A stretch of DNA of 64,000 nt from Deltaproteobacteria bacterium (GTDB lineage: Bacteria > Desulfobacterota > Binatia > Binatales > Binataceae), in assembly GCA_021801125.1 (NCBI GenBank), contig JAJYYI010000119.1, positions 20,191 to 84,190 of the forward strand, read 5' to 3'. The translations under genes were made by a program, and so were the position numbers. Shown here in pieces: positions 1-64,000 of this stretch. Position 1 is the stretch's first letter. Each line of letters opens with the position of its first letter. A model generated the notes under the pieces. That model saw nothing but the letters and a program-made list of their open reading frames with translations. It ran no database searches and had not been told where the DNA came from.

Positions 1-1180
1 CCGAGACAGCGAGCAGGGCGGTCCATATCGCCTGCATCACGAGCGCCCACCCGGGCACAAGCGCGCGGTTGAGGCGCGCGGCCGGCGCCAGAAAGAGACC
101 GTCGGCAGCCATCGCATAGACGGCGCGGGCGCCGGTCAGAATCAGGCCATTGGCGCAGCCAAACGTCGAGACCATCACGATTACCGCGGCAATCGCCGCA
201 CCGGTCGGACCCCAAGCACCCGCCATCGCCGCCGCTGCCACGCGATCTTCACTGGCATGCGCGATACCCCGAGCAGCCAGCGTCGCGCCGCCGGCAACGC
301 CGCGCGCGGGCAACTCGGCCAGATACGCCACATTGGTCAGGAGATAGAGCACGACTACGACGCCGGTGCCAAGCAGTAAGGCACGCGGCAAATCGCGGCG
401 CGGGGTGCGAAGCTCGGAAGCAGCAAAGGTCGCCGCCGCCCAGGCGTCAGCCGAAAAAAGCCCGCCCACCATGGCGGCGCCGAACCCGGTCAGCAGATCG
501 AAGGAAAACCCGCCGGTGCCGAAAAATCCTTCGAAGCTGAAGTTGGTCGCGATAGCGCGGTGGTTGGGCGCCAACGCCAAGCCCACGGCGATGATCAAGA
601 CCAGCGATAAGAGCTTTACCGCGGTAAAGATATTTTGCAGGCCGCGCCCGACGTCGATACCGCGCAGGTTGGCCGCGGTGAGGAAGAAGATCACGCCGAC
701 GGCGAGCGCCTGTTGCCCTGAGACCCCGAAGCCGCCGAACAGCGACGCTCGTCCCGCAAGCGCCGGCCAGAACACCACCGCAAAGCGCGCGAAGGCAACC
801 GAAACGGCCGCGATCGTTCCGGTCTGAATGACCAAAAAGAGCGTCCAGCCGTAAAGAAAAGCGCACAGCGAGCCGTACGCTTGGCGCAGATAGACGTACT
901 GACCCCCAGCATGTGGCATCATCGCCGCCAACTCGCCGTACGCCAGCGCGCCGCACACCGTCATCACGCCGCTCACCACCCATACAGCGAGCAACGCAGC
1001 CGGAGAATCGACCCGTCGCAAGATGTCCGCCGAGACGATGAAGATGCCGGAGCCGATCATGGACCCCGCCACCACCATCGAGGCGTCAAGCATTGAGAGG
1101 CGGGGAAGAAGGCCGGGGGCCGGCGGCTCGACAATTTCGCCGGCCGTTTCCTCCCCACGCGAATGGGACTTTCGCTCCAT
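1..1180 (-). CDS. APC-superfamily amino acid permease (partial, C-terminus beyond window edge)
   Basis: Absent from the ORF track because it runs off the edge. Reverse-strand translation from the ATG at 1180 reads MERKSHSRGEETAGEIVEPP..LSMLDASMVVAGSMIGSGIFIVSADI..YGELAAMMPHAGGQYVYLRQAYG.. with no stop down to position 1. Repeated hydrophobic segments and the GSGIF / GGxYxY motifs are typical of APC permeases. Confidence 0.8.
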   Translation of the reverse strand, partial: MERKSHSRGEETAGEIVEPPAPGLLPRLSMLDASMVVAGSMIGSGIFIVSADILRRVDSPAALLAVWVVSGVMTVCGALAYGELAAMMPHAGGQYVYLRQAYGSLCAFLYGWTLFLVIQTGTIAAVSVAFARFAVVFWPALAGRASLFGGFGVSGQQALAVGVIFFLTAANLRGIDVGRGLQNIFTAVKLLSLVLIIAVGLALAPNHRAIATNFSFEGFFGTGGFSFDLLTGFGAAMVGGLFSADAWAAATFAASELRTPRRDLPRALLLGTGVVVVLYLLTNVAYLAELPARGVAGGATLAARGIAHASEDRVAAAAMAGAWGPTGAAIAAVIVMVSTFGCANGLILTGARAVYAMAADGLFLAPAARLNRALVPGWALVMQAIWTALLAVS

Positions 1181-1266
1181 TGCCAAATTGGTAATCCTCG
1201 AAAAAAATTGAAAAAAACTATAGACTCAGGTTTGGCTTCGGTGCAGGGCCAAGGAGCGTCAAAATT

Positions 1267-1731
1267 ATGGCCGCAAAACGATCCAGTGGGAAGAGGCGTT
1301 CGCGCGCTCGTACCCACGCTGCTTACTCCACGGACAACCTCGGCCAGTTACGGGCAGCGGTAGACGACATTCGACGGCGTTTGGAAAGCGAAGCAAAAAA
1401 GCGGGGCTTCAAGATCCCGGGCTTTGAACAGACCGCGCAGGCGCCCAAGCGCTTCCTTAATGAGATTAATGATTTGCGGAAGAAGGGTTACCAGCTAGGT
1501 TCCAAAGTCAGGCGTGCGCTGGCAAATCCAGACCCGCGCCGCATTCAGGAGCAGGCGAAATCGATGCTGGGCGCGATGAGAGCTCAACTCGAGCAGCGCA
1601 CGAATGAAGTAAGGGAAAAAGGTGAGCAATTGAACGATCTGCTCCGTCGCTCAGCGCGCCAAGCCTTCCAAATCCTGCAAAGCAAGCCGAGGTCGGCTCG
1701 GCGCAGCTCATCCCGACGAGCCGGTTCTTAA
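1267..1731 (+). CDS. hypothetical basic, coiled-coil-like protein
   Basis: 154-aa ORF in an otherwise empty gap. It is Arg/Lys-rich at both ends with a heptad-like central part (RRRLESEAKKRG..LEQRTNEVREKGEQLNDLLRR). I recognise no family. Confidence 0.4.
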   Translation: MAAKRSSGKRRSRARTHAAYSTDNLGQLRAAVDDIRRRLESEAKKRGFKIPGFEQTAQAPKRFLNEINDLRKKGYQLGSKVRRALANPDPRRIQEQAKSMLGAMRAQLEQRTNEVREKGEQLNDLLRRSARQAFQILQSKPRSARRSSSRRAGS

Positions 1732-2127
1732 CCGCCTTTTGACCGCGCAGCCCGACGCGAATGCGCCGCCCGCTCCGCTTTGGACACCTGCTGCCGCCGG
1801 CCCATCCGACTAGAGCGCGTGCGTCAGGCCGAATTCAGCAAGGAGCGGCCCCGCAGCAAATCCAAATTGCTCGCATATCGTTTGGGAGCATGGTCGGTGC
1901 GCGTGTTGCCGCTGACTGCGCCTGCTCAACCTGGGCAGAATCCTGCGCACCCCTGCACGATGATCACTGGGGGTATACCCATCCCGCAGCCGACAACCAC
2001 TGCTTGCGCGTGGCGTGAACGCAAAATCGACGCGACGGCGCCGCCGCATGATAAGGACTGGAATTCTTAGGATAACTGAAGAGAATTTCCGCACGCCAAG
2101 CACCGACCATCCAAGGAGCGTCACCCG

Positions 2128-4365
2128 ATGAGCGAAGACAACCGCAGGCAATTCACGATGGCCAGTAAGTCGCTGCCGGAAATCCGCGTAGGCCCGCCAC
2201 GCCTGACGATCCACCACGGCTCTTTGGTGTTGGTCACGGACGCCGCGGGCGAGATAGAATCGCGAAGCGAAACCGGGCTGTTCTTTCGCGACACGCGCTT
2301 CGTCTCTCAGCTCAATGTAGTAATCAACGGCGAGCGATGGTTGCCGATTCAGTCCACGCCGTTGCGATCTAACGCTCATCGCTTGTACTTCACCAATCCC
2401 GAGCTGCATGCCTTGGACGAGGCGCCAATCCCGCTGCAATCGCTGAGCTTTCAGATCGAGCGTGAGGCGGGAGACTGCCTTTATGAATATCTGCGGTTGT
2501 GTAACCACTCCGGTCGACACCTCACGCTGCGGCTGAGGGTCGTGATTGACTCCGATTTCGCCGATCTCTTCGACGTTCACAACCGCCGCTTCTTCTCGCG
2601 CGGCACGCGTGATTCGTACTGGGACGGTAGCCGGCGTGAACTCAGGATTTTGTATCGCAGCGAAAACTTCGAGCGCGCGTTGCTCTACCGCCTGGGAGCG
2701 GGAAATCCCGACCCGCATTTTTCAAACGGCCAGATACTGTTCGAGTTGCCGCTCGGACCCGGCCAATCATGGGAGTCGCGCAACGAGTTCGTACCGCTGT
2801 GCGATCACGATTTCACCGGGGTCAAGCGGCGCCCTAAGCCACGGGAATCGCGCATGGCGTTCGCCCGCACCAGAGTCGAGGAGCAAGACGGTTGGCAAAG
2901 CTCCACGGCCAGGCTTTCAGGCGCGGGCTACGTGTTGAGAACTATTTTCGGCCAAGCGGTGGAAGACATATGGTCGCTTCGGATGCACGAGCTAAAGGCT
3001 GAAGGCGACCTCTGGCTGCCGGCCGCGGGCGTGCCGTGGTTCGCAACGTTGTTTGGCCGCGACAGTCTTATCGTCTCGTTGCAATGCATGTTAATCTCGC
3101 CGCCTTTTGCTCTCGGCGCGCTAACCAAGCTTGCCGAGTTGCAAGCGCGCGAAGACGACCCATATCGCGACGCGGAGCCCGGCAAAATTATGCACGAGAT
3201 CCGTTACGGGGAGCTTGCGGAGCGCCGTTTGATTCCCCATACGCCGTACTACGGCACGGCCGACGCCACGATTTTGTACCTGATCCTGTTGTCCGAGGTA
3301 TTCCGCTGGACCGGGGACCGCTCGCTTTTGGAACGGCTGCGCGAAACCGCCCTCGCTTGTCTTAGATGGATCGACGAGCACGGCGACCGCGACGGTGACG
3401 GCTTTCAGGAGTACCAGACCCGCTCGCCCAATGGTTACTACAACCAGGGATGGAAAGACGCAGGTGACGCCTCAGTGAATATCGACGGCAGTATGGTCAA
3501 GCTGCCGATCGCCACCTGCGAATTGCAGGGCTATGTCTACGACGCAAAGCGCAGGATGGCGCAGGTGTTCGAGGCCCTCGGCGAAGGCGCGCTGCCTGAC
3601 CGGCTGCGCCGCGAAGCGGAAACGCTGCGTAAACGCTTCGATGGGGCCTTCTGGCTTGAACAGGAGCGCTATATCGCTTACTGCCTTGACGGCGACAAAC
3701 GCGCCGTGGCCAGCGTGACGTCGAACCCCGGGCAGTGCTTGTGGTCGGGAATCGTGGAGCCGCGCCGCATCCCAGCCGCGGTCGAACGGCTGTTCAAGGA
3801 CGACATGTGGAGTGGCTGGGGTATCCGGACGCTCTCCGCCGCGCATCCCGCGTATAATCCGCTGGAGTACCAACGAGGCTCGGTTTGGCCGCATGACAAC
3901 GGAATTATCGCCGCCGGCCTCGCCGCTTACGGGTATCGCCGGGAGGCCAACCGCGTCGCGACCGCGCTCTTTGACGCCGCCTCAATGTTCGAGCATTTTC
4001 GCCTGCCTGAACTGTTCGCCGGCTTTCCCAGGGACAGCGAGTCCTGCCCGGTGCAGTACCTGCAAGCCAACACGCCTCAAGCATGGGCGTCGGGGTGCGT
4101 ATTCCATCTGATACGCACGATGCTGGGGATACATCCGGACGTGCCGGAAGGTAAGCTTTATATCGAGCCGGAACTGCCGGAGGGGATTGATTCTCTCACC
4201 CTGACCAATCTCCAGGTCGGCGACCACCGGTTGTCGATCGAGTTCTCACGGACGGCGGGCAAGACCAAGTTCGAGATCATTGGCGGCAGCCTGGGAACTC
4301 TCAAGATCGAAGCAGGACCGCCGCCTTGGTTCGACTACAGCCCGAGGTCGCGTGGCGACGACTAA
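2128..4365 (+). CDS. amylo-alpha-1,6-glucosidase / glycogen-debranching-enzyme (GDE_C) family protein with N-terminal GDE_N-like domain
   Basis: 745-aa ORF. The GVPWFATLFGRDSLI, GKIMHEIRYGEL, YYGTADATILYLILL and QGWKDAGD motifs are characteristic of the bacterial/archaeal GDE (alpha/alpha)6 barrel family. Confidence 0.85.
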   Translation: MSEDNRRQFTMASKSLPEIRVGPPRLTIHHGSLVLVTDAAGEIESRSETGLFFRDTRFVSQLNVVINGERWLPIQSTPLRSNAHRLYFTNPELHALDEAPIPLQSLSFQIEREAGDCLYEYLRLCNHSGRHLTLRLRVVIDSDFADLFDVHNRRFFSRGTRDSYWDGSRRELRILYRSENFERALLYRLGAGNPDPHFSNGQILFELPLGPGQSWESRNEFVPLCDHDFTGVKRRPKPRESRMAFARTRVEEQDGWQSSTARLSGAGYVLRTIFGQAVEDIWSLRMHELKAEGDLWLPAAGVPWFATLFGRDSLIVSLQCMLISPPFALGALTKLAELQAREDDPYRDAEPGKIMHEIRYGELAERRLIPHTPYYGTADATILYLILLSEVFRWTGDRSLLERLRETALACLRWIDEHGDRDGDGFQEYQTRSPNGYYNQGWKDAGDASVNIDGSMVKLPIATCELQGYVYDAKRRMAQVFEALGEGALPDRLRREAETLRKRFDGAFWLEQERYIAYCLDGDKRAVASVTSNPGQCLWSGIVEPRRIPAAVERLFKDDMWSGWGIRTLSAAHPAYNPLEYQRGSVWPHDNGIIAAGLAAYGYRREANRVATALFDAASMFEHFRLPELFAGFPRDSESCPVQYLQANTPQAWASGCVFHLIRTMLGIHPDVPEGKLYIEPELPEGIDSLTLTNLQVGDHRLSIEFSRTAGKTKFEIIGGSLGTLKIEAGPPPWFDYSPRSRGDD

Positions 4366-4387
4366 ATCTTTATCTTTAGCCGCCTGC

Positions 4388-5350
4388 CTAGTCCGCCGAT
4401 TCCGCCGCGCGTCTGTCGGAAAACGAGTCGCGCCAATAAGCCGATACGACCTGCGTGTCGGGCAGGCGCCAGGGTTTGCCGATTTCGGCGGCAACGATGC
4501 GCGAGCGTTGAGCGCCGGCGGCGTCGGCCAAACGCCTTAAAGGCTCGCCAAGCGGCTCCTTTGAGAGTTTGAAGGTGCCCCAGTGAATCGGCAACAGATA
4601 CTCGGCGCCGCTGTCCTGGAACATCGCCCATACCTCTTCCGGGTTGGCGTGATGGTCAATCCACGGATTGTAGCCACCGACGGAAAATGCGGCGAGCCTA
4701 AGCTTGAGCGGCGCGAGTTCGAGAAACATGCTCGTGTAAGCGCTGTCGCAGGCCAGCAGCGCGCGCGTTCCGTCCTTTTCCAGGACGTAGCTGTTATAGC
4801 CTCGATCCTTTCCCCACGGGAACCGCCGCCCCCAGTGGCGAGCGCCGAAGGCGGTAACTCGAAGCCCGTCGATCGCGGTGCTTTCGCCCCATTTCAGTTC
4901 GCGCACGTCGGTGAAGCCCAATGACTTTACCAGGTCGGCGCCGCCATGACATACGACGGCGACCGCCTTGGCGGGCAGCCGCCGAAGCGAGGGCAGATCG
5001 AGATGATCCAGATGCGCGTGCGTGATCAAGACCGTGCTTAACGGACCGATCCTGCTCGGCTCGAGCGGCACTGCCATGCGGCGCCTCGGGCCAAGCGTAA
5101 GCCAGCGCCCTAAGGCAACACCTATCTTGTCGGAAAATACGGGGTCGGCAATGATGCGCACCCCAAAGTAGTTCATCAGCAGGGTTGAATGGCCGAGGTT
5201 TGCAACGGTCAGGGAATCGTCCGGCCATCGCGTGGGATCGATTCGCGCCTCATATTCCGGAGGGTTAGCGGTGTCGGTCGTGGTCGGCCCAGTCCGCTCG
5301 CACGTAAGCGCCAGATGCGTTCCGTTCTGCATAATCAGCGTCCGCCGCAC
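4388..5350 (-). CDS. MBL-fold metallo-hydrolase
   Basis: 320-aa ORF with the metallo-beta-lactamase motif ITHAHLDHLD and later His/Asp ligands (GARHW, ACDSAY, HHANPEE). Confidence 0.8.
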   Translation of the reverse strand: MRRTLIMQNGTHLALTCERTGPTTTDTANPPEYEARIDPTRWPDDSLTVANLGHSTLLMNYFGVRIIADPVFSDKIGVALGRWLTLGPRRRMAVPLEPSRIGPLSTVLITHAHLDHLDLPSLRRLPAKAVAVVCHGGADLVKSLGFTDVRELKWGESTAIDGLRVTAFGARHWGRRFPWGKDRGYNSYVLEKDGTRALLACDSAYTSMFLELAPLKLRLAAFSVGGYNPWIDHHANPEEVWAMFQDSGAEYLLPIHWGTFKLSKEPLGEPLRRLADAAGAQRSRIVAAEIGKPWRLPDTQVVSAYWRDSFSDRRAAESAD

Positions 5351-5686
5351 CGATTGGGCATCGCTCAGTCTACTCGCTTACAGGGAGGCGCGCAGCACGA
5401 TCGAGGGGCAGGCAGACGCGTTCGCCGGCTAACCATCGCGGCCGACTTTAGCGGGCGTGAAGGTGGCCACGTCGTAAGGAGGCGCCTCTTCCCTCCAATC
5501 GTAGAACAGGGACGGGCCCGACGCCTAAAGCGCAGCGCAACCCGTCTCTACCCGCTTTATCGCGTCAGGCCCGACTCGTCGGCGTCCGCCTTGCGGACCG
5601 TCCTTTGCGCAGGCTGCAACGTAGCGGCCGTCATCTTCGGGACGGCGTCGCGAAGTATCGGCGCGGCAACCACCGTGCACCGCGCG

Positions 5687-6862
5687 TCAGGCGCTCGCCC
5701 CACCGGCTTGCGCCTCGGGTAGACGTGTCCCGCCGTTGCCGTGAAGCGACAGGTGACGACTGGCGCGACGCGCGCCGGCGTGCCGCAGCGCCAATATCCG
5801 CCTGAAGGCGCGCTCATAGTTGGTCGCCATCATCTCGACGGTGAAGCGCGACTCAAAATCGGCGCGGCAGGTCGCGCGGGAGAGCCCGCTTACGCGCTCG
5901 ACGGCCGAGACCAGTCCCTCGACGTCGTTGGCGAGCAGGCCGGTCACACCGTCGCGTATTACTTCAGGCACGGAACCGCACGGCCGCGCGATCACCGGCG
6001 TTCCGCAGGCGAGCGCCTCGATCATCGCAAGACCGAAAGGCTCGGGCCAATCAACCGGAAACAACAACGCTAGAGCGTTCCCGAGAAACTCTCCCTTCTC
6101 TTTTTCGGTGATCTCTCCCACGTATTCGACGCCGGGTAGTGACAGCAGCGGCTTTATCTTGCTTTCAAAGTATGCGCGGTCGTTCTCGTCGACTTTGGCG
6201 GCAAGCTTGATCGGCACGCCGGAGCGCCGCGCGACCTCGATCGCAACGTCAGGCGCCTTTTCTGGCGAAAAGCGACCGAGAAACGCGAGATATTCGCCGC
6301 GCTTGGCGCTGTAGGGCAAAAGACTTCTGGGCAAGCCGTGATAGACCGTGGCGACCCAGTTCATCCCAGGCAGGGGAATGCGCTGATGGTCGCTGATTGA
6401 AACGAGTGGAATGTCGCGAAAGCTCTGCCACACCGGCACCAGATCCGGCTGGTCAAGGCGCCCGTGAGCCGTTGCAACCGTGGGCGTGGAAACCAACCGC
6501 GCTAAAGGAAAATTCCAGAAATCCAGGTGCGAATGGATCAAGTCGAACTCGTCGGCGCGCCGGTAGGCCTCGCTGATCATCATAAGGTGATACTCATGAC
6601 CGTACCGGCTGAGTCCTGCCAAGCGCAGGCTCACCGGCCAGATCGGTTCGAGAGGAATGCTAGCTGTGGAATCACCTGACGCGAAGAGCGTTACCTGATG
6701 GCCGCGACGGGCCAACTCTTCAGCAAGATACGCCACCACGCGCTCGGTACCACCGTAAAGCTTAGGCGGCACGCTTTCATGAAGCGGAGCCAACTGAGCT
6801 ATTCGTAGAGGCTCATCGTCTAAATTCAGCAAATCCACGTCATTGTAACCAAACTCACCCAT
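5687..6862 (-). CDS. GT4-family glycosyltransferase
   Basis: 391-aa ORF. The N-terminal GGTERVV motif and the C-terminal EPFGLAMIEALACGTPVIA (E-x7-E region) are typical of retaining GT-B GT4 enzymes. Confidence 0.85.
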   Translation of the reverse strand: MGEFGYNDVDLLNLDDEPLRIAQLAPLHESVPPKLYGGTERVVAYLAEELARRGHQVTLFASGDSTASIPLEPIWPVSLRLAGLSRYGHEYHLMMISEAYRRADEFDLIHSHLDFWNFPLARLVSTPTVATAHGRLDQPDLVPVWQSFRDIPLVSISDHQRIPLPGMNWVATVYHGLPRSLLPYSAKRGEYLAFLGRFSPEKAPDVAIEVARRSGVPIKLAAKVDENDRAYFESKIKPLLSLPGVEYVGEITEKEKGEFLGNALALLFPVDWPEPFGLAMIEALACGTPVIARPCGSVPEVIRDGVTGLLANDVEGLVSAVERVSGLSRATCRADFESRFTVEMMATNYERAFRRILALRHAGARRASRHLSLHGNGGTRLPEAQAGGASA

Positions 6863-7549
6863 GTTAGTGTATCTCCCGGCTGGATGCCTCCTTCGGTAAC
6901 AGCCGCGACCGCCGATCCCGCGTAGCGGCCTATCCCCCTTGGAGCGTGCCGGCGGCCGGCTCTACCTTGTGCTTTCTCGCTAGTGGTTCTTTTTTAGCAG
7001 TAAAAAAGATAATCACTGCTCTGGCAGGGTGAAAAGAGCCTTCGCGCCCCCTCCTTTTCGCTTTCCGTTTGCGCCCCGACTTGTAATGGCCTATCCCTAA
7101 AATTATGATTCCAACTCCGCCAACCCTCTGCCCCTCAAGGCAACAGGTATGCCAGACCCCTGGCGGCGCCATGCATAGCCTTAAAGCGAGCTACGGCGAA
7201 AAACTGCGGCGCGAAATGACGCAAAGGGTCAACTGATTAACCGAAAAGCGGGATGGCATTGCCGGCGCACCTTGCCTCCCAGCACCCAAGGCGACTTGCG
7301 CCAACTCGCGGAATTCCGCAAGAAAGGTACGTACCGATTAGGCGTGTGCGGCGAGGCGGCCGGGGTCGCGACAGACTATCACCAGACGAACCTGCCGCAG
7401 GCTTGCCGCCGTGAAGCTTGGGCCAAACTTCAGTTGAAGCGCGTGGCGGGCGGGCGTCGTGCCGGGAACGCGACGGAGATGGTGCTTTTCGAGTTGATCC
7501 TTAGCTGCGGTGATTCCGGCAAGCGGACGGTTTTTCTAGTAGTTCGGGC

Positions 7550-7837
7550 GTGGATATGGTCAAATCATCACCCGTAGAGGTTCAGGTCGAGGTTAAAAAC
7601 CGACTCGGGCTACATTTACGAGCTGCTTCCACGATCGCGGAAAATGCTCGGTCCTTTGATGCGAACGTTACGGTAATCAAGGGGCACCATCAGGCTAATG
7701 CTCGAAGCGTAACGAGCCTGCTCATGTTGGGGGCGGCCAAAGGCGCAAAGCTGAAGGTTCGCGCGGAAGGACCCGACGCGCGTCGCGCATTAGCCGTCGT
7801 ACGCGCGTTGTTTGAGAATCGTTTCGGCGAAGATTAG
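7550..7837 (+). CDS. ptsH: HPr-family phosphocarrier protein
   Basis: About 93-95 aa. NRLGLHLRAAS carries the active-site His and ARSVTSLLMLGAAKG carries the regulatory Ser region. The start could be GTG 7550 or ATG 7556. Confidence 0.8.
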   Translation: MDMVKSSPVEVQVEVKNRLGLHLRAASTIAENARSFDANVTVIKGHHQANARSVTSLLMLGAAKGAKLKVRAEGPDARRALAVVRALFENRFGED

Positions 7838-8124
7838 TCGGGACGTTTTGCATGTTCGCGCGGCATGTTAAGGTCATAGGGCTATCTCGTCGCGCCAATT
7901 GGCGAGCCGCCACGTTTGGGCTCATCGGTTGCCTGCGAGTATCAAGCGCCGGAACGAAATCGCATGGGACTCGGCCGTGCGCGCGCGTTGCCTGTGATGA
8001 AAGTGGTATAAGGGCGGCGGGTTTTTTGACGGCCAGAGCACAGGCGCCCCGGTCGGTCCGCGGCGAAGATATTAAGCGAGGGCTAGCGTGGTTTCGCAGC
8101 CCTATATACAGGAGTTGCTAGGGC

Positions 8125-9303
8125 ATGGCGCTAGATGATTTTGTCTTTACCTCCGAGGCGGTCTCCGAAGGCCATCCGGACAAAGTGTGCGACCAGGTTT
8201 CCGACGCCGTGCTTGACGCGCTGTTGGCACAGGATTCAGAATCCCGAGTGGCGGTCGAGGCGTTGATCAAGAGCGGCCTGCTGGTGCTCGCCGGAGAGGT
8301 CACGAGCAACGCGACTATCGACTACATCGAGACCGCGCGACGAACGATTCGCGAAATCGGCTATAACGCGGAGACCGGCTTCGACTGTGACACCGCCGCG
8401 ATCATAACCGCGATCACGCAACAATCGGAAGACATCTCGCAAGGCGTTACAGAGGGTAAAGGGCTGTTCACCGAGCAAGGCGCGGGCGACCAAGGCATGA
8501 TGTTCGGCTTCGCCTGCAGAGAGACGCCGCAGTACATGCCGTTGCCGATTTCATTGGCCAATCAACTGGTCGAGCGGCTTGCCCAGGTCCGAAAGGAGCG
8601 CAAGCTCGAGTTTCTACGGCCGGACGGCAAGAGCCAAGTGTCGGTGCGCTACCGAGAGGGCCACCCTGTGCACGTCTCCAGCGTGCTGATCTCTACCCAG
8701 CATTCGCCGAACGTCAGTCATGACGTCCTGCGCGAGGCGATTATCGAAGAGGTAATCAAGAAGGTAGTTCCGGAACAGTACCTTGATCGCTTCACGCAGA
8801 TATACGTCAATCCGACCGGCCGCTTCGTAATTGGCGGGCCGCAGGCCGACTGCGGCCTGACCGGGCGCAAGATCATCGCCGACACTTACGGCGGTTACGG
8901 ACGCCACGGGGGAGGCGCGTTTTCCGGTAAAGATCCTTCCAAGGTAGACCGTTCCGCGTGCTACATGGCGCGGTACGTGGCCAAGCAGGTCGTTGCCGCC
9001 GGCTTGGCGGAAAAGTGCGAGATCCAGGTCGCGTACGCCATCGGGGTGGCCGAGCCGGTTTCGCTCACCGTCGATACCTTCGGCACCGGAGTGGAACCGG
9101 AGAGCAGACTGTCAGCGGCCCTGCGAGAGTTGTTCGATTTTCGCCCAGCGTCGATCATCAGGAAGCTCGAGCTTAAGCGACCAATTTATCGGCCAACCGC
9201 CGCCTACGGCCATTTCGGGCGCGAATCGCACAACAGCCTGTTTACCTGGGAGCGTCTGGACATGGTCGACCCCTTAAATCGCGCCTTCGGTCGGGTCAGC
9301 TAG
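8125..9303 (+). CDS. metK: S-adenosylmethionine synthetase
   Basis: 392 aa with [37 protein letters not shown] and [16 protein letters not shown] signature blocks. AGGAG lies 10 nt upstream of the ATG. Confidence 0.97.
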
Positions 9304-9393
9304 CACCAGTCACCTAGGGCAACCGGAGTCGAGTAAGCGCGGCGCTCTGGCGCGTCGGCCCCCCTGGCGCAGGCGGCGGCGGTCGAGGCAAAT

Positions 9394-10770
9394 GTGGTTC
9401 ACCTGCCCGCGATCGTCTCAAATTTCTCAACTTTTGCTCAGGAGCTAGGAGAATTGGCAGTTAGAAATCTTCAACGAAAAGCTTCGGTCGCTGCGCGGCC
9501 GACGGGCACCAAGGCCAGCTACGATGTTGCTGACTTGGGCCTTGCGGCTCGAGGCAAGCAGCGTATTTTGTGGGTGGACCAGCAGATGCCGGTCCTGGCG
9601 CGGCTGCGCGAGCAATTCGAAAAAGAGAAGCCGCTGAAAGGGCTGGTGATGGGCGCTTGTCTGCACGTCACTTCCGAAACGGCCAACCTTATGCGCACGC
9701 TCAAGGCGGGCGGCGCCGACGTGGCATGCTGCGCGTCCAATCCGCTGTCCACGCAAGACGAAGTCGCCGCCAGCATGGTCAAGGACTTCGGCATCTCCGT
9801 GTACGCCATTCGCGGAGAAGATCGCGATACCTATTACCGGCACCTCGCCGCAGTGCTTCAGCGTAAGCCCCGGATGACCATGGATGACGGCGCGGACTTG
9901 GTCAGTCTGCTGCACACCGATTTCAGCGCCCAGGCCGACGACGTGCTCGCAAGCATGGAAGAGACTACAACCGGCGTGACCCGGTTGCGCGCGATGCAAG
10001 ACGACGGCGCACTCAAGATCCCCGTGGTAGCGGTCAACGACGCCATGACCAAGCATCTTTTCGACAATCGCTACGGAACCGGCCAATCAACGCTGGACGG
10101 CATCATTCGCGCCACGGGCGTCTTGCTCGCGGGCACGGTGACCGTCGTCGCGGGCTACGGATGGTGCGGGCGCGGCGTGGCCTCACGAGCGCGCGGACTC
10201 GGCGCCAACGTGATTGTCGCTGAAGTTGACCCGATACGCGCCTTGGAAGCGGCGATGGACGGCTTTCGCGTTGCCAGGATGAGCGACGCGGCCAAAGTGG
10301 GCGACGTGTTCATCACCGTGACCGGCGACAAGCATGTGCTTGCCGGATCGCATTTCGCGCTGATGAAGGATGGAACGCTGCTTGCCAACTCGGGCCATTT
10401 CGACATCGAGATCGACATCCCCGCGCTCACCAAGATGGCGCGCAAGGTTGAGCTTGACGTTACGCCGAACGTCGATTGTTATCACATGCCCGATGGGCGG
10501 CGTCTTTACCTGCTCGGCAAAGGCCGGCTGGTGAATCTCGCCTGCGCTACCGGTCACCCGGCGCAGGTGATGGACATGAGTTTCGCGACTCAGGCCTTGG
10601 TCGCGCGCTGGGTGGCTAACCAAGGCCGCTTGCCCGTGCAGGTGCATAACGTGCCGAGCGACGTCGAAAGCATGGTCGCAAGCCTAAAGCTCAAGGCGAT
10701 GGGAATAAAGATCGACACCTTGTCGCCCGACCAGAAACATTACCTGTCGAGTTGGTCCGCGGGGACTTGA
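9394..10770 (+). CDS. ahcY: adenosylhomocysteinase
   Basis: YDVADLGLAARGKQRILWVDQQMPVL, the NAD-binding VAGYGWCGRGVA block and the C-terminal GIKIDTLSPDQKHYLSSW match AhcY. The real start is probably the in-frame TTG at 9454 (GGAG 9 nt upstream), not GTG 9394. Confidence 0.95.
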   Translation: MVHLPAIVSNFSTFAQELGELAVRNLQRKASVAARPTGTKASYDVADLGLAARGKQRILWVDQQMPVLARLREQFEKEKPLKGLVMGACLHVTSETANLMRTLKAGGADVACCASNPLSTQDEVAASMVKDFGISVYAIRGEDRDTYYRHLAAVLQRKPRMTMDDGADLVSLLHTDFSAQADDVLASMEETTTGVTRLRAMQDDGALKIPVVAVNDAMTKHLFDNRYGTGQSTLDGIIRATGVLLAGTVTVVAGYGWCGRGVASRARGLGANVIVAEVDPIRALEAAMDGFRVARMSDAAKVGDVFITVTGDKHVLAGSHFALMKDGTLLANSGHFDIEIDIPALTKMARKVELDVTPNVDCYHMPDGRRLYLLGKGRLVNLACATGHPAQVMDMSFATQALVARWVANQGRLPVQVHNVPSDVESMVASLKLKAMGIKIDTLSPDQKHYLSSWSAGT

Positions 10771-11080
10771 TACAGTCCGGTAGATAAGCGAGCCCATGCC
10801 GCCGCACCGGCGGCCCCATCGGGCGTCGTGACCGCAACCTTCTCTCCCAGATGACTCGCGACGCCCGTCTGCTTACAACTAGCGCAAAGTTCCGGCAGGC
10901 CTGCTCTATCTGAGCGCTCAAGGCATCGCGGAAGCGATGCGCCCGTCGATCACGTTCGCGCTCAGGATCGATTTAAGCGACCGGCACCGTATCTCGGCGA
11001 CGACGTCAACCCCGCGGCGCCATTGCCGTTCTCAACCGTCCTAGTTCATCCGACCGCGCCCACACCCATCCCGACGTTCG

Positions 11081-11938
11081 TCAATGAGAGCCGGCGCCGT
11101 GTTCGGCCGACGCGGCAGGCGGCGCGTTGGAAGTAGCGCCAGCAGCCCCGTGTGCTGGCCCCGCGGGGGGCGAAGCAGCGAAGCTTGGCGCTGTCCGCGG
11201 CGTGGCAACGGGCGGTGCGGACGAAGCTGGAGCCGGCGTGGCGGCGGCCGGAGGCATCGCGGTGGCTGCTCCGGCAGCGGCTTGCTTGGACGGAGCTACC
11301 GCCGGCGTTGGCGCCGAAGCCGCTGGTGGCGAGCCGCCGGTACCTGAGGCAGCCGAAGGCACCGCCTGCGGAGTCGGTCTGGTCATCGGCGTTTCGATTC
11401 TGGGCGCGGGCATCCCGCGGATCAAACCGGGAGCCGCACCTTCCAAGGCCGACTTTGCTTTGGTCATAGCGGCGCTTCCGGGCTCGAAGCCCACACCGTA
11501 CTCGTAAACGAGCTGCCCACCCCAGCGCCCTTGCCAGAAAACCGTGGCGACGACCCCGATTGCCACGATCAGGTAGAGCGGACGCAGGCGTGAGAGAAAG
11601 CCGAATAACGCCAGCGCGATACGCACAACGGCCAGACCGCCCAGGACGTAAACCAGGACGTAGCCCAGGCGCGCGTGGTTGTGCAGCAGCAGCTTTGCCG
11701 GACCGCTCAGCGTATCTTTGACGCGATCGGCCTCCAGGTCGCCGGTAAAGGTCGACCCCGCCGCGCACGCCGCCGCGAGTATGGTTAGCGTTAGCGCCAT
11801 GTAGCGGAACCAAGCGCGTTGGCTGAACATACTCGCGCAGAGATCAGCCAGAACAGCAACTGTAATAAGTGCCACGGTAAAATGGTCAATCACCGGATGA
11901 AGCCGGAGCGCCACAATCGTGCCTTGAATGTCTTCCAT
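11081..11938 (-). CDS. DUF2231-like integral membrane protein with long Ala/Pro-rich C-terminal tail
   Basis: Start taken at MEDIQG (ATG 11938, GGGAAG RBS). The N-terminal half has about 4 TM segments beginning LHPVIDHFTVALITVAVLADL. The C-terminal ~140 aa are low-complexity A/P/G/T. The overlapping ORF 11046..11813 is a frame artefact of this repeat-like region. Confidence 0.6.
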   Translation of the reverse strand: MEDIQGTIVALRLHPVIDHFTVALITVAVLADLCASMFSQRAWFRYMALTLTILAAACAAGSTFTGDLEADRVKDTLSGPAKLLLHNHARLGYVLVYVLGGLAVVRIALALFGFLSRLRPLYLIVAIGVVATVFWQGRWGGQLVYEYGVGFEPGSAAMTKAKSALEGAAPGLIRGMPAPRIETPMTRPTPQAVPSAASGTGGSPPAASAPTPAVAPSKQAAAGAATAMPPAAATPAPASSAPPVATPRTAPSFAASPPAGPAHGAAGATSNAPPAASAEHGAGSH

Positions 11939-12343
11939 CCAACTTCCCTTGTTCGATTTACCCTTGTTGGAGTTCGGCAATAAGGTTCGGAGCCGGCACA
12001 AACTTGGGGCGCGCGCTAAGCCGGCCCCTTGCGACTCCCTGGGATCTGTCCTTAGGCTTCGAGCCGAAGACCGTCGCTCAGTCCTAAGCCACTATATTGC
12101 AGGCGCTTAAGGAGGAATGGAAGCTTCTTAGAACAGCTTATCCCGTGGCGACGGCCGCCGGGTTTCCGGCCGCGCCGATCCCTCCCGGCTTGCGTCCAGC
12201 GGGCTTGAAGCATTTTGACCTGAGCGGTATCCGCGCCCAGACATGTCGGTCTCCCCGCTTTCCTACGAGCCGATCGCAGCCGTTCGAAGCATCCCGTTTT
12301 GATTCCTTGCATTAAAGTGCTCAGGACGCGCCAACTCGGAGCC

Positions 12344-12679
12344 ATGGGGCAAAACCAATCCGTGATGGTTATCTTCCGCTCCCGGCTCAACCCCGTCAGT
12401 GGCGCCGAATACCAGCGTATGGCAGAGCGAATGGACACCTTGGCGCGCTCGATGCCGGCGTTCACCTCGTTCAAGACGTTCGCAGCGCCGGACGGCGAGC
12501 GTGTCTCGATCGTTGAATTCGAGTCGGAGCGGGCCGTGTCAGCATGGACCAATCATCGGGAGCATCTCGAGGCCCAGCGCCGTGGTCGCGAGGCATTTTA
12601 CTCGGAATATCGAATCCAGGTACCGTCGCCCATTCGGGAACGTACCTTCAAGCGGCCCGAATCCCAAGAGCCCGCTTAG
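12344..12679 (+). CDS. ABM (antibiotic-biosynthesis-monooxygenase-like) ferredoxin-fold domain protein
   Basis: Start taken at MGQNQS. VMVIFRSRLNP..YQRMAERMDTLARSMPAFTSFKTF..GERVSIVEFESERAVSAWTNHREH fits the ABM/DUF-type small dimeric alpha+beta barrel pattern. Confidence 0.55.
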   Translation: MGQNQSVMVIFRSRLNPVSGAEYQRMAERMDTLARSMPAFTSFKTFAAPDGERVSIVEFESERAVSAWTNHREHLEAQRRGREAFYSEYRIQVPSPIRERTFKRPESQEPA

Positions 12680-12905
12680 ATCATCGGCAACTGGCTCGCA
12701 AATGCGCCGCCAGCCTGTAATTGGAGTTTTCCGGTGAGGCGAATCGACTGCAGCGAACCGTTGCTCGGCAGCGGCCGATTAATTTTCACGAAAATGCTGC
12801 GGGCATTAGCTCCATAGAGCCCGTAAAGAAGAGCGCGCGTACCCAATTGGCATTGGGCGCAAATGAGCCCCCCAACAGAACGCGGCAGATTTTACCGAGC
12901 CGCGG

Positions 12906-13103
12906 CTAAACTAAGTCGCCGCCCGACGCAAGCGGCAAAGGCTCCTGGTCAGCCGTTGTCTTTTGTCCTGCCGAAGTAGACCCCTGTTTTCCTAGCTGCT
13001 GATGGTACGCCTTGTCCGCCGCTTGCACGTCGGAGTTGATCCGGGAGCAGCCAACCGCGCTAGCCAGCAGCACGGCTGCAACCATCAGTGACAGGAAGCT
13101 CAT
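12906..13103 (-). CDS. small lipoprotein (hypothetical)
   Basis: ATG 13103 is preceded by a GAGGAGG RBS. MSFLSLMVAAVLLASAVGCS is a lipobox-type signal peptide (L-A-S-A-V-G-C). Confidence 0.5.
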   Translation of the reverse strand: MSFLSLMVAAVLLASAVGCSRINSDVQAADKAYHQQLGKQGSTSAGQKTTADQEPLPLASGGDLV

Positions 13104-13490
13104 AAAACACCCTCCTCGCCTTGGCCCAAAGCCATTCGCGCTCGTGAGGGCGGTAAACCCGCAACCATTCGCTGCGGCTCGGGAGCGCCACCAGGTCCCC
13201 AACCATCACCCCCCAGCGCCTCTTGCGCTGACGGCGATCACCACAGCCGAGCCAACACGCGCCTAACGTCCCCACAACGATCGCGCATAAAAACGTTATC
13301 ACTTGGCGAGCGGCAATAAAACCTTTTTGCACGTGCTTTAAAGTGACCTAATCGTTGCGCCGACTTGAGCGTACGCCGGCGCCGCCTCGTAGCCGATCAC
13401 GCGTCCCGGCCCACCGGCGACAGTTGCCCCACCAGTCCCGTCTTTAGCGCGCGCGTTACTGCAAACATGGCCTGAAACGCACCGTCCCCG

Positions 13491-14843
13491 CTAGACCGGT
13501 GTCACGCCGGGCACCTCGTCCCAGATTTTCACCTGATGGGTCGGCTTTCTGAGAAAGACAAGAGAAACAACGATTCCGATTGCGGCGACCGTTAGCGGAT
13601 AGAAAAGCCCGGCGAGGTTGTTGCCGGTCCAGACCACCAGCGATGAGTTGACGAGCGGCACGAAGCCGGCAAATACGCCAACCCCGAGATGATAGGGCAG
13701 GGATACCGACGTGTAGCGAATACGCGCGGGGAACAACTCGACCAGGAAGGCGGCTAACGGAGCGTACACCATAGCCGCGATAACCTGCTGGTAGAGCACC
13801 AGGAGCGTGAGCACCAACGGGCTTGCGGCGTGAGCCTGCATCAGCTTGTAAACCGGGACCAGAGTGACCACCGCAAGCGTAAATCCCGCCACCATGACGT
13901 TGCGCCGGCCGATGCGGTCTGACCAGGCACCGAAGACCAGGTAGAGTGGCGCTGCCAGCACGATCGCCGTAATCATAATTTGAGAAGCGGTTACATAGTT
14001 GATCTTGAGAACGGTCTCCATGAAGAACAACGCGTAAAACTGGCAGGTATAGAACGTCGCGCCGTTGGGAGCGACGGCGCCGAACAAGGCGATCAAGATC
14101 AATCGGCGATTGTTGGAGTCGCCAAGAGCCTCAGTCGTGGGACGTGAGGACGCTTTGCCTGCGTCCTTGAGACTCTGGAAGATGGGCGATTCGTGCAGCT
14201 TAAGACGAATGTAGATGGAAGCCAGAATCAACACCGCGGAAAGCAAGAAAGGGTAGCGCCAGCCGTGCGCGCGAAAGGCCCCCTCGCCCATGTTGACCCT
14301 AAAAGCAAGGACCACCAGGAGCGCAACGATGAAGCCCAGCGGCACTGTGGTCTGCAGCCAGCTTGTGTAGAAGCCCCGCCGACCGTCAGGCGCATGCTCA
14401 GCAATATAAATTGCCGCTCCTCCATATTCACCGCTCACGGCCAGCCCCTGGATGACGCGCAAGCAGACTAAGAGCAACGGCGCCAGGGCCCCAATCGCAG
14501 CGTAAACCGGCAACACTCCAATCAACGTGGTCGACAGACCCATCAAGACAAGCGTGGTCAGAAACGTGAATTTACGCCCGATGACGTCCCCCAAACGGCC
14601 GAAGAATATCGCCCCGAACGGCCGCACTATGAAAGCGGTGCCGAAGATGGCAAGGCTCGCCAGAAAGGCGGCCGTAGGGTTCCCTTTGGGGAAAAATTCC
14701 GTCGAGAAAAAGACCGCAAGGCTGCCGTAGAGGAAAAAGTCGTACCATTCGATCAGTGTGCCGAGCGAGGATGCGGTAATCACGAAGGGCAAACTATACG
14801 CAGCCCTCGGGCCACTTGCGCGCAAGGCAGTAGACGCCGCCAT
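13491..14843 (-). CDS. MFS transporter, metabolite:H+ symporter (MHS) type
   Basis: 450 aa with about 12 TM segments. The GRLGDVIGRK loop motif and the WYDFFLYGSLAVFF N-terminus are typical of ProP/KgtP-like MHS transporters. Confidence 0.85.
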   Translation of the reverse strand: MAASTALRASGPRAAYSLPFVITASSLGTLIEWYDFFLYGSLAVFFSTEFFPKGNPTAAFLASLAIFGTAFIVRPFGAIFFGRLGDVIGRKFTFLTTLVLMGLSTTLIGVLPVYAAIGALAPLLLVCLRVIQGLAVSGEYGGAAIYIAEHAPDGRRGFYTSWLQTTVPLGFIVALLVVLAFRVNMGEGAFRAHGWRYPFLLSAVLILASIYIRLKLHESPIFQSLKDAGKASSRPTTEALGDSNNRRLILIALFGAVAPNGATFYTCQFYALFFMETVLKINYVTASQIMITAIVLAAPLYLVFGAWSDRIGRRNVMVAGFTLAVVTLVPVYKLMQAHAASPLVLTLLVLYQQVIAAMVYAPLAAFLVELFPARIRYTSVSLPYHLGVGVFAGFVPLVNSSLVVWTGNNLAGLFYPLTVAAIGIVVSLVFLRKPTHQVKIWDEVPGVTPV

Positions 14844-15100
14844 CGGTCAATTCCTCCTTTGAGGTGTCTCCCCGAAATTTCAGTTCATCCGGCCGGGCCT
14901 CGAGGCTGCTCGTGCGCGGAGTCTTCCGCGAGACTTAATGCCGTCCCCCTCCGCATAACGGCGAGCCACGCGTTGAACTCCGTGTCAGGCTCGCAGGCGC
15001 GCTGAGCGCCCTACCGCACGAGCGAAGCCGCTCGGCGCGTTCAATGAGGCCGGCGTGGTTCTCTCAGAAGCATGGAACGATACCGCCCGCGGCGGCCGTT

Positions 15101-16642
15101 TCATTTAGTCTCGGCTCTCGTTAGCAATTCCTCTCTGAGCTGGCGCTTCAGGATTTTCCCGGCCGGGCTGAGCGGCAACGAGGTCCTGAACTCTACAGAT
15201 TTAGGCAGCTTGTAGCCGGAAAGGGTTCCGCGGCAAAACTCGATCAGCTCCTGCGCTGTAACCGCGCGCCCCGAACGCGGCACCACAACGGCGTGCACCG
15301 CTTCACCCCAGCGCTCGTCCGGAACGCCGATAACCGCGGCGCTCAGCACGCTGGGATGCGAAAGAATCACCTCTTCAATCTCGGCGGGAAAAATGTTCAC
15401 GCCGCCGCTTTTGATGACGTCCTTTTTGCGATCGACAATGTACAGGTATCCCTCGCTGTCGAGCCTGCCGATATCGCCGATCGTCGCCCAGCCGTCGCGG
15501 ATCGCCTCGTTGGTCTTCTCGGGCGCGTTGAAGTAGCCGTTAAACAGTGTGGGACTGCGGATCCAGATATCTCCCACTTCGCCGGTTTGAGCAGGCCGGC
15601 CATCCTCGGTGAGGACGCGAACTTCGCTATCGAGCACCGGTCTTCCCACGCAGCGTATTTTCCGGCCCTGATCCTCGGGCCTAAGGTTCGTGATAATCCC
15701 CGCCTCGGTGGCACCATAAAACTCGTGCAGTCCCACCTTGGGCAGGCCGGCCATCAGCGCAGCCTTGGTCGGCGTCGGCAGCGCGGAGCCACCCGAGATA
15801 AGGAACCGCAACGGCGAAAGCGCGATGCTCTCGTGCGCGGCGGTTATCAGCGGGATCAGCTCGTTGTACATATACGGAACCATGAAGCTCCACGTGACGC
15901 CGTCGGCGGCCAGCGCGCGGAACACGCGCTCGGGATCGAACCTCGGCATGATGACCACGCGCCCGCCCATGTAAAGCTGCGTGACCGTAAACGTCAGCGG
16001 TGCGGTGTGATGGAAAGGGCAAACGTGTAGGGCGGTATCGGTGCTTCCGATTCCGTATTCAAGCGCCCAGTAATGAAACGCCAGCGCGCGGTTGCGATGG
16101 GTAATCGCCGCTCCCTTTGGCCGCCCTGTCGTACCCGAGGTATAACCCAGGTAAAAGACGTCGCTCTCGCGCACCGCGGCTTTAGGCGCGTCTGTCGGTT
16201 GAGCCTGCGCCAGGTGCAGAAGCTCGCCTTCATCCGCGGCCGCAGAATTTCCGATCGCAAACGTGAGCAAGCGGGGCACGCTGGAACGGGCGCGATCCAC
16301 CTCGGCGCGGTACTCGTCGCCGTAAATGAGGCCGCGCGCGCCGCTGTCGAGCAACGGATACGCAATCTCCGGCCCGCTGAAGCGGTAGTTGAGCGGGATC
16401 ATCACCAACCCGGTGACTGCCAGCGCGTAGATGACGGTCACGTATTCGAGCGAGTTGGGCAGCATGACGCCCACCCTATCACCGCACCTGAGCCCTGCGG
16501 CCAGCAGCGCGTTCCCGATCTGATTACCAAGGGCGCCCAGTTCGCCGAAAGTCAGCTCCCGTCCGCCGCAAGAAATCGCCGGCCGCATCCGGTTGCGCTC
16601 GACCGAAAGCTGCAGTGCGCGCGCGACGGTCAGCTCGATCAT
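15101..16642 (-). CDS. AMP-dependent acyl-CoA synthetase/ligase
   Basis: 513 aa with LGYTSGTTGRPKGA (AMP-binding P-loop), GYGATE-like YGATEAG, TIGDIGRLDSEGYLYIVDRKKD and GKILKRQLRE C-terminal motifs. Confidence 0.9.
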   Translation of the reverse strand: MIELTVARALQLSVERNRMRPAISCGGRELTFGELGALGNQIGNALLAAGLRCGDRVGVMLPNSLEYVTVIYALAVTGLVMIPLNYRFSGPEIAYPLLDSGARGLIYGDEYRAEVDRARSSVPRLLTFAIGNSAAADEGELLHLAQAQPTDAPKAAVRESDVFYLGYTSGTTGRPKGAAITHRNRALAFHYWALEYGIGSTDTALHVCPFHHTAPLTFTVTQLYMGGRVVIMPRFDPERVFRALAADGVTWSFMVPYMYNELIPLITAAHESIALSPLRFLISGGSALPTPTKAALMAGLPKVGLHEFYGATEAGIITNLRPEDQGRKIRCVGRPVLDSEVRVLTEDGRPAQTGEVGDIWIRSPTLFNGYFNAPEKTNEAIRDGWATIGDIGRLDSEGYLYIVDRKKDVIKSGGVNIFPAEIEEVILSHPSVLSAAVIGVPDERWGEAVHAVVVPRSGRAVTAQELIEFCRGTLSGYKLPKSVEFRTSLPLSPAGKILKRQLREELLTRAETK

Positions 16643-16646
16643 GCGC

Positions 16647-17192
16647 CTATCCGATCACGCGGTGTTGAAGCAGGTAGGGCTGTTTAACATGCGTGCGAGG
16701 CATAAGCGGCCGCGTGGGCAACAGCGCGATCGCGCGCCCCGTATGCGTGACCTCTTCGCGCTGATTGCGCGCGCCCACCTCAATTTCAATCAGGTTGTCC
16801 ACCTCCTCGACCCATTTGCGCACCACCTTGCCGTAGCATTCGAGCACGTCGCCAGGTCGCACAACGACCGTGGCTCGGGTCGAAAAACGCCGCAGCGGCC
16901 GGTCCCACAGCCAGTTCGTCAACATCTCGCCGATAAAGCCCATTCCGATCATCCCGTGCGCGAAGACCCCTTTCATGCCGCCGACGTCTCGCGCGATATC
17001 CTCATCGACATGGCTGGGATTGAAGTCGCCGGTAGCCGCCGCGTATTTGGCCAGTTGCAGCCGCGTAATCGGTCTCTTCTTCAGGGCCGGCAGCTCCATG
17101 CCGACGGTAACGTCCTCGAAGAAGGGTCCCTGGCGCGTTGTCCCAGACGCTCCAACCGAATCGCCGGACGCCACGATATTCACGTCGTTCAT
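16647..17192 (-). CDS. MaoC-like (R)-specific enoyl-CoA hydratase/dehydratase, hotdog fold
   Basis: 181 aa. DFNPSHVDEDIAR and GVFAHGMIGMGF match the MaoC dehydratase active-site region. Confidence 0.8.
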   Translation of the reverse strand: MNDVNIVASGDSVGASGTTRQGPFFEDVTVGMELPALKKRPITRLQLAKYAAATGDFNPSHVDEDIARDVGGMKGVFAHGMIGMGFIGEMLTNWLWDRPLRRFSTRATVVVRPGDVLECYGKVVRKWVEEVDNLIEIEVGARNQREEVTHTGRAIALLPTRPLMPRTHVKQPYLLQHRVIG

Positions 17193-17196
17193 TTTT

Positions 17197-17646
17197 TCAG
17201 TCCTCCCGAACGAAAAAGAGCTGCGTGGCCTCGACCAGCTTGCGCCCGTCGAGACCCTTGACCGTGATCAGCACGGTGAAGTGATCGAGTTGGCCGTAGG
17301 TCTTGCTCTTCTTCTTTCCCACATCAACGACTTTGATCCGATGGAGGACCCGGTCGCCTGGACGCACGGGCGCGTAGTAGGTGATGTCTTGCTCCCCATG
17401 CAGCAGTCTGGGGAGATCGACTTCAAGTTCGGACAGCAAGAGTTCGCTCTTGCGCTCGCGGAAGAGGTTGATGAAAGTCGGAGGAGCGATAATCCCGCCG
17501 TAAGCCGTGCCCGCGGCAACCGTAGGGTCGCGGAAAAGCGGGTTGTAATCCTCCAGCGCGTCGCACAGAGCGTCGATCTTCTGCTGCGTGACGATGGTTT
17601 CCACCCAAGGAGTTTCTTTGCCCAGCGCGTTGTAGTTAATAGCCAT
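17197..17646 (-). CDS. MaoC N-terminal-type hotdog protein (partner subunit of split hydratase)
   Basis: 149 aa, 4 nt upstream of the MaoC gene. YNPLFRDP..GGIIAPPTF resembles the non-catalytic N-terminal hotdog of heterodimeric HadA/ChsH-like dehydratases. Confidence 0.65.
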   Translation of the reverse strand: MAINYNALGKETPWVETIVTQQKIDALCDALEDYNPLFRDPTVAAGTAYGGIIAPPTFINLFRERKSELLLSELEVDLPRLLHGEQDITYYAPVRPGDRVLHRIKVVDVGKKKSKTYGQLDHFTVLITVKGLDGRKLVEATQLFFVRED

Positions 17647-17668
17647 CAGGGTCCTCCAGATTTTTCAA

Positions 17669-18460
17669 TCACGGCCGCGCGGCGCCCAGCGCGGCTGAAA
17701 TTTCAGCGGCCGCCTGCTCGACTTCGTGGGCGATCATGATGCGGTCAGGCTTGCTCACTACGGCGAGCGGAAAAACGCTGGACAACGCCGCAGCGATAGC
17801 TCCGCCCGGCTCGAATATCGGCGCAGCAACCGCGCCGGCGCCGCGCGTGCTTTCCCCATTGTTCCAGGCGATTCCCTCGCGCCGCGCCCGCGCAACCGCG
17901 CGGCGCAAAGCCTCGAGATCGGTAATCGTGCAGCTCGTCAGCGCCGGCAGGCCGGTCTCCCGCGCCAGGTCTTCAAGCACCTCCTCCGGCATGTGCGCAA
18001 GCAGCACCTTGCCCGCAGCGGTGGCGTGCAGCATGCGGCGCTCGCCCAGGCGCATGATGACTCTCAGCGCTTCGGGACTCTCAATCGTGGCAATCACCAG
18101 CGTATTCCACCCATCGCGAATCGACACGTGCGCCGAGTGCTTCGTCTTCTTCACAAGCGCCGCGAGCAAGGGCAATGCGACGCGCCGCAGCGGCTCCTGA
18201 TTCGCAAAGCGCATCCCGAGCTCAAAGGCACCGACGCCGAGCCGGAGCCGGCCGGTCGCCGGATTCTGTTCCACCATCCGCCATTCGCGAAGTGTGGCGA
18301 CCAGGCGCGAGACCACGCTCTTATGCATGGAAAGGCGCCGGCTTATCTCCGCCACGGAAAGCTCCGGCTGCTCGTTGGAAAAGATATGGAGAATTTCCAT
18401 TGCTTTCCCAACCGTTTTGCGTGTTGCTTTTTGAGCAACGCTAGTGCTCATTAAGATCAA
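17669..18460 (-). CDS. IclR-family transcriptional regulator
   Basis: 263 aa. N-terminal wHTH (LSVAEISRRLSMHKSVVSRLVATL) followed by an IclR effector domain. Confidence 0.85.
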   Translation of the reverse strand: MILMSTSVAQKATRKTVGKAMEILHIFSNEQPELSVAEISRRLSMHKSVVSRLVATLREWRMVEQNPATGRLRLGVGAFELGMRFANQEPLRRVALPLLAALVKKTKHSAHVSIRDGWNTLVIATIESPEALRVIMRLGERRMLHATAAGKVLLAHMPEEVLEDLARETGLPALTSCTITDLEALRRAVARARREGIAWNNGESTRGAGAVAAPIFEPGGAIAAALSSVFPLAVVSKPDRIMIAHEVEQAAAEISAALGAARP

Positions 18461-19057
18461 GGTTACGCCGCCACATCACGCGCAGTCAATAGAAACGCCG
18501 AAGCAAAATCCGGCACCAAGGCTAGGCGGCCTGCATGCCAGACGGGTTTCACGAGGCACGGCGCCGCTTGCTTCCACCTTTCGATCGCCGAACACGTATT
18601 TCGGCCGCGCACCCGCCCCAACCGGCCCGGGTCATCCTTTCGCGGGGTTTCCAGAGCAAGGCTGAATTGTGCAAAGATTTTCCAAGGAGCACGCAGGGCA
18701 ATCGCGAGACAAGCTGCGGGGTAACGAGCGCGAAAAGCTCTTTCGCTCCCTTGGCACCGACGCTCGGGTTACTTCAGCATCCTGGGGCTTGTTGAATCGA
18801 CGACGCTTCAGGATCCCGAACGGAGGAAGCGGTCGAGCCGCGGCCTCTTTTCCAGTGAGGAGCGGTTTGGCAATGGCCGTAGAGGCTGGGGCAAAAGGTT
18901 GAAACTCGCCAGGGTGATGCCCCACAGACCCTTGGCCCGACAAACGTAACGATGAACGCCGAAGCAGCTTTGGTCACCGTCTACCGCGAACCTGCGCAAG
19001 CGTGACAACGCCGGAGGGTTCGCGGTAGACCTTCGTCAGCGTGCAGCGAGGGGAGCG

Positions 19058-20383
19058 ATGAATTGGATAACCGGTGATTCGTTGGCAACGGCAACCGCGC
19101 GCCGCGCGCCGTCCAATGCGGTGGTTGACGAAAGCGCCCTGGCCCGCCTATATCGGACCACTCGTGGCGTCACCGAGAGCTTATGCGAGCCGCTGGCAGC
19201 CGAGGACTATGTCGTCCAATCGATGCCCGATGCGAGTCCGACCAAATGGCACCTCGCGCATACCACCTGGCTTTTCGAGACCTTTGTTCTCGCGCGCCAC
19301 CGCAGGGGTTATCGGCCCTATTGTCCCGAGTTCGCGACGCTTTTCAATTCGTATTACGAGACCGTCGGCCCGCAGTGGCCGCGACCCTCGCGAGGGCTCC
19401 TGTCTCGCCCGACGGTGCGCGAGGTCTACCGGTATCGAGCGTACGTGGACGAGCAGATGGCGGGGCTGCTCCATACCGCTAACGGTAAAGACCTCGCCAA
19501 TCTCGCCGCGACGACGTTGCTCGGGATAAATCACGAGCAGCAGCATCAGGAGCTGATCATCACCGACATCAAACACGCTTTCGCCGCCAACCCGCTTTAT
19601 CCGGTCTATCGCGAGCCGGCGCCGGATGTCGAAGGCGCGACCGCCAGCTTGACATGGGTTGAGTTTCCCGAAGGGACGGTTTGGATCGGCGGTGAAGGCG
19701 ATGGGTTTTTCTTTGACAACGAACTCCCGCGCCACCAGGTCTTCGTGCGTCCGTTTCGGATCGCAAACCGCTTGGTCACCAACGAGGAGTACGCGCGCTT
19801 CATCGCCGACGGCGGCTACGAGCGTCATGAACTGTGGTTGTCCGACGGCTGGGCCACGCGGCAGGCCCAGGGATGGAACGCGCCGCTTTATTGGGAAAAG
19901 CGCGGCGCACAGTGGTGCGCGATGACCCTGGCCGGTCTGCGAGCGGTCAATCCCAACGAGCCGGTTTGCCATGTTAGTTACTACGAAGCCGACGCGTACG
20001 CCCGATGGGCGGGCTTCAGGCTGCCCACCGAGCACGAATGGGAAACGGCGGCGGCAGGGCAGGCACTGGGCGGCCACTTTCTCGATGCGCAGCGGTTTCA
20101 TCCCGCAGCGCTGCCGGCCACGGACGATCATGGTCCGCTCTACCAGCTCTACGGCGACGTTTGGCAGTGGACAGCCAGCGCCTACGCCGCCTATCCGGGC
20201 TACCGACCCGCGCCCGGGGCCCTGGGCGAGTACAACGGCAAGTTCATGTCGAACCGCTTCGTGCTGCGCGGAGCTTCTTGCGCCACGGCGCGCAGCCACG
20301 CTCGCCTTACGTACCGCAATTTCTTTGCGCCGGAGGCGCGATGGCAATTCAGTGGAATCCGGCTCGCCGGAGATCTCGCATGA
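19058..20383 (+). CDS. egtB: ergothioneine biosynthesis sulfoxide synthase EgtB (DinB_2 + FGE-sulfatase domains)
   Basis: 441 aa. DinB-like N-terminus with SPTKWHLAHTTWLFE and the NHEQQHQELI iron-ligand block. The C-terminal FGE-type domain carries NVWQWT-like GDVWQWTASAY and RGASCAT. Its stop overlaps the egtD start (ATGA). Confidence 0.85.
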   Translation: MNWITGDSLATATARRAPSNAVVDESALARLYRTTRGVTESLCEPLAAEDYVVQSMPDASPTKWHLAHTTWLFETFVLARHRRGYRPYCPEFATLFNSYYETVGPQWPRPSRGLLSRPTVREVYRYRAYVDEQMAGLLHTANGKDLANLAATTLLGINHEQQHQELIITDIKHAFAANPLYPVYREPAPDVEGATASLTWVEFPEGTVWIGGEGDGFFFDNELPRHQVFVRPFRIANRLVTNEEYARFIADGGYERHELWLSDGWATRQAQGWNAPLYWEKRGAQWCAMTLAGLRAVNPNEPVCHVSYYEADAYARWAGFRLPTEHEWETAAAGQALGGHFLDAQRFHPAALPATDDHGPLYQLYGDVWQWTASAYAAYPGYRPAPGALGEYNGKFMSNRFVLRGASCATARSHARLTYRNFFAPEARWQFSGIRLAGDLA

Positions 20384-21372
20384 GTTCCAACCCTGCCGAC
20401 TCTGCTGTAATTTTCCCCGCGCACCATCCGGAACGCGACAGCGTTGGCGATTTTCGCGCGGACGTGTTGAAGGGGCTTTCGGCGCGGCCAAAGACTTTGC
20501 CGTCAAAGTATCTCTATGACGAGATCGGTTCGGGCCTTTTTGAGAAAATATGCGAGCTGCCCGAGTACTACCTTACCCGCACGGAGCTTAAGCTTCTGCG
20601 CCGGCATGGGGCGGAGATGGCCGCCATGATCGGGCGCGATTGCCTGCTGATCGAATACGGCATCGGAAGCGGCCTTAAGACCCGCCTGTTGCTCGGCCAT
20701 TTGACCGATCCGGTGGCCTACGTTCCGGTCGACGTCGCGCATCCACAGCTCCGCGAATCCGCGGCGACGATAAGGCGCGACTTCCCGCATATCGTCGTGA
20801 GGCCGGTCTGCGCCGATTTCACAACTTTCAGCCGCCTGCCGGACGTCGGCGCGAGTTCAGCGCGGCGAGTGGTTTATTTTCCCGGCTCCACGATCGGCAA
20901 CTTCACGCGGCCCGAGGCCCGCCAGCTTCTCGCGCGCGCAGCGCTTTTGTGCGGGCCCAACGGCGGGCTGCTTCTCGGCGTTGATCTGAAAAAGCATCCC
21001 CAAATCCTCGAGAAGGCTTACAACGACCGACAGAGCGTCACCGCGGCGTTCAATCTAAATGCGCTCGCGCGCGTCAACCGCGAACTTCAGGCTACTTTTC
21101 GCCCCGATCAGTTCTGGCACTACGCGCCGTACAATCCGCGCCACGGACGCGTCGAGATGCACCTGGTGAGCCGTTCCGACCAGCAGGTGCAGGTGGCGGG
21201 TGAGAATTTCTCGCTAGCCGAGGGCGAATCGATTTGCACGGAATACTGTCACAAATATAGCCTTCGCGATTTGCACGAACTGACGCGAGGCACCGGCTTT
21301 ACCATTGAACGCACCTGGCTGGACGAAAATAAGTATTTCAGCGTGAGCTATCTCGCGGTACGGCGCCGATGA
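20380..21372 (+). CDS. egtD: L-histidine N-alpha-methyltransferase EgtD
   Basis: The true start is the ATG at 20380, in frame inside the longer track ORF 20005..21372. LPSKYLYDEIGSGLFEKICELPEYYLTRTE, YVPVDV and YFPGSTIGNF match the EgtD family. Confidence 0.85.
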   Translation: MSSNPADSAVIFPAHHPERDSVGDFRADVLKGLSARPKTLPSKYLYDEIGSGLFEKICELPEYYLTRTELKLLRRHGAEMAAMIGRDCLLIEYGIGSGLKTRLLLGHLTDPVAYVPVDVAHPQLRESAATIRRDFPHIVVRPVCADFTTFSRLPDVGASSARRVVYFPGSTIGNFTRPEARQLLARAALLCGPNGGLLLGVDLKKHPQILEKAYNDRQSVTAAFNLNALARVNRELQATFRPDQFWHYAPYNPRHGRVEMHLVSRSDQQVQVAGENFSLAEGESICTEYCHKYSLRDLHELTRGTGFTIERTWLDENKYFSVSYLAVRRR

Positions 21373-21581
21373 ACTTGCTCAGTCGGGCGCTTTAGCGTCG
21401 GCGCTGCGCGCGGCAACCGGCGCGGTCGAAATCAGAGACCTCGCCGGCGCCAGACCACCGGGCGGACTCTGACTCAGGAACATTGCAAGCTAAGACTTCG
21501 CCCAAGCATCTCCCGGGCGCTGCGCGGATTGGGATGCCGCGCGGCGGGCGCTATGCTGTCGAAGGAGTTGGTAGACGATTA

Positions 21582-23300
21582 ATGCGGCAAGTGTTTGAAC
21601 CCTCGCGTGTACTCAAGGGTGCCGTCTCGCTGGCCGTCGTGGCGATAGTGGTCGCCCTGTTCCTTGGGTACGGCCATCGCGTATCGTTGAAGCCCTCCGA
21701 GCTCGGGCTTTCCATCGCGCGGATGCCGTACTACGCGTTCTGTTCGCTTTATCGTGTCGTGGTGGCATACCTGCTGTCGCTGCTCTTCGCGATCGTGTAC
21801 GGCATGACCGCCGCCAAAAGTCCGCTGCATGAGCGGCTGATGATTCCGATAATCGACGTGGCGCAATCCGTGCCGGTGATCGGCTTTTTCCCGGCCGCCG
21901 TCTATTTCTTCGTCGGCATCGGCGGCAACACCCGATTCGGCATCGAGATCGCCGCGATCTTTCTTATCTTCACCAGCCAAGCCTGGAACATGGCGCTCGG
22001 CGTATTCGAGGCGGTCAAGACCGTGCCGGGCGACCTGGGCGAGGCGATGCAATCGTTCGGCGCCAAGGGTTGGCTCCGCTTCAGGCGCCTGTTGCTGCCC
22101 GCCAGCGTGCCCAAGCTGGTCTATAATTCGATCCTGTCCTGGGTGGCGGCATGGTACTTTCTAATCGCCTGCGAGATTATCACCGTCGGGAACGCGCGCT
22201 ACCAGTTGCCTGGGCTGGGTAGCGCCCTGATGCAGAGCGCGGAGGAAGGCGACATCGGAAACCTAATCGTCGCGCTGGCCTGCCTGCTCGTCATAATCAT
22301 CGCGATGGACTTGATGGTGTGGCAGCCGCTGTCGGTGTGGGCGGAAAAGTTTCGCTACGAGTTTGCGGCAAGTTCAACGCCGGTAGACTCGCTCGCGATG
22401 GGAAACCTGCTGCGTCCGTTCGGCCGCCGCTTGGCGCGCTTTGTCGCAGTGGCGGTCCACTCGGCGCAACCGGCGCTGCGAAAGCTCGCGAGCCTTTGGC
22501 CGCGCTCCGCTCGGGAATTGACGCTGTTGTTCACCCCACTGCTCAGAGTGGGACGGCGCGCGCTTTTCATCGGGATGCTTGCGGTGGTTGTGTATGGTGT
22601 TTTCGTGGGCACGATAGCCCTGATTCGCCTCCTCATCCAGCCTTGGCCCGCGCCGGCGAAGCTTATACCCTTGGCGGCGTTGGCCTCGATGATGCGTCTT
22701 GCGATCGCTTACGCCATTTCGCTCGCCTGGACGCTGCCGTGCGCGCTGGCCGCAGGCGAAAGCGCGCGCTTTAGCCGCTGGCTCACGCCGTTCGCCGAAA
22801 TCGCGGGTTCGGTGCCCGCAACCGCGCTCTTCCCGCTTATCGTCGCGGCGATGGTTCGGCTAACGGGCAACATGAATTTCGCCTGCATTCTGCTGCTCCT
22901 GACGGGCATGCAATGGTACCTGCTGTTTAATCTGACCGCGGGAGTGCGCCAAGTGCCCGAAGACCTGCGCGAAGCCGCGCGCGCCTTCGGCTTGAGCCGC
23001 TTTGCGACGTGGCGCAAGCTGACGCTGCCGGCCTTAACCCCGTCGCTTATCACAGGCAGCATCACGGCGTGGGGAGGAGGCTGGAACGCGCTGATCGTCT
23101 CCGAGTACTTTGTCTACCACGGCGAGCGTCATCAGGTGCTGGGCTTGGGCGCTCTGCTCGACGCGGCGACCTACCAGAGCGGCGACCGGCTGATGCTCCT
23201 GTTGGCGCTGCTTTCTATGGTGCTGATCGTGATGTGCCTGAATCGTCTGGCGTGGCGCCCGCTGTACCGCTTCGCCACGGAGCGCTACAGGTTCGACTAG
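21582..23300 (+). CDS. ABC transporter permease, internally duplicated (two BPD_transp_1/TauC-NrtB-like domains)
   Basis: Two similar halves each end in an EAA-type loop: [27 protein letters not shown] and DLREAARAFGLSRFATWRKLTLPALTP. Start chosen at ATG 21582; the upstream track start is uncertain. Confidence 0.75.
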   Translation: MRQVFEPSRVLKGAVSLAVVAIVVALFLGYGHRVSLKPSELGLSIARMPYYAFCSLYRVVVAYLLSLLFAIVYGMTAAKSPLHERLMIPIIDVAQSVPVIGFFPAAVYFFVGIGGNTRFGIEIAAIFLIFTSQAWNMALGVFEAVKTVPGDLGEAMQSFGAKGWLRFRRLLLPASVPKLVYNSILSWVAAWYFLIACEIITVGNARYQLPGLGSALMQSAEEGDIGNLIVALACLLVIIIAMDLMVWQPLSVWAEKFRYEFAASSTPVDSLAMGNLLRPFGRRLARFVAVAVHSAQPALRKLASLWPRSARELTLLFTPLLRVGRRALFIGMLAVVVYGVFVGTIALIRLLIQPWPAPAKLIPLAALASMMRLAIAYAISLAWTLPCALAAGESARFSRWLTPFAEIAGSVPATALFPLIVAAMVRLTGNMNFACILLLLTGMQWYLLFNLTAGVRQVPEDLREAARAFGLSRFATWRKLTLPALTPSLITGSITAWGGGWNALIVSEYFVYHGERHQVLGLGALLDAATYQSGDRLMLLLALLSMVLIVMCLNRLAWRPLYRFATERYRFD

Positions 23301-23308
23301 GCCGAAGG

Positions 23309-24016
23309 CTACACGCTCATAAGGTGCGCAACCGAGTCGGCCGAGCACTCGCGCGTGTCACCCGCCGCCGCTATCGACCCGCGCTGAATCACGTAGAACC
23401 GGTCGGCGATAGACCATGCGAAGTCGAGGTACTGCTCGACGAGCAACATCGCGACATTCAGCTCGCAGCGGATTCGCTTGAGCGCTGCTTGGATGTCCTG
23501 GACGATCGACGGCTGGATCCCTTCGGTCGGCTCGTCGAGCAAAAGCAGCGTGGGTTTGGAGGCCAGCGCTCGCGCGATCGCCAGCTGCTGCTGCTCGCCA
23601 CCGCTCAGAAGCCCACCCTTGCGCTCGCTGAGCCGCGCCAGCACCGGAAAAAGGTCAAAAATGTAGTCGGGCAGCTTTGCACCGCGCCCTTCGCCGCGGC
23701 CGAAGCGCGCGGCGAGCCCCAAGCGGAGGTTTTCGCGCACCGTGAGATGGGGAAAGATCCCGCGTCCTTGGGGGACGTAGCCGATGCCGCTGCGGGCACG
23801 CGCGTGCGGCATCATACCGGTGACGTCGTTTCCGGCGAAGGTCACTTTTCCCGCAGCCACCGGATGAAGGCCGACGATCGTTCTGAGCAGCGTCGTCTTA
23901 CCAGCCCCGTTGCGGCCGAGCATAGTCACCAACTCGCCGGGGCCAACCCTCAGGCTGACATCGTTGAGCACGCGGCTTAGACCGTAGCCCGCGCCGACCT
24001 GCTCAAGCGTAAGCAT
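23309..24016 (-). CDS. urtE: urea ABC transporter ATP-binding protein UrtE
   Basis: Walker A GRNGAGKTT, LSGGEQQ, Walker B LLLLDEP. It is the last gene of a five-gene urt-type operon. Start taken at MLTLEQV (ATG 24016) rather than 24082. Confidence 0.8.
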   Translation of the reverse strand: MLTLEQVGAGYGLSRVLNDVSLRVGPGELVTMLGRNGAGKTTLLRTIVGLHPVAAGKVTFAGNDVTGMMPHARARSGIGYVPQGRGIFPHLTVRENLRLGLAARFGRGEGRGAKLPDYIFDLFPVLARLSERKGGLLSGGEQQQLAIARALASKPTLLLLDEPTEGIQPSIVQDIQAALKRIRCELNVAMLLVEQYLDFAWSIADRFYVIQRGSIAAAGDTRECSADSVAHLMSV

Positions 24017-24773
24017 ACTGCGGCTCTTCGGCCCGCCCGAGGTAGACTGCTGCGACGCGCGGGTCGCTGCGCACTTCCGCAACGCTGCCCTCGCGCAATA
24101 GCTTGCCCATATGAAGGACGCTTACCGGCGCGTCGAGCTGCTCGACGAAATTCATATCGTGATCGATCACGACCAGCGCGCGCTGACCTCGAAGCCGCGA
24201 GATAAGATCCGCCGTCAGCGACGCTTCATGGCGGGTCATGCCGGCGGCCGGCTCGTCCAGCAGCAACAGTTCGCTGCGCGCGGCGACGACCATGCCGATT
24301 TCGAGCCATTGCTTTTCGCCATGGGCCAGATGAGCGGCGAGCCGTCCGCGCTTTTCCTCGAGTCCAATCAGCTTTAGCGTCGCATCGACCTGTTCACGCT
24401 CGCCGGGCGTCAGCGCGCTGTCCAGAGCGGCCCACCAATGGCGTCGTTGGCGCGCCGCGATCACCAGGTTTTCTTCCACGCTCAGCCCTTCGAGCACGCC
24501 TGGCGTCTGAAATTTCCGGCAGATACCGCGCCGGACAATCTGATACTCCGGCAACCGAGTGATATCCTCGCCTTTGAAGAGGATTCGTCCGCCGGCCGGG
24601 TGCACCCTGCCGATAATCGCGTCGAGCAGCGTCGATTTGCCGGCACCGTTGGGTCCAATCAGAACGCGCACTTCCCCCGGCATCACTGACAAACTCAGGT
24701 CGTCCAGCGCCTTAAAGCCGTCGAACGACACCGTGAGATTTTCGACCTCCAGCAGAGGCTCAGCCATCCTCAC
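24003..24773 (-). CDS. urtD: urea ABC transporter ATP-binding protein UrtD
   Basis: GPNGAGKST, HGEKQWLEIG (the atypical signature seen in UrtD/LivG) and LLLLDEP. Confidence 0.8.
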   Translation of the reverse strand: MRMAEPLLEVENLTVSFDGFKALDDLSLSVMPGEVRVLIGPNGAGKSTLLDAIIGRVHPAGGRILFKGEDITRLPEYQIVRRGICRKFQTPGVLEGLSVEENLVIAARQRRHWWAALDSALTPGEREQVDATLKLIGLEEKRGRLAAHLAHGEKQWLEIGMVVAARSELLLLDEPAAGMTRHEASLTADLISRLRGQRALVVIDHDMNFVEQLDAPVSVLHMGKLLREGSVAEVRSDPRVAAVYLGRAEEPQYAYA

Positions 24774-25897
24774 ACCTCGCTTTTCTCCATCATCTCGACC
24801 GTGCCGTTGCCGTCCAGTTGCGGGCCGCCAAGCTGAGCGACAGGCTCGGCACCGATGCCAACCCTAGCAAGCAGACCCTCGCCGGATGGAGACAGCCAAC
24901 CTTCGAACAACCCGCCCAAGCCGCGCGGAAAGATGGTAACCACGACGAAAAACAGCAGGCCCATCGCGAACAACCATAGCTCAGGCATCGCGCTGCTCAC
25001 CCAGTCCTTGCCCAGGTTAACAGCCAGCGTGCCGAGCACCGCGCCTGCCAAGCTCTCGCGCCCACCTACGGCGACCCAAATGATCATCTCGATCGAAGGC
25101 ACCACGCCTACCATCGCCGGGGAGATCACGCCGACATGGAGCGTAAACAGAGCGCCCGCGACGGCGGCGAAAAGCGCGGCCAACGCGAAAATGGCCACCT
25201 TGTACGGCACCGGGTCGTAGCCAAGAAAGCGCACGCGGTTTTCACCGTCACGAATGGCGCACAACAGCTTTCCGAAATGCGTGTCGAGCAGCCATGTTGA
25301 GAAGGCGAACCCTAGCGCGAGCAGCCCCAGCGTTACCCAATAAAGCCCCAGCTGCACGCCGCTGTCGCCCAAAGTGAAGCCGAAGACGTCGCCGAAATCA
25401 GTCAGCCCGTTGAAGCCGCCGGTGTATCGCTGCTGGCTGATCAACAAAGTGGAAAAGGCCAGCGCCAACGCCTGGGTGATAATCGCGAAATAGACCCCAC
25501 CAACACGCCGGCGAAAAACCAACCACGCCAGCGCCCCGGCTAAAAACGCGGGTATCAGAACTATAGTCACCAGGGAAAAGCCGCCGGAATAGAACGGCTT
25601 CCACCACCACGGCAGATGGTCAAGTCCGCTCCATTCCATAAAATCCGGAATCTCGCCCGCGCCCAGGCGCATCAGCTTGAGATGCATCGCCAGAAAATAG
25701 CCGCCAAGCCCAAAAAACAGGCCCTGCCCGAGACTGAGAATTCCCGTGCGACCCCAGGTCATCGTGAGGCCCAATGCTAGGATGCTCAACGCCAGAAAGC
25801 GGCCCAACAGCGAAAGCTCGTACGCAGAAAGAAACGCCGGAGCAAGCGCCAACGCTCCAAGCGCGAGCAGGCAAGCGATGGTTCGAGGGTTGCGCAC
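24770..25897 (-). CDS. urtC: urea ABC transporter permease UrtC
   Basis: 375-aa LivM-type permease with a 4-nt overlap with urtD. Confidence 0.8.
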   Translation of the reverse strand: MRNPRTIACLLALGALALAPAFLSAYELSLLGRFLALSILALGLTMTWGRTGILSLGQGLFFGLGGYFLAMHLKLMRLGAGEIPDFMEWSGLDHLPWWWKPFYSGGFSLVTIVLIPAFLAGALAWLVFRRRVGGVYFAIITQALALAFSTLLISQQRYTGGFNGLTDFGDVFGFTLGDSGVQLGLYWVTLGLLALGFAFSTWLLDTHFGKLLCAIRDGENRVRFLGYDPVPYKVAIFALAALFAAVAGALFTLHVGVISPAMVGVVPSIEMIIWVAVGGRESLAGAVLGTLAVNLGKDWVSSAMPELWLFAMGLLFFVVVTIFPRGLGGLFEGWLSPSGEGLLARVGIGAEPVAQLGGPQLDGNGTVEMMEKSEV

Positions 25898-25902
25898 CGG
25901 CT

Positions 25903-26814
25903 TTATGCCTCCTCCAGGGCGCGGCCCCGAGCGGCGAAAATGCCGCTGGGACGGAACTGGATAAACGCAATAACGAACATCAACAGCAGAACGTCGGCGA
26001 AGCTGACGCTGGTAAAAATCTGCGCGCCCGCCGAGAACAGACCGACAACCGCGGCAGCCAACAAGGTGCCAAGAAGGTTACCCAGACCGCCGAGGATTAC
26101 AACCAGGAAGGCGTACACGATGTAGCTCTGCCCAACTGTGGGCGTAACGGGGGCGATGAACGCAAGCACGGAGCCGGCAAGCCCGGCCACGCCGGTGCCA
26201 AGCGCAAATACCGCCAGATCGACCCACCCGGTATTGACCCCAAGCGCCTGAGCCATTTCGCGGTCCTGATGCACCGCACGCACGTAGAGGCCGAGCCGCG
26301 TGCGCTGAATCAAAAGCCACGTCCCGCTAAGCACGGCCACCGCCAGCGCGATGATGAAAAGGCGCACGTAGGGCAGGTTAAACCCCGCCATCGCGCCGCT
26401 TTTTACCGTGAAAGATCCGGACAGCCACTTGGGCGCGGTGACCTCAACGCCAATCGCGCCGAAGATGCTGCGCGCAGCTTGCTGCAGCGCAAGACTCACG
26501 CCCCAGGTCGCGAGCAACGTGTCAAGCGGCCGCCCGTACAGGCGGCGAATCAGCACGAGTTCGAGCAGCGCGCCGAAGGCGGCCGCGCCCACGAACGCAA
26601 CGATCAATGCCAGGACAAAGCCGAGCCGCGCGGGTGCGAACCGATAGGTGAGAAAAGAGAGATAGCCGCCTACCATTAACATCTCGCCATGCGCCATATT
26701 GATGACGCGCATCAGCCCGAAGCTCAGCGCGAGACCCAACGCCGCGAGCAGCAAGATGGAGGCGACGCTCACCCCGTTAAAGAGCTGGCCGGCCAGCAGC
26801 GCGTACTCACCCAT
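25903..26814 (-). CDS. urtB: urea ABC transporter permease UrtB
   Basis: 303-aa LivH-type permease (INMAHGEMLMVGGY), 5 nt upstream of urtC. Confidence 0.8.
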   Translation of the reverse strand: MGEYALLAGQLFNGVSVASILLLAALGLALSFGLMRVINMAHGEMLMVGGYLSFLTYRFAPARLGFVLALIVAFVGAAAFGALLELVLIRRLYGRPLDTLLATWGVSLALQQAARSIFGAIGVEVTAPKWLSGSFTVKSGAMAGFNLPYVRLFIIALAVAVLSGTWLLIQRTRLGLYVRAVHQDREMAQALGVNTGWVDLAVFALGTGVAGLAGSVLAFIAPVTPTVGQSYIVYAFLVVILGGLGNLLGTLLAAAVVGLFSAGAQIFTSVSFADVLLLMFVIAFIQFRPSGIFAARGRALEEA

Positions 26815-26895
26815 TGCCGATCACCATCAGGACGCGGCGCGCCGCTGTGCACGCGCCACGTCCAGGAGTTAAGCCGGCCGCGACGTTCCGGCCGT

Positions 26896-28197
26896 TTACT
26901 TGATCACGCATTTCTTGCCTGGGAAGGACAGTGCGTCATACGGCTCGGGCCGGATCGGCTCCTTCGACTGCCACAGAATCTTGAACTGGCCGTCGGGCTG
27001 CAGTTCGCCTACGTAAGCCGTCTGGAAGAGACTCTGGTTAGGAGCGAACTTCGTCTTACCCATGCATACGTCCTTCCAGTCCAGAGTAGGGGCCGCGCGA
27101 CGCACCTTGTTGGGGTCGAAGCTCTTGGCCTTTTCGACCGCCGCCGCCCATTCGTAGACGTCCAGGTAGCCGTGCGCCATCGGGTCATCAACGGACGAAT
27201 CGGCGCCGAACTTCTCTTTGTAAGCCGCGACGAATTTTTGGTTGGCCGGATCATCCAGGCTCTGGAAGTAGTTCCACGCCGCGTAACTGCCCTGAACCAA
27301 GCTCGGTCCCATCGCTTTCGCCTCTTGCTCGGCGATGCTGAAGGACATCACGGGAAGCTTGGATGGCGGAAGGTCGGCGGCAGCCATCTGTTTGAAGAAA
27401 GACACGTTGCTGTCGCCGTTGAGCGTATTGAAAATGGCGTCAGGCTTTGCCGCCTTGATTTTATTGATGACCGCGCTGAAGTCAGTGCCGCCCAGCGGAA
27501 CGTATTCTTCGCCGGCCACGGTGCCACCGTCATGCTGAATGTGTTTTTTGAGGATCAAGTTGGCGGTGCGCGGAAAGACGTAGTCCGAGCCCAGTAGAAA
27601 GATCCGCTTGTAGCCCTTCTGAAAGGCCCAATCGAGCGCCGGCAGGATCTGCTGATTGGGCTGCGCGCCGGAGTACATAATCGCGGACGAACACTCGTTG
27701 CCTTCGAATTGAACCGGGTACCAGAGCAAGCCGTGGAAGCGCTCAAAAACCGGCAGCATCGCCTTGCGGCTGGCGGACGTCCACCCGCCGAACACGGTTA
27801 CCACGTGGTCCTGTTGAATGAGCTTTTGGGCCTTTTGGGCGAACATCGCGGGGTCCGAAGCGCCATCCTCAACGATGGGCTGTATCCGCTTATGCATCAC
27901 ACCGCCGGCGGCGTTGATCTCGTCGATCGCGAGCAAAGTGGCGTTCTTCACCGTGACCTCGCTTATCGCCATGGTGCCGGTAAGCGAATGCAGGACGCCG
28001 ACCTTCACGACATCGTCAGCGGCCGCGATACCAGCCGCGCCGAGCAAAGCGACCGTCGCCAGCATCGCGAAAGCCAACGCCCGGGCAACTGCTAACCCTC
28101 TCGATAAACCACTCCGTTTCAACATCAAAGGCCCTTTCACCATGCACTCGTTCATGCGCAGTCCTTTCTCGCATCTCGCGCTGTAGTTGGAGATCAC
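26896..28197 (-). CDS. urtA: urea ABC transporter substrate-binding protein UrtA
   Basis: VKVGVLHSLTGTMAISE, WTSASRKAMLPVFE, LLGSDYVFPRTAN, NTLNGDSNVSFFKQ and VMSFSIAEQE match the UrtA blocks I recall from cyanobacterial and proteobacterial proteins. The real start is probably one of the internal Met codons (28155 or 28125) before the signal peptide. Confidence 0.9.
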   Translation of the reverse strand: MISNYSARCEKGLRMNECMVKGPLMLKRSGLSRGLAVARALAFAMLATVALLGAAGIAAADDVVKVGVLHSLTGTMAISEVTVKNATLLAIDEINAAGGVMHKRIQPIVEDGASDPAMFAQKAQKLIQQDHVVTVFGGWTSASRKAMLPVFERFHGLLWYPVQFEGNECSSAIMYSGAQPNQQILPALDWAFQKGYKRIFLLGSDYVFPRTANLILKKHIQHDGGTVAGEEYVPLGGTDFSAVINKIKAAKPDAIFNTLNGDSNVSFFKQMAAADLPPSKLPVMSFSIAEQEAKAMGPSLVQGSYAAWNYFQSLDDPANQKFVAAYKEKFGADSSVDDPMAHGYLDVYEWAAAVEKAKSFDPNKVRRAAPTLDWKDVCMGKTKFAPNQSLFQTAYVGELQPDGQFKILWQSKEPIRPEPYDALSFPGKKCVIK

Positions 28198-28382
28198 GTC
28201 TTATGTCACTGCCGGGACTCGAGCTTGCTGGGCTGCGAGATCCGTGACCATGTGGCGAAATGATCGCGCCCGCCAGCACCACGTTTTCCTAGACAAGTCC
28301 GTGTGCCCAAGCGTTTCCGACGCCTCAGCGCCGCGCACGGCCACCCCCAACAAGCATGCACCGCGCCTGCGCGGTGAAAAAC

Positions 28383-28397
28383 GCAAGCTTCATGCCC
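28383..28397 (-). promoter_or_regulatory. candidate sigma-54 (-24/-12) promoter for urtA
   Basis: The minus strand reads GGGCATG-AAGC-TTGC, against the consensus TGGCACG-N4-TTGC, with correct GG..GC spacing. It lies about 175-250 nt upstream of the possible urtA starts. Nitrogen-regulated urt operons are commonly NtrC/sigma-54 dependent. Confidence 0.3.
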
Positions 28398-28596
28398 AAC
28401 CTACGCGGCCCTTAACCCCGTCGAAGCCGCTTAAATCGCTGCCATCGCGGCCCGGCGGGCGCCCACAACTTAGGCATCTGCGCAATTCATAAGCATCTTT
28501 GGCCGTACGTCCGAGGCGCCAGATACGTTCCTCTGTCCCAACGTCAGCGTTAGGTCGATTTCGCGTTTGCTGACGCGCGGGCTTAAAAGCGCGCGA

Positions 28597-31044
28597 TCAT
28601 GGCGCAGGGGTTTTGGCGCCCGACAGTCCAGGCAGGGGAACCTTCAGTGCCGCGTACAGCGCGAAGCGCGGGCCGTAAGCCGGCTCGAAAACGCCGATTC
28701 CGGTTCCGTTGCGCAGCAGGTTAGTGCGGTCGAACACATTAATGATCATGATGCGGCTTTCGACGTCGCCAATCTCCGGCACCGTGATGGTGCGGGCAAC
28801 CGCCAAATTGATCTGCCAGTTCATCGGCATTTTCTCTGTGTTTGCAAAGCCGCCGTAGAGCCCGTTGCCGAACAAGCCATCCATGCTGAATAGGTATTTG
28901 TGCCATCGATAAGCGACGGTCCCCGAGGCCGTGTAGAGCTGTTCGTGGTCGAGATAAATGTAGTGGCCAGCGATGTACTGAAGCTCGGCGGGGGTCCAGT
29001 TGAATTGGCCCGATTCCACCTGCTGGCCCTGAGCGATGGAGTAGGTGAAATTAGCTGTCATCATCACCCCACCGGCGTTGTAAGTCAGACTCGTGTCAGC
29101 GCCATAGACGCGTCCGTTCAGGTAGTTGAAGGGAGCAAAAATCGGGATATTGGAGAATTGACCGAGGTCTATAAGGTTCCTGGCCAAGTCGAGGTAGGCG
29201 TCTTCTTCGAGGTTAAGATGCGCGCCGAGTCTGCGGACGACGCCTACGTCAAAAAAGCTGTCACGCTCGGGCTGGATAATCCCGCTCACCGGAACTACAG
29301 ACGCCTGTACAGTGTTGGCGAAGGCGGCGATGCTCTTGGGCTCGATGGTCTCGAACGACGGTGTCTGGAAGTAGCGCGCAAAGCCGGCGTGAAGGGCAGT
29401 CTCGGGATCGAACTGAAAGAGCGCGTTGATGCGCGGGCTTAATTGGTTGGCGTTGGTGAAGCCGAGGACCTGGTCCCAGCGTAGTCCGTAGTTGAGGCTT
29501 AGGCGGCGAGTAACCTGCCACTGATCTTGCGCATAGACCCCGAAGAGCCAGTTGATCTCGTTAAAGTTGTCGAACACCCGTACCGGCACGTCGCTGATCT
29601 GGGGAATCGTGCAACTGGTTGGCGAGCATACGACTGCCGAGGGATCGCCCGGAAAGGTCATCGTGTTGTCGTCCAGCTCAACGCCGTACTCGCCTACGTA
29701 AAAGCCCGTGCGAATAGTGTGATGCTCGTTCAGATGGTAGGTGAAGTCGGCCTCGAGCGTGTTGGCCAGGTCGCTATGAAAGACATCCGAAGCCGCCCCT
29801 TGATAGATGAGATCGCCAACCGGGTCGGGAAGGAAATGAATCGTCGTGTAACTCGTTGAGTAGGCGATTTGGTAATCGAGCTTCGGAGTAAGGACACCGT
29901 TCAGGGCGAACACGGCAAAGTAGTTCTGCTGGAAGAGACTCTCGTTGAGCATCGTCGAGGGGTAAAGCGCCGGATTGACGCCCGCCAGATTGTAGATCGG
30001 AATCTGGCCGGGAAAGTCCGGAAATTGCGTATTGTTCGCATAGACCCCAGCTATCAGGCTTAATCGGGTGGTGGGCGAGAAATTATAGGACAAATAGCCA
30101 AAGCCCTGCCCCTGGTTGGTAAAATCGTGGAGCGGCGTCGGCGCCGGCGTGGCTTGGCTAAAGCCGATGTTGTCCTGCAGATAGAAGCCGGTGACGTAAT
30201 AGCTGAAATCGCCCGAGCATCCGCCGTATTCGAAATTAGGCATCATGGTCTCCCGCTGGCCGCCGTACATCTCAAAATTCCCGCCCTGATTAGCGCATCC
30301 CTCCTTCGTCTTGATATCGATCACGCCGGCGTTTCGATAACCGTACTGCGAGGGCAAAATGCCGTCGAGCAGGCTGATGCTGTCGATAAAGCGCGCGCTG
30401 AGAAACTGGCCGAACCCGGAGGTAGTACCCAGCGGCAACATCACGCCATTAATCTGCCATTGGTAGTCGGCATGATTGCCCTGGATGTGAATTTGTCCAT
30501 TCGAATCGCGCACCACGCCCGGCATCTGGAGCAGCACGTCGTTGATCGGCGTATCCTCCCCGCGGGGCAGATAATTGATATCCTGCTGGGTCAACGTGTA
30601 GGCGCTGTTGCCGGATGGTGACAGGCGGTTCTGTGAAGATGCCAGCCGGCGAGCGCTCAACGGCGCCGCCAGGGCTTGCTCGGCCTCGAGCGCAAGCGTA
30701 ATCGGTTTGGGCGCGCCGCCCGCCGCCAGCGTCACGATCTGTACGGCGGTCTTAAAGCCCACCTTTTCGGCCGTAACCGCATAGACAGCGGCGGCTAGGT
30801 GACTGAAGGCAAAATGGCCCTCGGTATCGCTCGCCGTTCGCGCCAGAACTTTTCCGCCCGCGCTGCGCAGAGAAACCAACGCCTTCTCCAGGGGCCGGCC
30901 GAGTGCGTCCTTGACCGTTCCGCTCATGCTCAAATTGGCCGCTAGCGCGCCGTGAGAAGGCGTCGTATCAGCGAAAATGGGATGCGCTGCGCCGACCGCG
31001 CCCAACAGCGCGACGATCGCGGCGAGTCTCGCAGACTTCCGCAT
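28597..31044 (-). CDS. TonB-dependent outer-membrane receptor with N-terminal carboxypeptidase-regulatory-like domain
   Basis: 815 aa. Signal peptide, then a CarboxypepD_reg-like segment (GTVKDALGRPLEKALVSLRS..TDTEGHFAF), a plug region (DINYLPRGEDTPINDVLLQMPGV) and a long beta-barrel rich in Y/G/N/F repeats. Confidence 0.85.
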   Translation of the reverse strand: MRKSARLAAIVALLGAVGAAHPIFADTTPSHGALAANLSMSGTVKDALGRPLEKALVSLRSAGGKVLARTASDTEGHFAFSHLAAAVYAVTAEKVGFKTAVQIVTLAAGGAPKPITLALEAEQALAAPLSARRLASSQNRLSPSGNSAYTLTQQDINYLPRGEDTPINDVLLQMPGVVRDSNGQIHIQGNHADYQWQINGVMLPLGTTSGFGQFLSARFIDSISLLDGILPSQYGYRNAGVIDIKTKEGCANQGGNFEMYGGQRETMMPNFEYGGCSGDFSYYVTGFYLQDNIGFSQATPAPTPLHDFTNQGQGFGYLSYNFSPTTRLSLIAGVYANNTQFPDFPGQIPIYNLAGVNPALYPSTMLNESLFQQNYFAVFALNGVLTPKLDYQIAYSTSYTTIHFLPDPVGDLIYQGAASDVFHSDLANTLEADFTYHLNEHHTIRTGFYVGEYGVELDDNTMTFPGDPSAVVCSPTSCTIPQISDVPVRVFDNFNEINWLFGVYAQDQWQVTRRLSLNYGLRWDQVLGFTNANQLSPRINALFQFDPETALHAGFARYFQTPSFETIEPKSIAAFANTVQASVVPVSGIIQPERDSFFDVGVVRRLGAHLNLEEDAYLDLARNLIDLGQFSNIPIFAPFNYLNGRVYGADTSLTYNAGGVMMTANFTYSIAQGQQVESGQFNWTPAELQYIAGHYIYLDHEQLYTASGTVAYRWHKYLFSMDGLFGNGLYGGFANTEKMPMNWQINLAVARTITVPEIGDVESRIMIINVFDRTNLLRNGTGIGVFEPAYGPRFALYAALKVPLPGLSGAKTPAP

Positions 31045-31205
31045 CTAAAAACCGTTCACCGCTCACGCCACGCGACCAGCCGCTTGCGGGCGGCTTTGTG
31101 CCGGGTGTCGCGCGAGCGTCACACGCAAGCCGATCGGGACGCGCGTGGCGATTAGCGTGCGCGACCGAGGGCTGGATTTGTCTTAGCGAAGAGGGAAAGA
31201 GCCGA

Positions 31206-31511
31206 TCACCCCAGGCGAGGTGGAGCGCGGCTGAACAGCGAGGTCAAACTGCGCCACGCCCGGGCCTTAAGCTCGGGAAGCGGGAGATACTGAAGCTGCG
31301 GGCGCGGAGCCGCAAGCGCCAGTCCGGACGCCGGCTGCGCGGGTGTATGGAACGCGAACAGGCACAGAGCGCACTCGCCGTTGTCGACCTGAATCGCGCG
31401 TTGCGGCGAATGGCGGTCGAGCGCGGCGGGCAGTTGCGCCAAGAGGACGAGGAGAACCGCTAAGACAAGCCGAGCGGGGCTTCGCACGCTAGACGTCGTG
31501 CTCACAGCCAT
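31206..31511 (-). CDS. small secreted CxxC protein, possibly DUF2946-like
   Basis: 101 aa. Signal-like N-terminus (ARLVLAVLLVLLAQLPAAL), then GECALCLFAFH and a Pro-rich tail ending SRAPP. Co-oriented 160 nt upstream of the TonB-dependent receptor. The DUF2946 assignment is from memory of that family's CxxC pattern and genomic context. Confidence 0.4.
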   Translation of the reverse strand: MAVSTTSSVRSPARLVLAVLLVLLAQLPAALDRHSPQRAIQVDNGECALCLFAFHTPAQPASGLALAAPRPQLQYLPLPELKARAWRSLTSLFSRAPPRLG

Positions 31512-32055
31512 AGCTCCTCGAGCAATCCTCTACACGCATCGAGACTCTATTCACTGACCGGCCCGCCTCATAAGCCCACGGGTTTCGCGCATCCACGCGA
31601 TCGCGGCGCTCAAAGGTGCAACACGGTCAAGCCGAATCCTCGTAACTCAACCGAGCATGCCTCAGTTCAGTTTGAGTAGCAAGCGGAAGCAAGAAGCAAC
31701 TTCTCATCGATCGCCGAGGCCGTGCGAATAGCTTCTACACGTATCCGTGAGCTAACGCGCGAGCCTGCGCGACAGGCCATCCACACTCGACAATAAAAAG
31801 TTGACGCAAAAGTGGTACAAAGCTTGACGTTGCAAAGGTTGGGCAGCTTCACCCACAACCACCAATCCACCACCAGTCACACGAGCTTCGATTGTTCAGT
31901 TGGGCGGCTTCCCTACGACTTGTTGCTAGAGCCGGTTACTACGGCGAATCAACGGAGCAAGGAGGAGGAACACGTGAGCAGAGCGTCTAAGGTTGGAGCA
32001 GTGGGCTGGTAGCGGCGTCGTTGTTTGTGACACTGGCGCTGAGCGAGATCTATAT

Positions 32056-32391
32056 ATGCGGGCTTATGCGCAACAGCTCCAGTATGACAAACAGCGCGCG
32101 GAAGAAATGCTGGAGCACGTCAACGCGGACCTTGAAAAAGCCAAGGGCACGAGACCGCACATAGAACGTGAGGGCCTTATTCGCGCTGCCGAGTCGCTGT
32201 ATGTCGCAGAGCAACAGGCCTACGACATCGGGAACTACAACTTGGCCGACGATTTTCTCCAGGAAGCAGGCAACAGAATTCGCGAGGCATATTCGCCCAT
32301 TCAGCCAGCCGGGCTAAACTCTGAAGGCTTACTGCACCAGACCGGGGCATACCCAAGGCTCGGTTTCCGTGAGCCACCCGGCGCAATATAG
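32056..32391 (+). CDS. hypothetical protein
   Basis: ORF in a visibly AT-richer patch. ATG 32056 is preferred over track start 31993. Helical and charged (QQLQYDKQRAEEMLEHVNADLEKAKG). No family recognised. Confidence 0.3.
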   Translation: MRAYAQQLQYDKQRAEEMLEHVNADLEKAKGTRPHIEREGLIRAAESLYVAEQQAYDIGNYNLADDFLQEAGNRIREAYSPIQPAGLNSEGLLHQTGAYPRLGFREPPGAI

Positions 32392-32679
32392 CCCCGGCCT
32401 GATGGATCGGGCAGAGGAACGTTAGCGAGTCGGCCTGGCAGGTCGCCCAGAAACAGGAGCTTGCCGGGCCGGTTCCTCAGAGGCACTTTTTGTCCAAACC
32501 GCGCGGCGGCCTTAAAAATCCCGCCGAGGTCAGGCGCCGACCGCCGACCCCAGACTGGGCGTGGGGCTGCGCGGTAAGGCGTACATCGGGCCAAAAAAAA
32601 GCAAAGGGGTGACGCCCAGAGCGGATGCCCAGCGCTTTCCGGCTGCGTCGTCGGACCGAAACTCGGACAGCGCGGTGGA

Positions 32680-33501
32680 TCAGGCGCAGCGCACTACTTC
32701 GTGAATCTTCGTTAATTCCGCAAGTAGGGTCGGCAATTGATCCAGGGGGCAGGCGTTCGGCCCGTCGCTCAGCGCGCGGTCGGGATCCTCGTGCACTTCC
32801 ACGAATAGCGCGTCGATTCCCGCGCCGGCAGCGGCACGCGCGAGAGGCGCGATAAACTCACGTTGACCCAGCGAATGCTTGCCGCCCGCTCCCGGCAGTT
32901 GCACGGAATGAGTGGCGTCGAACACCACCGGATAGCCAAAGCGGCGCATCACCACCAGAGAGCGCATGTCGCTTACCAAATTGTTGTACCCGAAGCAAAA
33001 CCCCCGTTCGGTCACCAAAAGGCGCCGATTACCCGCACTCTCGGCTTTGGCCACCACGGGTTGCATATCCCCGGGCGCGAGAAACTGGCCTTTCTTGAGA
33101 TTCACCGCCGCGCCGCTTCGCGCGGCCGCCGTGACCAGATCGGTCTGGCGCGAGAGCAGCGCGGGAATCTGTAATACGTCAACGACTTGGGCGCAGGGCG
33201 CGACCTGCGCGGGCTCGTGCACGTCGGTGAGCACGGGCAGCCCGATTTGGCTTTTGACCGCGGCGAGAATCTCTAGCCCCTGCTCCAGGCCCACGCCCCG
33301 AAACGCTTCATGGCTGGTGCGATTGGCCTTGTCAAAAGAGGACTTGAAGACCAGCCCGACTTGCGCTCGGCGGGCGATTTCGGCCAGCTTCTCGGCGTGA
33401 CGCAAAGAGGAGTCGCGGCTTTCGATCACGCACGGTCCGGCGATCAACGCCAGGCGCGGCCCGCCGAATACCACATCGCCGACTTTGACCTGCGTTACCA
33501 T
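32680..33501 (-). CDS. kdsA: 3-deoxy-8-phosphooctulonate (KDO-8-P) synthase
   Basis: LIAGPCVIESRD, FKSSFDKANR, LTDVHE, QIPALLSRQTDL and VFDATHSVQLPG blocks. Start taken at MVTQVKVGD (ATG 33501), giving a typical ~273 aa. Confidence 0.9.
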   Translation of the reverse strand: MVTQVKVGDVVFGGPRLALIAGPCVIESRDSSLRHAEKLAEIARRAQVGLVFKSSFDKANRTSHEAFRGVGLEQGLEILAAVKSQIGLPVLTDVHEPAQVAPCAQVVDVLQIPALLSRQTDLVTAAARSGAAVNLKKGQFLAPGDMQPVVAKAESAGNRRLLVTERGFCFGYNNLVSDMRSLVVMRRFGYPVVFDATHSVQLPGAGGKHSLGQREFIAPLARAAAGAGIDALFVEVHEDPDRALSDGPNACPLDQLPTLLAELTKIHEVVRCA

Positions 33502-33571
33502 CGTTGCGCCACCCGCGCCGCTTGGCCGGCCGAGGTCTGCCGCCGTGAAAGCGACCGCGCCGCTCGCCGAC

Positions 33572-35993
<2,422 letters not shown>

Positions 35994-36212
35994 CGCATCG
36001 CCACTGCTCGGATATACATCTTACCACCTGCAAGCATTCACATGCTCGGACAAACGCCCCGTTGCCCTTTCACTGCGCCGCTAAGCGATTTTCGGGAGGA
36101 CCCACGCGGTCCTGCAACCGCGCGAATCGGAAGCGGCCGATTAGCTCGACGCACACCATCCTGGCTTCGGCCAGGATACCCAGGCCGCCCGATCAACGCA
36201 CTTCACGTTTGC

Positions 36213-37382
36213 TCATGCGCGGCGATGCTCATTCGTGAGCGCGCCCCACGCGGGCAACTCGGTCCCTTGGGCAATCGCCTTTGCGATCGCGGCGCCCATC
36301 CAAACGCTCAGCGCCACGCCATGCCCGCTATAGCCGCCCGCCACGATCACCGAGGGAGCCGCAGGCAAGCGCCCGAGCAGTGGAGCGAAGTCTTCCGCGA
36401 TCGCGACGGGTCCGGCCCATTGCGCGGCAAACTCGACTCGTTCTAGCGCCGGATGAAGTCCACGAACGCGCCCCTTGAGCCGCTCCATCGCCCGGCGTGG
36501 CTCTTCATCGGCAATATCGACTTTCTCCAACGCGGAAGGAGCGCCAAAGACGAGACCGGCGCCGAAGATAACCTGGCTCTTCCCGAGCATCCGGCCCCAT
36601 AGATAAGGCAGGTCCACGGTATAAAAAGGACAAGACCCAGGACCGAGGCCAAGCGCAGCAAGCGTGGGCGCGCTGAGCGGCTGCGTGGCGCATGCGGTGG
36701 TAAGCGCGCTGCTGACCGAGCGCACCTCGGGCAGCAGGGGGCTCGTCCATGCGTTGAGGGCCGCCACCACGTATTCCGCCTGCACGCTACCCGCGTCGAG
36801 TTCAACCGCGGGCTTCGCGCCGCATAAAATTTTTCTCACCGGCGCCCATTCGTGAAAAGTCGCGCCCGCGCGCGCAGCCGCTCTCGCGAGACCGGCGAGC
36901 AGCGCCATCGGATCGACCGTCCCGCCGTCCACCGAACGCTTGACGCGGATCGCCAGGCCGTCGTCGTGCCACGGCAGGACGCTAGTTCCACGCTCCTGCA
37001 CATGCTCGATCTCCCAGCATCCCGCAAGCTGAGGGTCGCAGTCGATCTGCTCGGCGTCGATTACTTCTTTTAGTTTCTCGACGCAGTGTTCGGTCCCAGG
37101 CAGGATGCCTCGGGCTGTTCCCTGGAGCGCGATCCCGCCGGAGCGCCCGCTTGCGCCATCGCCAAAGACACCCGCTTCGAACACTCGCGCCCGCAGGCCG
37201 CTGCGGGCCAGGTGATATGCAGCCGAGACCCCGGTGAAGCCGCCGCCAACGATCGCGACCTCTGTGCGCGAAAGATCGAGCGGGACGGCCGGCACCGTTT
37301 CAGGGCGCCATGGGGGTTTTCCCCAGCGCCGCTGCCAAAGACCCTCCTCGGTTGCGCGATGCGATTCGGAACTCGTCAGCAT
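36213..37382 (-). CDS. FAD-dependent oxidoreductase (DAO family)
   Basis: 389 aa with a VAIVGGGFTGVSAAYHLARSG dinucleotide-binding fold and GASGRSGG shortly after. Confidence 0.8.
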   Translation of the reverse strand: MLTSSESHRATEEGLWQRRWGKPPWRPETVPAVPLDLSRTEVAIVGGGFTGVSAAYHLARSGLRARVFEAGVFGDGASGRSGGIALQGTARGILPGTEHCVEKLKEVIDAEQIDCDPQLAGCWEIEHVQERGTSVLPWHDDGLAIRVKRSVDGGTVDPMALLAGLARAAARAGATFHEWAPVRKILCGAKPAVELDAGSVQAEYVVAALNAWTSPLLPEVRSVSSALTTACATQPLSAPTLAALGLGPGSCPFYTVDLPYLWGRMLGKSQVIFGAGLVFGAPSALEKVDIADEEPRRAMERLKGRVRGLHPALERVEFAAQWAGPVAIAEDFAPLLGRLPAAPSVIVAGGYSGHGVALSVWMGAAIAKAIAQGTELPAWGALTNEHRRA

Positions 37383-37641
37383 GACCGGAACAACGACTTG
37401 CGACCATTATATCGCGGTACGAGGTCGCCGTCACACTGATTTCGCGCGCTCGCCGCGCGCGGTTGAGCCGCGCCGGCTTGGGCGGGCAAACGCGAAAACC
37501 CTTGCTGCTCAACAGCCTAACAGTCTACGCGCCTGGCAAGTTGCGCCTCTCGTTGCAGGTGGAAATTTCCACGGATTTATATGCGTTCGATCCGCGCTCG
37601 AAGGGACGCCGACGACGCGCGGGGCGTACTCGACGCGCAGA

Positions 37642-39093
37642 CTAAGCGGCGGGGAAACTATGCTGCGCCAGCCACCGTTCGGTCTTAGCCAACGCGGCGC
37701 TCAAGCGCCCCAGGAGCATGTCCATCTCGTTTTCAGAGATCACCAGTGGCGGCGAAAGGCAGATAATGTCGCCCGCGAGTCGCACCAAAAGCCCCATCTC
37801 ACGAGCCGTTTGGCGCAGGAATTTTCCCACTCCCGCGGTCAGCGCGAACGGACGGCGGCTTTGTTTGTCCTGCACCAGTTCGATCCCGGCCATGAGGCCT
37901 TGGCCGCGAATGTCGCCGACGATAGGCGACGCTTCCAGCGCGCGCAACCCCTCGAACATCCGCTCTCCCATACGCCGGGCCCGTTCGACCAGCCGCTCTC
38001 GCTCGATAATCTCCAGTGTCTTGAGCCCGGCCACACAGCACGTGGGATGGCCGGTGTTGGTAAAGCCATGCCATAGAGCGAGACCCGAGGGACCGTTGAA
38101 AATCGCGTGGTAAATCTTTTCGTGGACCAGCACGGCGCCCAGCGGCAGGTAACCGCTGCTGATACCCTTGGCGCAGGTAATGATGTCCGGCGTAACGTCC
38201 CAGTGCTCGCAGCCGAACATCTGGCCGGTACGGCCGCCGCCGGTTATCACTTCGTCGGCCACGAATAGGACGTCATGCCGGTCGCAGATTTGGCGGATGC
38301 GGGTCCAATATTCCTTAGGAGCCGGGATAACGCCGCCTGAGCCGATTACGGGCTCGGCGATGAAAAAGCCGACGTTGTCCGACCCCTCCGCGACAATCGC
38401 CTTTTCCAACTCGTCGGCGCAGGCCAGCGTGCAGGCGTCCGCACCACGACATAGTTCGCACCGGTAGCGGTAGGGCGGCGCGATATGGCGCACCTTGAGC
38501 GCAGGCGGGCCGAAATAACGATGGAAGCGCTCGATCCCGGTCAGCGACGCCGCGCCCAGGGTCGAGCCGTGATAGCCGAAATATCGCGCAACGGCGGTCG
38601 TCTTCGCGGGTTTGCCCTGGAGAGCGAAATATAACCGCGACAATCGAATCACCGACTCGTTCGACTCCGACCCGCCGCTGGTCAACAGCACCCGCTTAAG
38701 CTCGCCCGGAGCAAGCGCCGCGAGCTTTGCGGCAAACTCAATCGCCGGCGGCGTGCTGAGACCGAGCAGGTTCACATGAAAGGAAAGCCGCTCGATCTGC
38801 TCGCGCACAGCCTCCGCGATTTCCGTGCGGCCGAAACCGAGGTTGACGTTCCAGATGCCGGCTGCCGAATCGAGATACTCGTTCCCGTCAGCATCCCACA
38901 CGAACACGCCTTTGCCCCGCACGAGGATCGTCGGACCCCTGACCGCGTGCTCGTCGAGCGGTATGAAGCTCGGCAGCATGTGGGTGCGCTCTAGCTCGGC
39001 CAGGCGCTGGAGATCGAGCTTTGGCGCGGGCGACGACGCGCCAGCGCTGCCGGCCGTTTCAGCCGGTGGAGTTTGCGTCGCGGCTTTCTTCAT
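37642..39093 (-). CDS. class-III (omega) aminotransferase, PLP-dependent
   Basis: TSGGSESNE, GYHGST, FIAEPV.GSGGV, DEVITG.GRTG and the TCAKGISSGYLPLG (Lys-PLP) motifs. Start taken at MKKAATQ (ATG 39093). Confidence 0.85.
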   Translation of the reverse strand: MKKAATQTPPAETAGSAGASSPAPKLDLQRLAELERTHMLPSFIPLDEHAVRGPTILVRGKGVFVWDADGNEYLDSAAGIWNVNLGFGRTEIAEAVREQIERLSFHVNLLGLSTPPAIEFAAKLAALAPGELKRVLLTSGGSESNESVIRLSRLYFALQGKPAKTTAVARYFGYHGSTLGAASLTGIERFHRYFGPPALKVRHIAPPYRYRCELCRGADACTLACADELEKAIVAEGSDNVGFFIAEPVIGSGGVIPAPKEYWTRIRQICDRHDVLFVADEVITGGGRTGQMFGCEHWDVTPDIITCAKGISSGYLPLGAVLVHEKIYHAIFNGPSGLALWHGFTNTGHPTCCVAGLKTLEIIERERLVERARRMGERMFEGLRALEASPIVGDIRGQGLMAGIELVQDKQSRRPFALTAGVGKFLRQTAREMGLLVRLAGDIICLSPPLVISENEMDMLLGRLSAALAKTERWLAQHSFPAA

Positions 39094-39483
39094 CTCGTTG
39101 GACCTGACGTTCGGACCGCAGTCACACGCTCTGACAAATGCTTTCGTTAATTTTTGGTTAACTAAGGCTACACCGTAGCCGTCAAAGCGGCCAGCAGGTG
39201 ACAATTGGCCTGAAGGTTATCGCACGACGTGGTTCCATAGACGGTAAAGACGGCAGGACCGGAACCGAGGTGGCGGCGGTTGCGATTGGGTTTGAACCCG
39301 GACAAACTAAATGTTGGACTTTCGGGGTAGAGCTTTCAACCGCTTTCGCGCGTGACGCGGGGAAGCTGAGCGTCGCCCGGTCGCCGTCGCTGAGGACCGA
39401 CACTGCCCCCTTCCTTTTGAAATCACGTCGTTTGAGGCGGCTCGTCTCGGAGTCAGGAATTAGAAAACGGAAAAGGCAGGCTT

Positions 39484-42351
39484 ATGGCAAATCCAATTAG
39501 CGAGGTCCAAAAGTTCGGTCAGAGCATCTGGTACGACTTCATTCGCCGAGGACTCATTACCTCAGGCGAGTTGCGCAACATGGTCGAGGAGGACGGCCTG
39601 CTCGGCGTGACCTCGAATCCGTCAATTTTTGAAAAGGCGGTCACCGGCAGCGACGATTACGACGAAGCGATCAAAGCGCTGGTCAAGCAGGGCGTCGGCA
39701 CCTCCAAGGACATCTATGAGCGGCTGGCGATCGAAGACATCCAGCTCGCCGCGGACGTTCTACATCCCGCTTACGTTCGCACCGGCGGGCGCGACGGTTT
39801 CGTAAGTCTCGAGGTCTCGCCCTATTTGGCAGACGACACTCAAGGCACGATAGAAGAGGCGCTGCGGCTTAGGGCGGCGGTTGGCCGCGACAACGTGCTG
39901 ATTAAAGTGCCGGGCACGCCTGCCGGCTTTCCGGCGATAAAAGAGCTGATTTCGCGCGGCATAAGCGTCAACGTGACTCTTCTTTTCAGCATCGGCGAGT
40001 ACCTCAAGGCCGCCGACGCGTACCTCAGCGGGCTTGAGGCGCTGGCCGCCAAGGGCGGCGCGCTCGGCAAGGTGGCCAGCGTGGCGAGCTTCTTCCTAAG
40101 CCGCATCGATACCCTGGTGGACGCTCGCGTCAGTGCGTTGCTCGACCAAGAGCAAGATCCCAAGCGGCGAACGCTGCTTAAGCGCTTCATCGGCCAAACC
40201 GCGATCGCCAGCGCCAAGGTCGCCTACGCGCATTATCGGGAGATCATCGAGAGCGGGCGCTGGAAAGCGCTGGCGGCCAAGGGCGCAATTCCTCAACGCC
40301 TGCTATGGGCCAGCACCAGCACGAAGAATCCGAAATACCCCAAGACGATGTACGTCGACGCGCTTATCGGTGCAGACACGATAAACACCGTTCCCGCCGA
40401 GACCTACAACGAATTTAAGGCTCACGGGAAGGCGCGTGCGAGCCTCACCGAGAACTGGGAGCAGAGCGTGGCGCAGGCAAGCGAACTGCTGCGATCCTTC
40501 TCCACGGTCGGCCTCTCGCTCGACCAAGCCACCGACGAGTTGCGCGCCGACGGCGTCAAAAAATTCTCCGAGGCGTTCGACCAGTTGCTTGCCGCCGTCG
40601 AGAAAAAGCGCGAAGCCGTATTGGGCGACCGCCTCGACCGACCAGCCTACGCGCTGGGCTCCGCCGCCGCGGCGGTCAACGAGGTTCTCGAGGACTGGCG
40701 CGCGGGCGGCAAGGTGCGAAAGCTATGGGCAAAGGACGCCACCTTGTGGACCAACGCAGACGAAAGTGAATGGCTCGGCTGGATGCACGTCGTTGAGACG
40801 CAGCGAGAACACAGCGAGAGCTTCGCCATGCTCGCGCAGGACGTCAAGCAGGCCGGCTTCAAGCACGTCTTACTGCTCGGGATGGGCGGCTCGAGCCTAT
40901 GTCCCGACGTGATGCGTCGCACATTCGGTAAGCTCGCCGGCTTCCCAGAACTGCTGGTGCTCGACTCGACCGTCCCGGCGCAGGTGGCGGCCTTCGAGCG
41001 CCAGATCGATCCGGCGGCAACCCTGTTCATCGTGTCCTCGAAATCCGGCACCACCACGGAACCGAACGTCTTCTTTCAGTACTTCCGCGAGCGAGTAGCC
41101 AAGGCGATTGGCGCCGGCAAGGCCGGGTCGCGCTTTGTTGCGATCACCGACCCTGGCACCGCGCTGCATCAGTTGGCCAAACGCGGCGGCTTCCGCCATA
41201 TTTTCTTCGGCGTGCCCAGCATCGGGGGACGCTACTCGGCGTTGTCAAACTTCGGGATGGTGCCGGCGGCGGCGATGGGCCTGAACGTCAGCAAATTCCT
41301 GGACAATGCTGAAATCATGCTGCACGCGTGCGCTTCGTGCGTTCCGCCCGAGAAGAATCCCGGCGTGACGCTGGGGGCGGTTCTCGGCGCGCTGGCGCGC
41401 CAGGGACGTGACAAGGTGACGTTCGCCACCTCGCCCTCGATCTCAAGCCTCGGCGCATGGCTGGAGCAGTTGCTCGCCGAATCCACCGGCAAGACGGGCA
41501 AAGGGCTGATCCCGGTGGATGGCGAAGAGTTAGGGCCGCCGCAAGCGTACGGCGATGATCGTATCTTCGTCTACACTTCGGTCAGCTCGGAAACATCGCC
41601 CGCGCATCAAGCGGCGCTGGCGGCGCTGGAGCAGGCGGGCCATCCGGTGGTGCGCATCGCGCTCAAAAACTCCCTGGAGCTGGGTCAGGAGTTCCTGCGT
41701 TGGGAATTCGCAACCGCCGTAGCGGGTTCGGTTCTCGGTATCAACGCCTTCAACCAACCCGACGTCGAGGCGAGCAAGGTTGCCACCCGCAAGCTCACCG
41801 CGCAGTACGAGCAGAGCGGAGCGCTGCCCGCCGAAGCGCCGATCCTCAAGGACAGCGGGTTGAGCCTTTTCGCGGACGAGCGCAACGCCGCTGCTTTACG
41901 CGGCGCGGCGAAAAGCCAGGACGTCGCCGGCTTCATCGCAGCCCATCTGGCGCGCCTCAAGCGCGGCGACTACTTCGCGACCAACGCTTACGTGCAGATG
42001 GACGACGAGACGCGGCGAGAGCTTAGCGCAATGCGCATGGCCGTGCGCGACAAGAAGCGGGTGGCCACGACGCTCGGCTACGGTCCGCGCTTCCTGCATT
42101 CGACCGGCCAGCTGCACAAAGGCGGACCCAACACCGGCGTGTTCCTGCAAATTACCAGTGACGACGCGCATGACCTGCCCATCCCCGGCCAGAAGTACAC
42201 CTTCGGCGTGCTCAAGCGCGCTCAGGCGGAAGGCGACTTCCAGGTGTTGGCCGAGCGCGGACGCCGCCTGTTGCGCGTCCATCTGGGCGCGGACGTCGGC
42301 GCGGGGCTGAAGCTCTTGCGCAAAATCGTCGAGCGCGCGCTCGGGGCTTAG
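39484..42351 (+). CDS. bifunctional transaldolase / glucose-6-phosphate isomerase fusion
   Basis: 955 aa. The N-terminal ~370 aa carry transaldolase blocks (QSIWYDFIRR, GVTSNPSIF, LIKVPGT, NVTLLFS). The C-terminal ~580 aa carry PGI blocks (LLLGMGGSSL, FIVSSKSGTTTEP, GGRYSALS). Confidence 0.9.
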   Translation: MANPISEVQKFGQSIWYDFIRRGLITSGELRNMVEEDGLLGVTSNPSIFEKAVTGSDDYDEAIKALVKQGVGTSKDIYERLAIEDIQLAADVLHPAYVRTGGRDGFVSLEVSPYLADDTQGTIEEALRLRAAVGRDNVLIKVPGTPAGFPAIKELISRGISVNVTLLFSIGEYLKAADAYLSGLEALAAKGGALGKVASVASFFLSRIDTLVDARVSALLDQEQDPKRRTLLKRFIGQTAIASAKVAYAHYREIIESGRWKALAAKGAIPQRLLWASTSTKNPKYPKTMYVDALIGADTINTVPAETYNEFKAHGKARASLTENWEQSVAQASELLRSFSTVGLSLDQATDELRADGVKKFSEAFDQLLAAVEKKREAVLGDRLDRPAYALGSAAAAVNEVLEDWRAGGKVRKLWAKDATLWTNADESEWLGWMHVVETQREHSESFAMLAQDVKQAGFKHVLLLGMGGSSLCPDVMRRTFGKLAGFPELLVLDSTVPAQVAAFERQIDPAATLFIVSSKSGTTTEPNVFFQYFRERVAKAIGAGKAGSRFVAITDPGTALHQLAKRGGFRHIFFGVPSIGGRYSALSNFGMVPAAAMGLNVSKFLDNAEIMLHACASCVPPEKNPGVTLGAVLGALARQGRDKVTFATSPSISSLGAWLEQLLAESTGKTGKGLIPVDGEELGPPQAYGDDRIFVYTSVSSETSPAHQAALAALEQAGHPVVRIALKNSLELGQEFLRWEFATAVAGSVLGINAFNQPDVEASKVATRKLTAQYEQSGALPAEAPILKDSGLSLFADERNAAALRGAAKSQDVAGFIAAHLARLKRGDYFATNAYVQMDDETRRELSAMRMAVRDKKRVATTLGYGPRFLHSTGQLHKGGPNTGVFLQITSDDAHDLPIPGQKYTFGVLKRAQAEGDFQVLAERGRRLLRVHLGADVGAGLKLLRKIVERALGA

Positions 42352-42430
42352 TTTTCCACTGACGCGGCGCGCCAGGGCAACCCGCGTGCCGCAAGACGCG
42401 GCGCCAGGCGGCCGGCTCAAGGGCATTACA

Positions 42431-44506
42431 ATGGACGAACGACAAGCGATAGATCAACTGTGCATCAACACAATTCGCACGCTGTCGATAGACGCGGTCC
42501 AGGCGGCAAATTCGGGCCATCCGGGCACGCCGATGGCGCTGGCGCCGATGGCGTACTGCCTGTGGCAGCGCGTCTTGCGCTTTGACCCGGAAGATCCTAT
42601 CTGGCCCAACCGCGACCGCTTCGTTTTGTCCAACGGGCACGCCTCGATGCTGCTGTATTCGCTGCTGTATCTGACGGGCGTGAAGGCGGTCAACGCGGAC
42701 TACGAGCAGGTCGGCAAGCCCGCGGTGACGCTTGAAGACATCAAGCGCTTTCGCCAGCTTGACAGCAAATGCCCCGGACATCCCGAGTATCGCTGGACCT
42801 CGGGCGTCGAGACCACCAGCGGTCCTCTTGGCCAGGGCGTGGCGGCCAGCGTAGGGATGGCGATCGCGGAGCGATGGGCAGAGCAGTACTTCAACCGGCC
42901 CGGCTTCGAGATTATCAACTACCGCGTTTACGCGGTGTGCGGCGACGGCTGCCTGATGGAAGGCATCTCAGGCGAGGCCGCCTCGCTGGCCGGGCATCTG
43001 CAGCTCTCCAACCTGTGCTGGATTTACGACAACAACCACATCACCATCGACGGCAACACGCGGATTACCTTCACCGAGGACATCCCCGCGCGCTTTATGG
43101 GCTACGGATGGAACGTGACCCGGGTTGGCGACGTCAACGACCTCGAGATGCTCGAGCGGGCCTTCGACGTGGCGCGCCACACCGTCGATCGACCGACACT
43201 GATCATCGTTGACAGCCATATCGGTTACGGCGCGCCGCACAAGCACGACACCAGCGCCGCCCATGGCGAGCCGCTGGGCGAAGAGGAAGTGCGCCTGGCC
43301 AAGCAAGCCTACGGCTGGCCGCCTGAGGCGAAGTTCCTCGTTCCCGACGGAGTGCGGGAAAACTTCGCCGCAGGGATGGGCGCGCGCGGGGCTCAACTGA
43401 GAACGGCGTGGAACGAGACGTTCGCGCGCTACCGCAAAAGCTTCCCCGAGATCGCCGCGCACCTGGAGCAGATGCAACGGCGCGAACTGCCGCAAGGATG
43501 GGATCGCGACATCCCGACGTTCGCCGCCGACTCCAAGGGCATTGCCGGGCGCGACGCGTCGGCTAAGGTGCTCAACGCGGTCGCTTCCCGCGTGCCGTGG
43601 ATGATTGGCGGCTCGGCCGACCTCGCGACCTCAACCAAGGTGCGACTGAGCTTTGACGACGCGGGAGAGTTAAGCGCCGACAATCCGGCGGGGCGCAACA
43701 TTCATTTCGGCATTCGAGAACATTCGATGGCCGCCATCCTCAACGGAATTTCGCTTTCCAAGCTGCGTCCGTTCGGCTCTTCGTTTCTTGTCTTCAGCGA
43801 CTACCTGCGGCCCAGCTTAAGGCTCTCGGCGCTGATGGAACTGCCGGTGATTTACATCTTCACCCACGACTCAATCAGCGTCGGAGAAGACGGCCCGACG
43901 CATCAGCCGGTCGAACACCTGGCGGCGCTGCGCGCCATACCGGGGCTTATCGTTTTGCGGCCAGCCGACGCCAACGAAGTCGCCTACTCGTGGCGCCTCA
44001 TAATGGAGCAACGCCATCAGCCCGTCGTCCTGGTGCTCACGCGCCAGGCGCTGCCGGTGCTGGACCGCACCAAGTACGCGCCGGCCTCCGGCGTGCTGAA
44101 GGGAGCGTATGTGCTGGCCGACGCGGCTGACGGCAAACCGGACGTGCTGCTGATGGCCAGCGGCAGCGAAGTCTGGCTATGCCTGGAAGCGTACGAGCGG
44201 CTCAAGGCGGAGGACATCAAGGCGCGCGTCGTGAGCATGCCGTCGTGGAACGTCTTCGAAAGGCAGGACCCCGCATATCGCGACGCCGTCCTACCGCCCG
44301 CCGTGACCGCGCGCGTGGCGGTCGAGGAAGGTTCGACTTTTGGATGGGCACGTTACGTCGGGCCGACCGGACGGTGCATCGGGATGGACACCTTCGGTGC
44401 CTCGGCGCCCATGAAGGAAGTTCAAAAGAAATTCGGCTTCACTCCTGACCACGTAGTGGAGGCGGCTAAACAGCAATTGGGAACCGCCGCGCGGCCCAAA
44501 CGATAA
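42431..44506 (+). CDS. tkt: transketolase
   Basis: Start at MDERQAIDQLCINTIRTLSIDAVQAANSGHPG. GDGCLMEGIS (ThDP motif), HDSISVGEDGPTHQP and the C-terminal domain are present. Confidence 0.95.
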   Translation: MDERQAIDQLCINTIRTLSIDAVQAANSGHPGTPMALAPMAYCLWQRVLRFDPEDPIWPNRDRFVLSNGHASMLLYSLLYLTGVKAVNADYEQVGKPAVTLEDIKRFRQLDSKCPGHPEYRWTSGVETTSGPLGQGVAASVGMAIAERWAEQYFNRPGFEIINYRVYAVCGDGCLMEGISGEAASLAGHLQLSNLCWIYDNNHITIDGNTRITFTEDIPARFMGYGWNVTRVGDVNDLEMLERAFDVARHTVDRPTLIIVDSHIGYGAPHKHDTSAAHGEPLGEEEVRLAKQAYGWPPEAKFLVPDGVRENFAAGMGARGAQLRTAWNETFARYRKSFPEIAAHLEQMQRRELPQGWDRDIPTFAADSKGIAGRDASAKVLNAVASRVPWMIGGSADLATSTKVRLSFDDAGELSADNPAGRNIHFGIREHSMAAILNGISLSKLRPFGSSFLVFSDYLRPSLRLSALMELPVIYIFTHDSISVGEDGPTHQPVEHLAALRAIPGLIVLRPADANEVAYSWRLIMEQRHQPVVLVLTRQALPVLDRTKYAPASGVLKGAYVLADAADGKPDVLLMASGSEVWLCLEAYERLKAEDIKARVVSMPSWNVFERQDPAYRDAVLPPAVTARVAVEEGSTFGWARYVGPTGRCIGMDTFGASAPMKEVQKKFGFTPDHVVEAAKQQLGTAARPKR

Positions 44507-44866
44507 GCCCCGCGTTGTCCGGCAATGCGTCCGCGGGCGTTGCGCTGCGCGCGTCGCGGGTAAATTGTGCCCTAAGCTCGGAGGGTAGTCGCGGCCTGGC
44601 CGCCAAGCCGCCTAAGGCGGTACTCCTTTGCGGTCCGTCTTCCTCGTCTCCTATCCCGCCTGTTCGCAGCGTGCCGGCTTCTACTCCTGCGTATCGATAA
44701 GCGCAACCTCCCTCGGGCTCGAGCACGCGACCTTTGATTTTTCATGGCAGGATGGAGCAGAGTAGATTCCGAGCTTCGGCGGGGGATGCGCGTTGACTTT
44801 GAATTTGTCAGCGCGCCACAGGTCTTGCGTTCCGAAAGCCAGAGCGACAAACACGCTTAAAACGAA

Positions 44867-46096
44867 ATGGACACGGGGTCACAGACATCAGCGCCGTCGC
44901 GCGACGCGCCGCGCCCGATGACCCCGCTTGAGGCCGGCCACACGCTGGCGGCAAGCTTTCTGGGCTGGACGCTTGACGCCTTCGACTTCTTTGTGGTGGT
45001 CTTCGTGCTGTCAAGCATCGCCGCCGACTTTCGCGTCTCCATCGCCGAACTCGCGTTCACCATCACTGCGACGTTGATGATGCGCCCTATCGGCGCGCTG
45101 ATATTCGGGTGGATCGCCGACCGTTACGGCCGGCGGATACCGCTGATGGCCGACGTGATTTTTTATTCGGTGATCGAGGTGCTTAGCGGACTTGCGCCGA
45201 GCTACCGAGTGTTTCTATTCTTGCGCGCGCTCTACGGAATCGGGATGGGCGGCGAGTGGGGCGTGGGCGCGTCGCTGGCGATGGAAGCAGTGCCGCCTCG
45301 ATGGCGCGGCTTTTTCTCCGGGCTCCTACAGCAAGGGTACGCGGTCGGGTATCTGCTGGCGGCCGGAGCGTACTTTTTTGTCTTTCCAGCGCTAGGTTGG
45401 CGCGCGCTCTTCTTTTTAGGTGGAGCACCCGCGTTGCTCGCCTTGTATATTCGCGCTCGCGTCCCCGAGTCGGACGCCTGGCAGCGGACCCGCCCGGGGC
45501 CGCGCGCGATGATTCGGGCGGTTTGGTCAAATCTGCGGCTGTTTATCTATGTCGTGGCGCTGATGACGATGATGAGCTTCGTAGCCCATGGGACGCAGGA
45601 CATGTATCCGACGTTTCTCAGCAAACATCGTGGCCTCGACCCGCGCACCGTGGCGACAATCGCCATCATCTATAACCTGGGCGCGCTTGCGGGTGGCCTC
45701 GTCTTCGGCTTCATATCCGACCAGGTTGGACGCAAACGTTCGATGGCGATCGCGCTGGGATTAGGCCTGCTGGCAGTTCCGCTGTGGATAATGCCGCGCT
45801 CACTCGCCCTGCTGTGCACCGGAGCGTTCCTGATGCAATTCATGGTGCAGGGCGCGTGGGGTGTCATTCCCGCCCACCTTGCAGAACTTTCGCCGCCGGA
45901 GGTTCGCGGGTTGTTCACCGGGCTCGCCTACCAGCTGGGCGTGCTCTTCGCCGCAAACGCGGCTTTCGTCGAGGCGCTTATCGCCGAACGCCTGGGCTAT
46001 GCGGCCGCGCTTGCGCTCGTCGCCGCTATCGTGCTCTTGGGGGGAGCGGTCGTCGTCCTAGCGGGGCGGGAACGGCTGAAAGCGAATCTCGCCTGA
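44867..46096 (+). CDS. MFS transporter
   Basis: 409 aa with 12 predicted hydrophobic segments and the GWIADRYGRR loop 2-3 motif. Confidence 0.85.
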   Translation: MDTGSQTSAPSRDAPRPMTPLEAGHTLAASFLGWTLDAFDFFVVVFVLSSIAADFRVSIAELAFTITATLMMRPIGALIFGWIADRYGRRIPLMADVIFYSVIEVLSGLAPSYRVFLFLRALYGIGMGGEWGVGASLAMEAVPPRWRGFFSGLLQQGYAVGYLLAAGAYFFVFPALGWRALFFLGGAPALLALYIRARVPESDAWQRTRPGPRAMIRAVWSNLRLFIYVVALMTMMSFVAHGTQDMYPTFLSKHRGLDPRTVATIAIIYNLGALAGGLVFGFISDQVGRKRSMAIALGLGLLAVPLWIMPRSLALLCTGAFLMQFMVQGAWGVIPAHLAELSPPEVRGLFTGLAYQLGVLFAANAAFVEALIAERLGYAAALALVAAIVLLGGAVVVLAGRERLKANLA

Positions 46097-46257
46097 ACCA
46101 ACCGAGAGCGACCTGAACGCGCGCGCCCGATGACCCGCAGAATGCCGCATTTCGAGAAATAAGCCGCGTCAACCCAAAAGCTCCGACATCGTCAATCGGT
46201 ATAGAAACCAATCAACCCAATTGACGGCGCGCTTTCGCGCGCAAAGGAGCTATCACG

Positions 46258-46728
46258 ATGAAACGTCAATACGGGGCGGCGGCAGTCGCCTTGGTATTAC
46301 TTCTCGGAGCGAGCCTATCGCTTGCCTACGCCAACCCGTGGCGTCACCACGGGCATCATGAAGTGCCAGGAATGATGGCCGTATGGGCGGTTCTCCAACC
46401 GAGCCAAAAGGACCAGGTAAAGGCCATCTTTGAAAAAGAAGGCCCCGTGCTCAAGGCCCAGCATACAACGCTCAAAATGGCGCGAGTGGCACTAGAGCAG
46501 GCGCTTTTGTCCGGCGGCGACGTGGACGGCGCAACGCGCGACCTGGAAAAAGCCCATAAGGAGCACTTCGAGGAGAGGGTCAAGATCGCCAAACAGATCG
46601 TTGCACTGCTAACGCCTCAGCAGCGCTCGTCAGCCACCGAGCTGTTGTCGAAAGTCGTCAACGCTCATCGCGAGATTGAAAGCGCTTTTGCCGAGGCGCG
46701 CAAACAAGCGGCGGCGAAGACTCAATAA
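46258..46728 (+). CDS. periplasmic Spy/CpxP/ZraP-family (LTXXQ) protein with His-rich N-terminus
   Basis: Signal peptide (AAVALVLLLGASLSLAYA), then WRHHGHHE, a helical body and an LTPQQ (LTXXQ) motif. Confidence 0.6.
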   Translation: MKRQYGAAAVALVLLLGASLSLAYANPWRHHGHHEVPGMMAVWAVLQPSQKDQVKAIFEKEGPVLKAQHTTLKMARVALEQALLSGGDVDGATRDLEKAHKEHFEERVKIAKQIVALLTPQQRSSATELLSKVVNAHREIESAFAEARKQAAAKTQ

Positions 46729-46944
46729 CCAAAACGGCGTTGCTCGCCTGGCGGCGGTGGGACTTATCAGCGACCGCTCGATCGCTCCAAGGCCGGGTCG
46801 AAAGATCACCAGCGGAGCGTATCCGGCAGTCTCCCATCGCCGCCTGCCTTTGCCCGCACCACCGTTTTATCCTTAGTGGAACGGATTGCGACACATAATG
46901 TTTAGAGAGACTTAAGTACCCTATAGGGCGAGAGGAGTTAACAA

Positions 46945-47280
46945 GTGAAGTCACAAATTTCGGCCTGCTTGTTGCTGCTTGCGGGGCTTCTGATGCTACC
47001 GCCGGGAACAGGCGCTCAGACCTACCCTTACGGCGAAAACGCACCCGGGGGCGCTCATGCTGAGCGCCGATTAATGCGGCGCGCGATGATGACGGCTTGC
47101 GCGGACAAGGCGGCAGGAGCAGCGTGCTCTTTCTCGTTTGAGGGGCAAACTATAAATGGTACTTGCCAGTCGACACGCCGCGGCCGGCTAGCGTGCCGCA
47201 GCAACCAGTATCGGCACGGCCCTCACATGCATGGTCCGACGAGCGGAACTCCGTCCTCGAGCACCACGCCACAGCAGTGA
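46945..47280 (+). CDS. small secreted Cys/His-containing protein (hypothetical)
   Basis: GTG start and signal peptide (CLLLLAGLLMLPPGTGAQ). The mature part has 4 Cys, then HGPHMHGP and a Ser/Thr tail. Confidence 0.4.
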   Translation: MKSQISACLLLLAGLLMLPPGTGAQTYPYGENAPGGAHAERRLMRRAMMTACADKAAGAACSFSFEGQTINGTCQSTRRGRLACRSNQYRHGPHMHGPTSGTPSSSTTPQQ

Positions 47281-47519
47281 GGAACCCGCAATAATCTGTC
47301 TCGCCGATTGGGCGTGAGCCGAAATTTTAGCGCTCAAGCGGTGAGCGCTCGGATGCTCCGGATCGAAAGAGTGCGTGGCTACGCGCCTGGCTTTGGCCAA
47401 CCGGCGCGCTAGACGCCGTGCTTTTCTGTGGGTCGTTTGAAGCACGCGGTCAAAAAGATCAACGCTAGGGGTAGCGATCAGCGCGAATTTCGTTAATTGT
47501 CTCATGGTATGCGGTATGC

Positions 47520-47593
47520 GCGCCCGTAGCTCAACTGGACAGAGCATCGGACTTCGGATCCGAGGGTTAGGGGTTCGAATCCCTTCGGGCGCG
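47520..47593 (+). tRNA. tRNA-Arg (anticodon UCG)
   Basis: Folded by hand into a 74-nt cloverleaf. Acceptor stem GCGCCCG/CGGGCGC. D arm GCTC-AACTGGACA-GAGC. Anticodon stem TCGGA/TCCGA with loop CTTCGGA, giving anticodon TCG. T arm AGGGG-TTCGAAT-CCCTT. Discriminator G; no encoded CCA. Confidence 0.85.
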
Positions 47594-47817
47594 CTCTGGG
47601 GAATGTTCAACCCTCATTAGTCGTCTGTACTCCCTGGATTGTTTATAAAACGGCCATTGGGTGCGGCCTCAAGCATATGGAGACCAAGGCACCTGGAATT
47701 AGAGATGCATCAAAAGATGCCGCTTCGCCGTCGTATTGAAAGCCGGGCCGGCATAGCGTAAAGCGTACCCAGAACCGCTCCGCACGTGGCTGAGAAAAGG
47801 AGTTTTTCAAAACGCAA

Positions 47818-49152
47818 ATGACGGCAAGGAAAGAGATTGCTTCCCCGAAGACCAGTTGTAGGTGCCTGCTGTTTTCGCTGGTGCTGGCGCTCTTTGCGAT
47901 GGCGCCCGGTTCGTTGCGCGCCCAAGGCTCGTCGTCGAGCGGGTTAACGATTCAGCGATTTGAGCCCACGCCGATAAGGGTCAAACTTAGCGATCTGCCA
48001 CCACCGTTTGCGACGCCAAGCGCCGGACAGCCGCCGCGGGTTGTTTCCACGCCTGGCGATCCGGCCTTGCAGTTGCCGGCGGGCTTCAGCGTAAGCGTCT
48101 ATGCCGAGGCGATGCCGGATGGACAGCCGCTGCATCAGCCGCGCTGGTTAGCGCTCACCCCTGACGGTTCCGTGCTCGTCACGGAAACGGAAAAACATCG
48201 CATTCGCATTCTGCGTGACCCGCGCCATGAAGGTCACGTTACCGAAAGTCGGATCTTCGGTGATCGTGAGAACGGACTGGAAGCGCCCTTCGGAATGGTC
48301 TTCGTGGACAAGTACTTCTACGTCGCAAACGCCGACGGCATCCTGCGGTTTCCTTATACCGCGGGACAGTTGCAGCTTTCAGGCAAGGGCGAGAAAATCG
48401 CCTCACTGCCTGGCTACGGCGGCCATTGGACGCGCAATCTTCTACTGGCGCCGGACGGGAAGCACCTGTACGTCGCGATCGGTTCGCGCTTCAACGTCGG
48501 CGTTGAAAAGCTGCCACGGGCCTCGGTGCAAATCATCAATCTGGACGGTTCGGACATGAAGACAGTCGCCTCGGGGCTTCGCAACCCAGTGGGCATGGAT
48601 CTTAACCCACACACCGGCGAGCTTTACGTCGTAGTGAACGAACGCGACGGGATGGGCGACAACTTGGTTCCCGATTATTTTACGAGGATCGAGCAGGACG
48701 CCTTCTACGGCTGGCCATTCGCTTACCTCTCACCGTCGCTGATCGACCCGCGCATGACCAAGGATGGTAAGAGCTTACGTCCCGACCTGGTCGCGAAGAC
48801 AACCACACCGGATGTTTTATTCCAAGCGCATTCCGCAACGCTCGGCCTGGCCTTTTATCGCGGCAAGACATTTCCAGAGCCATACCGAAACGGAGCCTTC
48901 GTGACCCTGCACGGAAGCTGGAATCGAAGCATCGGCACCGGGTATAAAATTGTCTTTGTACCGTTTGGGGAGAATAACCGGCCTTTGGGGTATTACCAGG
49001 ATTTCTTAACCGGGTTCATTCTCGATGCCAAAGAGCCGGCAGTGTGGGGCCGTCCGACGGGGATCCTTTCGATGCCGGATGGAAGTTTGCTTTTTACCGA
49101 CGACGGCAACAACCGGATTTACCGAGTCCAGTACGGAGCTGCGCCCACTTAG
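47818..49152 (+). CDS. PQQ-dependent sugar (sorbosone/aldose) dehydrogenase, beta-propeller, secreted
   Basis: Signal peptide, then blocks typical of the soluble sGDH/sorbosone dehydrogenase family (PDGSVLVTE, HWTRNL..APDG, GLRNPVGMD, NERDGMGDNLVPDY, FYGWP). Confidence 0.8.
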   Translation: MTARKEIASPKTSCRCLLFSLVLALFAMAPGSLRAQGSSSSGLTIQRFEPTPIRVKLSDLPPPFATPSAGQPPRVVSTPGDPALQLPAGFSVSVYAEAMPDGQPLHQPRWLALTPDGSVLVTETEKHRIRILRDPRHEGHVTESRIFGDRENGLEAPFGMVFVDKYFYVANADGILRFPYTAGQLQLSGKGEKIASLPGYGGHWTRNLLLAPDGKHLYVAIGSRFNVGVEKLPRASVQIINLDGSDMKTVASGLRNPVGMDLNPHTGELYVVVNERDGMGDNLVPDYFTRIEQDAFYGWPFAYLSPSLIDPRMTKDGKSLRPDLVAKTTTPDVLFQAHSATLGLAFYRGKTFPEPYRNGAFVTLHGSWNRSIGTGYKIVFVPFGENNRPLGYYQDFLTGFILDAKEPAVWGRPTGILSMPDGSLLFTDDGNNRIYRVQYGAAPT

Positions 49153-49317
49153 GCTTGTCCCCGGGGCCGACCATCCGACGAAGACCGGCGTTAACGGAAG
49201 GCCCCTGATAATACGAGCTCGCGTCGCAGGCAGCGTGATCGCACGCCCCCAGAAGCATTTGACTTCGGGCGATTAGATACCAAACGTCACCGTCACAGTG
49301 CGCGTGGAGAAACCCAG

Positions 49318-50298
49318 ATGAACAGCAAAGCGATCAGGGTTCACGAAAACGGCGGACCTGAGGTTCTTAAGTGGGAAGATGTGAGCGTGCCCGAACCGGG
49401 ACCCGGTGAGGCGCGCGTTCGGCATACCGCGATCGGCCTCAACTTTGTAGAGATATACTTCAGAATGGGCCTTTATCCGCCGCCTCATCTGCCTTACACC
49501 CCGGGGACCGAGGCAGCGGGGGTGGTGGAGGCCGTGGGGCCTGACGTCACCGAAGTTCGCGTTGGAGATCGCGTTGCATATTGCGGCGGCCCGTTCGGCG
49601 CCTATTCAGAGGTGCGCGTGATGCCGGCGAAATTTCTCGTCCCCTTGCCGGAAGGTATAGACGAGGCCACGGCGGCGGCTTCGATGCTCAAGGGCCTCAC
49701 CAGTCAATACCTGCTTTTCTCTACGTATCAGGTCAAACGCGGCGAGACGATCCTAGTTCACGCCGCTGCCGGCGGTGTTGGCCTGATTCTTTGCCAGTGG
49801 GCTAAGCATCTGGGCGCCACGGTGATCGGAACCGTGGGCAGCGAGGACAAAGCGCGCCTGGCGGCGCAACACGGCTGTGACCAGACCATTCTCTACCACA
49901 AGGAAGACTTCGTTGCCCGCGTGCGGGAGTTAACCGGCGGCAAGGGAGTGCCTGTGGTGTATGACTCGGTCGGCCAGGCGACCTTCATGGGCTCGCTGGA
50001 TTGCCTACAGCCGCGGGGGCTGATGGTGAGCTATGGTCAGGCCTCTGGCGTTGTGCCGCCGTTCAACGTCGGTATCCTGAGCGCTAAAGGCTCGCTCTAT
50101 CTCACACGGCCAACCCTGGTTACCTACGTAGCCGAGCGCGACGAACTGCTCGGCCGAGCGCGCGCGTTGTTCGATGTCTTGACCCGGGGAATCGTGCGTT
50201 GCGAAGTGCGTCAGCGCTTTAAGCTCAAGGATGCCGCCGAGGCCCATCGCGCTCTGGCGGGCAGACAGACCACGGGTTCAAGCCTCCTCATACCGTAG
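49318..50298 (+). CDS. qor: NADPH:quinone oxidoreductase (zeta-crystallin/MDR family)
   Basis: 326 aa with GLNFVEIYFRMGLYP, PGTEAAGVV, HAAAGGVGL and the C-terminal TTGSSLLIP typical of Qor. Confidence 0.85.
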   Translation: MNSKAIRVHENGGPEVLKWEDVSVPEPGPGEARVRHTAIGLNFVEIYFRMGLYPPPHLPYTPGTEAAGVVEAVGPDVTEVRVGDRVAYCGGPFGAYSEVRVMPAKFLVPLPEGIDEATAAASMLKGLTSQYLLFSTYQVKRGETILVHAAAGGVGLILCQWAKHLGATVIGTVGSEDKARLAAQHGCDQTILYHKEDFVARVRELTGGKGVPVVYDSVGQATFMGSLDCLQPRGLMVSYGQASGVVPPFNVGILSAKGSLYLTRPTLVTYVAERDELLGRARALFDVLTRGIVRCEVRQRFKLKDAAEAHRALAGRQTTGSSLLIP

Positions 50299-50772
50299 CG
50301 CGCCGTCGCCACGACCGTCCAAGGGCAAGCCGCAACCGCTCGAGATCGACACGGCGCCGTTGCGCGGGGATTTTCTTGGAGATTACGCGGCGAGGCCGGC
50401 GCCATACGCAGGCCGCAGCCTGAGCGCGACCCGCTCTCGTGAGTTTCGTAACGCCTGCGCGGCGCATTGCCTCAGCGGCGTGGCACCTGCGGATTGAATT
50501 TCATCCGTTGCGCAAAAGCATAAGTTTCCGAGCAAAGGAAACACCGTTTTCCAGCACATTAAGCGCTCTCCCGCAGCGCTTCGACGCTGGTGTTCGGGCG
50601 CGAAACCGCGGTAAGGTCAGCGCCATCTCCCCATACTACGGGCGGAAAGTGGGCCGCTCGACGGCACCTGCACAAAATCGACGCAATAAAGTACCGTTTA
50701 GGGTTGCGGGACCATTGCGTGTCTGGTTGAATACATATGCAAATTTTCGGCCTAAGGGGGAGGACACCACCT

Positions 50773-52572
50773 ATGAGAGGCGAAAGAGGTACCGTGCGCT
50801 TTTGGTTTAGCGTTGTGCTCGGACTCCTGCTTTTAACGCCGCTAGGGACGGCGGCGCGGGCTGACGACTCTCTTGAAAGCATGGCGCAAGACCCGAACCA
50901 GTGGGTGATGCCGGGTCGGGATTACTCGCTCACGCGTTATAGCCCACTCAAACAGATAAATACGGACAACGCCAAAGACCTAAAGGTCGCATGGACGATG
51001 TCCACTGGAGCGCTGCGCGGCCATGAGGGCCAACCGCTCGTGATCGGCGACATGCTTTACTTCGAGAGCGCCTATCCCAATTTCGTATACGCGGTTAACC
51101 TCAGCGACCCCGGCCGAATCGTCTGGAAGTTTGTCCCGCATCAGGACTCGTTTGCGCCGTCCGTAGCGTGCTGCGACGTGGTGAATCGCGGACCGGCATA
51201 CGGCGACGGCAAGCTGATCGTCAACACCCTCGACGGGCACGTCTACGCGCTTGACGCCAAGGACGGGCACGTTGTGTGGGCCGCGCAAAATGCGGAGCCC
51301 AAGATGGGCCAGACGATGACCAACGCGCCTTTGGTCGTGCGCGATAAGGTTATCGTCGGCGTGTCCGGCGGTGAGTATGGCGTGCGCGGTTACGTCACCG
51401 CGTATGACCTCAGCTCGGGCAAGCGCGTCTGGCGCGCTTACAGCGAAGGACCTGACTCAGACCTCCTCTTCGACCCGGAGAAAACGATCGACGGAGCTAC
51501 TCAAAAGCCGGTCGGCAGAAACTCCAGCACAAAGACCTGGCGTGGCGACGCTTGGAAGCTCGGTGGCGGCACGACCTGGGGTTGGTATTCATACGATCCT
51601 AAGCTGAACCTCTTCTACTATGGCTCCGGCAACCCTGGGACCTGGAACCCGAGCCAGCGCCCCGGCGACAACAAGTGGTCGATGACCATTTTTGCACGTG
51701 ACCCGGACACCGGTCAGGCTCGCTGGGTCTACCAAATGACGCCGCATGACGGTTGGGACTATGACGGGATCAACGAGATGGTTCTCGCCGACCTCGACGT
51801 GAACGGCACCAGCACTCCAACGCTGGTACATTTCGACCGCAACGGGTTTGCATACGTGGTCAACCGCGAGAACGGCAAGCTGGTCGCGGCCCACAAGTAC
51901 GATCCGACGGTTAACTGGGCAACCGAAGTCAACCTCGAGACCGGACGTCCTCAGGTGAATCCGGCTTACATGACCAAGCAGGACGTCAACGTGAAGGGAA
52001 TCTGCCCTTCGGCCCAGGGCGACAAAGACCAACAGCCGGTCTCCTTCGACCTCGACACCAAGCTGTTCTATGCCCCGCTGAATCACCTCTGCATGGACTA
52101 CCAGGGATTCGCGGTCAAATATAAGGCCGGCTTCCCGTTTGTCGGCGCCATCGTCAATATGTTCCCGGCCGAGGGTGGCAACCGCGGACGCTTCATCGCT
52201 TTCGACCCGGTTTCAGGTCAGGCGAAGTGGGAAATCAAAGACACGTTCCAGGATTGGGGCGGCGCTCTGACGACGGCCGGCGGCTTGGCCTTCTACGGAA
52301 CGCTGGACGGTTGGTTCAGGGCGGTCGACAAAAAGACGGGTAACGTGCTCTATCAGTTCCATTGCCCCTCGGGGATCATCGGCAATCCGATCACCTTCAT
52401 GCATAATGGCAAGCAGTATGTTGCCATCCTGAGCGGTGTGGGAGGATGGTCCGCAATCGGTCTGGCCGAAGGCTTGGCTGAGCCCACCGCGGGTCTCGGC
52501 GCGGTCGGTCTGACCGCCTCGCTTAAGGATTACACCAGTCTGGGCGGCACCCTCTTGGTGTTCTCGCTGTAA
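50773..52572 (+). CDS. xoxF: XoxF-type (lanthanide-dependent) PQQ methanol/alcohol dehydrogenase
   Basis: Start taken at ATG 50773 (GGGGGAGG RBS). Near-collinear with XoxF sequences I know, including the QWVMPGRDY, GALRGHEGQPLV and TWGWYSYDP blocks. Vicinal CC at 51169..51174. The motif WDYDG has its second Asp at 51763..51765. Confidence 0.9.
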   Translation: MRGERGTVRFWFSVVLGLLLLTPLGTAARADDSLESMAQDPNQWVMPGRDYSLTRYSPLKQINTDNAKDLKVAWTMSTGALRGHEGQPLVIGDMLYFESAYPNFVYAVNLSDPGRIVWKFVPHQDSFAPSVACCDVVNRGPAYGDGKLIVNTLDGHVYALDAKDGHVVWAAQNAEPKMGQTMTNAPLVVRDKVIVGVSGGEYGVRGYVTAYDLSSGKRVWRAYSEGPDSDLLFDPEKTIDGATQKPVGRNSSTKTWRGDAWKLGGGTTWGWYSYDPKLNLFYYGSGNPGTWNPSQRPGDNKWSMTIFARDPDTGQARWVYQMTPHDGWDYDGINEMVLADLDVNGTSTPTLVHFDRNGFAYVVNRENGKLVAAHKYDPTVNWATEVNLETGRPQVNPAYMTKQDVNVKGICPSAQGDKDQQPVSFDLDTKLFYAPLNHLCMDYQGFAVKYKAGFPFVGAIVNMFPAEGGNRGRFIAFDPVSGQAKWEIKDTFQDWGGALTTAGGLAFYGTLDGWFRAVDKKTGNVLYQFHCPSGIIGNPITFMHNGKQYVAILSGVGGWSAIGLAEGLAEPTAGLGAVGLTASLKDYTSLGGTLLVFSL

Positions 52573-52596
52573 GCGATACAACGTAAACTTGACGCC

Positions 52597-52633
52597 GGCG
52601 AGGCGCGCGTGCCGGTCGCACGCGCGCCTCGCC
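52597..52633 (+). terminator. very strong GC hairpin 25 nt after xoxF stop (terminator/processing or mRNA-stabilising element)
   Basis: Perfect 15-bp stem GGCGAGGCGCGCGTG / CACGCGCGCCTCGCC with a 7-nt loop; one further C-G pair is possible. No U-tract follows. Confidence 0.45.
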
Positions 52634-52932
52634 GCTAATAGGGAATTTCAGCGCTCAGCGGCAAGTTCCCAATGCTTTCACGACCAGCTTGGCTCACGTT
52701 GCGCGCGGCAGCCAGCATGGTTTTTGCGACCGCACCCGCGGCATCGTTTGCTCGCCGCGCGACCGTACGCCAGAGATGCAAACGCCAGAGGCCCGGACCA
52801 GCGTCAGCACTCCCGCGCCTTGATAATTTGCCTGGCGAATTTTGTGCCTGATGCGCAAACCATGGCGGGCGCTTCTCCGCACCTTCGGGGCTATAATCTT
52901 ACCCAAGGATTTAAGAAGTGACGGAGGCGCTA

Positions 52933-53766
52933 ATGAACCGTCGAATATTGAGAACAACCCCAGGATTGGCGATGCTCATCGCCGCAGGCGTTATCTTGAG
53001 CGCCGCGAGGCTTAACGCACAGGCGCTGCGAGTGTGCGCTGATCCGGACTATTTACCCTTTTCGGACCAAGCTGGCCAGGGACTGGAAAACAAGCTGGCC
53101 GCGTTGGCCGCCAAGGCTCTTGGCGACAAAGTGGAGTACACCTGGGCCAGCTATCGGGGTCCGGGCGGTTTTGACGGGTTCCTATACCAAACGCTCAATG
53201 CAAAGAAATGCGACGTAGTGATGGAAATTCCTTACGGGTACGCACAAGTGCTGAGTACCAAGCCGTACTACGTCTCTTCCTACGTTTTCGTTTATAGGAA
53301 AAACAAGGACTACGACATCCAGAGCATGGATTCTCCGATTCTGCGCAAGCTCAAAATCGGGTTCGAGAGTGAAACCCCGCCGGAAATGGGGCTGAAAATC
53401 CGCGGCTTGGTGCAGACGGCGACTCCTTTCGATATCGGCGATAAAGCCGGCGAATCACCGGCGCTGATGCTGAACCAGGTGCAAGACGGCAAGCTGGATG
53501 TCGCGATTACATGGGAACCTGCAATAGGTTACTTCCTCCCTCATTACCCGGACCTACAAGTTGTGGCGGTGCCCAACGAGCGCGCCCTCGGCGCACCTGA
53601 GCAATACGCGTTTCCCGTTTCCATGGGCGTACGCCAGGGCGACGAGGCTTTGAAGAACCGGCTCGATGACGTCATCTCGAAGCACGAAAGTGAAATAACC
53701 GCGCTACTCGCGAATTTCGGCGTCAAGCTTTACAAACCTAACGTGCCTGGTGCTGTAAGCTATTGA
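52933..53766 (+). CDS. xoxJ: XoxJ/MxaJ-like periplasmic binding protein associated with quinoprotein dehydrogenases
   Basis: ATG 52933 with a GGAGG RBS and a signal peptide. LRVCADPDYLPFS and the family-3 SBP fold pattern match MoxJ-type proteins. Sits between xoxF and xoxG. Confidence 0.8.
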   Translation: MNRRILRTTPGLAMLIAAGVILSAARLNAQALRVCADPDYLPFSDQAGQGLENKLAALAAKALGDKVEYTWASYRGPGGFDGFLYQTLNAKKCDVVMEIPYGYAQVLSTKPYYVSSYVFVYRKNKDYDIQSMDSPILRKLKIGFESETPPEMGLKIRGLVQTATPFDIGDKAGESPALMLNQVQDGKLDVAITWEPAIGYFLPHYPDLQVVAVPNERALGAPEQYAFPVSMGVRQGDEALKNRLDDVISKHESEITALLANFGVKLYKPNVPGAVSY

Positions 53767-53810
53767 TAACTCAACACATCGGCGATTTGAAAGGGGCGAC
53801 GTTTGCTTGG

Positions 53811-54578
53811 ATGAAGACGACGATCTGGGGGATGGTTAATGCGGCCGTGTGTCTAGCGGTGCTCCTCGGCACCGGACTTGTCGCGGCCAGAGCACTGGTA
53901 CAAGCCGCGGAGGCCGAGAGCGCTCAAGCGGCTGGTGACGCGCCAAAGATGATGCATGAAAGCGACTGCTTTTCCTGCCATAGCGTGGACAAAAAAGTCG
54001 TTGGACCGGCGTTCTCGGCGGTAGCCGCACGATACTCCGGCAAGCCCGACGCTGTTTCGAAGTTAGTCGAGAAGGTGAAAAACGGCGGGGCTGGCAACTG
54101 GGGTGATATCCCCATGCCGCCGCATCCCCAGTTCACCGACGCGCAGCTAAAGACGATCGTCGAATGGGTGCTGGCGCAAAATTCGAAAGCCGCGCCAGCG
54201 GCCGCGCCGGCGAACGGTGCGAAGACGTATAACTACAAATTGCCCGACGGTCGCACGCTCGCCTTGCACTTTCCCGTGTTTTCCAACGGCGACCACGTGA
54301 CTAGCAGCGTTTTTAAGGGCTGGGAAAAGTTCAACTCCTACTGCTTTCGCTGCCACGGCACCGACGCGGTCGGCAGTGAGTACGCGCCGGACTTGCGGCA
54401 TTCGCTGGAGAGCGGCATGACCAAGAGCCAGTTCATCACCGTCATGATGGAGGGCGTGCCGGACAAAGGGATGCCCAAGTGGTCTGGATTCTTCGACCCG
54501 GATGATGCCGACGAGATCTATCAATACGTGAAGGCGCGAAGCGTGGGCTTGGTCAAACCCGGACGTCCGAGTGAATAG
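53811..54578 (+). CDS. xoxG: di-heme cytochrome c: N-terminal c551/c552-like domain fused to XoxG/cL-like domain
   Basis: Start taken at MKTTIWG (ATG 53811). First haem motif CFSCH (53967..53981) lies in a segment closely resembling Pseudomonas c-551 (VVGPAFSAVAARYSG..KNGGAGNWGDIPMPPH). Second motif CFRCH (54342..54356) lies in a methanol-dehydrogenase cytochrome cL/XoxG-like segment. Confidence 0.75.
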   Translation: MKTTIWGMVNAAVCLAVLLGTGLVAARALVQAAEAESAQAAGDAPKMMHESDCFSCHSVDKKVVGPAFSAVAARYSGKPDAVSKLVEKVKNGGAGNWGDIPMPPHPQFTDAQLKTIVEWVLAQNSKAAPAAAPANGAKTYNYKLPDGRTLALHFPVFSNGDHVTSSVFKGWEKFNSYCFRCHGTDAVGSEYAPDLRHSLESGMTKSQFITVMMEGVPDKGMPKWSGFFDPDDADEIYQYVKARSVGLVKPGRPSE

Positions 54579-54632
54579 CTGGACAGGTTTTACTTGAGCG
54601 AAAGTTGGTCAACCAACCTTGTGCCATAGCGC

Positions 54633-54661
54633 TTGACAGGGGGTTCAGAACCGGCGAGAAT
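54633..54661 (+). promoter_or_regulatory. sigma-70-like promoter upstream of pqqA
   Basis: TTGACA (54633..54638), a 17-nt spacer, then GAGAAT (54656..54661), about 70 nt upstream of the pqqA ATG. Confidence 0.4.
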
Positions 54662-54732
54662 GTCGGGTAATCGCCACACCGATCCGCTCGGTGGGCGTGT
54701 CAGTATCAATTCGATACGGAGGGGAGACGAGC

Positions 54733-54807
54733 ATGGAATGGACTAAACCCACCTTTGAAGACCTGCGTCTTGGCTTCGAGCTGACTCTTTACATCTTTAA
54801 TCGCTAA
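54733..54807 (+). CDS. pqqA: PQQ precursor peptide PqqA
   Basis: Not in the ORF track (24 codons). MEWTKPTFEDLRLGFELTLYIFNR has the conserved W-x-x-P N-terminus and the E16-x3-Y20 cross-link pair. GGAGGGGAG RBS; lies directly upstream of pqqBCDE. Confidence 0.9.
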   Translation: MEWTKPTFEDLRLGFELTLYIFNR

Positions 54808-54813
54808 GGAACT

Positions 54814-54854
54814 GGGCTAGGGGGCGTCCAAGTTCCCCTAGCCCGTTTCTTTTT
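54814..54854 (+). terminator. rho-independent terminator/attenuator immediately after pqqA
   Basis: Perfect 10-bp stem GGGCTAGGGG / CCCCTAGCCC with an 11-nt loop, followed by GTTTCTTTTT. Confidence 0.65.
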
Positions 54855-54959
54855 CAGCTTTTGGGGAGACACCTTAGGCAAGCCTCCTAGAGAGGCGGTG
54901 CCCGTAAAAGTGTTAGCGCGTTCGTCTTAACGCGCGGGCGCCGCAAACTCACCACCACC

Positions 54960-55874
54960 GTGATTGTCCGAGTACTCGGCTCCGCTGCTGGAGGAGGCTT
55001 CCCGCAATGGAACTGCAACTGCTCGAACTGCTCGGGCCTCCGCAAGGGTTTAATCAAGGCGCAGCCGCGCACCCAGTCGTCGGTGGCCGTTAGCGATAAC
55101 GGCAAGACTTGGGTTATTATTGACGCTTCGCCCGATATCCGCACCCAAATAGAGGGATTCGCGCCCTTTCAGCCTGGGCGAGCCGTCAGAGACACGGCGA
55201 TCGCCGGGGTAGTGTTGGTCGATAGCCAGATTGACCACGCAACCGGACTGCTCTTTTTGCGCGAGGGAAAACCGCTCCACGTCTACTGCACGGACATGGT
55301 CTATGAGGACTTGACCACTGGGTTTCCTGTCCTGAATATGCTCGCTCATTATTGCGGCGTGCAGCGCCATCGAATCGAAGTCAACGGAGACGGCGAATTT
55401 GCGATACCCGACTTGCCGGGCGTGCGCTTTGTCGCGGTGCCTTTGGACAGCAAGGCCCCGCCCTACTCCCCCCATCGGCATAATCCCCATATCGGCGATA
55501 CGATAGGCGTCTTGCTCGAGGACCGACAGAGCGGGAAACGCCTTCTTTATGCGCCAGCGCTGGGCCGAGCGGAGCCGCGAGTGCTCGCCCTGATGGAACA
55601 GGTCGACTGCGTGCTTACGGACGGCACTTGCTGGCGTGACGACGAGCTGCAGTTGGCGGGAATCTCGAACAGGCGCGCGACCGAGATGGGCCATTTGCCC
55701 CAATCAGGTCCGGGTGGAATGATAGAGGTCATGCGCGGAGTGAAAAGACCGCGTAAAGTGCTGACGCATATAAACAACACCAACCCTATCCTGCGCGACG
55801 ACTCGCCGGAGCGGGCCCAGCTCACCGTCGAGCACATCGAGGTCGCCTTCGATGGAATGGAGATAGCGCTTTAG
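54960..55874 (+). CDS. pqqB: PQQ biosynthesis protein PqqB (MBL fold)
   Basis: [24 protein letters not shown] is the hallmark PqqB N-terminus; 304 aa. Confidence 0.92.
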
Positions 55875-55897
55875 TTCACACGGCGCGACGAACGGAC

Positions 55898-56626
55898 ATG
55901 ACAATGGCCGTAGCACCTCCGTGGAGCAAAGAAGAGTTCGAGCAAAAGCTGCGAGAGCGCGGCGCCGCCTACCACATTCATCATCCGTATCACGTGATGA
56001 TGAACGAAGGACGCCTGAACCGGGAGCAGGTGCAAGGCTGGGTAGCCAACCGCTTCTACTATCAAATCAACATACCGCGCAAGGACGCCGCGATTCTGGC
56101 TCAATGCCCTGATCGGGAAGTGCGCCGGCACTGGATCAAGCGGATCGTCGACCACGACGGCAAAGAAGGCGACCAGGGCGGGATTGAGGCTTGGATAAAA
56201 CTTGGCGAGGCATGCGGCCTGGAGCGAGACGAGATAGTGTCGCTGCGCCGCGTATTGCCGGGCGTGCGCTTTGCGGTTGACGCTTACGTCAATTTTGCCC
56301 GAACAGCACCGTGGCAGGAAGCAGTGTGCGCTTCGCTGACGGAACTTTTCGCGACCAACATTCATCGGGTGCGCCTGGAAAATTGGCCGCGCCATTACCC
56401 TTGGATCGATCCCCGCGGCTACGATTACTTTCGACGCCGGATAACCGAGGCTTCGCAGGATGTTGAGTACGGGCTCGAGGTAACGCTAGCGCACTTCACC
56501 ACGCGCGAATTGCAGGAGCGCGCGCTGGAAATCTTGCAGCTCAAGCTGGACATTCTGTGGTCGATGCTTGACGCGATGTACGTGGCTTACGTGGACAAAA
56601 TCCCGCCCTCTCGCGGGATGCGCTAA
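55898..56626 (+). CDS. pqqC: pyrroloquinoline-quinone synthase PqqC
   Basis: 242 aa with [23 protein letters not shown] and [12 protein letters not shown] blocks. Confidence 0.95.
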
Positions 56627-56635
56627 CGGCACGCC

Positions 56636-56920
56636 ATGGCGGTCTTCGACCCGGACACGATTCTGGCGATCTCAAATAAGTTTCGCTTGCAGTGGGAAGC
56701 CGCGCAGCAGGCCTATGTTCTGCTTTACGCGGAGGGCATGATAAAACTTAATGTGAGTGCCGGCGAGGTGCTCAAGCGGCTCGACGGACAGCGAACTTTG
56801 GCCGCCGTAATTGAGGATCTCCAGCGCCAATTCCCAAACGCCGCGCTCGAAGATGACGTGCGGGAATTTGTGAACATCGCCCATGACCACGGATGGATTA
56901 TCGTCAAGCAGCCCACCTAA
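56636..56920 (+). CDS. pqqD: PqqA-binding chaperone PqqD
   Basis: 94 aa. [32 protein letters not shown] fits PqqD/RRE proteins. Sits between pqqC and pqqE. Confidence 0.9.
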
Positions 56921-58040
56921 ACCCTTGTGGTTGTGCGCTGAGTTGACTTACTCCTGCCCGCTTCAGTGCCCTTACTGCTCGAATCCGATTGATTTCTCCA
57001 GGCAACGGGACACGCTCAAGACCGAAGATTGGAGTCGCGTCCTCAAAGAGGCTCGAGCGATGGGCGCGGTCCAGCTTGGGTTCTCGGGTGGAGAGCCGCT
57101 CTTGCGCCGCGACCTGGAGGACTTGGTTGCCGAGGCGCGACATCTCGGATACTACACCAACCTCATTACCTCAGCCGCGGGCCTTGGCGAGCCACGGCTT
57201 AAAGCCCTGAAGGAAGCCGGGCTGGACCACATTCAGATAAGCTTCCAGGCGGGTTCGCAGGCGCTCAACGACTTCATGGCTGGCACCAGAATCTTCGAGC
57301 ACAAGCTTGCCGCAGCGCGTCTGGTCAAGCAGTACGGCTATGACATCGTGCTGAACTTCGTCGTCTATCGGGACAACATCGATCAGATCGGCCAGATGCT
57401 TGATATGGCGGGCGAGGTCGGCGCGGATTACGTTGAGTTGGCGAATGTGCAGTACTACGGCTGGGCGCTCTTGAATCGCGACCGTTTGTTGCCGACGCGA
57501 GAGCAGCTTTCCCGCGCCGAAGCGATTGCGCACCAATACCAGGAACGCTGGAAGGGACGCATGCGCATACTCTACGTTATTCCGGACTATTATGAAGAGC
57601 GCCCCAAAGCGTGCATGAGCGGATGGGGCAGTATCTTTCTGACCGTCGCGCCCGACGGCGTGGCGCTGCCGTGCCAGGCCGCCCGTCAACTCCCGGGGAT
57701 CGAATTTCCCAACGTGCGCGACCATAGCGTCGAGTGGATATGGAACGAATCGCCTGCCTTCAACAAGTTTCGCGGCTTTGACTGGATGAAAGAGCCGTGC
57801 CGCAGCTGCCCCGACCGGTTCAAAGACTACGGCGGATGCCGATGCCAGGCCTACATGCTCACCGGCGACGCCGGCAACACAGACCCGGTCTGCAGCCTTT
57901 CCCCACGCCATGACGTCATCCTGTCTGCGATATCCTCGGCTAACGCCGCGGCCGAACGCGGCAACGGCGCGCGCGAGCCTGGACAAGGCGAGGGTCCAAT
58001 CTTCCGCAACGTTCGCAACTCCTCCAAGCTGAGCGCCTGA
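56883..58040 (+). CDS. pqqE: radical SAM/SPASM enzyme PqqE
   Basis: [22 protein letters not shown] (CxxxCxxC), GFSGGEPL and the C-terminal SPASM cysteines ([19 protein letters not shown]). Overlaps pqqD by 38 nt. Confidence 0.93.
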
Positions 58041-58050
58041 GGCTGCCTCG

Positions 58051-59073
58051 ATGGCTCTCCCCGCGCTGCTCAGAACGGCCAAGGCCGTCTTGAGTTCGGA
58101 GCCGGTGCGACAGAGCTTGCCTGAAACGGGGCTTGAGAGGAGCGCTAACGCCCTGCGCGCTCAAGGCCTTGCCAAGCATTTCGGCGAGCTTAAAGCCGTC
58201 GACGGAATTGACCTGCAGGTCGGTCAAGGCGAGCTTTTCGGGCTCCTGGGCCCCAACGGCTCGGGTAAGACCACCACGATCCACATGCTCACCACCTTGA
58301 CGCGGCCGACGCTCGGCAGCGCGACCGTGGCAGGCTTTGATGTTTGCGCCGACCCGGTGTCGGTCAGGCGGCAAATCGGTCTGGTCTTTCAGGAGTCCGC
58401 CCTGGATCGCAACCTGACCGTCGCGGAGAATCTCCATTTCGCCGCCGCGTTATACATGATGCCGCTTGCGCTGGCGCGGCTGCGGACTAACGAGTTGTTG
58501 CGCGTTTTCAACCTCGAGGCCAAGCGCGACGTGCCGGTCGGCAGGCTGTCGGGAGGTATGCGTCGCGCCGTGGACGTGGCGCGCGGCGTGCTTCATCGTC
58601 CGCGGGTGCTTTTTCTAGATGAGCCTACGCTCGGGCTCGACCCGATCAATCGCCAAGCTTTGTGGCAATTCATCGCACGGCTTCGGCGCGAAGAGCAAAT
58701 CACGGTGCTCATCACGACGCACTATCTCGAGGAAGCCACCGCCTGCGACCAGGTCGCCTTTCTTAACGCGGGCAGAATAATCGGGCGCGGCACGCCGGGG
58801 TATCTGATCAAAGAGCTGGGCGCGTATGTGCTCGATATCGAGGGCCCGGATTCCGACCAGATCGCGGCGCGCTTCGAGCCGCGTTTCGGCGCCGGACTCA
58901 AGACGCACGGCAAGGTGAGCTTTCGCGTCGCGGAGGAGCATTTCTCGATCAGCCGCCTCGAAGCGGAAATCGATCCGCGCGTACAAGCGATGCATCTGCG
59001 CCGTCCGGACTTAAACGATGTCTACCTCTGGCTGATACACGGAAGATTAGGTCATAAGGAGCAGGGGAGCTGA
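58051..59073 (+). CDS. ABC transporter ATP-binding protein (ABC-2/DrrA-type exporter ATPase)
   Basis: GPNGSGKTT, LSGGMRRAVDVARG, LFLDEPTLGLD and a C-terminal DrrA-like extension. Begins 10 nt after the pqqE stop. Confidence 0.85.
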   Translation: MALPALLRTAKAVLSSEPVRQSLPETGLERSANALRAQGLAKHFGELKAVDGIDLQVGQGELFGLLGPNGSGKTTTIHMLTTLTRPTLGSATVAGFDVCADPVSVRRQIGLVFQESALDRNLTVAENLHFAAALYMMPLALARLRTNELLRVFNLEAKRDVPVGRLSGGMRRAVDVARGVLHRPRVLFLDEPTLGLDPINRQALWQFIARLRREEQITVLITTHYLEEATACDQVAFLNAGRIIGRGTPGYLIKELGAYVLDIEGPDSDQIAARFEPRFGAGLKTHGKVSFRVAEEHFSISRLEAEIDPRVQAMHLRRPDLNDVYLWLIHGRLGHKEQGS

Positions 59074-59879
59074 TGTGGCGTCCGTTGTGCGCGATCATCG
59101 AGCGTGAGCTCAAATGGACCGTGCGCCAGCGGGGCCGGTTGGTCAGCGCGATGGTGCGCCCGCTGCTATGGCTGCTGACCGTCGGCGTGGGTTTCGAGGC
59201 GATGCTGCGCGAGACGGGCTCTGGCAACTACCGCGCGTTTCTGGTGCCGGGATTGCTGGCGATGGTCCTGCTGTTCGGCGCGATGCTCGCGTCGCTCTCG
59301 ATGGTCTATGACCGCGAATCGGGCGTGCTGCGCATGCTGATCATCGCTCCGTTCGCGCATGGGTGGATTGTCGTGGCGCGATGGATCAGCGCAACGCTTG
59401 TGGGATTGGTGCAGGCGGCTATGCTGCTGGTGCTGCTGGGCGTGTTGGGATATTTGAGCGGCGATATTTCAGTGGGCCTGCTGGCCGTGGGGCTCGTCGC
59501 CACCTCGATGGCATGCGCGTCGATCGGCATTCTGATCGCCGTATGGACCCGAGCGCTAGACAACTTCGCGGTGGTGATGAACTTCGTCATTTTTCCGGTG
59601 TTTTTCCTGAGCGGCGCGCTCTATCCCGTCCAGCACCTGCCAAGCTGGCTCAAAATAGTCGCGGCGGTAAACCCGTTCAGTTACGGCGTCGACCTGCTCA
59701 AGCATGCGACGGTTACAGAATCCGCGTCTTTGTTCGGCGCTGACTTCGCTTTAGGCGTCGACCTGTTGGTACTCGCGGCGTTTACGGCCGTCGCGGTCGT
59801 CGTCGCGGTAATCAGGTTCTCGCAAGATTCCGTTTTGGAGTCCTTCGCGCGATGGCTTAGCGACGGGCGGACGCACTAG
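59073..59879 (+). CDS. ABC-2-type transporter permease
   Basis: 268 aa with 6 hydrophobic segments. The N-terminal ERELKWTVRQRGRL motif is typical of ABC-2 permeases. Its start overlaps the ATPase stop (TGATG). Confidence 0.8.
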   Translation: MWRPLCAIIERELKWTVRQRGRLVSAMVRPLLWLLTVGVGFEAMLRETGSGNYRAFLVPGLLAMVLLFGAMLASLSMVYDRESGVLRMLIIAPFAHGWIVVARWISATLVGLVQAAMLLVLLGVLGYLSGDISVGLLAVGLVATSMACASIGILIAVWTRALDNFAVVMNFVIFPVFFLSGALYPVQHLPSWLKIVAAVNPFSYGVDLLKHATVTESASLFGADFALGVDLLVLAAFTAVAVVVAVIRFSQDSVLESFARWLSDGRTH

Positions 59880-59981
59880 ACCGGTTCGGCGGGATTCGTT
59901 TCTTACCCTGGCGCGGCGGTTCTTTGGTCGGGCATCTGTCAGCACCGGGCGCATTGGCCACGTAGGCGGCGGGGAATCTCG

Positions 59982-62786
59982 TTGCGAAGCGAAGTATCGA
60001 AACTGCTCGCCTCAAGCCTACGCTCGATCGACATTCCGTGCGCGCGGTTCGTGCTGGACAACGGCCTGCGCGTGCTCATATCCAACCGCCCGGGCCCCGG
60101 TCAGGTCGGCGTGAACGTCTGTTACCACGCCGGGTCGAGCGCCGAATCACCGGGTAAATCCGGCCTTGCTCACCTCGTCGAACATCTGATGTACGCCGGC
60201 ACCGAGCATCACCCGCAAAGCTACGTGCCGGCACTGGAGCAAATCGGCGCAACGACGATAAACGCTGACGCCACCGAGGACTTCAGCACTTATTTCGAAA
60301 CCGTGCCCGCAGGCGCGCTCGATCTGGCGCTGTGGATGGAGGCCGAGCGAATGGGATGCCTCTCTCGCGCGATCGACCAGGCCAAATTGGAGCGCGAGCG
60401 CGAGGTTATCCGCGGCGAGATACTTCAGCGCGAAAACGAACCTTTCGGCGGGGTCAAGCGGCTCATTCGCGCGCATTCGTATCCCGCAGGCCATCCTTAC
60501 CAGCGCGTCGCGTTGGGCTCGATCGAGGAACTGGAGGCCCTCACGCTCGACGACGTCCATCAATGGCTCGCCAGCTTTCACAGCCCGGCCAACGCGTTGC
60601 TCGTCGTCGGCGGCGCCGCGGCTCCGCGATCGGTCATCGCTCGTATCAAGCACTTTTTTGGCGCCTTGGCGGCGGACGCTGCCCCGAGCCGCCACGGACC
60701 CCCACCCCGGCTCGCGCCGTTTGCCGAGCGCAAAACAGCGCTTATTACTCATTCGAGGGGTGGCGCGCGCGTTTATAAGGTTTGGAACATCCCGCCATGG
60801 ACTCATCCCGACCATGCGGTTATAGAGCTAGCGGCGAATATTCTGGCGGCGGGCGCGGATTCGATATTGGGGGAGCGTCTGATCAGGTCGCGGGGGATTG
60901 CAACCCAAATCGGTTTCGAGATCGGCGAAAACGAGTTGGGCTCGCAGCTCATAGCTTATGCTGACGCGAGGTCGGAGGCTCTATCCGGCGATCTAGCCGA
61001 GACAATCGATCAAGAAATCGCGCGCTTCTTGAGCAGCGAGCCGTCGCCAGAGGTGTTCGACGCAGCACGCATGGCGCTGATACGGAGCGCGCTTCAAGCC
61101 CTTGAGTGTTTGACTGGCCCGAAGAGTCTGACGCGCGCCCTCGTGATGAGCGAGCTTCTGGCCGCAAATCCAGCTTTTTTTCATGAGCGCCTCACGAAGA
61201 TTGCCGAGGCCGGCCCGGACGCTGTGCTTTCCTGCGCAGCCCGTTGGCTCGGTGGCAGCGTGTTTACGTTGGCGGCGCTGCCGTCGGCGACGCCGCCTCT
61301 AGCGGAATCGGCAAACGCCCGTCGCGCAGCGCGGCCGCGCGCTGCTGTGCCAAGTGGGAAGCCCCAGGCGTGGAGGGCTACCCCATGCGGCTTGCCGTCC
61401 GTGATCACCGCGGACGCGCTCGAAGCGCGCCTGCCCGCGCTGAAGGCGATGACCCTCGGAAACGGGCTTAGCCTTTTGCTCGCGGAGCGTCCGGGCGCGG
61501 CGACCGCGAACGTACGAATGGTTTTGCGGAGTTCGATGCGCGCTGAGCGCGCTTGGCGTCCCGCAAGCTGCGGGATCGCCGGTTTCGCCGCAGCCATGCT
61601 TGCCGAGGGCCACACGGAGCGGCGACCCGGAAAGATCAATGCTCCGTTTAGGATGCTCGGCGCAGAGTTCCGAGGTCGTACAGGATTGGATACCGCAACC
61701 TTGGAACTTTCGGGACTGAACTTTAACCTCGCCCCAGCCCTGGAACTGCTGGCCGAAATCACGTCGAATCCCAGATTCGAGCCCGGCGACGTTCGTCCGT
61801 TGAAACTGCGGCGCCTCGCGGAGATCGAGCACGAGAAGGCGCACCCGTTTGATTTCGCGCTGCGAACGATGCCGCGTCTGGTCTTTGGCGAGGGCCATCC
61901 GTATGCGCAGCCGCTATCCGGTCTGGGCTGCTCTTCATGCATCGAAGCGCTGACGCCCGGCGATCTCGCCGACTTCTACTGCCGATGGGCGCGGCCCGAC
62001 CGGACGGCGCTGGTGGTGGTCGGCGACCTTGACTCTCGCTCGCTGCGTTCAGCGATCGAAAGGGCTTTCAGAGCTTGGGGCCCGCATACCGGCGCAGCTA
62101 GAGCACTCGCTATCGCGCCGGACGTCGTGAGCGGCAAACCCGCCGCGCCCGGTGTTATCTTCACCGTAAACCGACCTGGCCAGACTCAATCCGCAATCAC
62201 CGTTGGATGGCCCGTCTCGTCCCTGAGTGTTGCCGACGAGGCCGCATTTCTTTTGGCTCGCGCGCTTGCGGCGGATATGTTCAGTTCACGGCTGAATCTC
62301 CTGCTGCGCGAGCAGATGAACTGCAGCTACGGCGTGCGCTGCCTTAGCGCGCACGCTGAGGGTGGCGGGCTTTGCTTGATTCACGCGTCAGTGCGAGCCG
62401 ACATGACCGGGGCTGCGCTGCGAGAAGTAAGGCGCATCCTGGCCGAGCTTTGCGCGGACAGCGGGGTATCGACGGCGGAGGCGACCAGGGCGCGGACCTA
62501 CGTCAGAGCCAGATTGGTGGCGTTCTCGGAGAGCGGTAGTCAAACCGCACAGGCGGCCGAGCAGATCGTTGCTCGCGCGCTCGACGCGGATTATTACCAG
62601 CAGCTCTCGGACCGGCTTCAGACTGTCAAGCCGGAGGAGATCGTTCACGCTGCGCGCACGATCTTGAACCCCAGCGGCGCAACCTGGCTTCTCGCGGCGG
62701 ATATGAACGTTGTCGCCGAGCAACTGCGCGACCAAGGACAGGTGATTAGGTCGCTCGAGAGCGGTGACCAGCACGTTGCCCCCTGA
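59982..62786 (+). CDS. single-chain double-unit M16 (pitrilysin/insulinase) zinc peptidase, PqqF/PqqG-like by context
   Basis: 934 aa. The first M16 unit has HLVEH (60171..60185) and a downstream glutamate block (EREREVIRGEILQRENE). The second unit (from about residue 490) lacks HxxEH. No hydrophobic signal peptide is visible at the N-terminus. TTG start is uncertain. Confidence 0.85.
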   Translation: MRSEVSKLLASSLRSIDIPCARFVLDNGLRVLISNRPGPGQVGVNVCYHAGSSAESPGKSGLAHLVEHLMYAGTEHHPQSYVPALEQIGATTINADATEDFSTYFETVPAGALDLALWMEAERMGCLSRAIDQAKLEREREVIRGEILQRENEPFGGVKRLIRAHSYPAGHPYQRVALGSIEELEALTLDDVHQWLASFHSPANALLVVGGAAAPRSVIARIKHFFGALAADAAPSRHGPPPRLAPFAERKTALITHSRGGARVYKVWNIPPWTHPDHAVIELAANILAAGADSILGERLIRSRGIATQIGFEIGENELGSQLIAYADARSEALSGDLAETIDQEIARFLSSEPSPEVFDAARMALIRSALQALECLTGPKSLTRALVMSELLAANPAFFHERLTKIAEAGPDAVLSCAARWLGGSVFTLAALPSATPPLAESANARRAARPRAAVPSGKPQAWRATPCGLPSVITADALEARLPALKAMTLGNGLSLLLAERPGAATANVRMVLRSSMRAERAWRPASCGIAGFAAAMLAEGHTERRPGKINAPFRMLGAEFRGRTGLDTATLELSGLNFNLAPALELLAEITSNPRFEPGDVRPLKLRRLAEIEHEKAHPFDFALRTMPRLVFGEGHPYAQPLSGLGCSSCIEALTPGDLADFYCRWARPDRTALVVVGDLDSRSLRSAIERAFRAWGPHTGAARALAIAPDVVSGKPAAPGVIFTVNRPGQTQSAITVGWPVSSLSVADEAAFLLARALAADMFSSRLNLLLREQMNCSYGVRCLSAHAEGGGLCLIHASVRADMTGAALREVRRILAELCADSGVSTAEATRARTYVRARLVAFSESGSQTAQAAEQIVARALDADYYQQLSDRLQTVKPEEIVHAARTILNPSGATWLLAADMNVVAEQLRDQGQVIRSLESGDQHVAP

Positions 62787-62882
62787 CATGCGGCAACTGC
62801 CCGGCCGGGAGGCCGCAACCCCACGCATCGCACGCGCTCGAATCGACCCGGCGGTTTGGCGCGTTTACCCGCGCCGCTGAGA

Positions 62883-63272
62883 CTACGTGCCCCGCGGGTA
62901 ATCCGCCTTTGCCGGAATGACGTGCCGCACTCCGCCGCGCGGCTGTGGATGGTCGCCGCGATATCGCGGAATCAAATGAATGTGGACGTGGAAGATGCTC
63001 TGCCCGGCCGCCGCCCCCACGTTCACTCCAACATTATAGCCGTCGGGGCTCAGCTCCTCGGCCAAACCGTTTCGCTGAGCCGCAAGAAGCTCCATGCAAG
63101 CGGCGACCTCATCAGGCGACAGGTCGAAGAAATCGGCGCAATGGCGTAGCGGGATTATCAGCGTGTGCCCCCGGCTGACCGGGTACGAGTCGCGCGTCGC
63201 ATAGGCTAATTCGTTGCGCCCGCATATTTCGCGCGGCGCGCAGAACAAGCACGGATTGTTAGGGTCCCTCAT
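62883..63272 (-). CDS. HIT-family (histidine triad) nucleotide hydrolase/transferase
   Basis: 129 aa with the HVHIHLIPR histidine triad. ATGA overlap with the upstream gene. Confidence 0.85.
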   Translation of the reverse strand: MRDPNNPCLFCAPREICGRNELAYATRDSYPVSRGHTLIIPLRHCADFFDLSPDEVAACMELLAAQRNGLAEELSPDGYNVGVNVGAAAGQSIFHVHIHLIPRYRGDHPQPRGGVRHVIPAKADYPRGT

Positions 63273-64000
63273 TTCGCCAAATCTGAAGCGTCCGCGACCA
63301 ATCCGCGCGCGTTAAGCTGCGAGCGCGCGTAAAGCATCGCGGTCGTCCGGTAGACCAGGTGCCCGAATTTAGAATAGGGCAGGTATACCAAGAGGAAGAA
63401 CACGAGCGTTAGATGGACGAAATATGTCGGATACGCCAGCGCCGCGAGGTCGGCCAGCCGCAGGGATTCGCACGCGAACCCGGTAAACACAGCCAGCGCC
63501 AGAATGATGAGAAAGAGCCAGTCGGCGTATGTGCTCTTGCCGGCCCGCGCCTGTTCGCCAATCCGATGCCAGAAGAACACGGCTAGTCCGACCACGAGCG
63601 CCGTCCCGCTAACATTGCCCAGAATCTTAACCGGATGCCACAGCGGCCACGGCGTCAGATAGTCAAAAAAGTGGATTCCGACACCCACCGAAGCGGTGGT
63701 CGCTACCAGGCCGAGAAACCCATAAAAAACCGCAAGATGGGTCTTGTAGAGATGAGTTTGATGAGTCGGACGGCTTCCCACGGGCTCATCGATGCACCGC
63801 TTGAATTGGCCGTGGTCGAGAATCTCCCTAATCACTTGAGCGAGCGCCGTCCAAAAACTGCCGCCGCCGTCGGCGCGCGCGCCGCGCATCGCCGACCAGT
63901 ACCGCGCGCCACCCGCTAACGCGCCCAGGACGGCGAGTCCCACGGCAATATCGAACAGCGCCTCGACGTAGAAATCGGGGAAGAGCTTGGCGAAAACGAT
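63269..64000 (-). CDS. NarI/DsrM/HdrE-like integral membrane redox subunit (partial, N-terminus beyond window)
   Basis: The reading frame stays open from 63943 to the window end (IVFAKLFPDFYVEALFDIAVGLAV..), so the GTG in the track is probably internal. About 5 TM helices with conserved His residues and a C-terminal LPYSKFGHLVYR motif seen in NarI-like domains of QmoC/HmeC-type proteins. Confidence 0.45.
   Translation of the reverse strand: MVFAKLFPDFYVEALFDIAVGLAVLGALAGGARYWSAMRGARADGGGSFWTALAQVIREILDHGQFKRCIDEPVGSRPTHQTHLYKTHLAVFYGFLGLVATTASVGVGIHFFDYLTPWPLWHPVKILGNVSGTALVVGLAVFFWHRIGEQARAGKSTYADWLFLIILALAVFTGFACESLRLADLAALAYPTYFVHLTLVFFLLVYLPYSKFGHLVYRTTAMLYARSQLNARGLVADASDLAK

Follow-up and report, generated by a model that had tools for sequence, protein, structure and literature searches.

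A PQQ biosynthesis island with an ABC-2 transporter pair and a fused M16 peptidase as candidate PQQ exporter and PqqA protease

Results

A proposed lanthanide-methanol-dehydrogenase and PQQ island

The window (the whole 64,000-nt stretch of deltaproteobacterial DNA that was analyzed) contains genes for a PQQ-dependent dehydrogenase, XoxJ- and XoxG-like proteins and PqqABCDE:

50737–52572, plus strand: xoxF-type PQQ methanol/ethanol dehydrogenase (TIGR03075, 702 bits, cutoff 480; Pfam PQQ domain)
52918–53766, plus strand: XoxJ/MoxJ-like periplasmic protein with a binding-protein fold (TIGR03871, 226 bits, cutoff 212)
53763–54578, plus strand: two-domain c-type cytochrome, XoxG-like (Pfam Cytochrom_C and Cytochrome_CBB3)
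54633–54661, plus strand: match to a sigma-70-like promoter (TTGACA-17-GAGAAT), some 70 nt 5' of pqqA
54733–54807, plus strand: pqqA, encoding the precursor peptide MEWTKPTFEDLRLGFELTLYIFNR (24 aa)
54814–54858, plus strand: hairpin and U-tract directly 3' of pqqA (−32.3 kcal/mol, z = −3.4)
54960–55874, plus strand: pqqB
55898–56626, plus strand: pqqC
56636–56920, plus strand: pqqD
56883–58040, plus strand: pqqE (TIGR02109, 542 bits, above the cutoff of 381)

The translated dehydrogenase contains a WDYDG motif, the second Asp of which is a mark of lanthanide-dependent enzymes; as judged from sequence, it is a lanthanide-type XoxF and a periplasmic consumer of PQQ. The E-x3-Y cross-link motif of PqqA lies within FELTLY. 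None of 200 shuffled sequences folds as well as the hairpin that follows pqqA, which looks like an attenuator or terminator and would set the ratio of pqqA to pqqB–E expression. The promoter match is the sole one on the plus strand in 54000–64000, and since the match count does not exceed shuffle expectation, it is weak evidence for a promoter. We propose that the window has a self-contained island for lanthanide-methanol-dehydrogenase and PQQ supply (xoxF–xoxJ–cytochrome c–pqqABCDE), the 3' end of which would hold two independent accessory modules, at 58051–59879 and 59982–62786:

58051–59073, plus strand: ABC ATPase of the ABC-2 pair (PF00005, 101 bits)
59073–59879, plus strand: ABC-2 permease with about six transmembrane helices by hydropathy (PF01061, 109 bits)
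59880–59981, plus strand: permease–M16 spacer of 102 nt, with no terminator-like hairpin
59982–62786, plus strand: double M16 peptidase, single chain of 934 aa with a TTG start (Pfam M16 and M16_C, twice each)
60171–60185, plus strand: HLVEH zinc-binding motif of the active half (residues 64–68)

The junctions are as originally predicted. The pqqE TGA ends at 58040, leaving a 10-nt gap to the ATPase ATG at 58051, and the ATPase stop and permease start share cTGATGt (59071–59075; 1-nt overlap). The M16 gene, expected about 100 nt further on without an intervening hairpin, lies on the same strand as pqqE and the ABC-2 pair, behind a spacer whose folding is no stronger than that of shuffles (z = +1.4). 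No terminator was found within 58000–62800, and no promoter-like match precedes the M16 gene. We infer that the pqq genes, the ABC-2 pair and the M16 gene are co-transcribed. Among orthologues the permease–M16 spacer is not conserved, ranging from 100 to 270 nt, so the M16 gene may have a separate promoter.

The ABC-2 pair belongs to a pqq-linked clade

The ATPase has Walker A (GPNGSGKTT), signature (LSGGMRR) and Walker B (LFLDEPT) motifs and a DrrA-like C-terminal domain; its start codon is supported by the first 11 residues, MALPALLRTAK/R, which are kept in four related lineages. Both proteins score below the profile cutoffs: the ATPase reaches 287 on drrA (cutoff 312) and 214 on the PedB-type model TIGR03864 (cutoff 302), and the permease 159 on both PedC (cutoff 241) and DrrB (cutoff 223). 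A neighbor-joining tree puts the permease in a separate clade that has no curated NCBIfam model and whose sisters are DrrAB and the PedB/PedC pair of Pseudomonas. Permeases of this pqq-type clade score 125–177 bits on the PedC model TIGR03861, against 375–455 for true Ped-type permeases.

A scan of species-representative genomes placed 31 species in the clade, 27 of them with readable upstream DNA. The order pqqE–ATPase–permease is found in 25 of these 27, in agreement with the expectation that orthologues of the pair would sit near pqqE; in one of the others (L009) the pair follows pqqA in the absence of pqqBCDE, and in the last (L012) neither pqqE nor pqqA precedes it. Hosts include Methylophaga, Limnobacter, Steroidobacteraceae, Burkholderiales, Rhodocyclaceae and Candidatus Entotheonella. 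Metagenome loci L005–L007 are further pqq-linked cases, L005 sharing with L009 a link to pqqA alone, and a separate actinobacterial branch (L035–L037) has the arrangement pqqABCDE–ATPase–permease–permease. The linkage is specific to the clade, because a related deltaproteobacterial DrrB-like clade has pqq genes at none of 9 loci.

Beside pairs of the pqq-type clade we found no binding-protein (TIGR03863) or beta-propeller (TIGR03866) gene, and no other gene downstream of the pair is conserved across lineages. At most clade loci a PQQ dehydrogenase is absent within 10 kb while pqqE or pqqA stands immediately upstream, and the XoxJ/MoxJ-like gene adjoins only a few pqq-type ABC loci. The permease clade yielded no clade-specific charged residues that would hint at an anionic substrate.

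The M16 protein is a fused active/inactive peptidase

In the M16 protein a disordered linker (about residues 440–468) connects an active-type N-terminal half with a C-terminal half that is inactive. H64, E67 and H68 do not vary among 41 homologues, and the second half has no HxxEH, the aligned stretch reading GFAAAMLAEGH; the predicted division into one catalytic and one non-catalytic unit is thus correct. So is the absence of an N-terminal signal peptide: the first beta-strand has no hydrophobic stretch ahead of it, and the model shows residues 4–14 as a helix. In orthologues the start codon is an ATG, two codons 5' of the window's TTG; the window reads ATC there. The AF2 model (pLDDT 89, pTM 0.90) is a four-domain clamshell with Foldseek matches to 9ldy, PqqL, FusC and IDE, and the modeled fold is a closed four-domain chamber like that of IDE, suited to short peptides.

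Relatives at 30–35% identity nearly all have a clear signal peptide or lipobox. Members without one (the window protein, P0002–4, L008, L091 and P0025) lie at the base of the tree, whereas nearly all others have one. For all eight examined members of the signal-peptide-less double M16 group, pqqE or the pump is no more than two genes away, a count that covers these eight, further double M16 proteins without signal peptide existing outside it; the confirmed linkage comprises a handful of related MAG lineages. Three arrangements occur: pqqE–ABC–ABC2–M16; pqqE–ABC–ABC2–ZnADH–GFA–M16 (L091); and pqqE–M16–xoxF with a 1-nt gap and without the ABC pair (L092, L173), where in L173 the M16 protein is split into two genes at the same position after pqqE. 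The ABC–ABC2–M16 order is found in five lineages, which also have wider synteny in common. As a negative control, signal-peptide-bearing relatives (≤33% identity) are flanked by pqq genes at 0 of 80 loci.

Linkage to pqq is thus conserved for each module, while the trio of the original prediction did not hold up as a single unit. In many phyla the ABC-2 pair follows pqqE without any M16 gene, and the M16 gene directly follows pqqE without the pair in L092 and L173; pump and protease are therefore separate operon add-ons and not one three-gene unit.

Discussion

On balance we lean toward a reading in which two separate modules on a pqq island encode a PQQ (or by-product) exporter and a fused PqqF/G-like protease. 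The pair at 58051–59879 would form an ABC-2 (type V) transporter of homodimer type, working without a binding protein, and would export cytoplasm-made PQQ across the inner membrane to periplasmic quinoproteins or, less likely, a by-product of the pathway; we infer both the direction and the substrate of transport. The protein at 59982–62786 would be a cytoplasmic single-chain M16 clamshell standing in for PqqF or for the two-subunit PqqF/PqqG, with cross-linked PqqA (24 aa) as its presumed substrate, which it would cut to let PqqB and PqqC finish the Glu-Tyr unit. From sequence and context, the pair is a good candidate for the missing PQQ exporter and the M16 protein for the PqqA-trimming protease. 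Our literature search found no paper on either linkage, in line with the original prediction that the architecture is undescribed, nor the phrase "PQQ export". In the literature covered, the pqq operons of classic producers (Klebsiella, Pseudomonas, Methylorubrum) are described without the ABC-2 pair, which therefore cannot be a universal route of PQQ export.

While the pqq linkage and the distinction from PqqL in the original prediction stand, the homology to PedB/PedC had been overlooked. These are the closest characterized homologues, and for PedA1A2BC genetics assigns lanthanide uptake rather than PQQ export, lanthanide-dependent growth requiring the system. By analogy the window pair might serve metal supply (lanthanide or other) or quinoprotein assembly, linked to pqq only through shared XoxF-type enzymes. 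This fits the PedB/PedC-type models being among the best NCBIfam matches, the Ped clade being the sister group, the lanthanide-type XoxF in the window and a complete Ped-type system directly after pqqE in Piscinibacter (L075), which implies that adjacency to pqqE denotes a link to the PQQ/quinoprotein system and not a transport direction or substrate. We nevertheless regard a Ped-like role as rather unlikely: the pqq-type clade never has the Ped binding-protein or beta-propeller gene, and most of its loci have no dehydrogenase nearby, yet pqqE or pqqA stands immediately upstream. Moreover, ABC-2 transporters without a binding protein, such as DrrAB, NodIJ and Wzm/Wzt, are typically exporters. 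A little more doubtful is a pump acting in clean-up or self-protection, like those of many RiPP clusters, with reactive quinone intermediates, cross-linked dead-end peptides, or leader or follower pieces of PqqA as its cargo. It is common for RiPP clusters to end in ABC exporters, the permease scores as DrrB-like, and in L005 and L009 the link is to pqqA alone; however, PqqA fragments, being short and unmodified, can be recycled by cytoplasmic peptidases, no pathway product other than PQQ is known to be required beyond the cytoplasm, and RiPP peptides usually leave through fused PCAT or type IV ABC proteins rather than ABC-2 systems. Generic drug or lipid efflux of the DrrAB or NodIJ kind, unrelated to PQQ, is strongly disfavored and hardly credible: although drrA and drrB rank first or equal first among NCBIfam matches, every score is below its cutoff, a pqq gene is immediately upstream in 26 of 27 resolvable species, and the related DrrB-like clade has none.

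For the M16 protein, membership of the PqqF family had been put forward for a profile check and is rejected (TIGR02110, 47 bits, cutoff 320). This failure, the variable upstream spacer and the wider synteny of the five lineages would suit a general cytoplasmic peptide-degrading enzyme that lies near pqq through one-lineage synteny, other proteases processing PqqA; to our knowledge many PQQ producers have no dedicated PqqA protease, a view also held in the literature. We consider such an enzyme unlikely, given that linkage is kept through three arrangements, including direct abutment on pqqE, in lineages only 32–33% identical, and that the nearest outgroup family has no pqq genes at its 80 loci.

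Comparison with known systems

The window pair has its ABC-2 architecture in common with P. putida PedB/PedC (TIGR03864/TIGR03861), with 37–43% identity at the permease level, and the Ped clade is also found in PQQ/quinoprotein neighborhoods, once directly after pqqE. The window pair nevertheless falls below both family cutoffs, lacks PedA1 (TIGR03863) and PedA2 (TIGR03866) and belongs to a type tied to pqqE or pqqA, not to dehydrogenase genes; its proposed direction is export, as opposed to the uptake assigned to PedA1A2BC. DrrAB (TIGR01188/TIGR01247) likewise combines an ATPase, including the C-terminal domain, with an ABC-2 permease, has no binding protein and aligns over the full length, but the scores are under the cutoffs (287 vs 312; 159 vs 223) and the gene context is entirely different. 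The only PQQ-exporter candidate found in the literature, offered as speculation, is the unrelated META1p2359 of M. extorquens AM1, an ABC transporter essential for methanol growth. Like the window pair it has no binding protein, but it is a fused transmembrane-plus-ATPase polypeptide of a different ABC class and is not at the pqq operon.

The M16 protein shares its ~900-aa length and four-domain clamshell with PqqL of E. coli (Foldseek E = 5e-35) and FusC of Pectobacterium (2e-33), although the sequence match is weak (E = 4e-12). PqqL and FusC are periplasmic, whereas the window protein lacks a signal peptide and has neither a TonB receptor nor an import ABC system as neighbor, which upholds the original view that it is not a PqqL/Fus-like import protease. 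Like PqqF of Klebsiella and Pseudomonas it is an M16 zinc protease with HxxEH, has a place in or beside the pqq operon and has a proposed role in cytoplasmic PqqA processing, but it matches the PqqF model only over the N-terminal 230 residues; PqqF is ~170 aa shorter, and the relatives of the window protein form a ~900-aa two-unit "zinc protease" family. PqqF/PqqG of Methylorubrum extorquens combine one active and one inactive M16 unit, encoded by two genes at a separate locus (META1p2330-1, apart from pqqBCDE at 1748-50). Judged from subunit architecture, the window protein, encoded at the pqq operon, is a fusion of two such units; its N-terminal half looks like an active subunit of an M16B heterodimer (3amj), and its type also occurs split in two genes at the same position (L173).

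Organization of the pqq locus and its accessory genes

The genes pqqA-E are all present in the same orientation, and the accessory genes that follow them, encoding an ABC ATPase, an ABC-2 permease and an M16 protein, are kept in place in other genomes, so that the locus qualifies as a pqq biosynthesis operon with accessory genes.

Genes of the locus (positions in the window, strand, product, basis)
54733-54807, +, pqqA, peptide precursor of PQQ
54960-55874, +, pqqB (ORF listing)
55898-56626, +, pqqC (ORF listing)
56636-56920, +, pqqD (ORF listing)
56883-58040, +, pqqE (TIGR02109, 542 bits)
58051-59073, +, ABC ATPase, 340 aa (ORF listing)
59073-59879, +, ABC-2 permease, 268 aa (ORF listing)
59982-62786, +, M16 protein, 934 aa, TTG start (ORF listing)

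Genes for a XoxF-type dehydrogenase, a XoxJ-like protein and a two-domain cytochrome c lie 5' of the pqq genes, and genes for a HIT protein and QmoC lie 3' of the M16 gene on the opposite strand. The original prediction placed the ATPase start 10 nt past the pqqE stop and described a TGATG overlap between ATPase and permease, which the coordinates and the sequence, respectively, confirm; the ATPase start codon is further backed by the first 11 residues, which are conserved across four related lineages. The claim that the M16 gene follows about 100 nt after the permease gene without a terminator hairpin also stands: the spacer is 102 nt long, and a search for a structured RNA or terminator within it (terminator scan, folding against shuffles) found neither, the spacer folding no more stably than shuffled sequence. 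Its sequence is not conserved among orthologues. The M16 ORF shares the reading frame of the permease, the permease TAG being the sole stop between them (59877-59984), and the ATG that starts the orthologous M16 genes is ATC in the window, with TTG two codons on, a change that is probably without consequence.

Directly 3' of the pqqA stop, a strong GC-rich hairpin followed by a U-tract (54814-54858, + strand; -32.3 kcal/mol, z = -3.4) resembles an attenuator or terminator, which would leave pqqA transcript in excess over pqqB-E; the length of the hairpin loop is probably why it escaped the terminator scan.

Several features of the wider surroundings touch on PQQ or C1 metabolism. Just 5' of xoxF (47818-50298, + strand), a soluble glucose/sorbosone-dehydrogenase-like beta-propeller protein of a PQQ-dependent family (PF07995), possibly a second PQQ client of the island, is encoded next to a Zn-alcohol dehydrogenase, and the pair is syntenic in the related loci L088 and L090. 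Near the methanol-oxidation island, a 955-aa fused transaldolase-phosphoglucose isomerase and then a transketolase (39484-44506, + strand) represent carbon-rearrangement genes of pentose-phosphate or RuMP type. A HIT-QmoCBA-AprAB-Sat block of dissimilatory sulfur metabolism abuts the methylotrophy/PQQ island at 62883-64000 (- strand) and downstream in the loci L002 and L088; the block is missing from locus L008, where a CoA-transferase stands at that point. Across the 64 kb of the window, Rfam matches at gathering threshold are limited to one tRNA gene (47520-47593, + strand).

The ABC-2 pair defines a clade at the 3' end of pqq operons

The pair belongs to the ABC-2 superfamily, as judged by matches to PF00005 (100.7 bits) and PF01061 (109.2 bits) and by the adjacency of permease and ATPase genes, and the Walker A, signature and Walker B motifs are intact in the ATPase translation. 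Its nearest characterized homologue is PedA1A2BC of Pseudomonas putida, in which PedB is the ATPase, PedC the permease, PedA1 a binding protein and PedA2 a beta-propeller protein. Among the NCBIfam profiles, every specific model scored below its curated cutoff: the permease reached 159 bits with the PedC model TIGR03861 (cutoff 241), the ATPase 214 bits with the PedB model TIGR03864 (cutoff 302; a Ped-type ATPase from Piscinibacter scores 306), and the DrrAB models gave 287 bits for drrA (TIGR01188, cutoff 312) and 159 bits for drrB (TIGR01247, cutoff 223). A curated family name was therefore rejected.

The first three permease relatives, sampled at random, all lie next to pqq genes (3/3), and relatives at about 60% identity are very numerous in Gamma- and Betaproteobacteria. 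We then took a single genome for each species, searched this set with an alignment of permeases, located the window proteins by tblastn and PqqA by motif search in the 80 loci returned, and annotated a neighbor-joining tree of the permeases with gene context, which resolved four groups (A-D). The window permease falls in group A, whose members share 37-100% identity with it and come from Limnobacter, Methylophaga, Steroidobacteraceae, Burkholderiales, Rhodocyclaceae, Candidatus Entotheonella and the window lineage. Group A permeases score 125-177 bits with TIGR03861, compared with 375-455 bits for Ped-type permeases. The species-representative scan contained 31 group A species, 27 of them with readable upstream DNA, and the order pqqE-ATPase-permease occurs in 25 of these 27; one of the remaining two (L009) has pqqA-ATPase-permease with no pqqBCDE nearby, and the other (L012, Methylohalomonas lacus) has neither pqqE nor pqqA upstream of the pair. 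That the pump is spread over unrelated phyla together with the pqq operon suggests that operon and pump travel as one functional unit. We conclude that the pump represents a distinct family for which no curated model exists and which is defined by its place at the 3' end of pqq operons; by sequence it is assigned to the ABC-2 exporter type, as a sister to PedBC, and is a variation on a kind already known.

The two exceptional loci (L009, 7541-9545; L012, 9054-10786) form one subclade with a metagenome locus, L005 (6865-8807), in which the pqqA-only form recurs; in all three the genes lie away from pqqBCDE. A divergent histidine kinase gene adjoins the pump genes in L005 and L012, joined in L005 by a sigma-54 response regulator, and the subclade may thus carry a separately regulated module of precursor plus pump. 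Multiple copies of pqqA also occur elsewhere, with three in tandem in one gammaproteobacterial MAG (L030, 4657-5279) and an extra minus-strand copy, lying some 5 kb upstream of the pqqA within the operon, in several Betaproteobacteria (L019, L021, L022 and L029, about 540-910).

Group B comprises three Solirubrobacterales/Actinomycetota genomes (L035-L037) with the order pqqABCDE-ATPase-permease-permease, the two tandem ABC-2 permease genes (about 9020-11690) representing a heterodimeric form; PqqA in these genomes is divergent (MKWTKPAFKTLELASEVTAYRYTR). Group C is the Ped type, with a PQQ dehydrogenase within 10 kb in many of its loci. One of its members, from Piscinibacter (L075, 2425-9403), has pqqABCDE followed directly by the whole Ped system, i.e. 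ATPase (TIGR03864), beta-propeller protein (TIGR03866), binding protein (TIGR03863) and permease (TIGR03861); the Ped transporter, to which lanthanides are assigned, can thus share an operon with PQQ synthesis as well. In group D, which is deltaproteobacterial and DrrB-like, pqq genes are found in 0/9 loci. A search of a plasmid collection returned Ped-type homologues only. No gene is conserved 3' of the group A pump across lineages, where synteny blocks are lineage-specific, and the permease residues that set the clade apart (L122, C148 and S250) are uninformative, with no clade-specific charged residue hinting at an anionic substrate.

A fused M16 protein whose link to pqq does not depend on the pump

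The M16 protein contains two units each of PF00675 (M16) and PF05193 (M16_C). As predicted from the sequence, one unit is catalytic and one is not: HxxEH occurs in the first only, as an intact zinc motif (HLVEH, residues 64-68), and His64, Glu67, His68 and Glu146 are invariant in 41 homologues. The predicted lack of a signal peptide was likewise upheld, there being no hydrophobic N-terminus, which points to a cytoplasmic location. The PqqF equivalog model TIGR02110 reaches 47 bits against a cutoff of 320 and covers residues 22-250 only, i.e. the N-terminal 230 residues. By sequence, the nearest solved structures are the half-size M16B proteins 4nnz and 3amj, the latter the active subunit of a Sphingomonas heterodimer, with PqqL a weak match. 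AlphaFold (AF2) predicts a closed clamshell of four domains for the protein (pLDDT 89, pTM 0.90), in which residues 440-468 form a disordered linker; by fold, the model is best matched by a P. gingivalis zinc protease, PqqL, FusC and insulin-degrading enzyme. A periplasmic import protease of the PqqL/FusC kind was considered and rejected, since signal peptide, TonB-dependent receptor and import ABC genes are all missing; the neighbors of the M16 gene are the pqq genes, the ABC-2 pair and the HIT gene.

Close homologues are few: three proteins (P0002-4) share 54-60% identity, after which identity falls to about 33%, and almost all relatives at that level have a signal peptide or lipobox. Both are absent from the window protein, P0002-4, the proteins of L008 and L091, and P0025, and the signal-peptide-less proteins form the base of the M16 tree. 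A profile search for further such members added P0246 only, and an exhaustive HMMER search returned more M16 proteins of about 900 aa without a signal peptide (e.g. P0249 and P0253), outside the set that was placed.

All signal-peptide-less members that could be placed (8/8) are linked to pqq, in three arrangements: (i) pqqABCDE-ABC-ABC2-M16 in the window, P0002, P0003, P0004 and L008 lineages, L008 with a different downstream flank; (ii) pqqBCDE-ABC-ABC2-ZnADH-GFA-M16 in L091; and (iii) pqqBCDE-M16-xoxFJG without the ABC pair in L092, where pqqE and the M16 gene are one base apart, and in L173. As a control, a metagenome scan with an M16 alignment returned signal-peptide-bearing relatives only (<=33% identity), with no new signal-peptide-less member, and pqq genes are found in the flanks of 0/80 of these loci. 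The three linked arrangements and the empty control thus mark the M16 protein as a second accessory, tied to pqq independently of the pump. At the M16 position of locus L173 (10001-12672), immediately 3' of pqqE, there are two ORFs overlapping by 115 nt, a 496-aa active half and a 431-aa inactive half; they may reflect a true split of the PqqF/PqqG kind or a frameshift in the assembly, and the split form mirrors the two-gene arrangement of Methylorubrum.

Discussion

Synthesis of PQQ takes place in the cytoplasm, its use in the periplasm. In the searchable literature, we found no protein shown to carry PQQ across the inner membrane and no description of the linkage of pump or M16 protein to pqq; a full-text search, with key subscription papers outside its range, returned no paper containing "PQQ export", nor any on an ABC-2 pair placed 3' of pqqE. 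A single proposal for an exporter came up, in a speculative remark on META1p2359 of M. extorquens, an unrelated, fused transmembrane-ATPase ABC protein encoded away from pqq. A 2025 paper on PQQ import goes no further than stating that PQQ "is transported to the periplasm".

The strongest rival to PQQ export has the pump acting in the manner of the Ped system; genetics links PedA1A2BC to lanthanide uptake. Because the full Ped system can sit in the same place after pqqE, as in Piscinibacter, adjacency to pqqE does not by itself separate the two readings. Against Ped-like uptake, no ORF for the binding protein (TIGR03863) or beta-propeller protein (TIGR03866) is found within 58051-62786 or beside other clade members, and the pump genes of the clade follow pqqE or pqqA also in loci that have no dehydrogenase close by. 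Export of pathway by-products is a possible alternative, and the context statistics make a generic drug pump very unlikely. For the M16 protein, a housekeeping role is weakened by a linkage to pqq that persists through rearrangements.

We consider it very probable that the pump is functionally tied to the PQQ system, and the export of PQQ itself close to an even call. In the mechanism we propose, pqqA through the M16 gene would be expressed together, with the hairpin after pqqA setting the balance between precursor and enzymes; cross-linked PqqA would be cut in the M16 chamber; and the ABC-2 dimer, which we take to work outward because no binding protein accompanies it, would carry PQQ into the periplasm, the site at which XoxF requires it. 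The M16 protein is probably a PqqA-processing protease and a good candidate for that role. Our wider proposal makes this ABC-2 clade the dedicated PQQ exporter of the inner membrane in a large set of producers scattered over the phylogeny (Methylophaga, many Burkholderiales, Steroidobacteraceae, Candidatus Entotheonella and some Actinomycetota); it is tentative, our confidence in it falling somewhat short of even.

If this is correct, the clade supplies the step between cytoplasmic PQQ synthesis and periplasmic quinoproteins. A conserved two-gene pump that dozens of species encode right behind pqqE offers a specific exporter candidate. Cultivable Methylophaga strains carry the pump and make this old question directly testable, and the pump could aid the engineering of PQQ overproduction and secretion. 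For annotation, pqq context provides a rule that tells this M16 protein from its abundant secreted look-alikes.

The result may also prompt a fresh look at what the homologous Ped system transports; by extension of the exporter proposal, PedBC too might move PQQ or PQQ-metal species and not free lanthanide. As judged by its domains, the M16 protein is a fused PqqF/G-like protein, a variation on a kind already known. The PqqF/PqqG protease of Methylorubrum likewise combines one catalytic and one non-catalytic unit, which the window protein carries in a single chain. According to a review, PqqG processes PqqA as a heterodimer with PqqF. The fused, signal-peptide-less form is a candidate third genomic answer to PqqA processing, beside PqqF and PqqF/PqqG.
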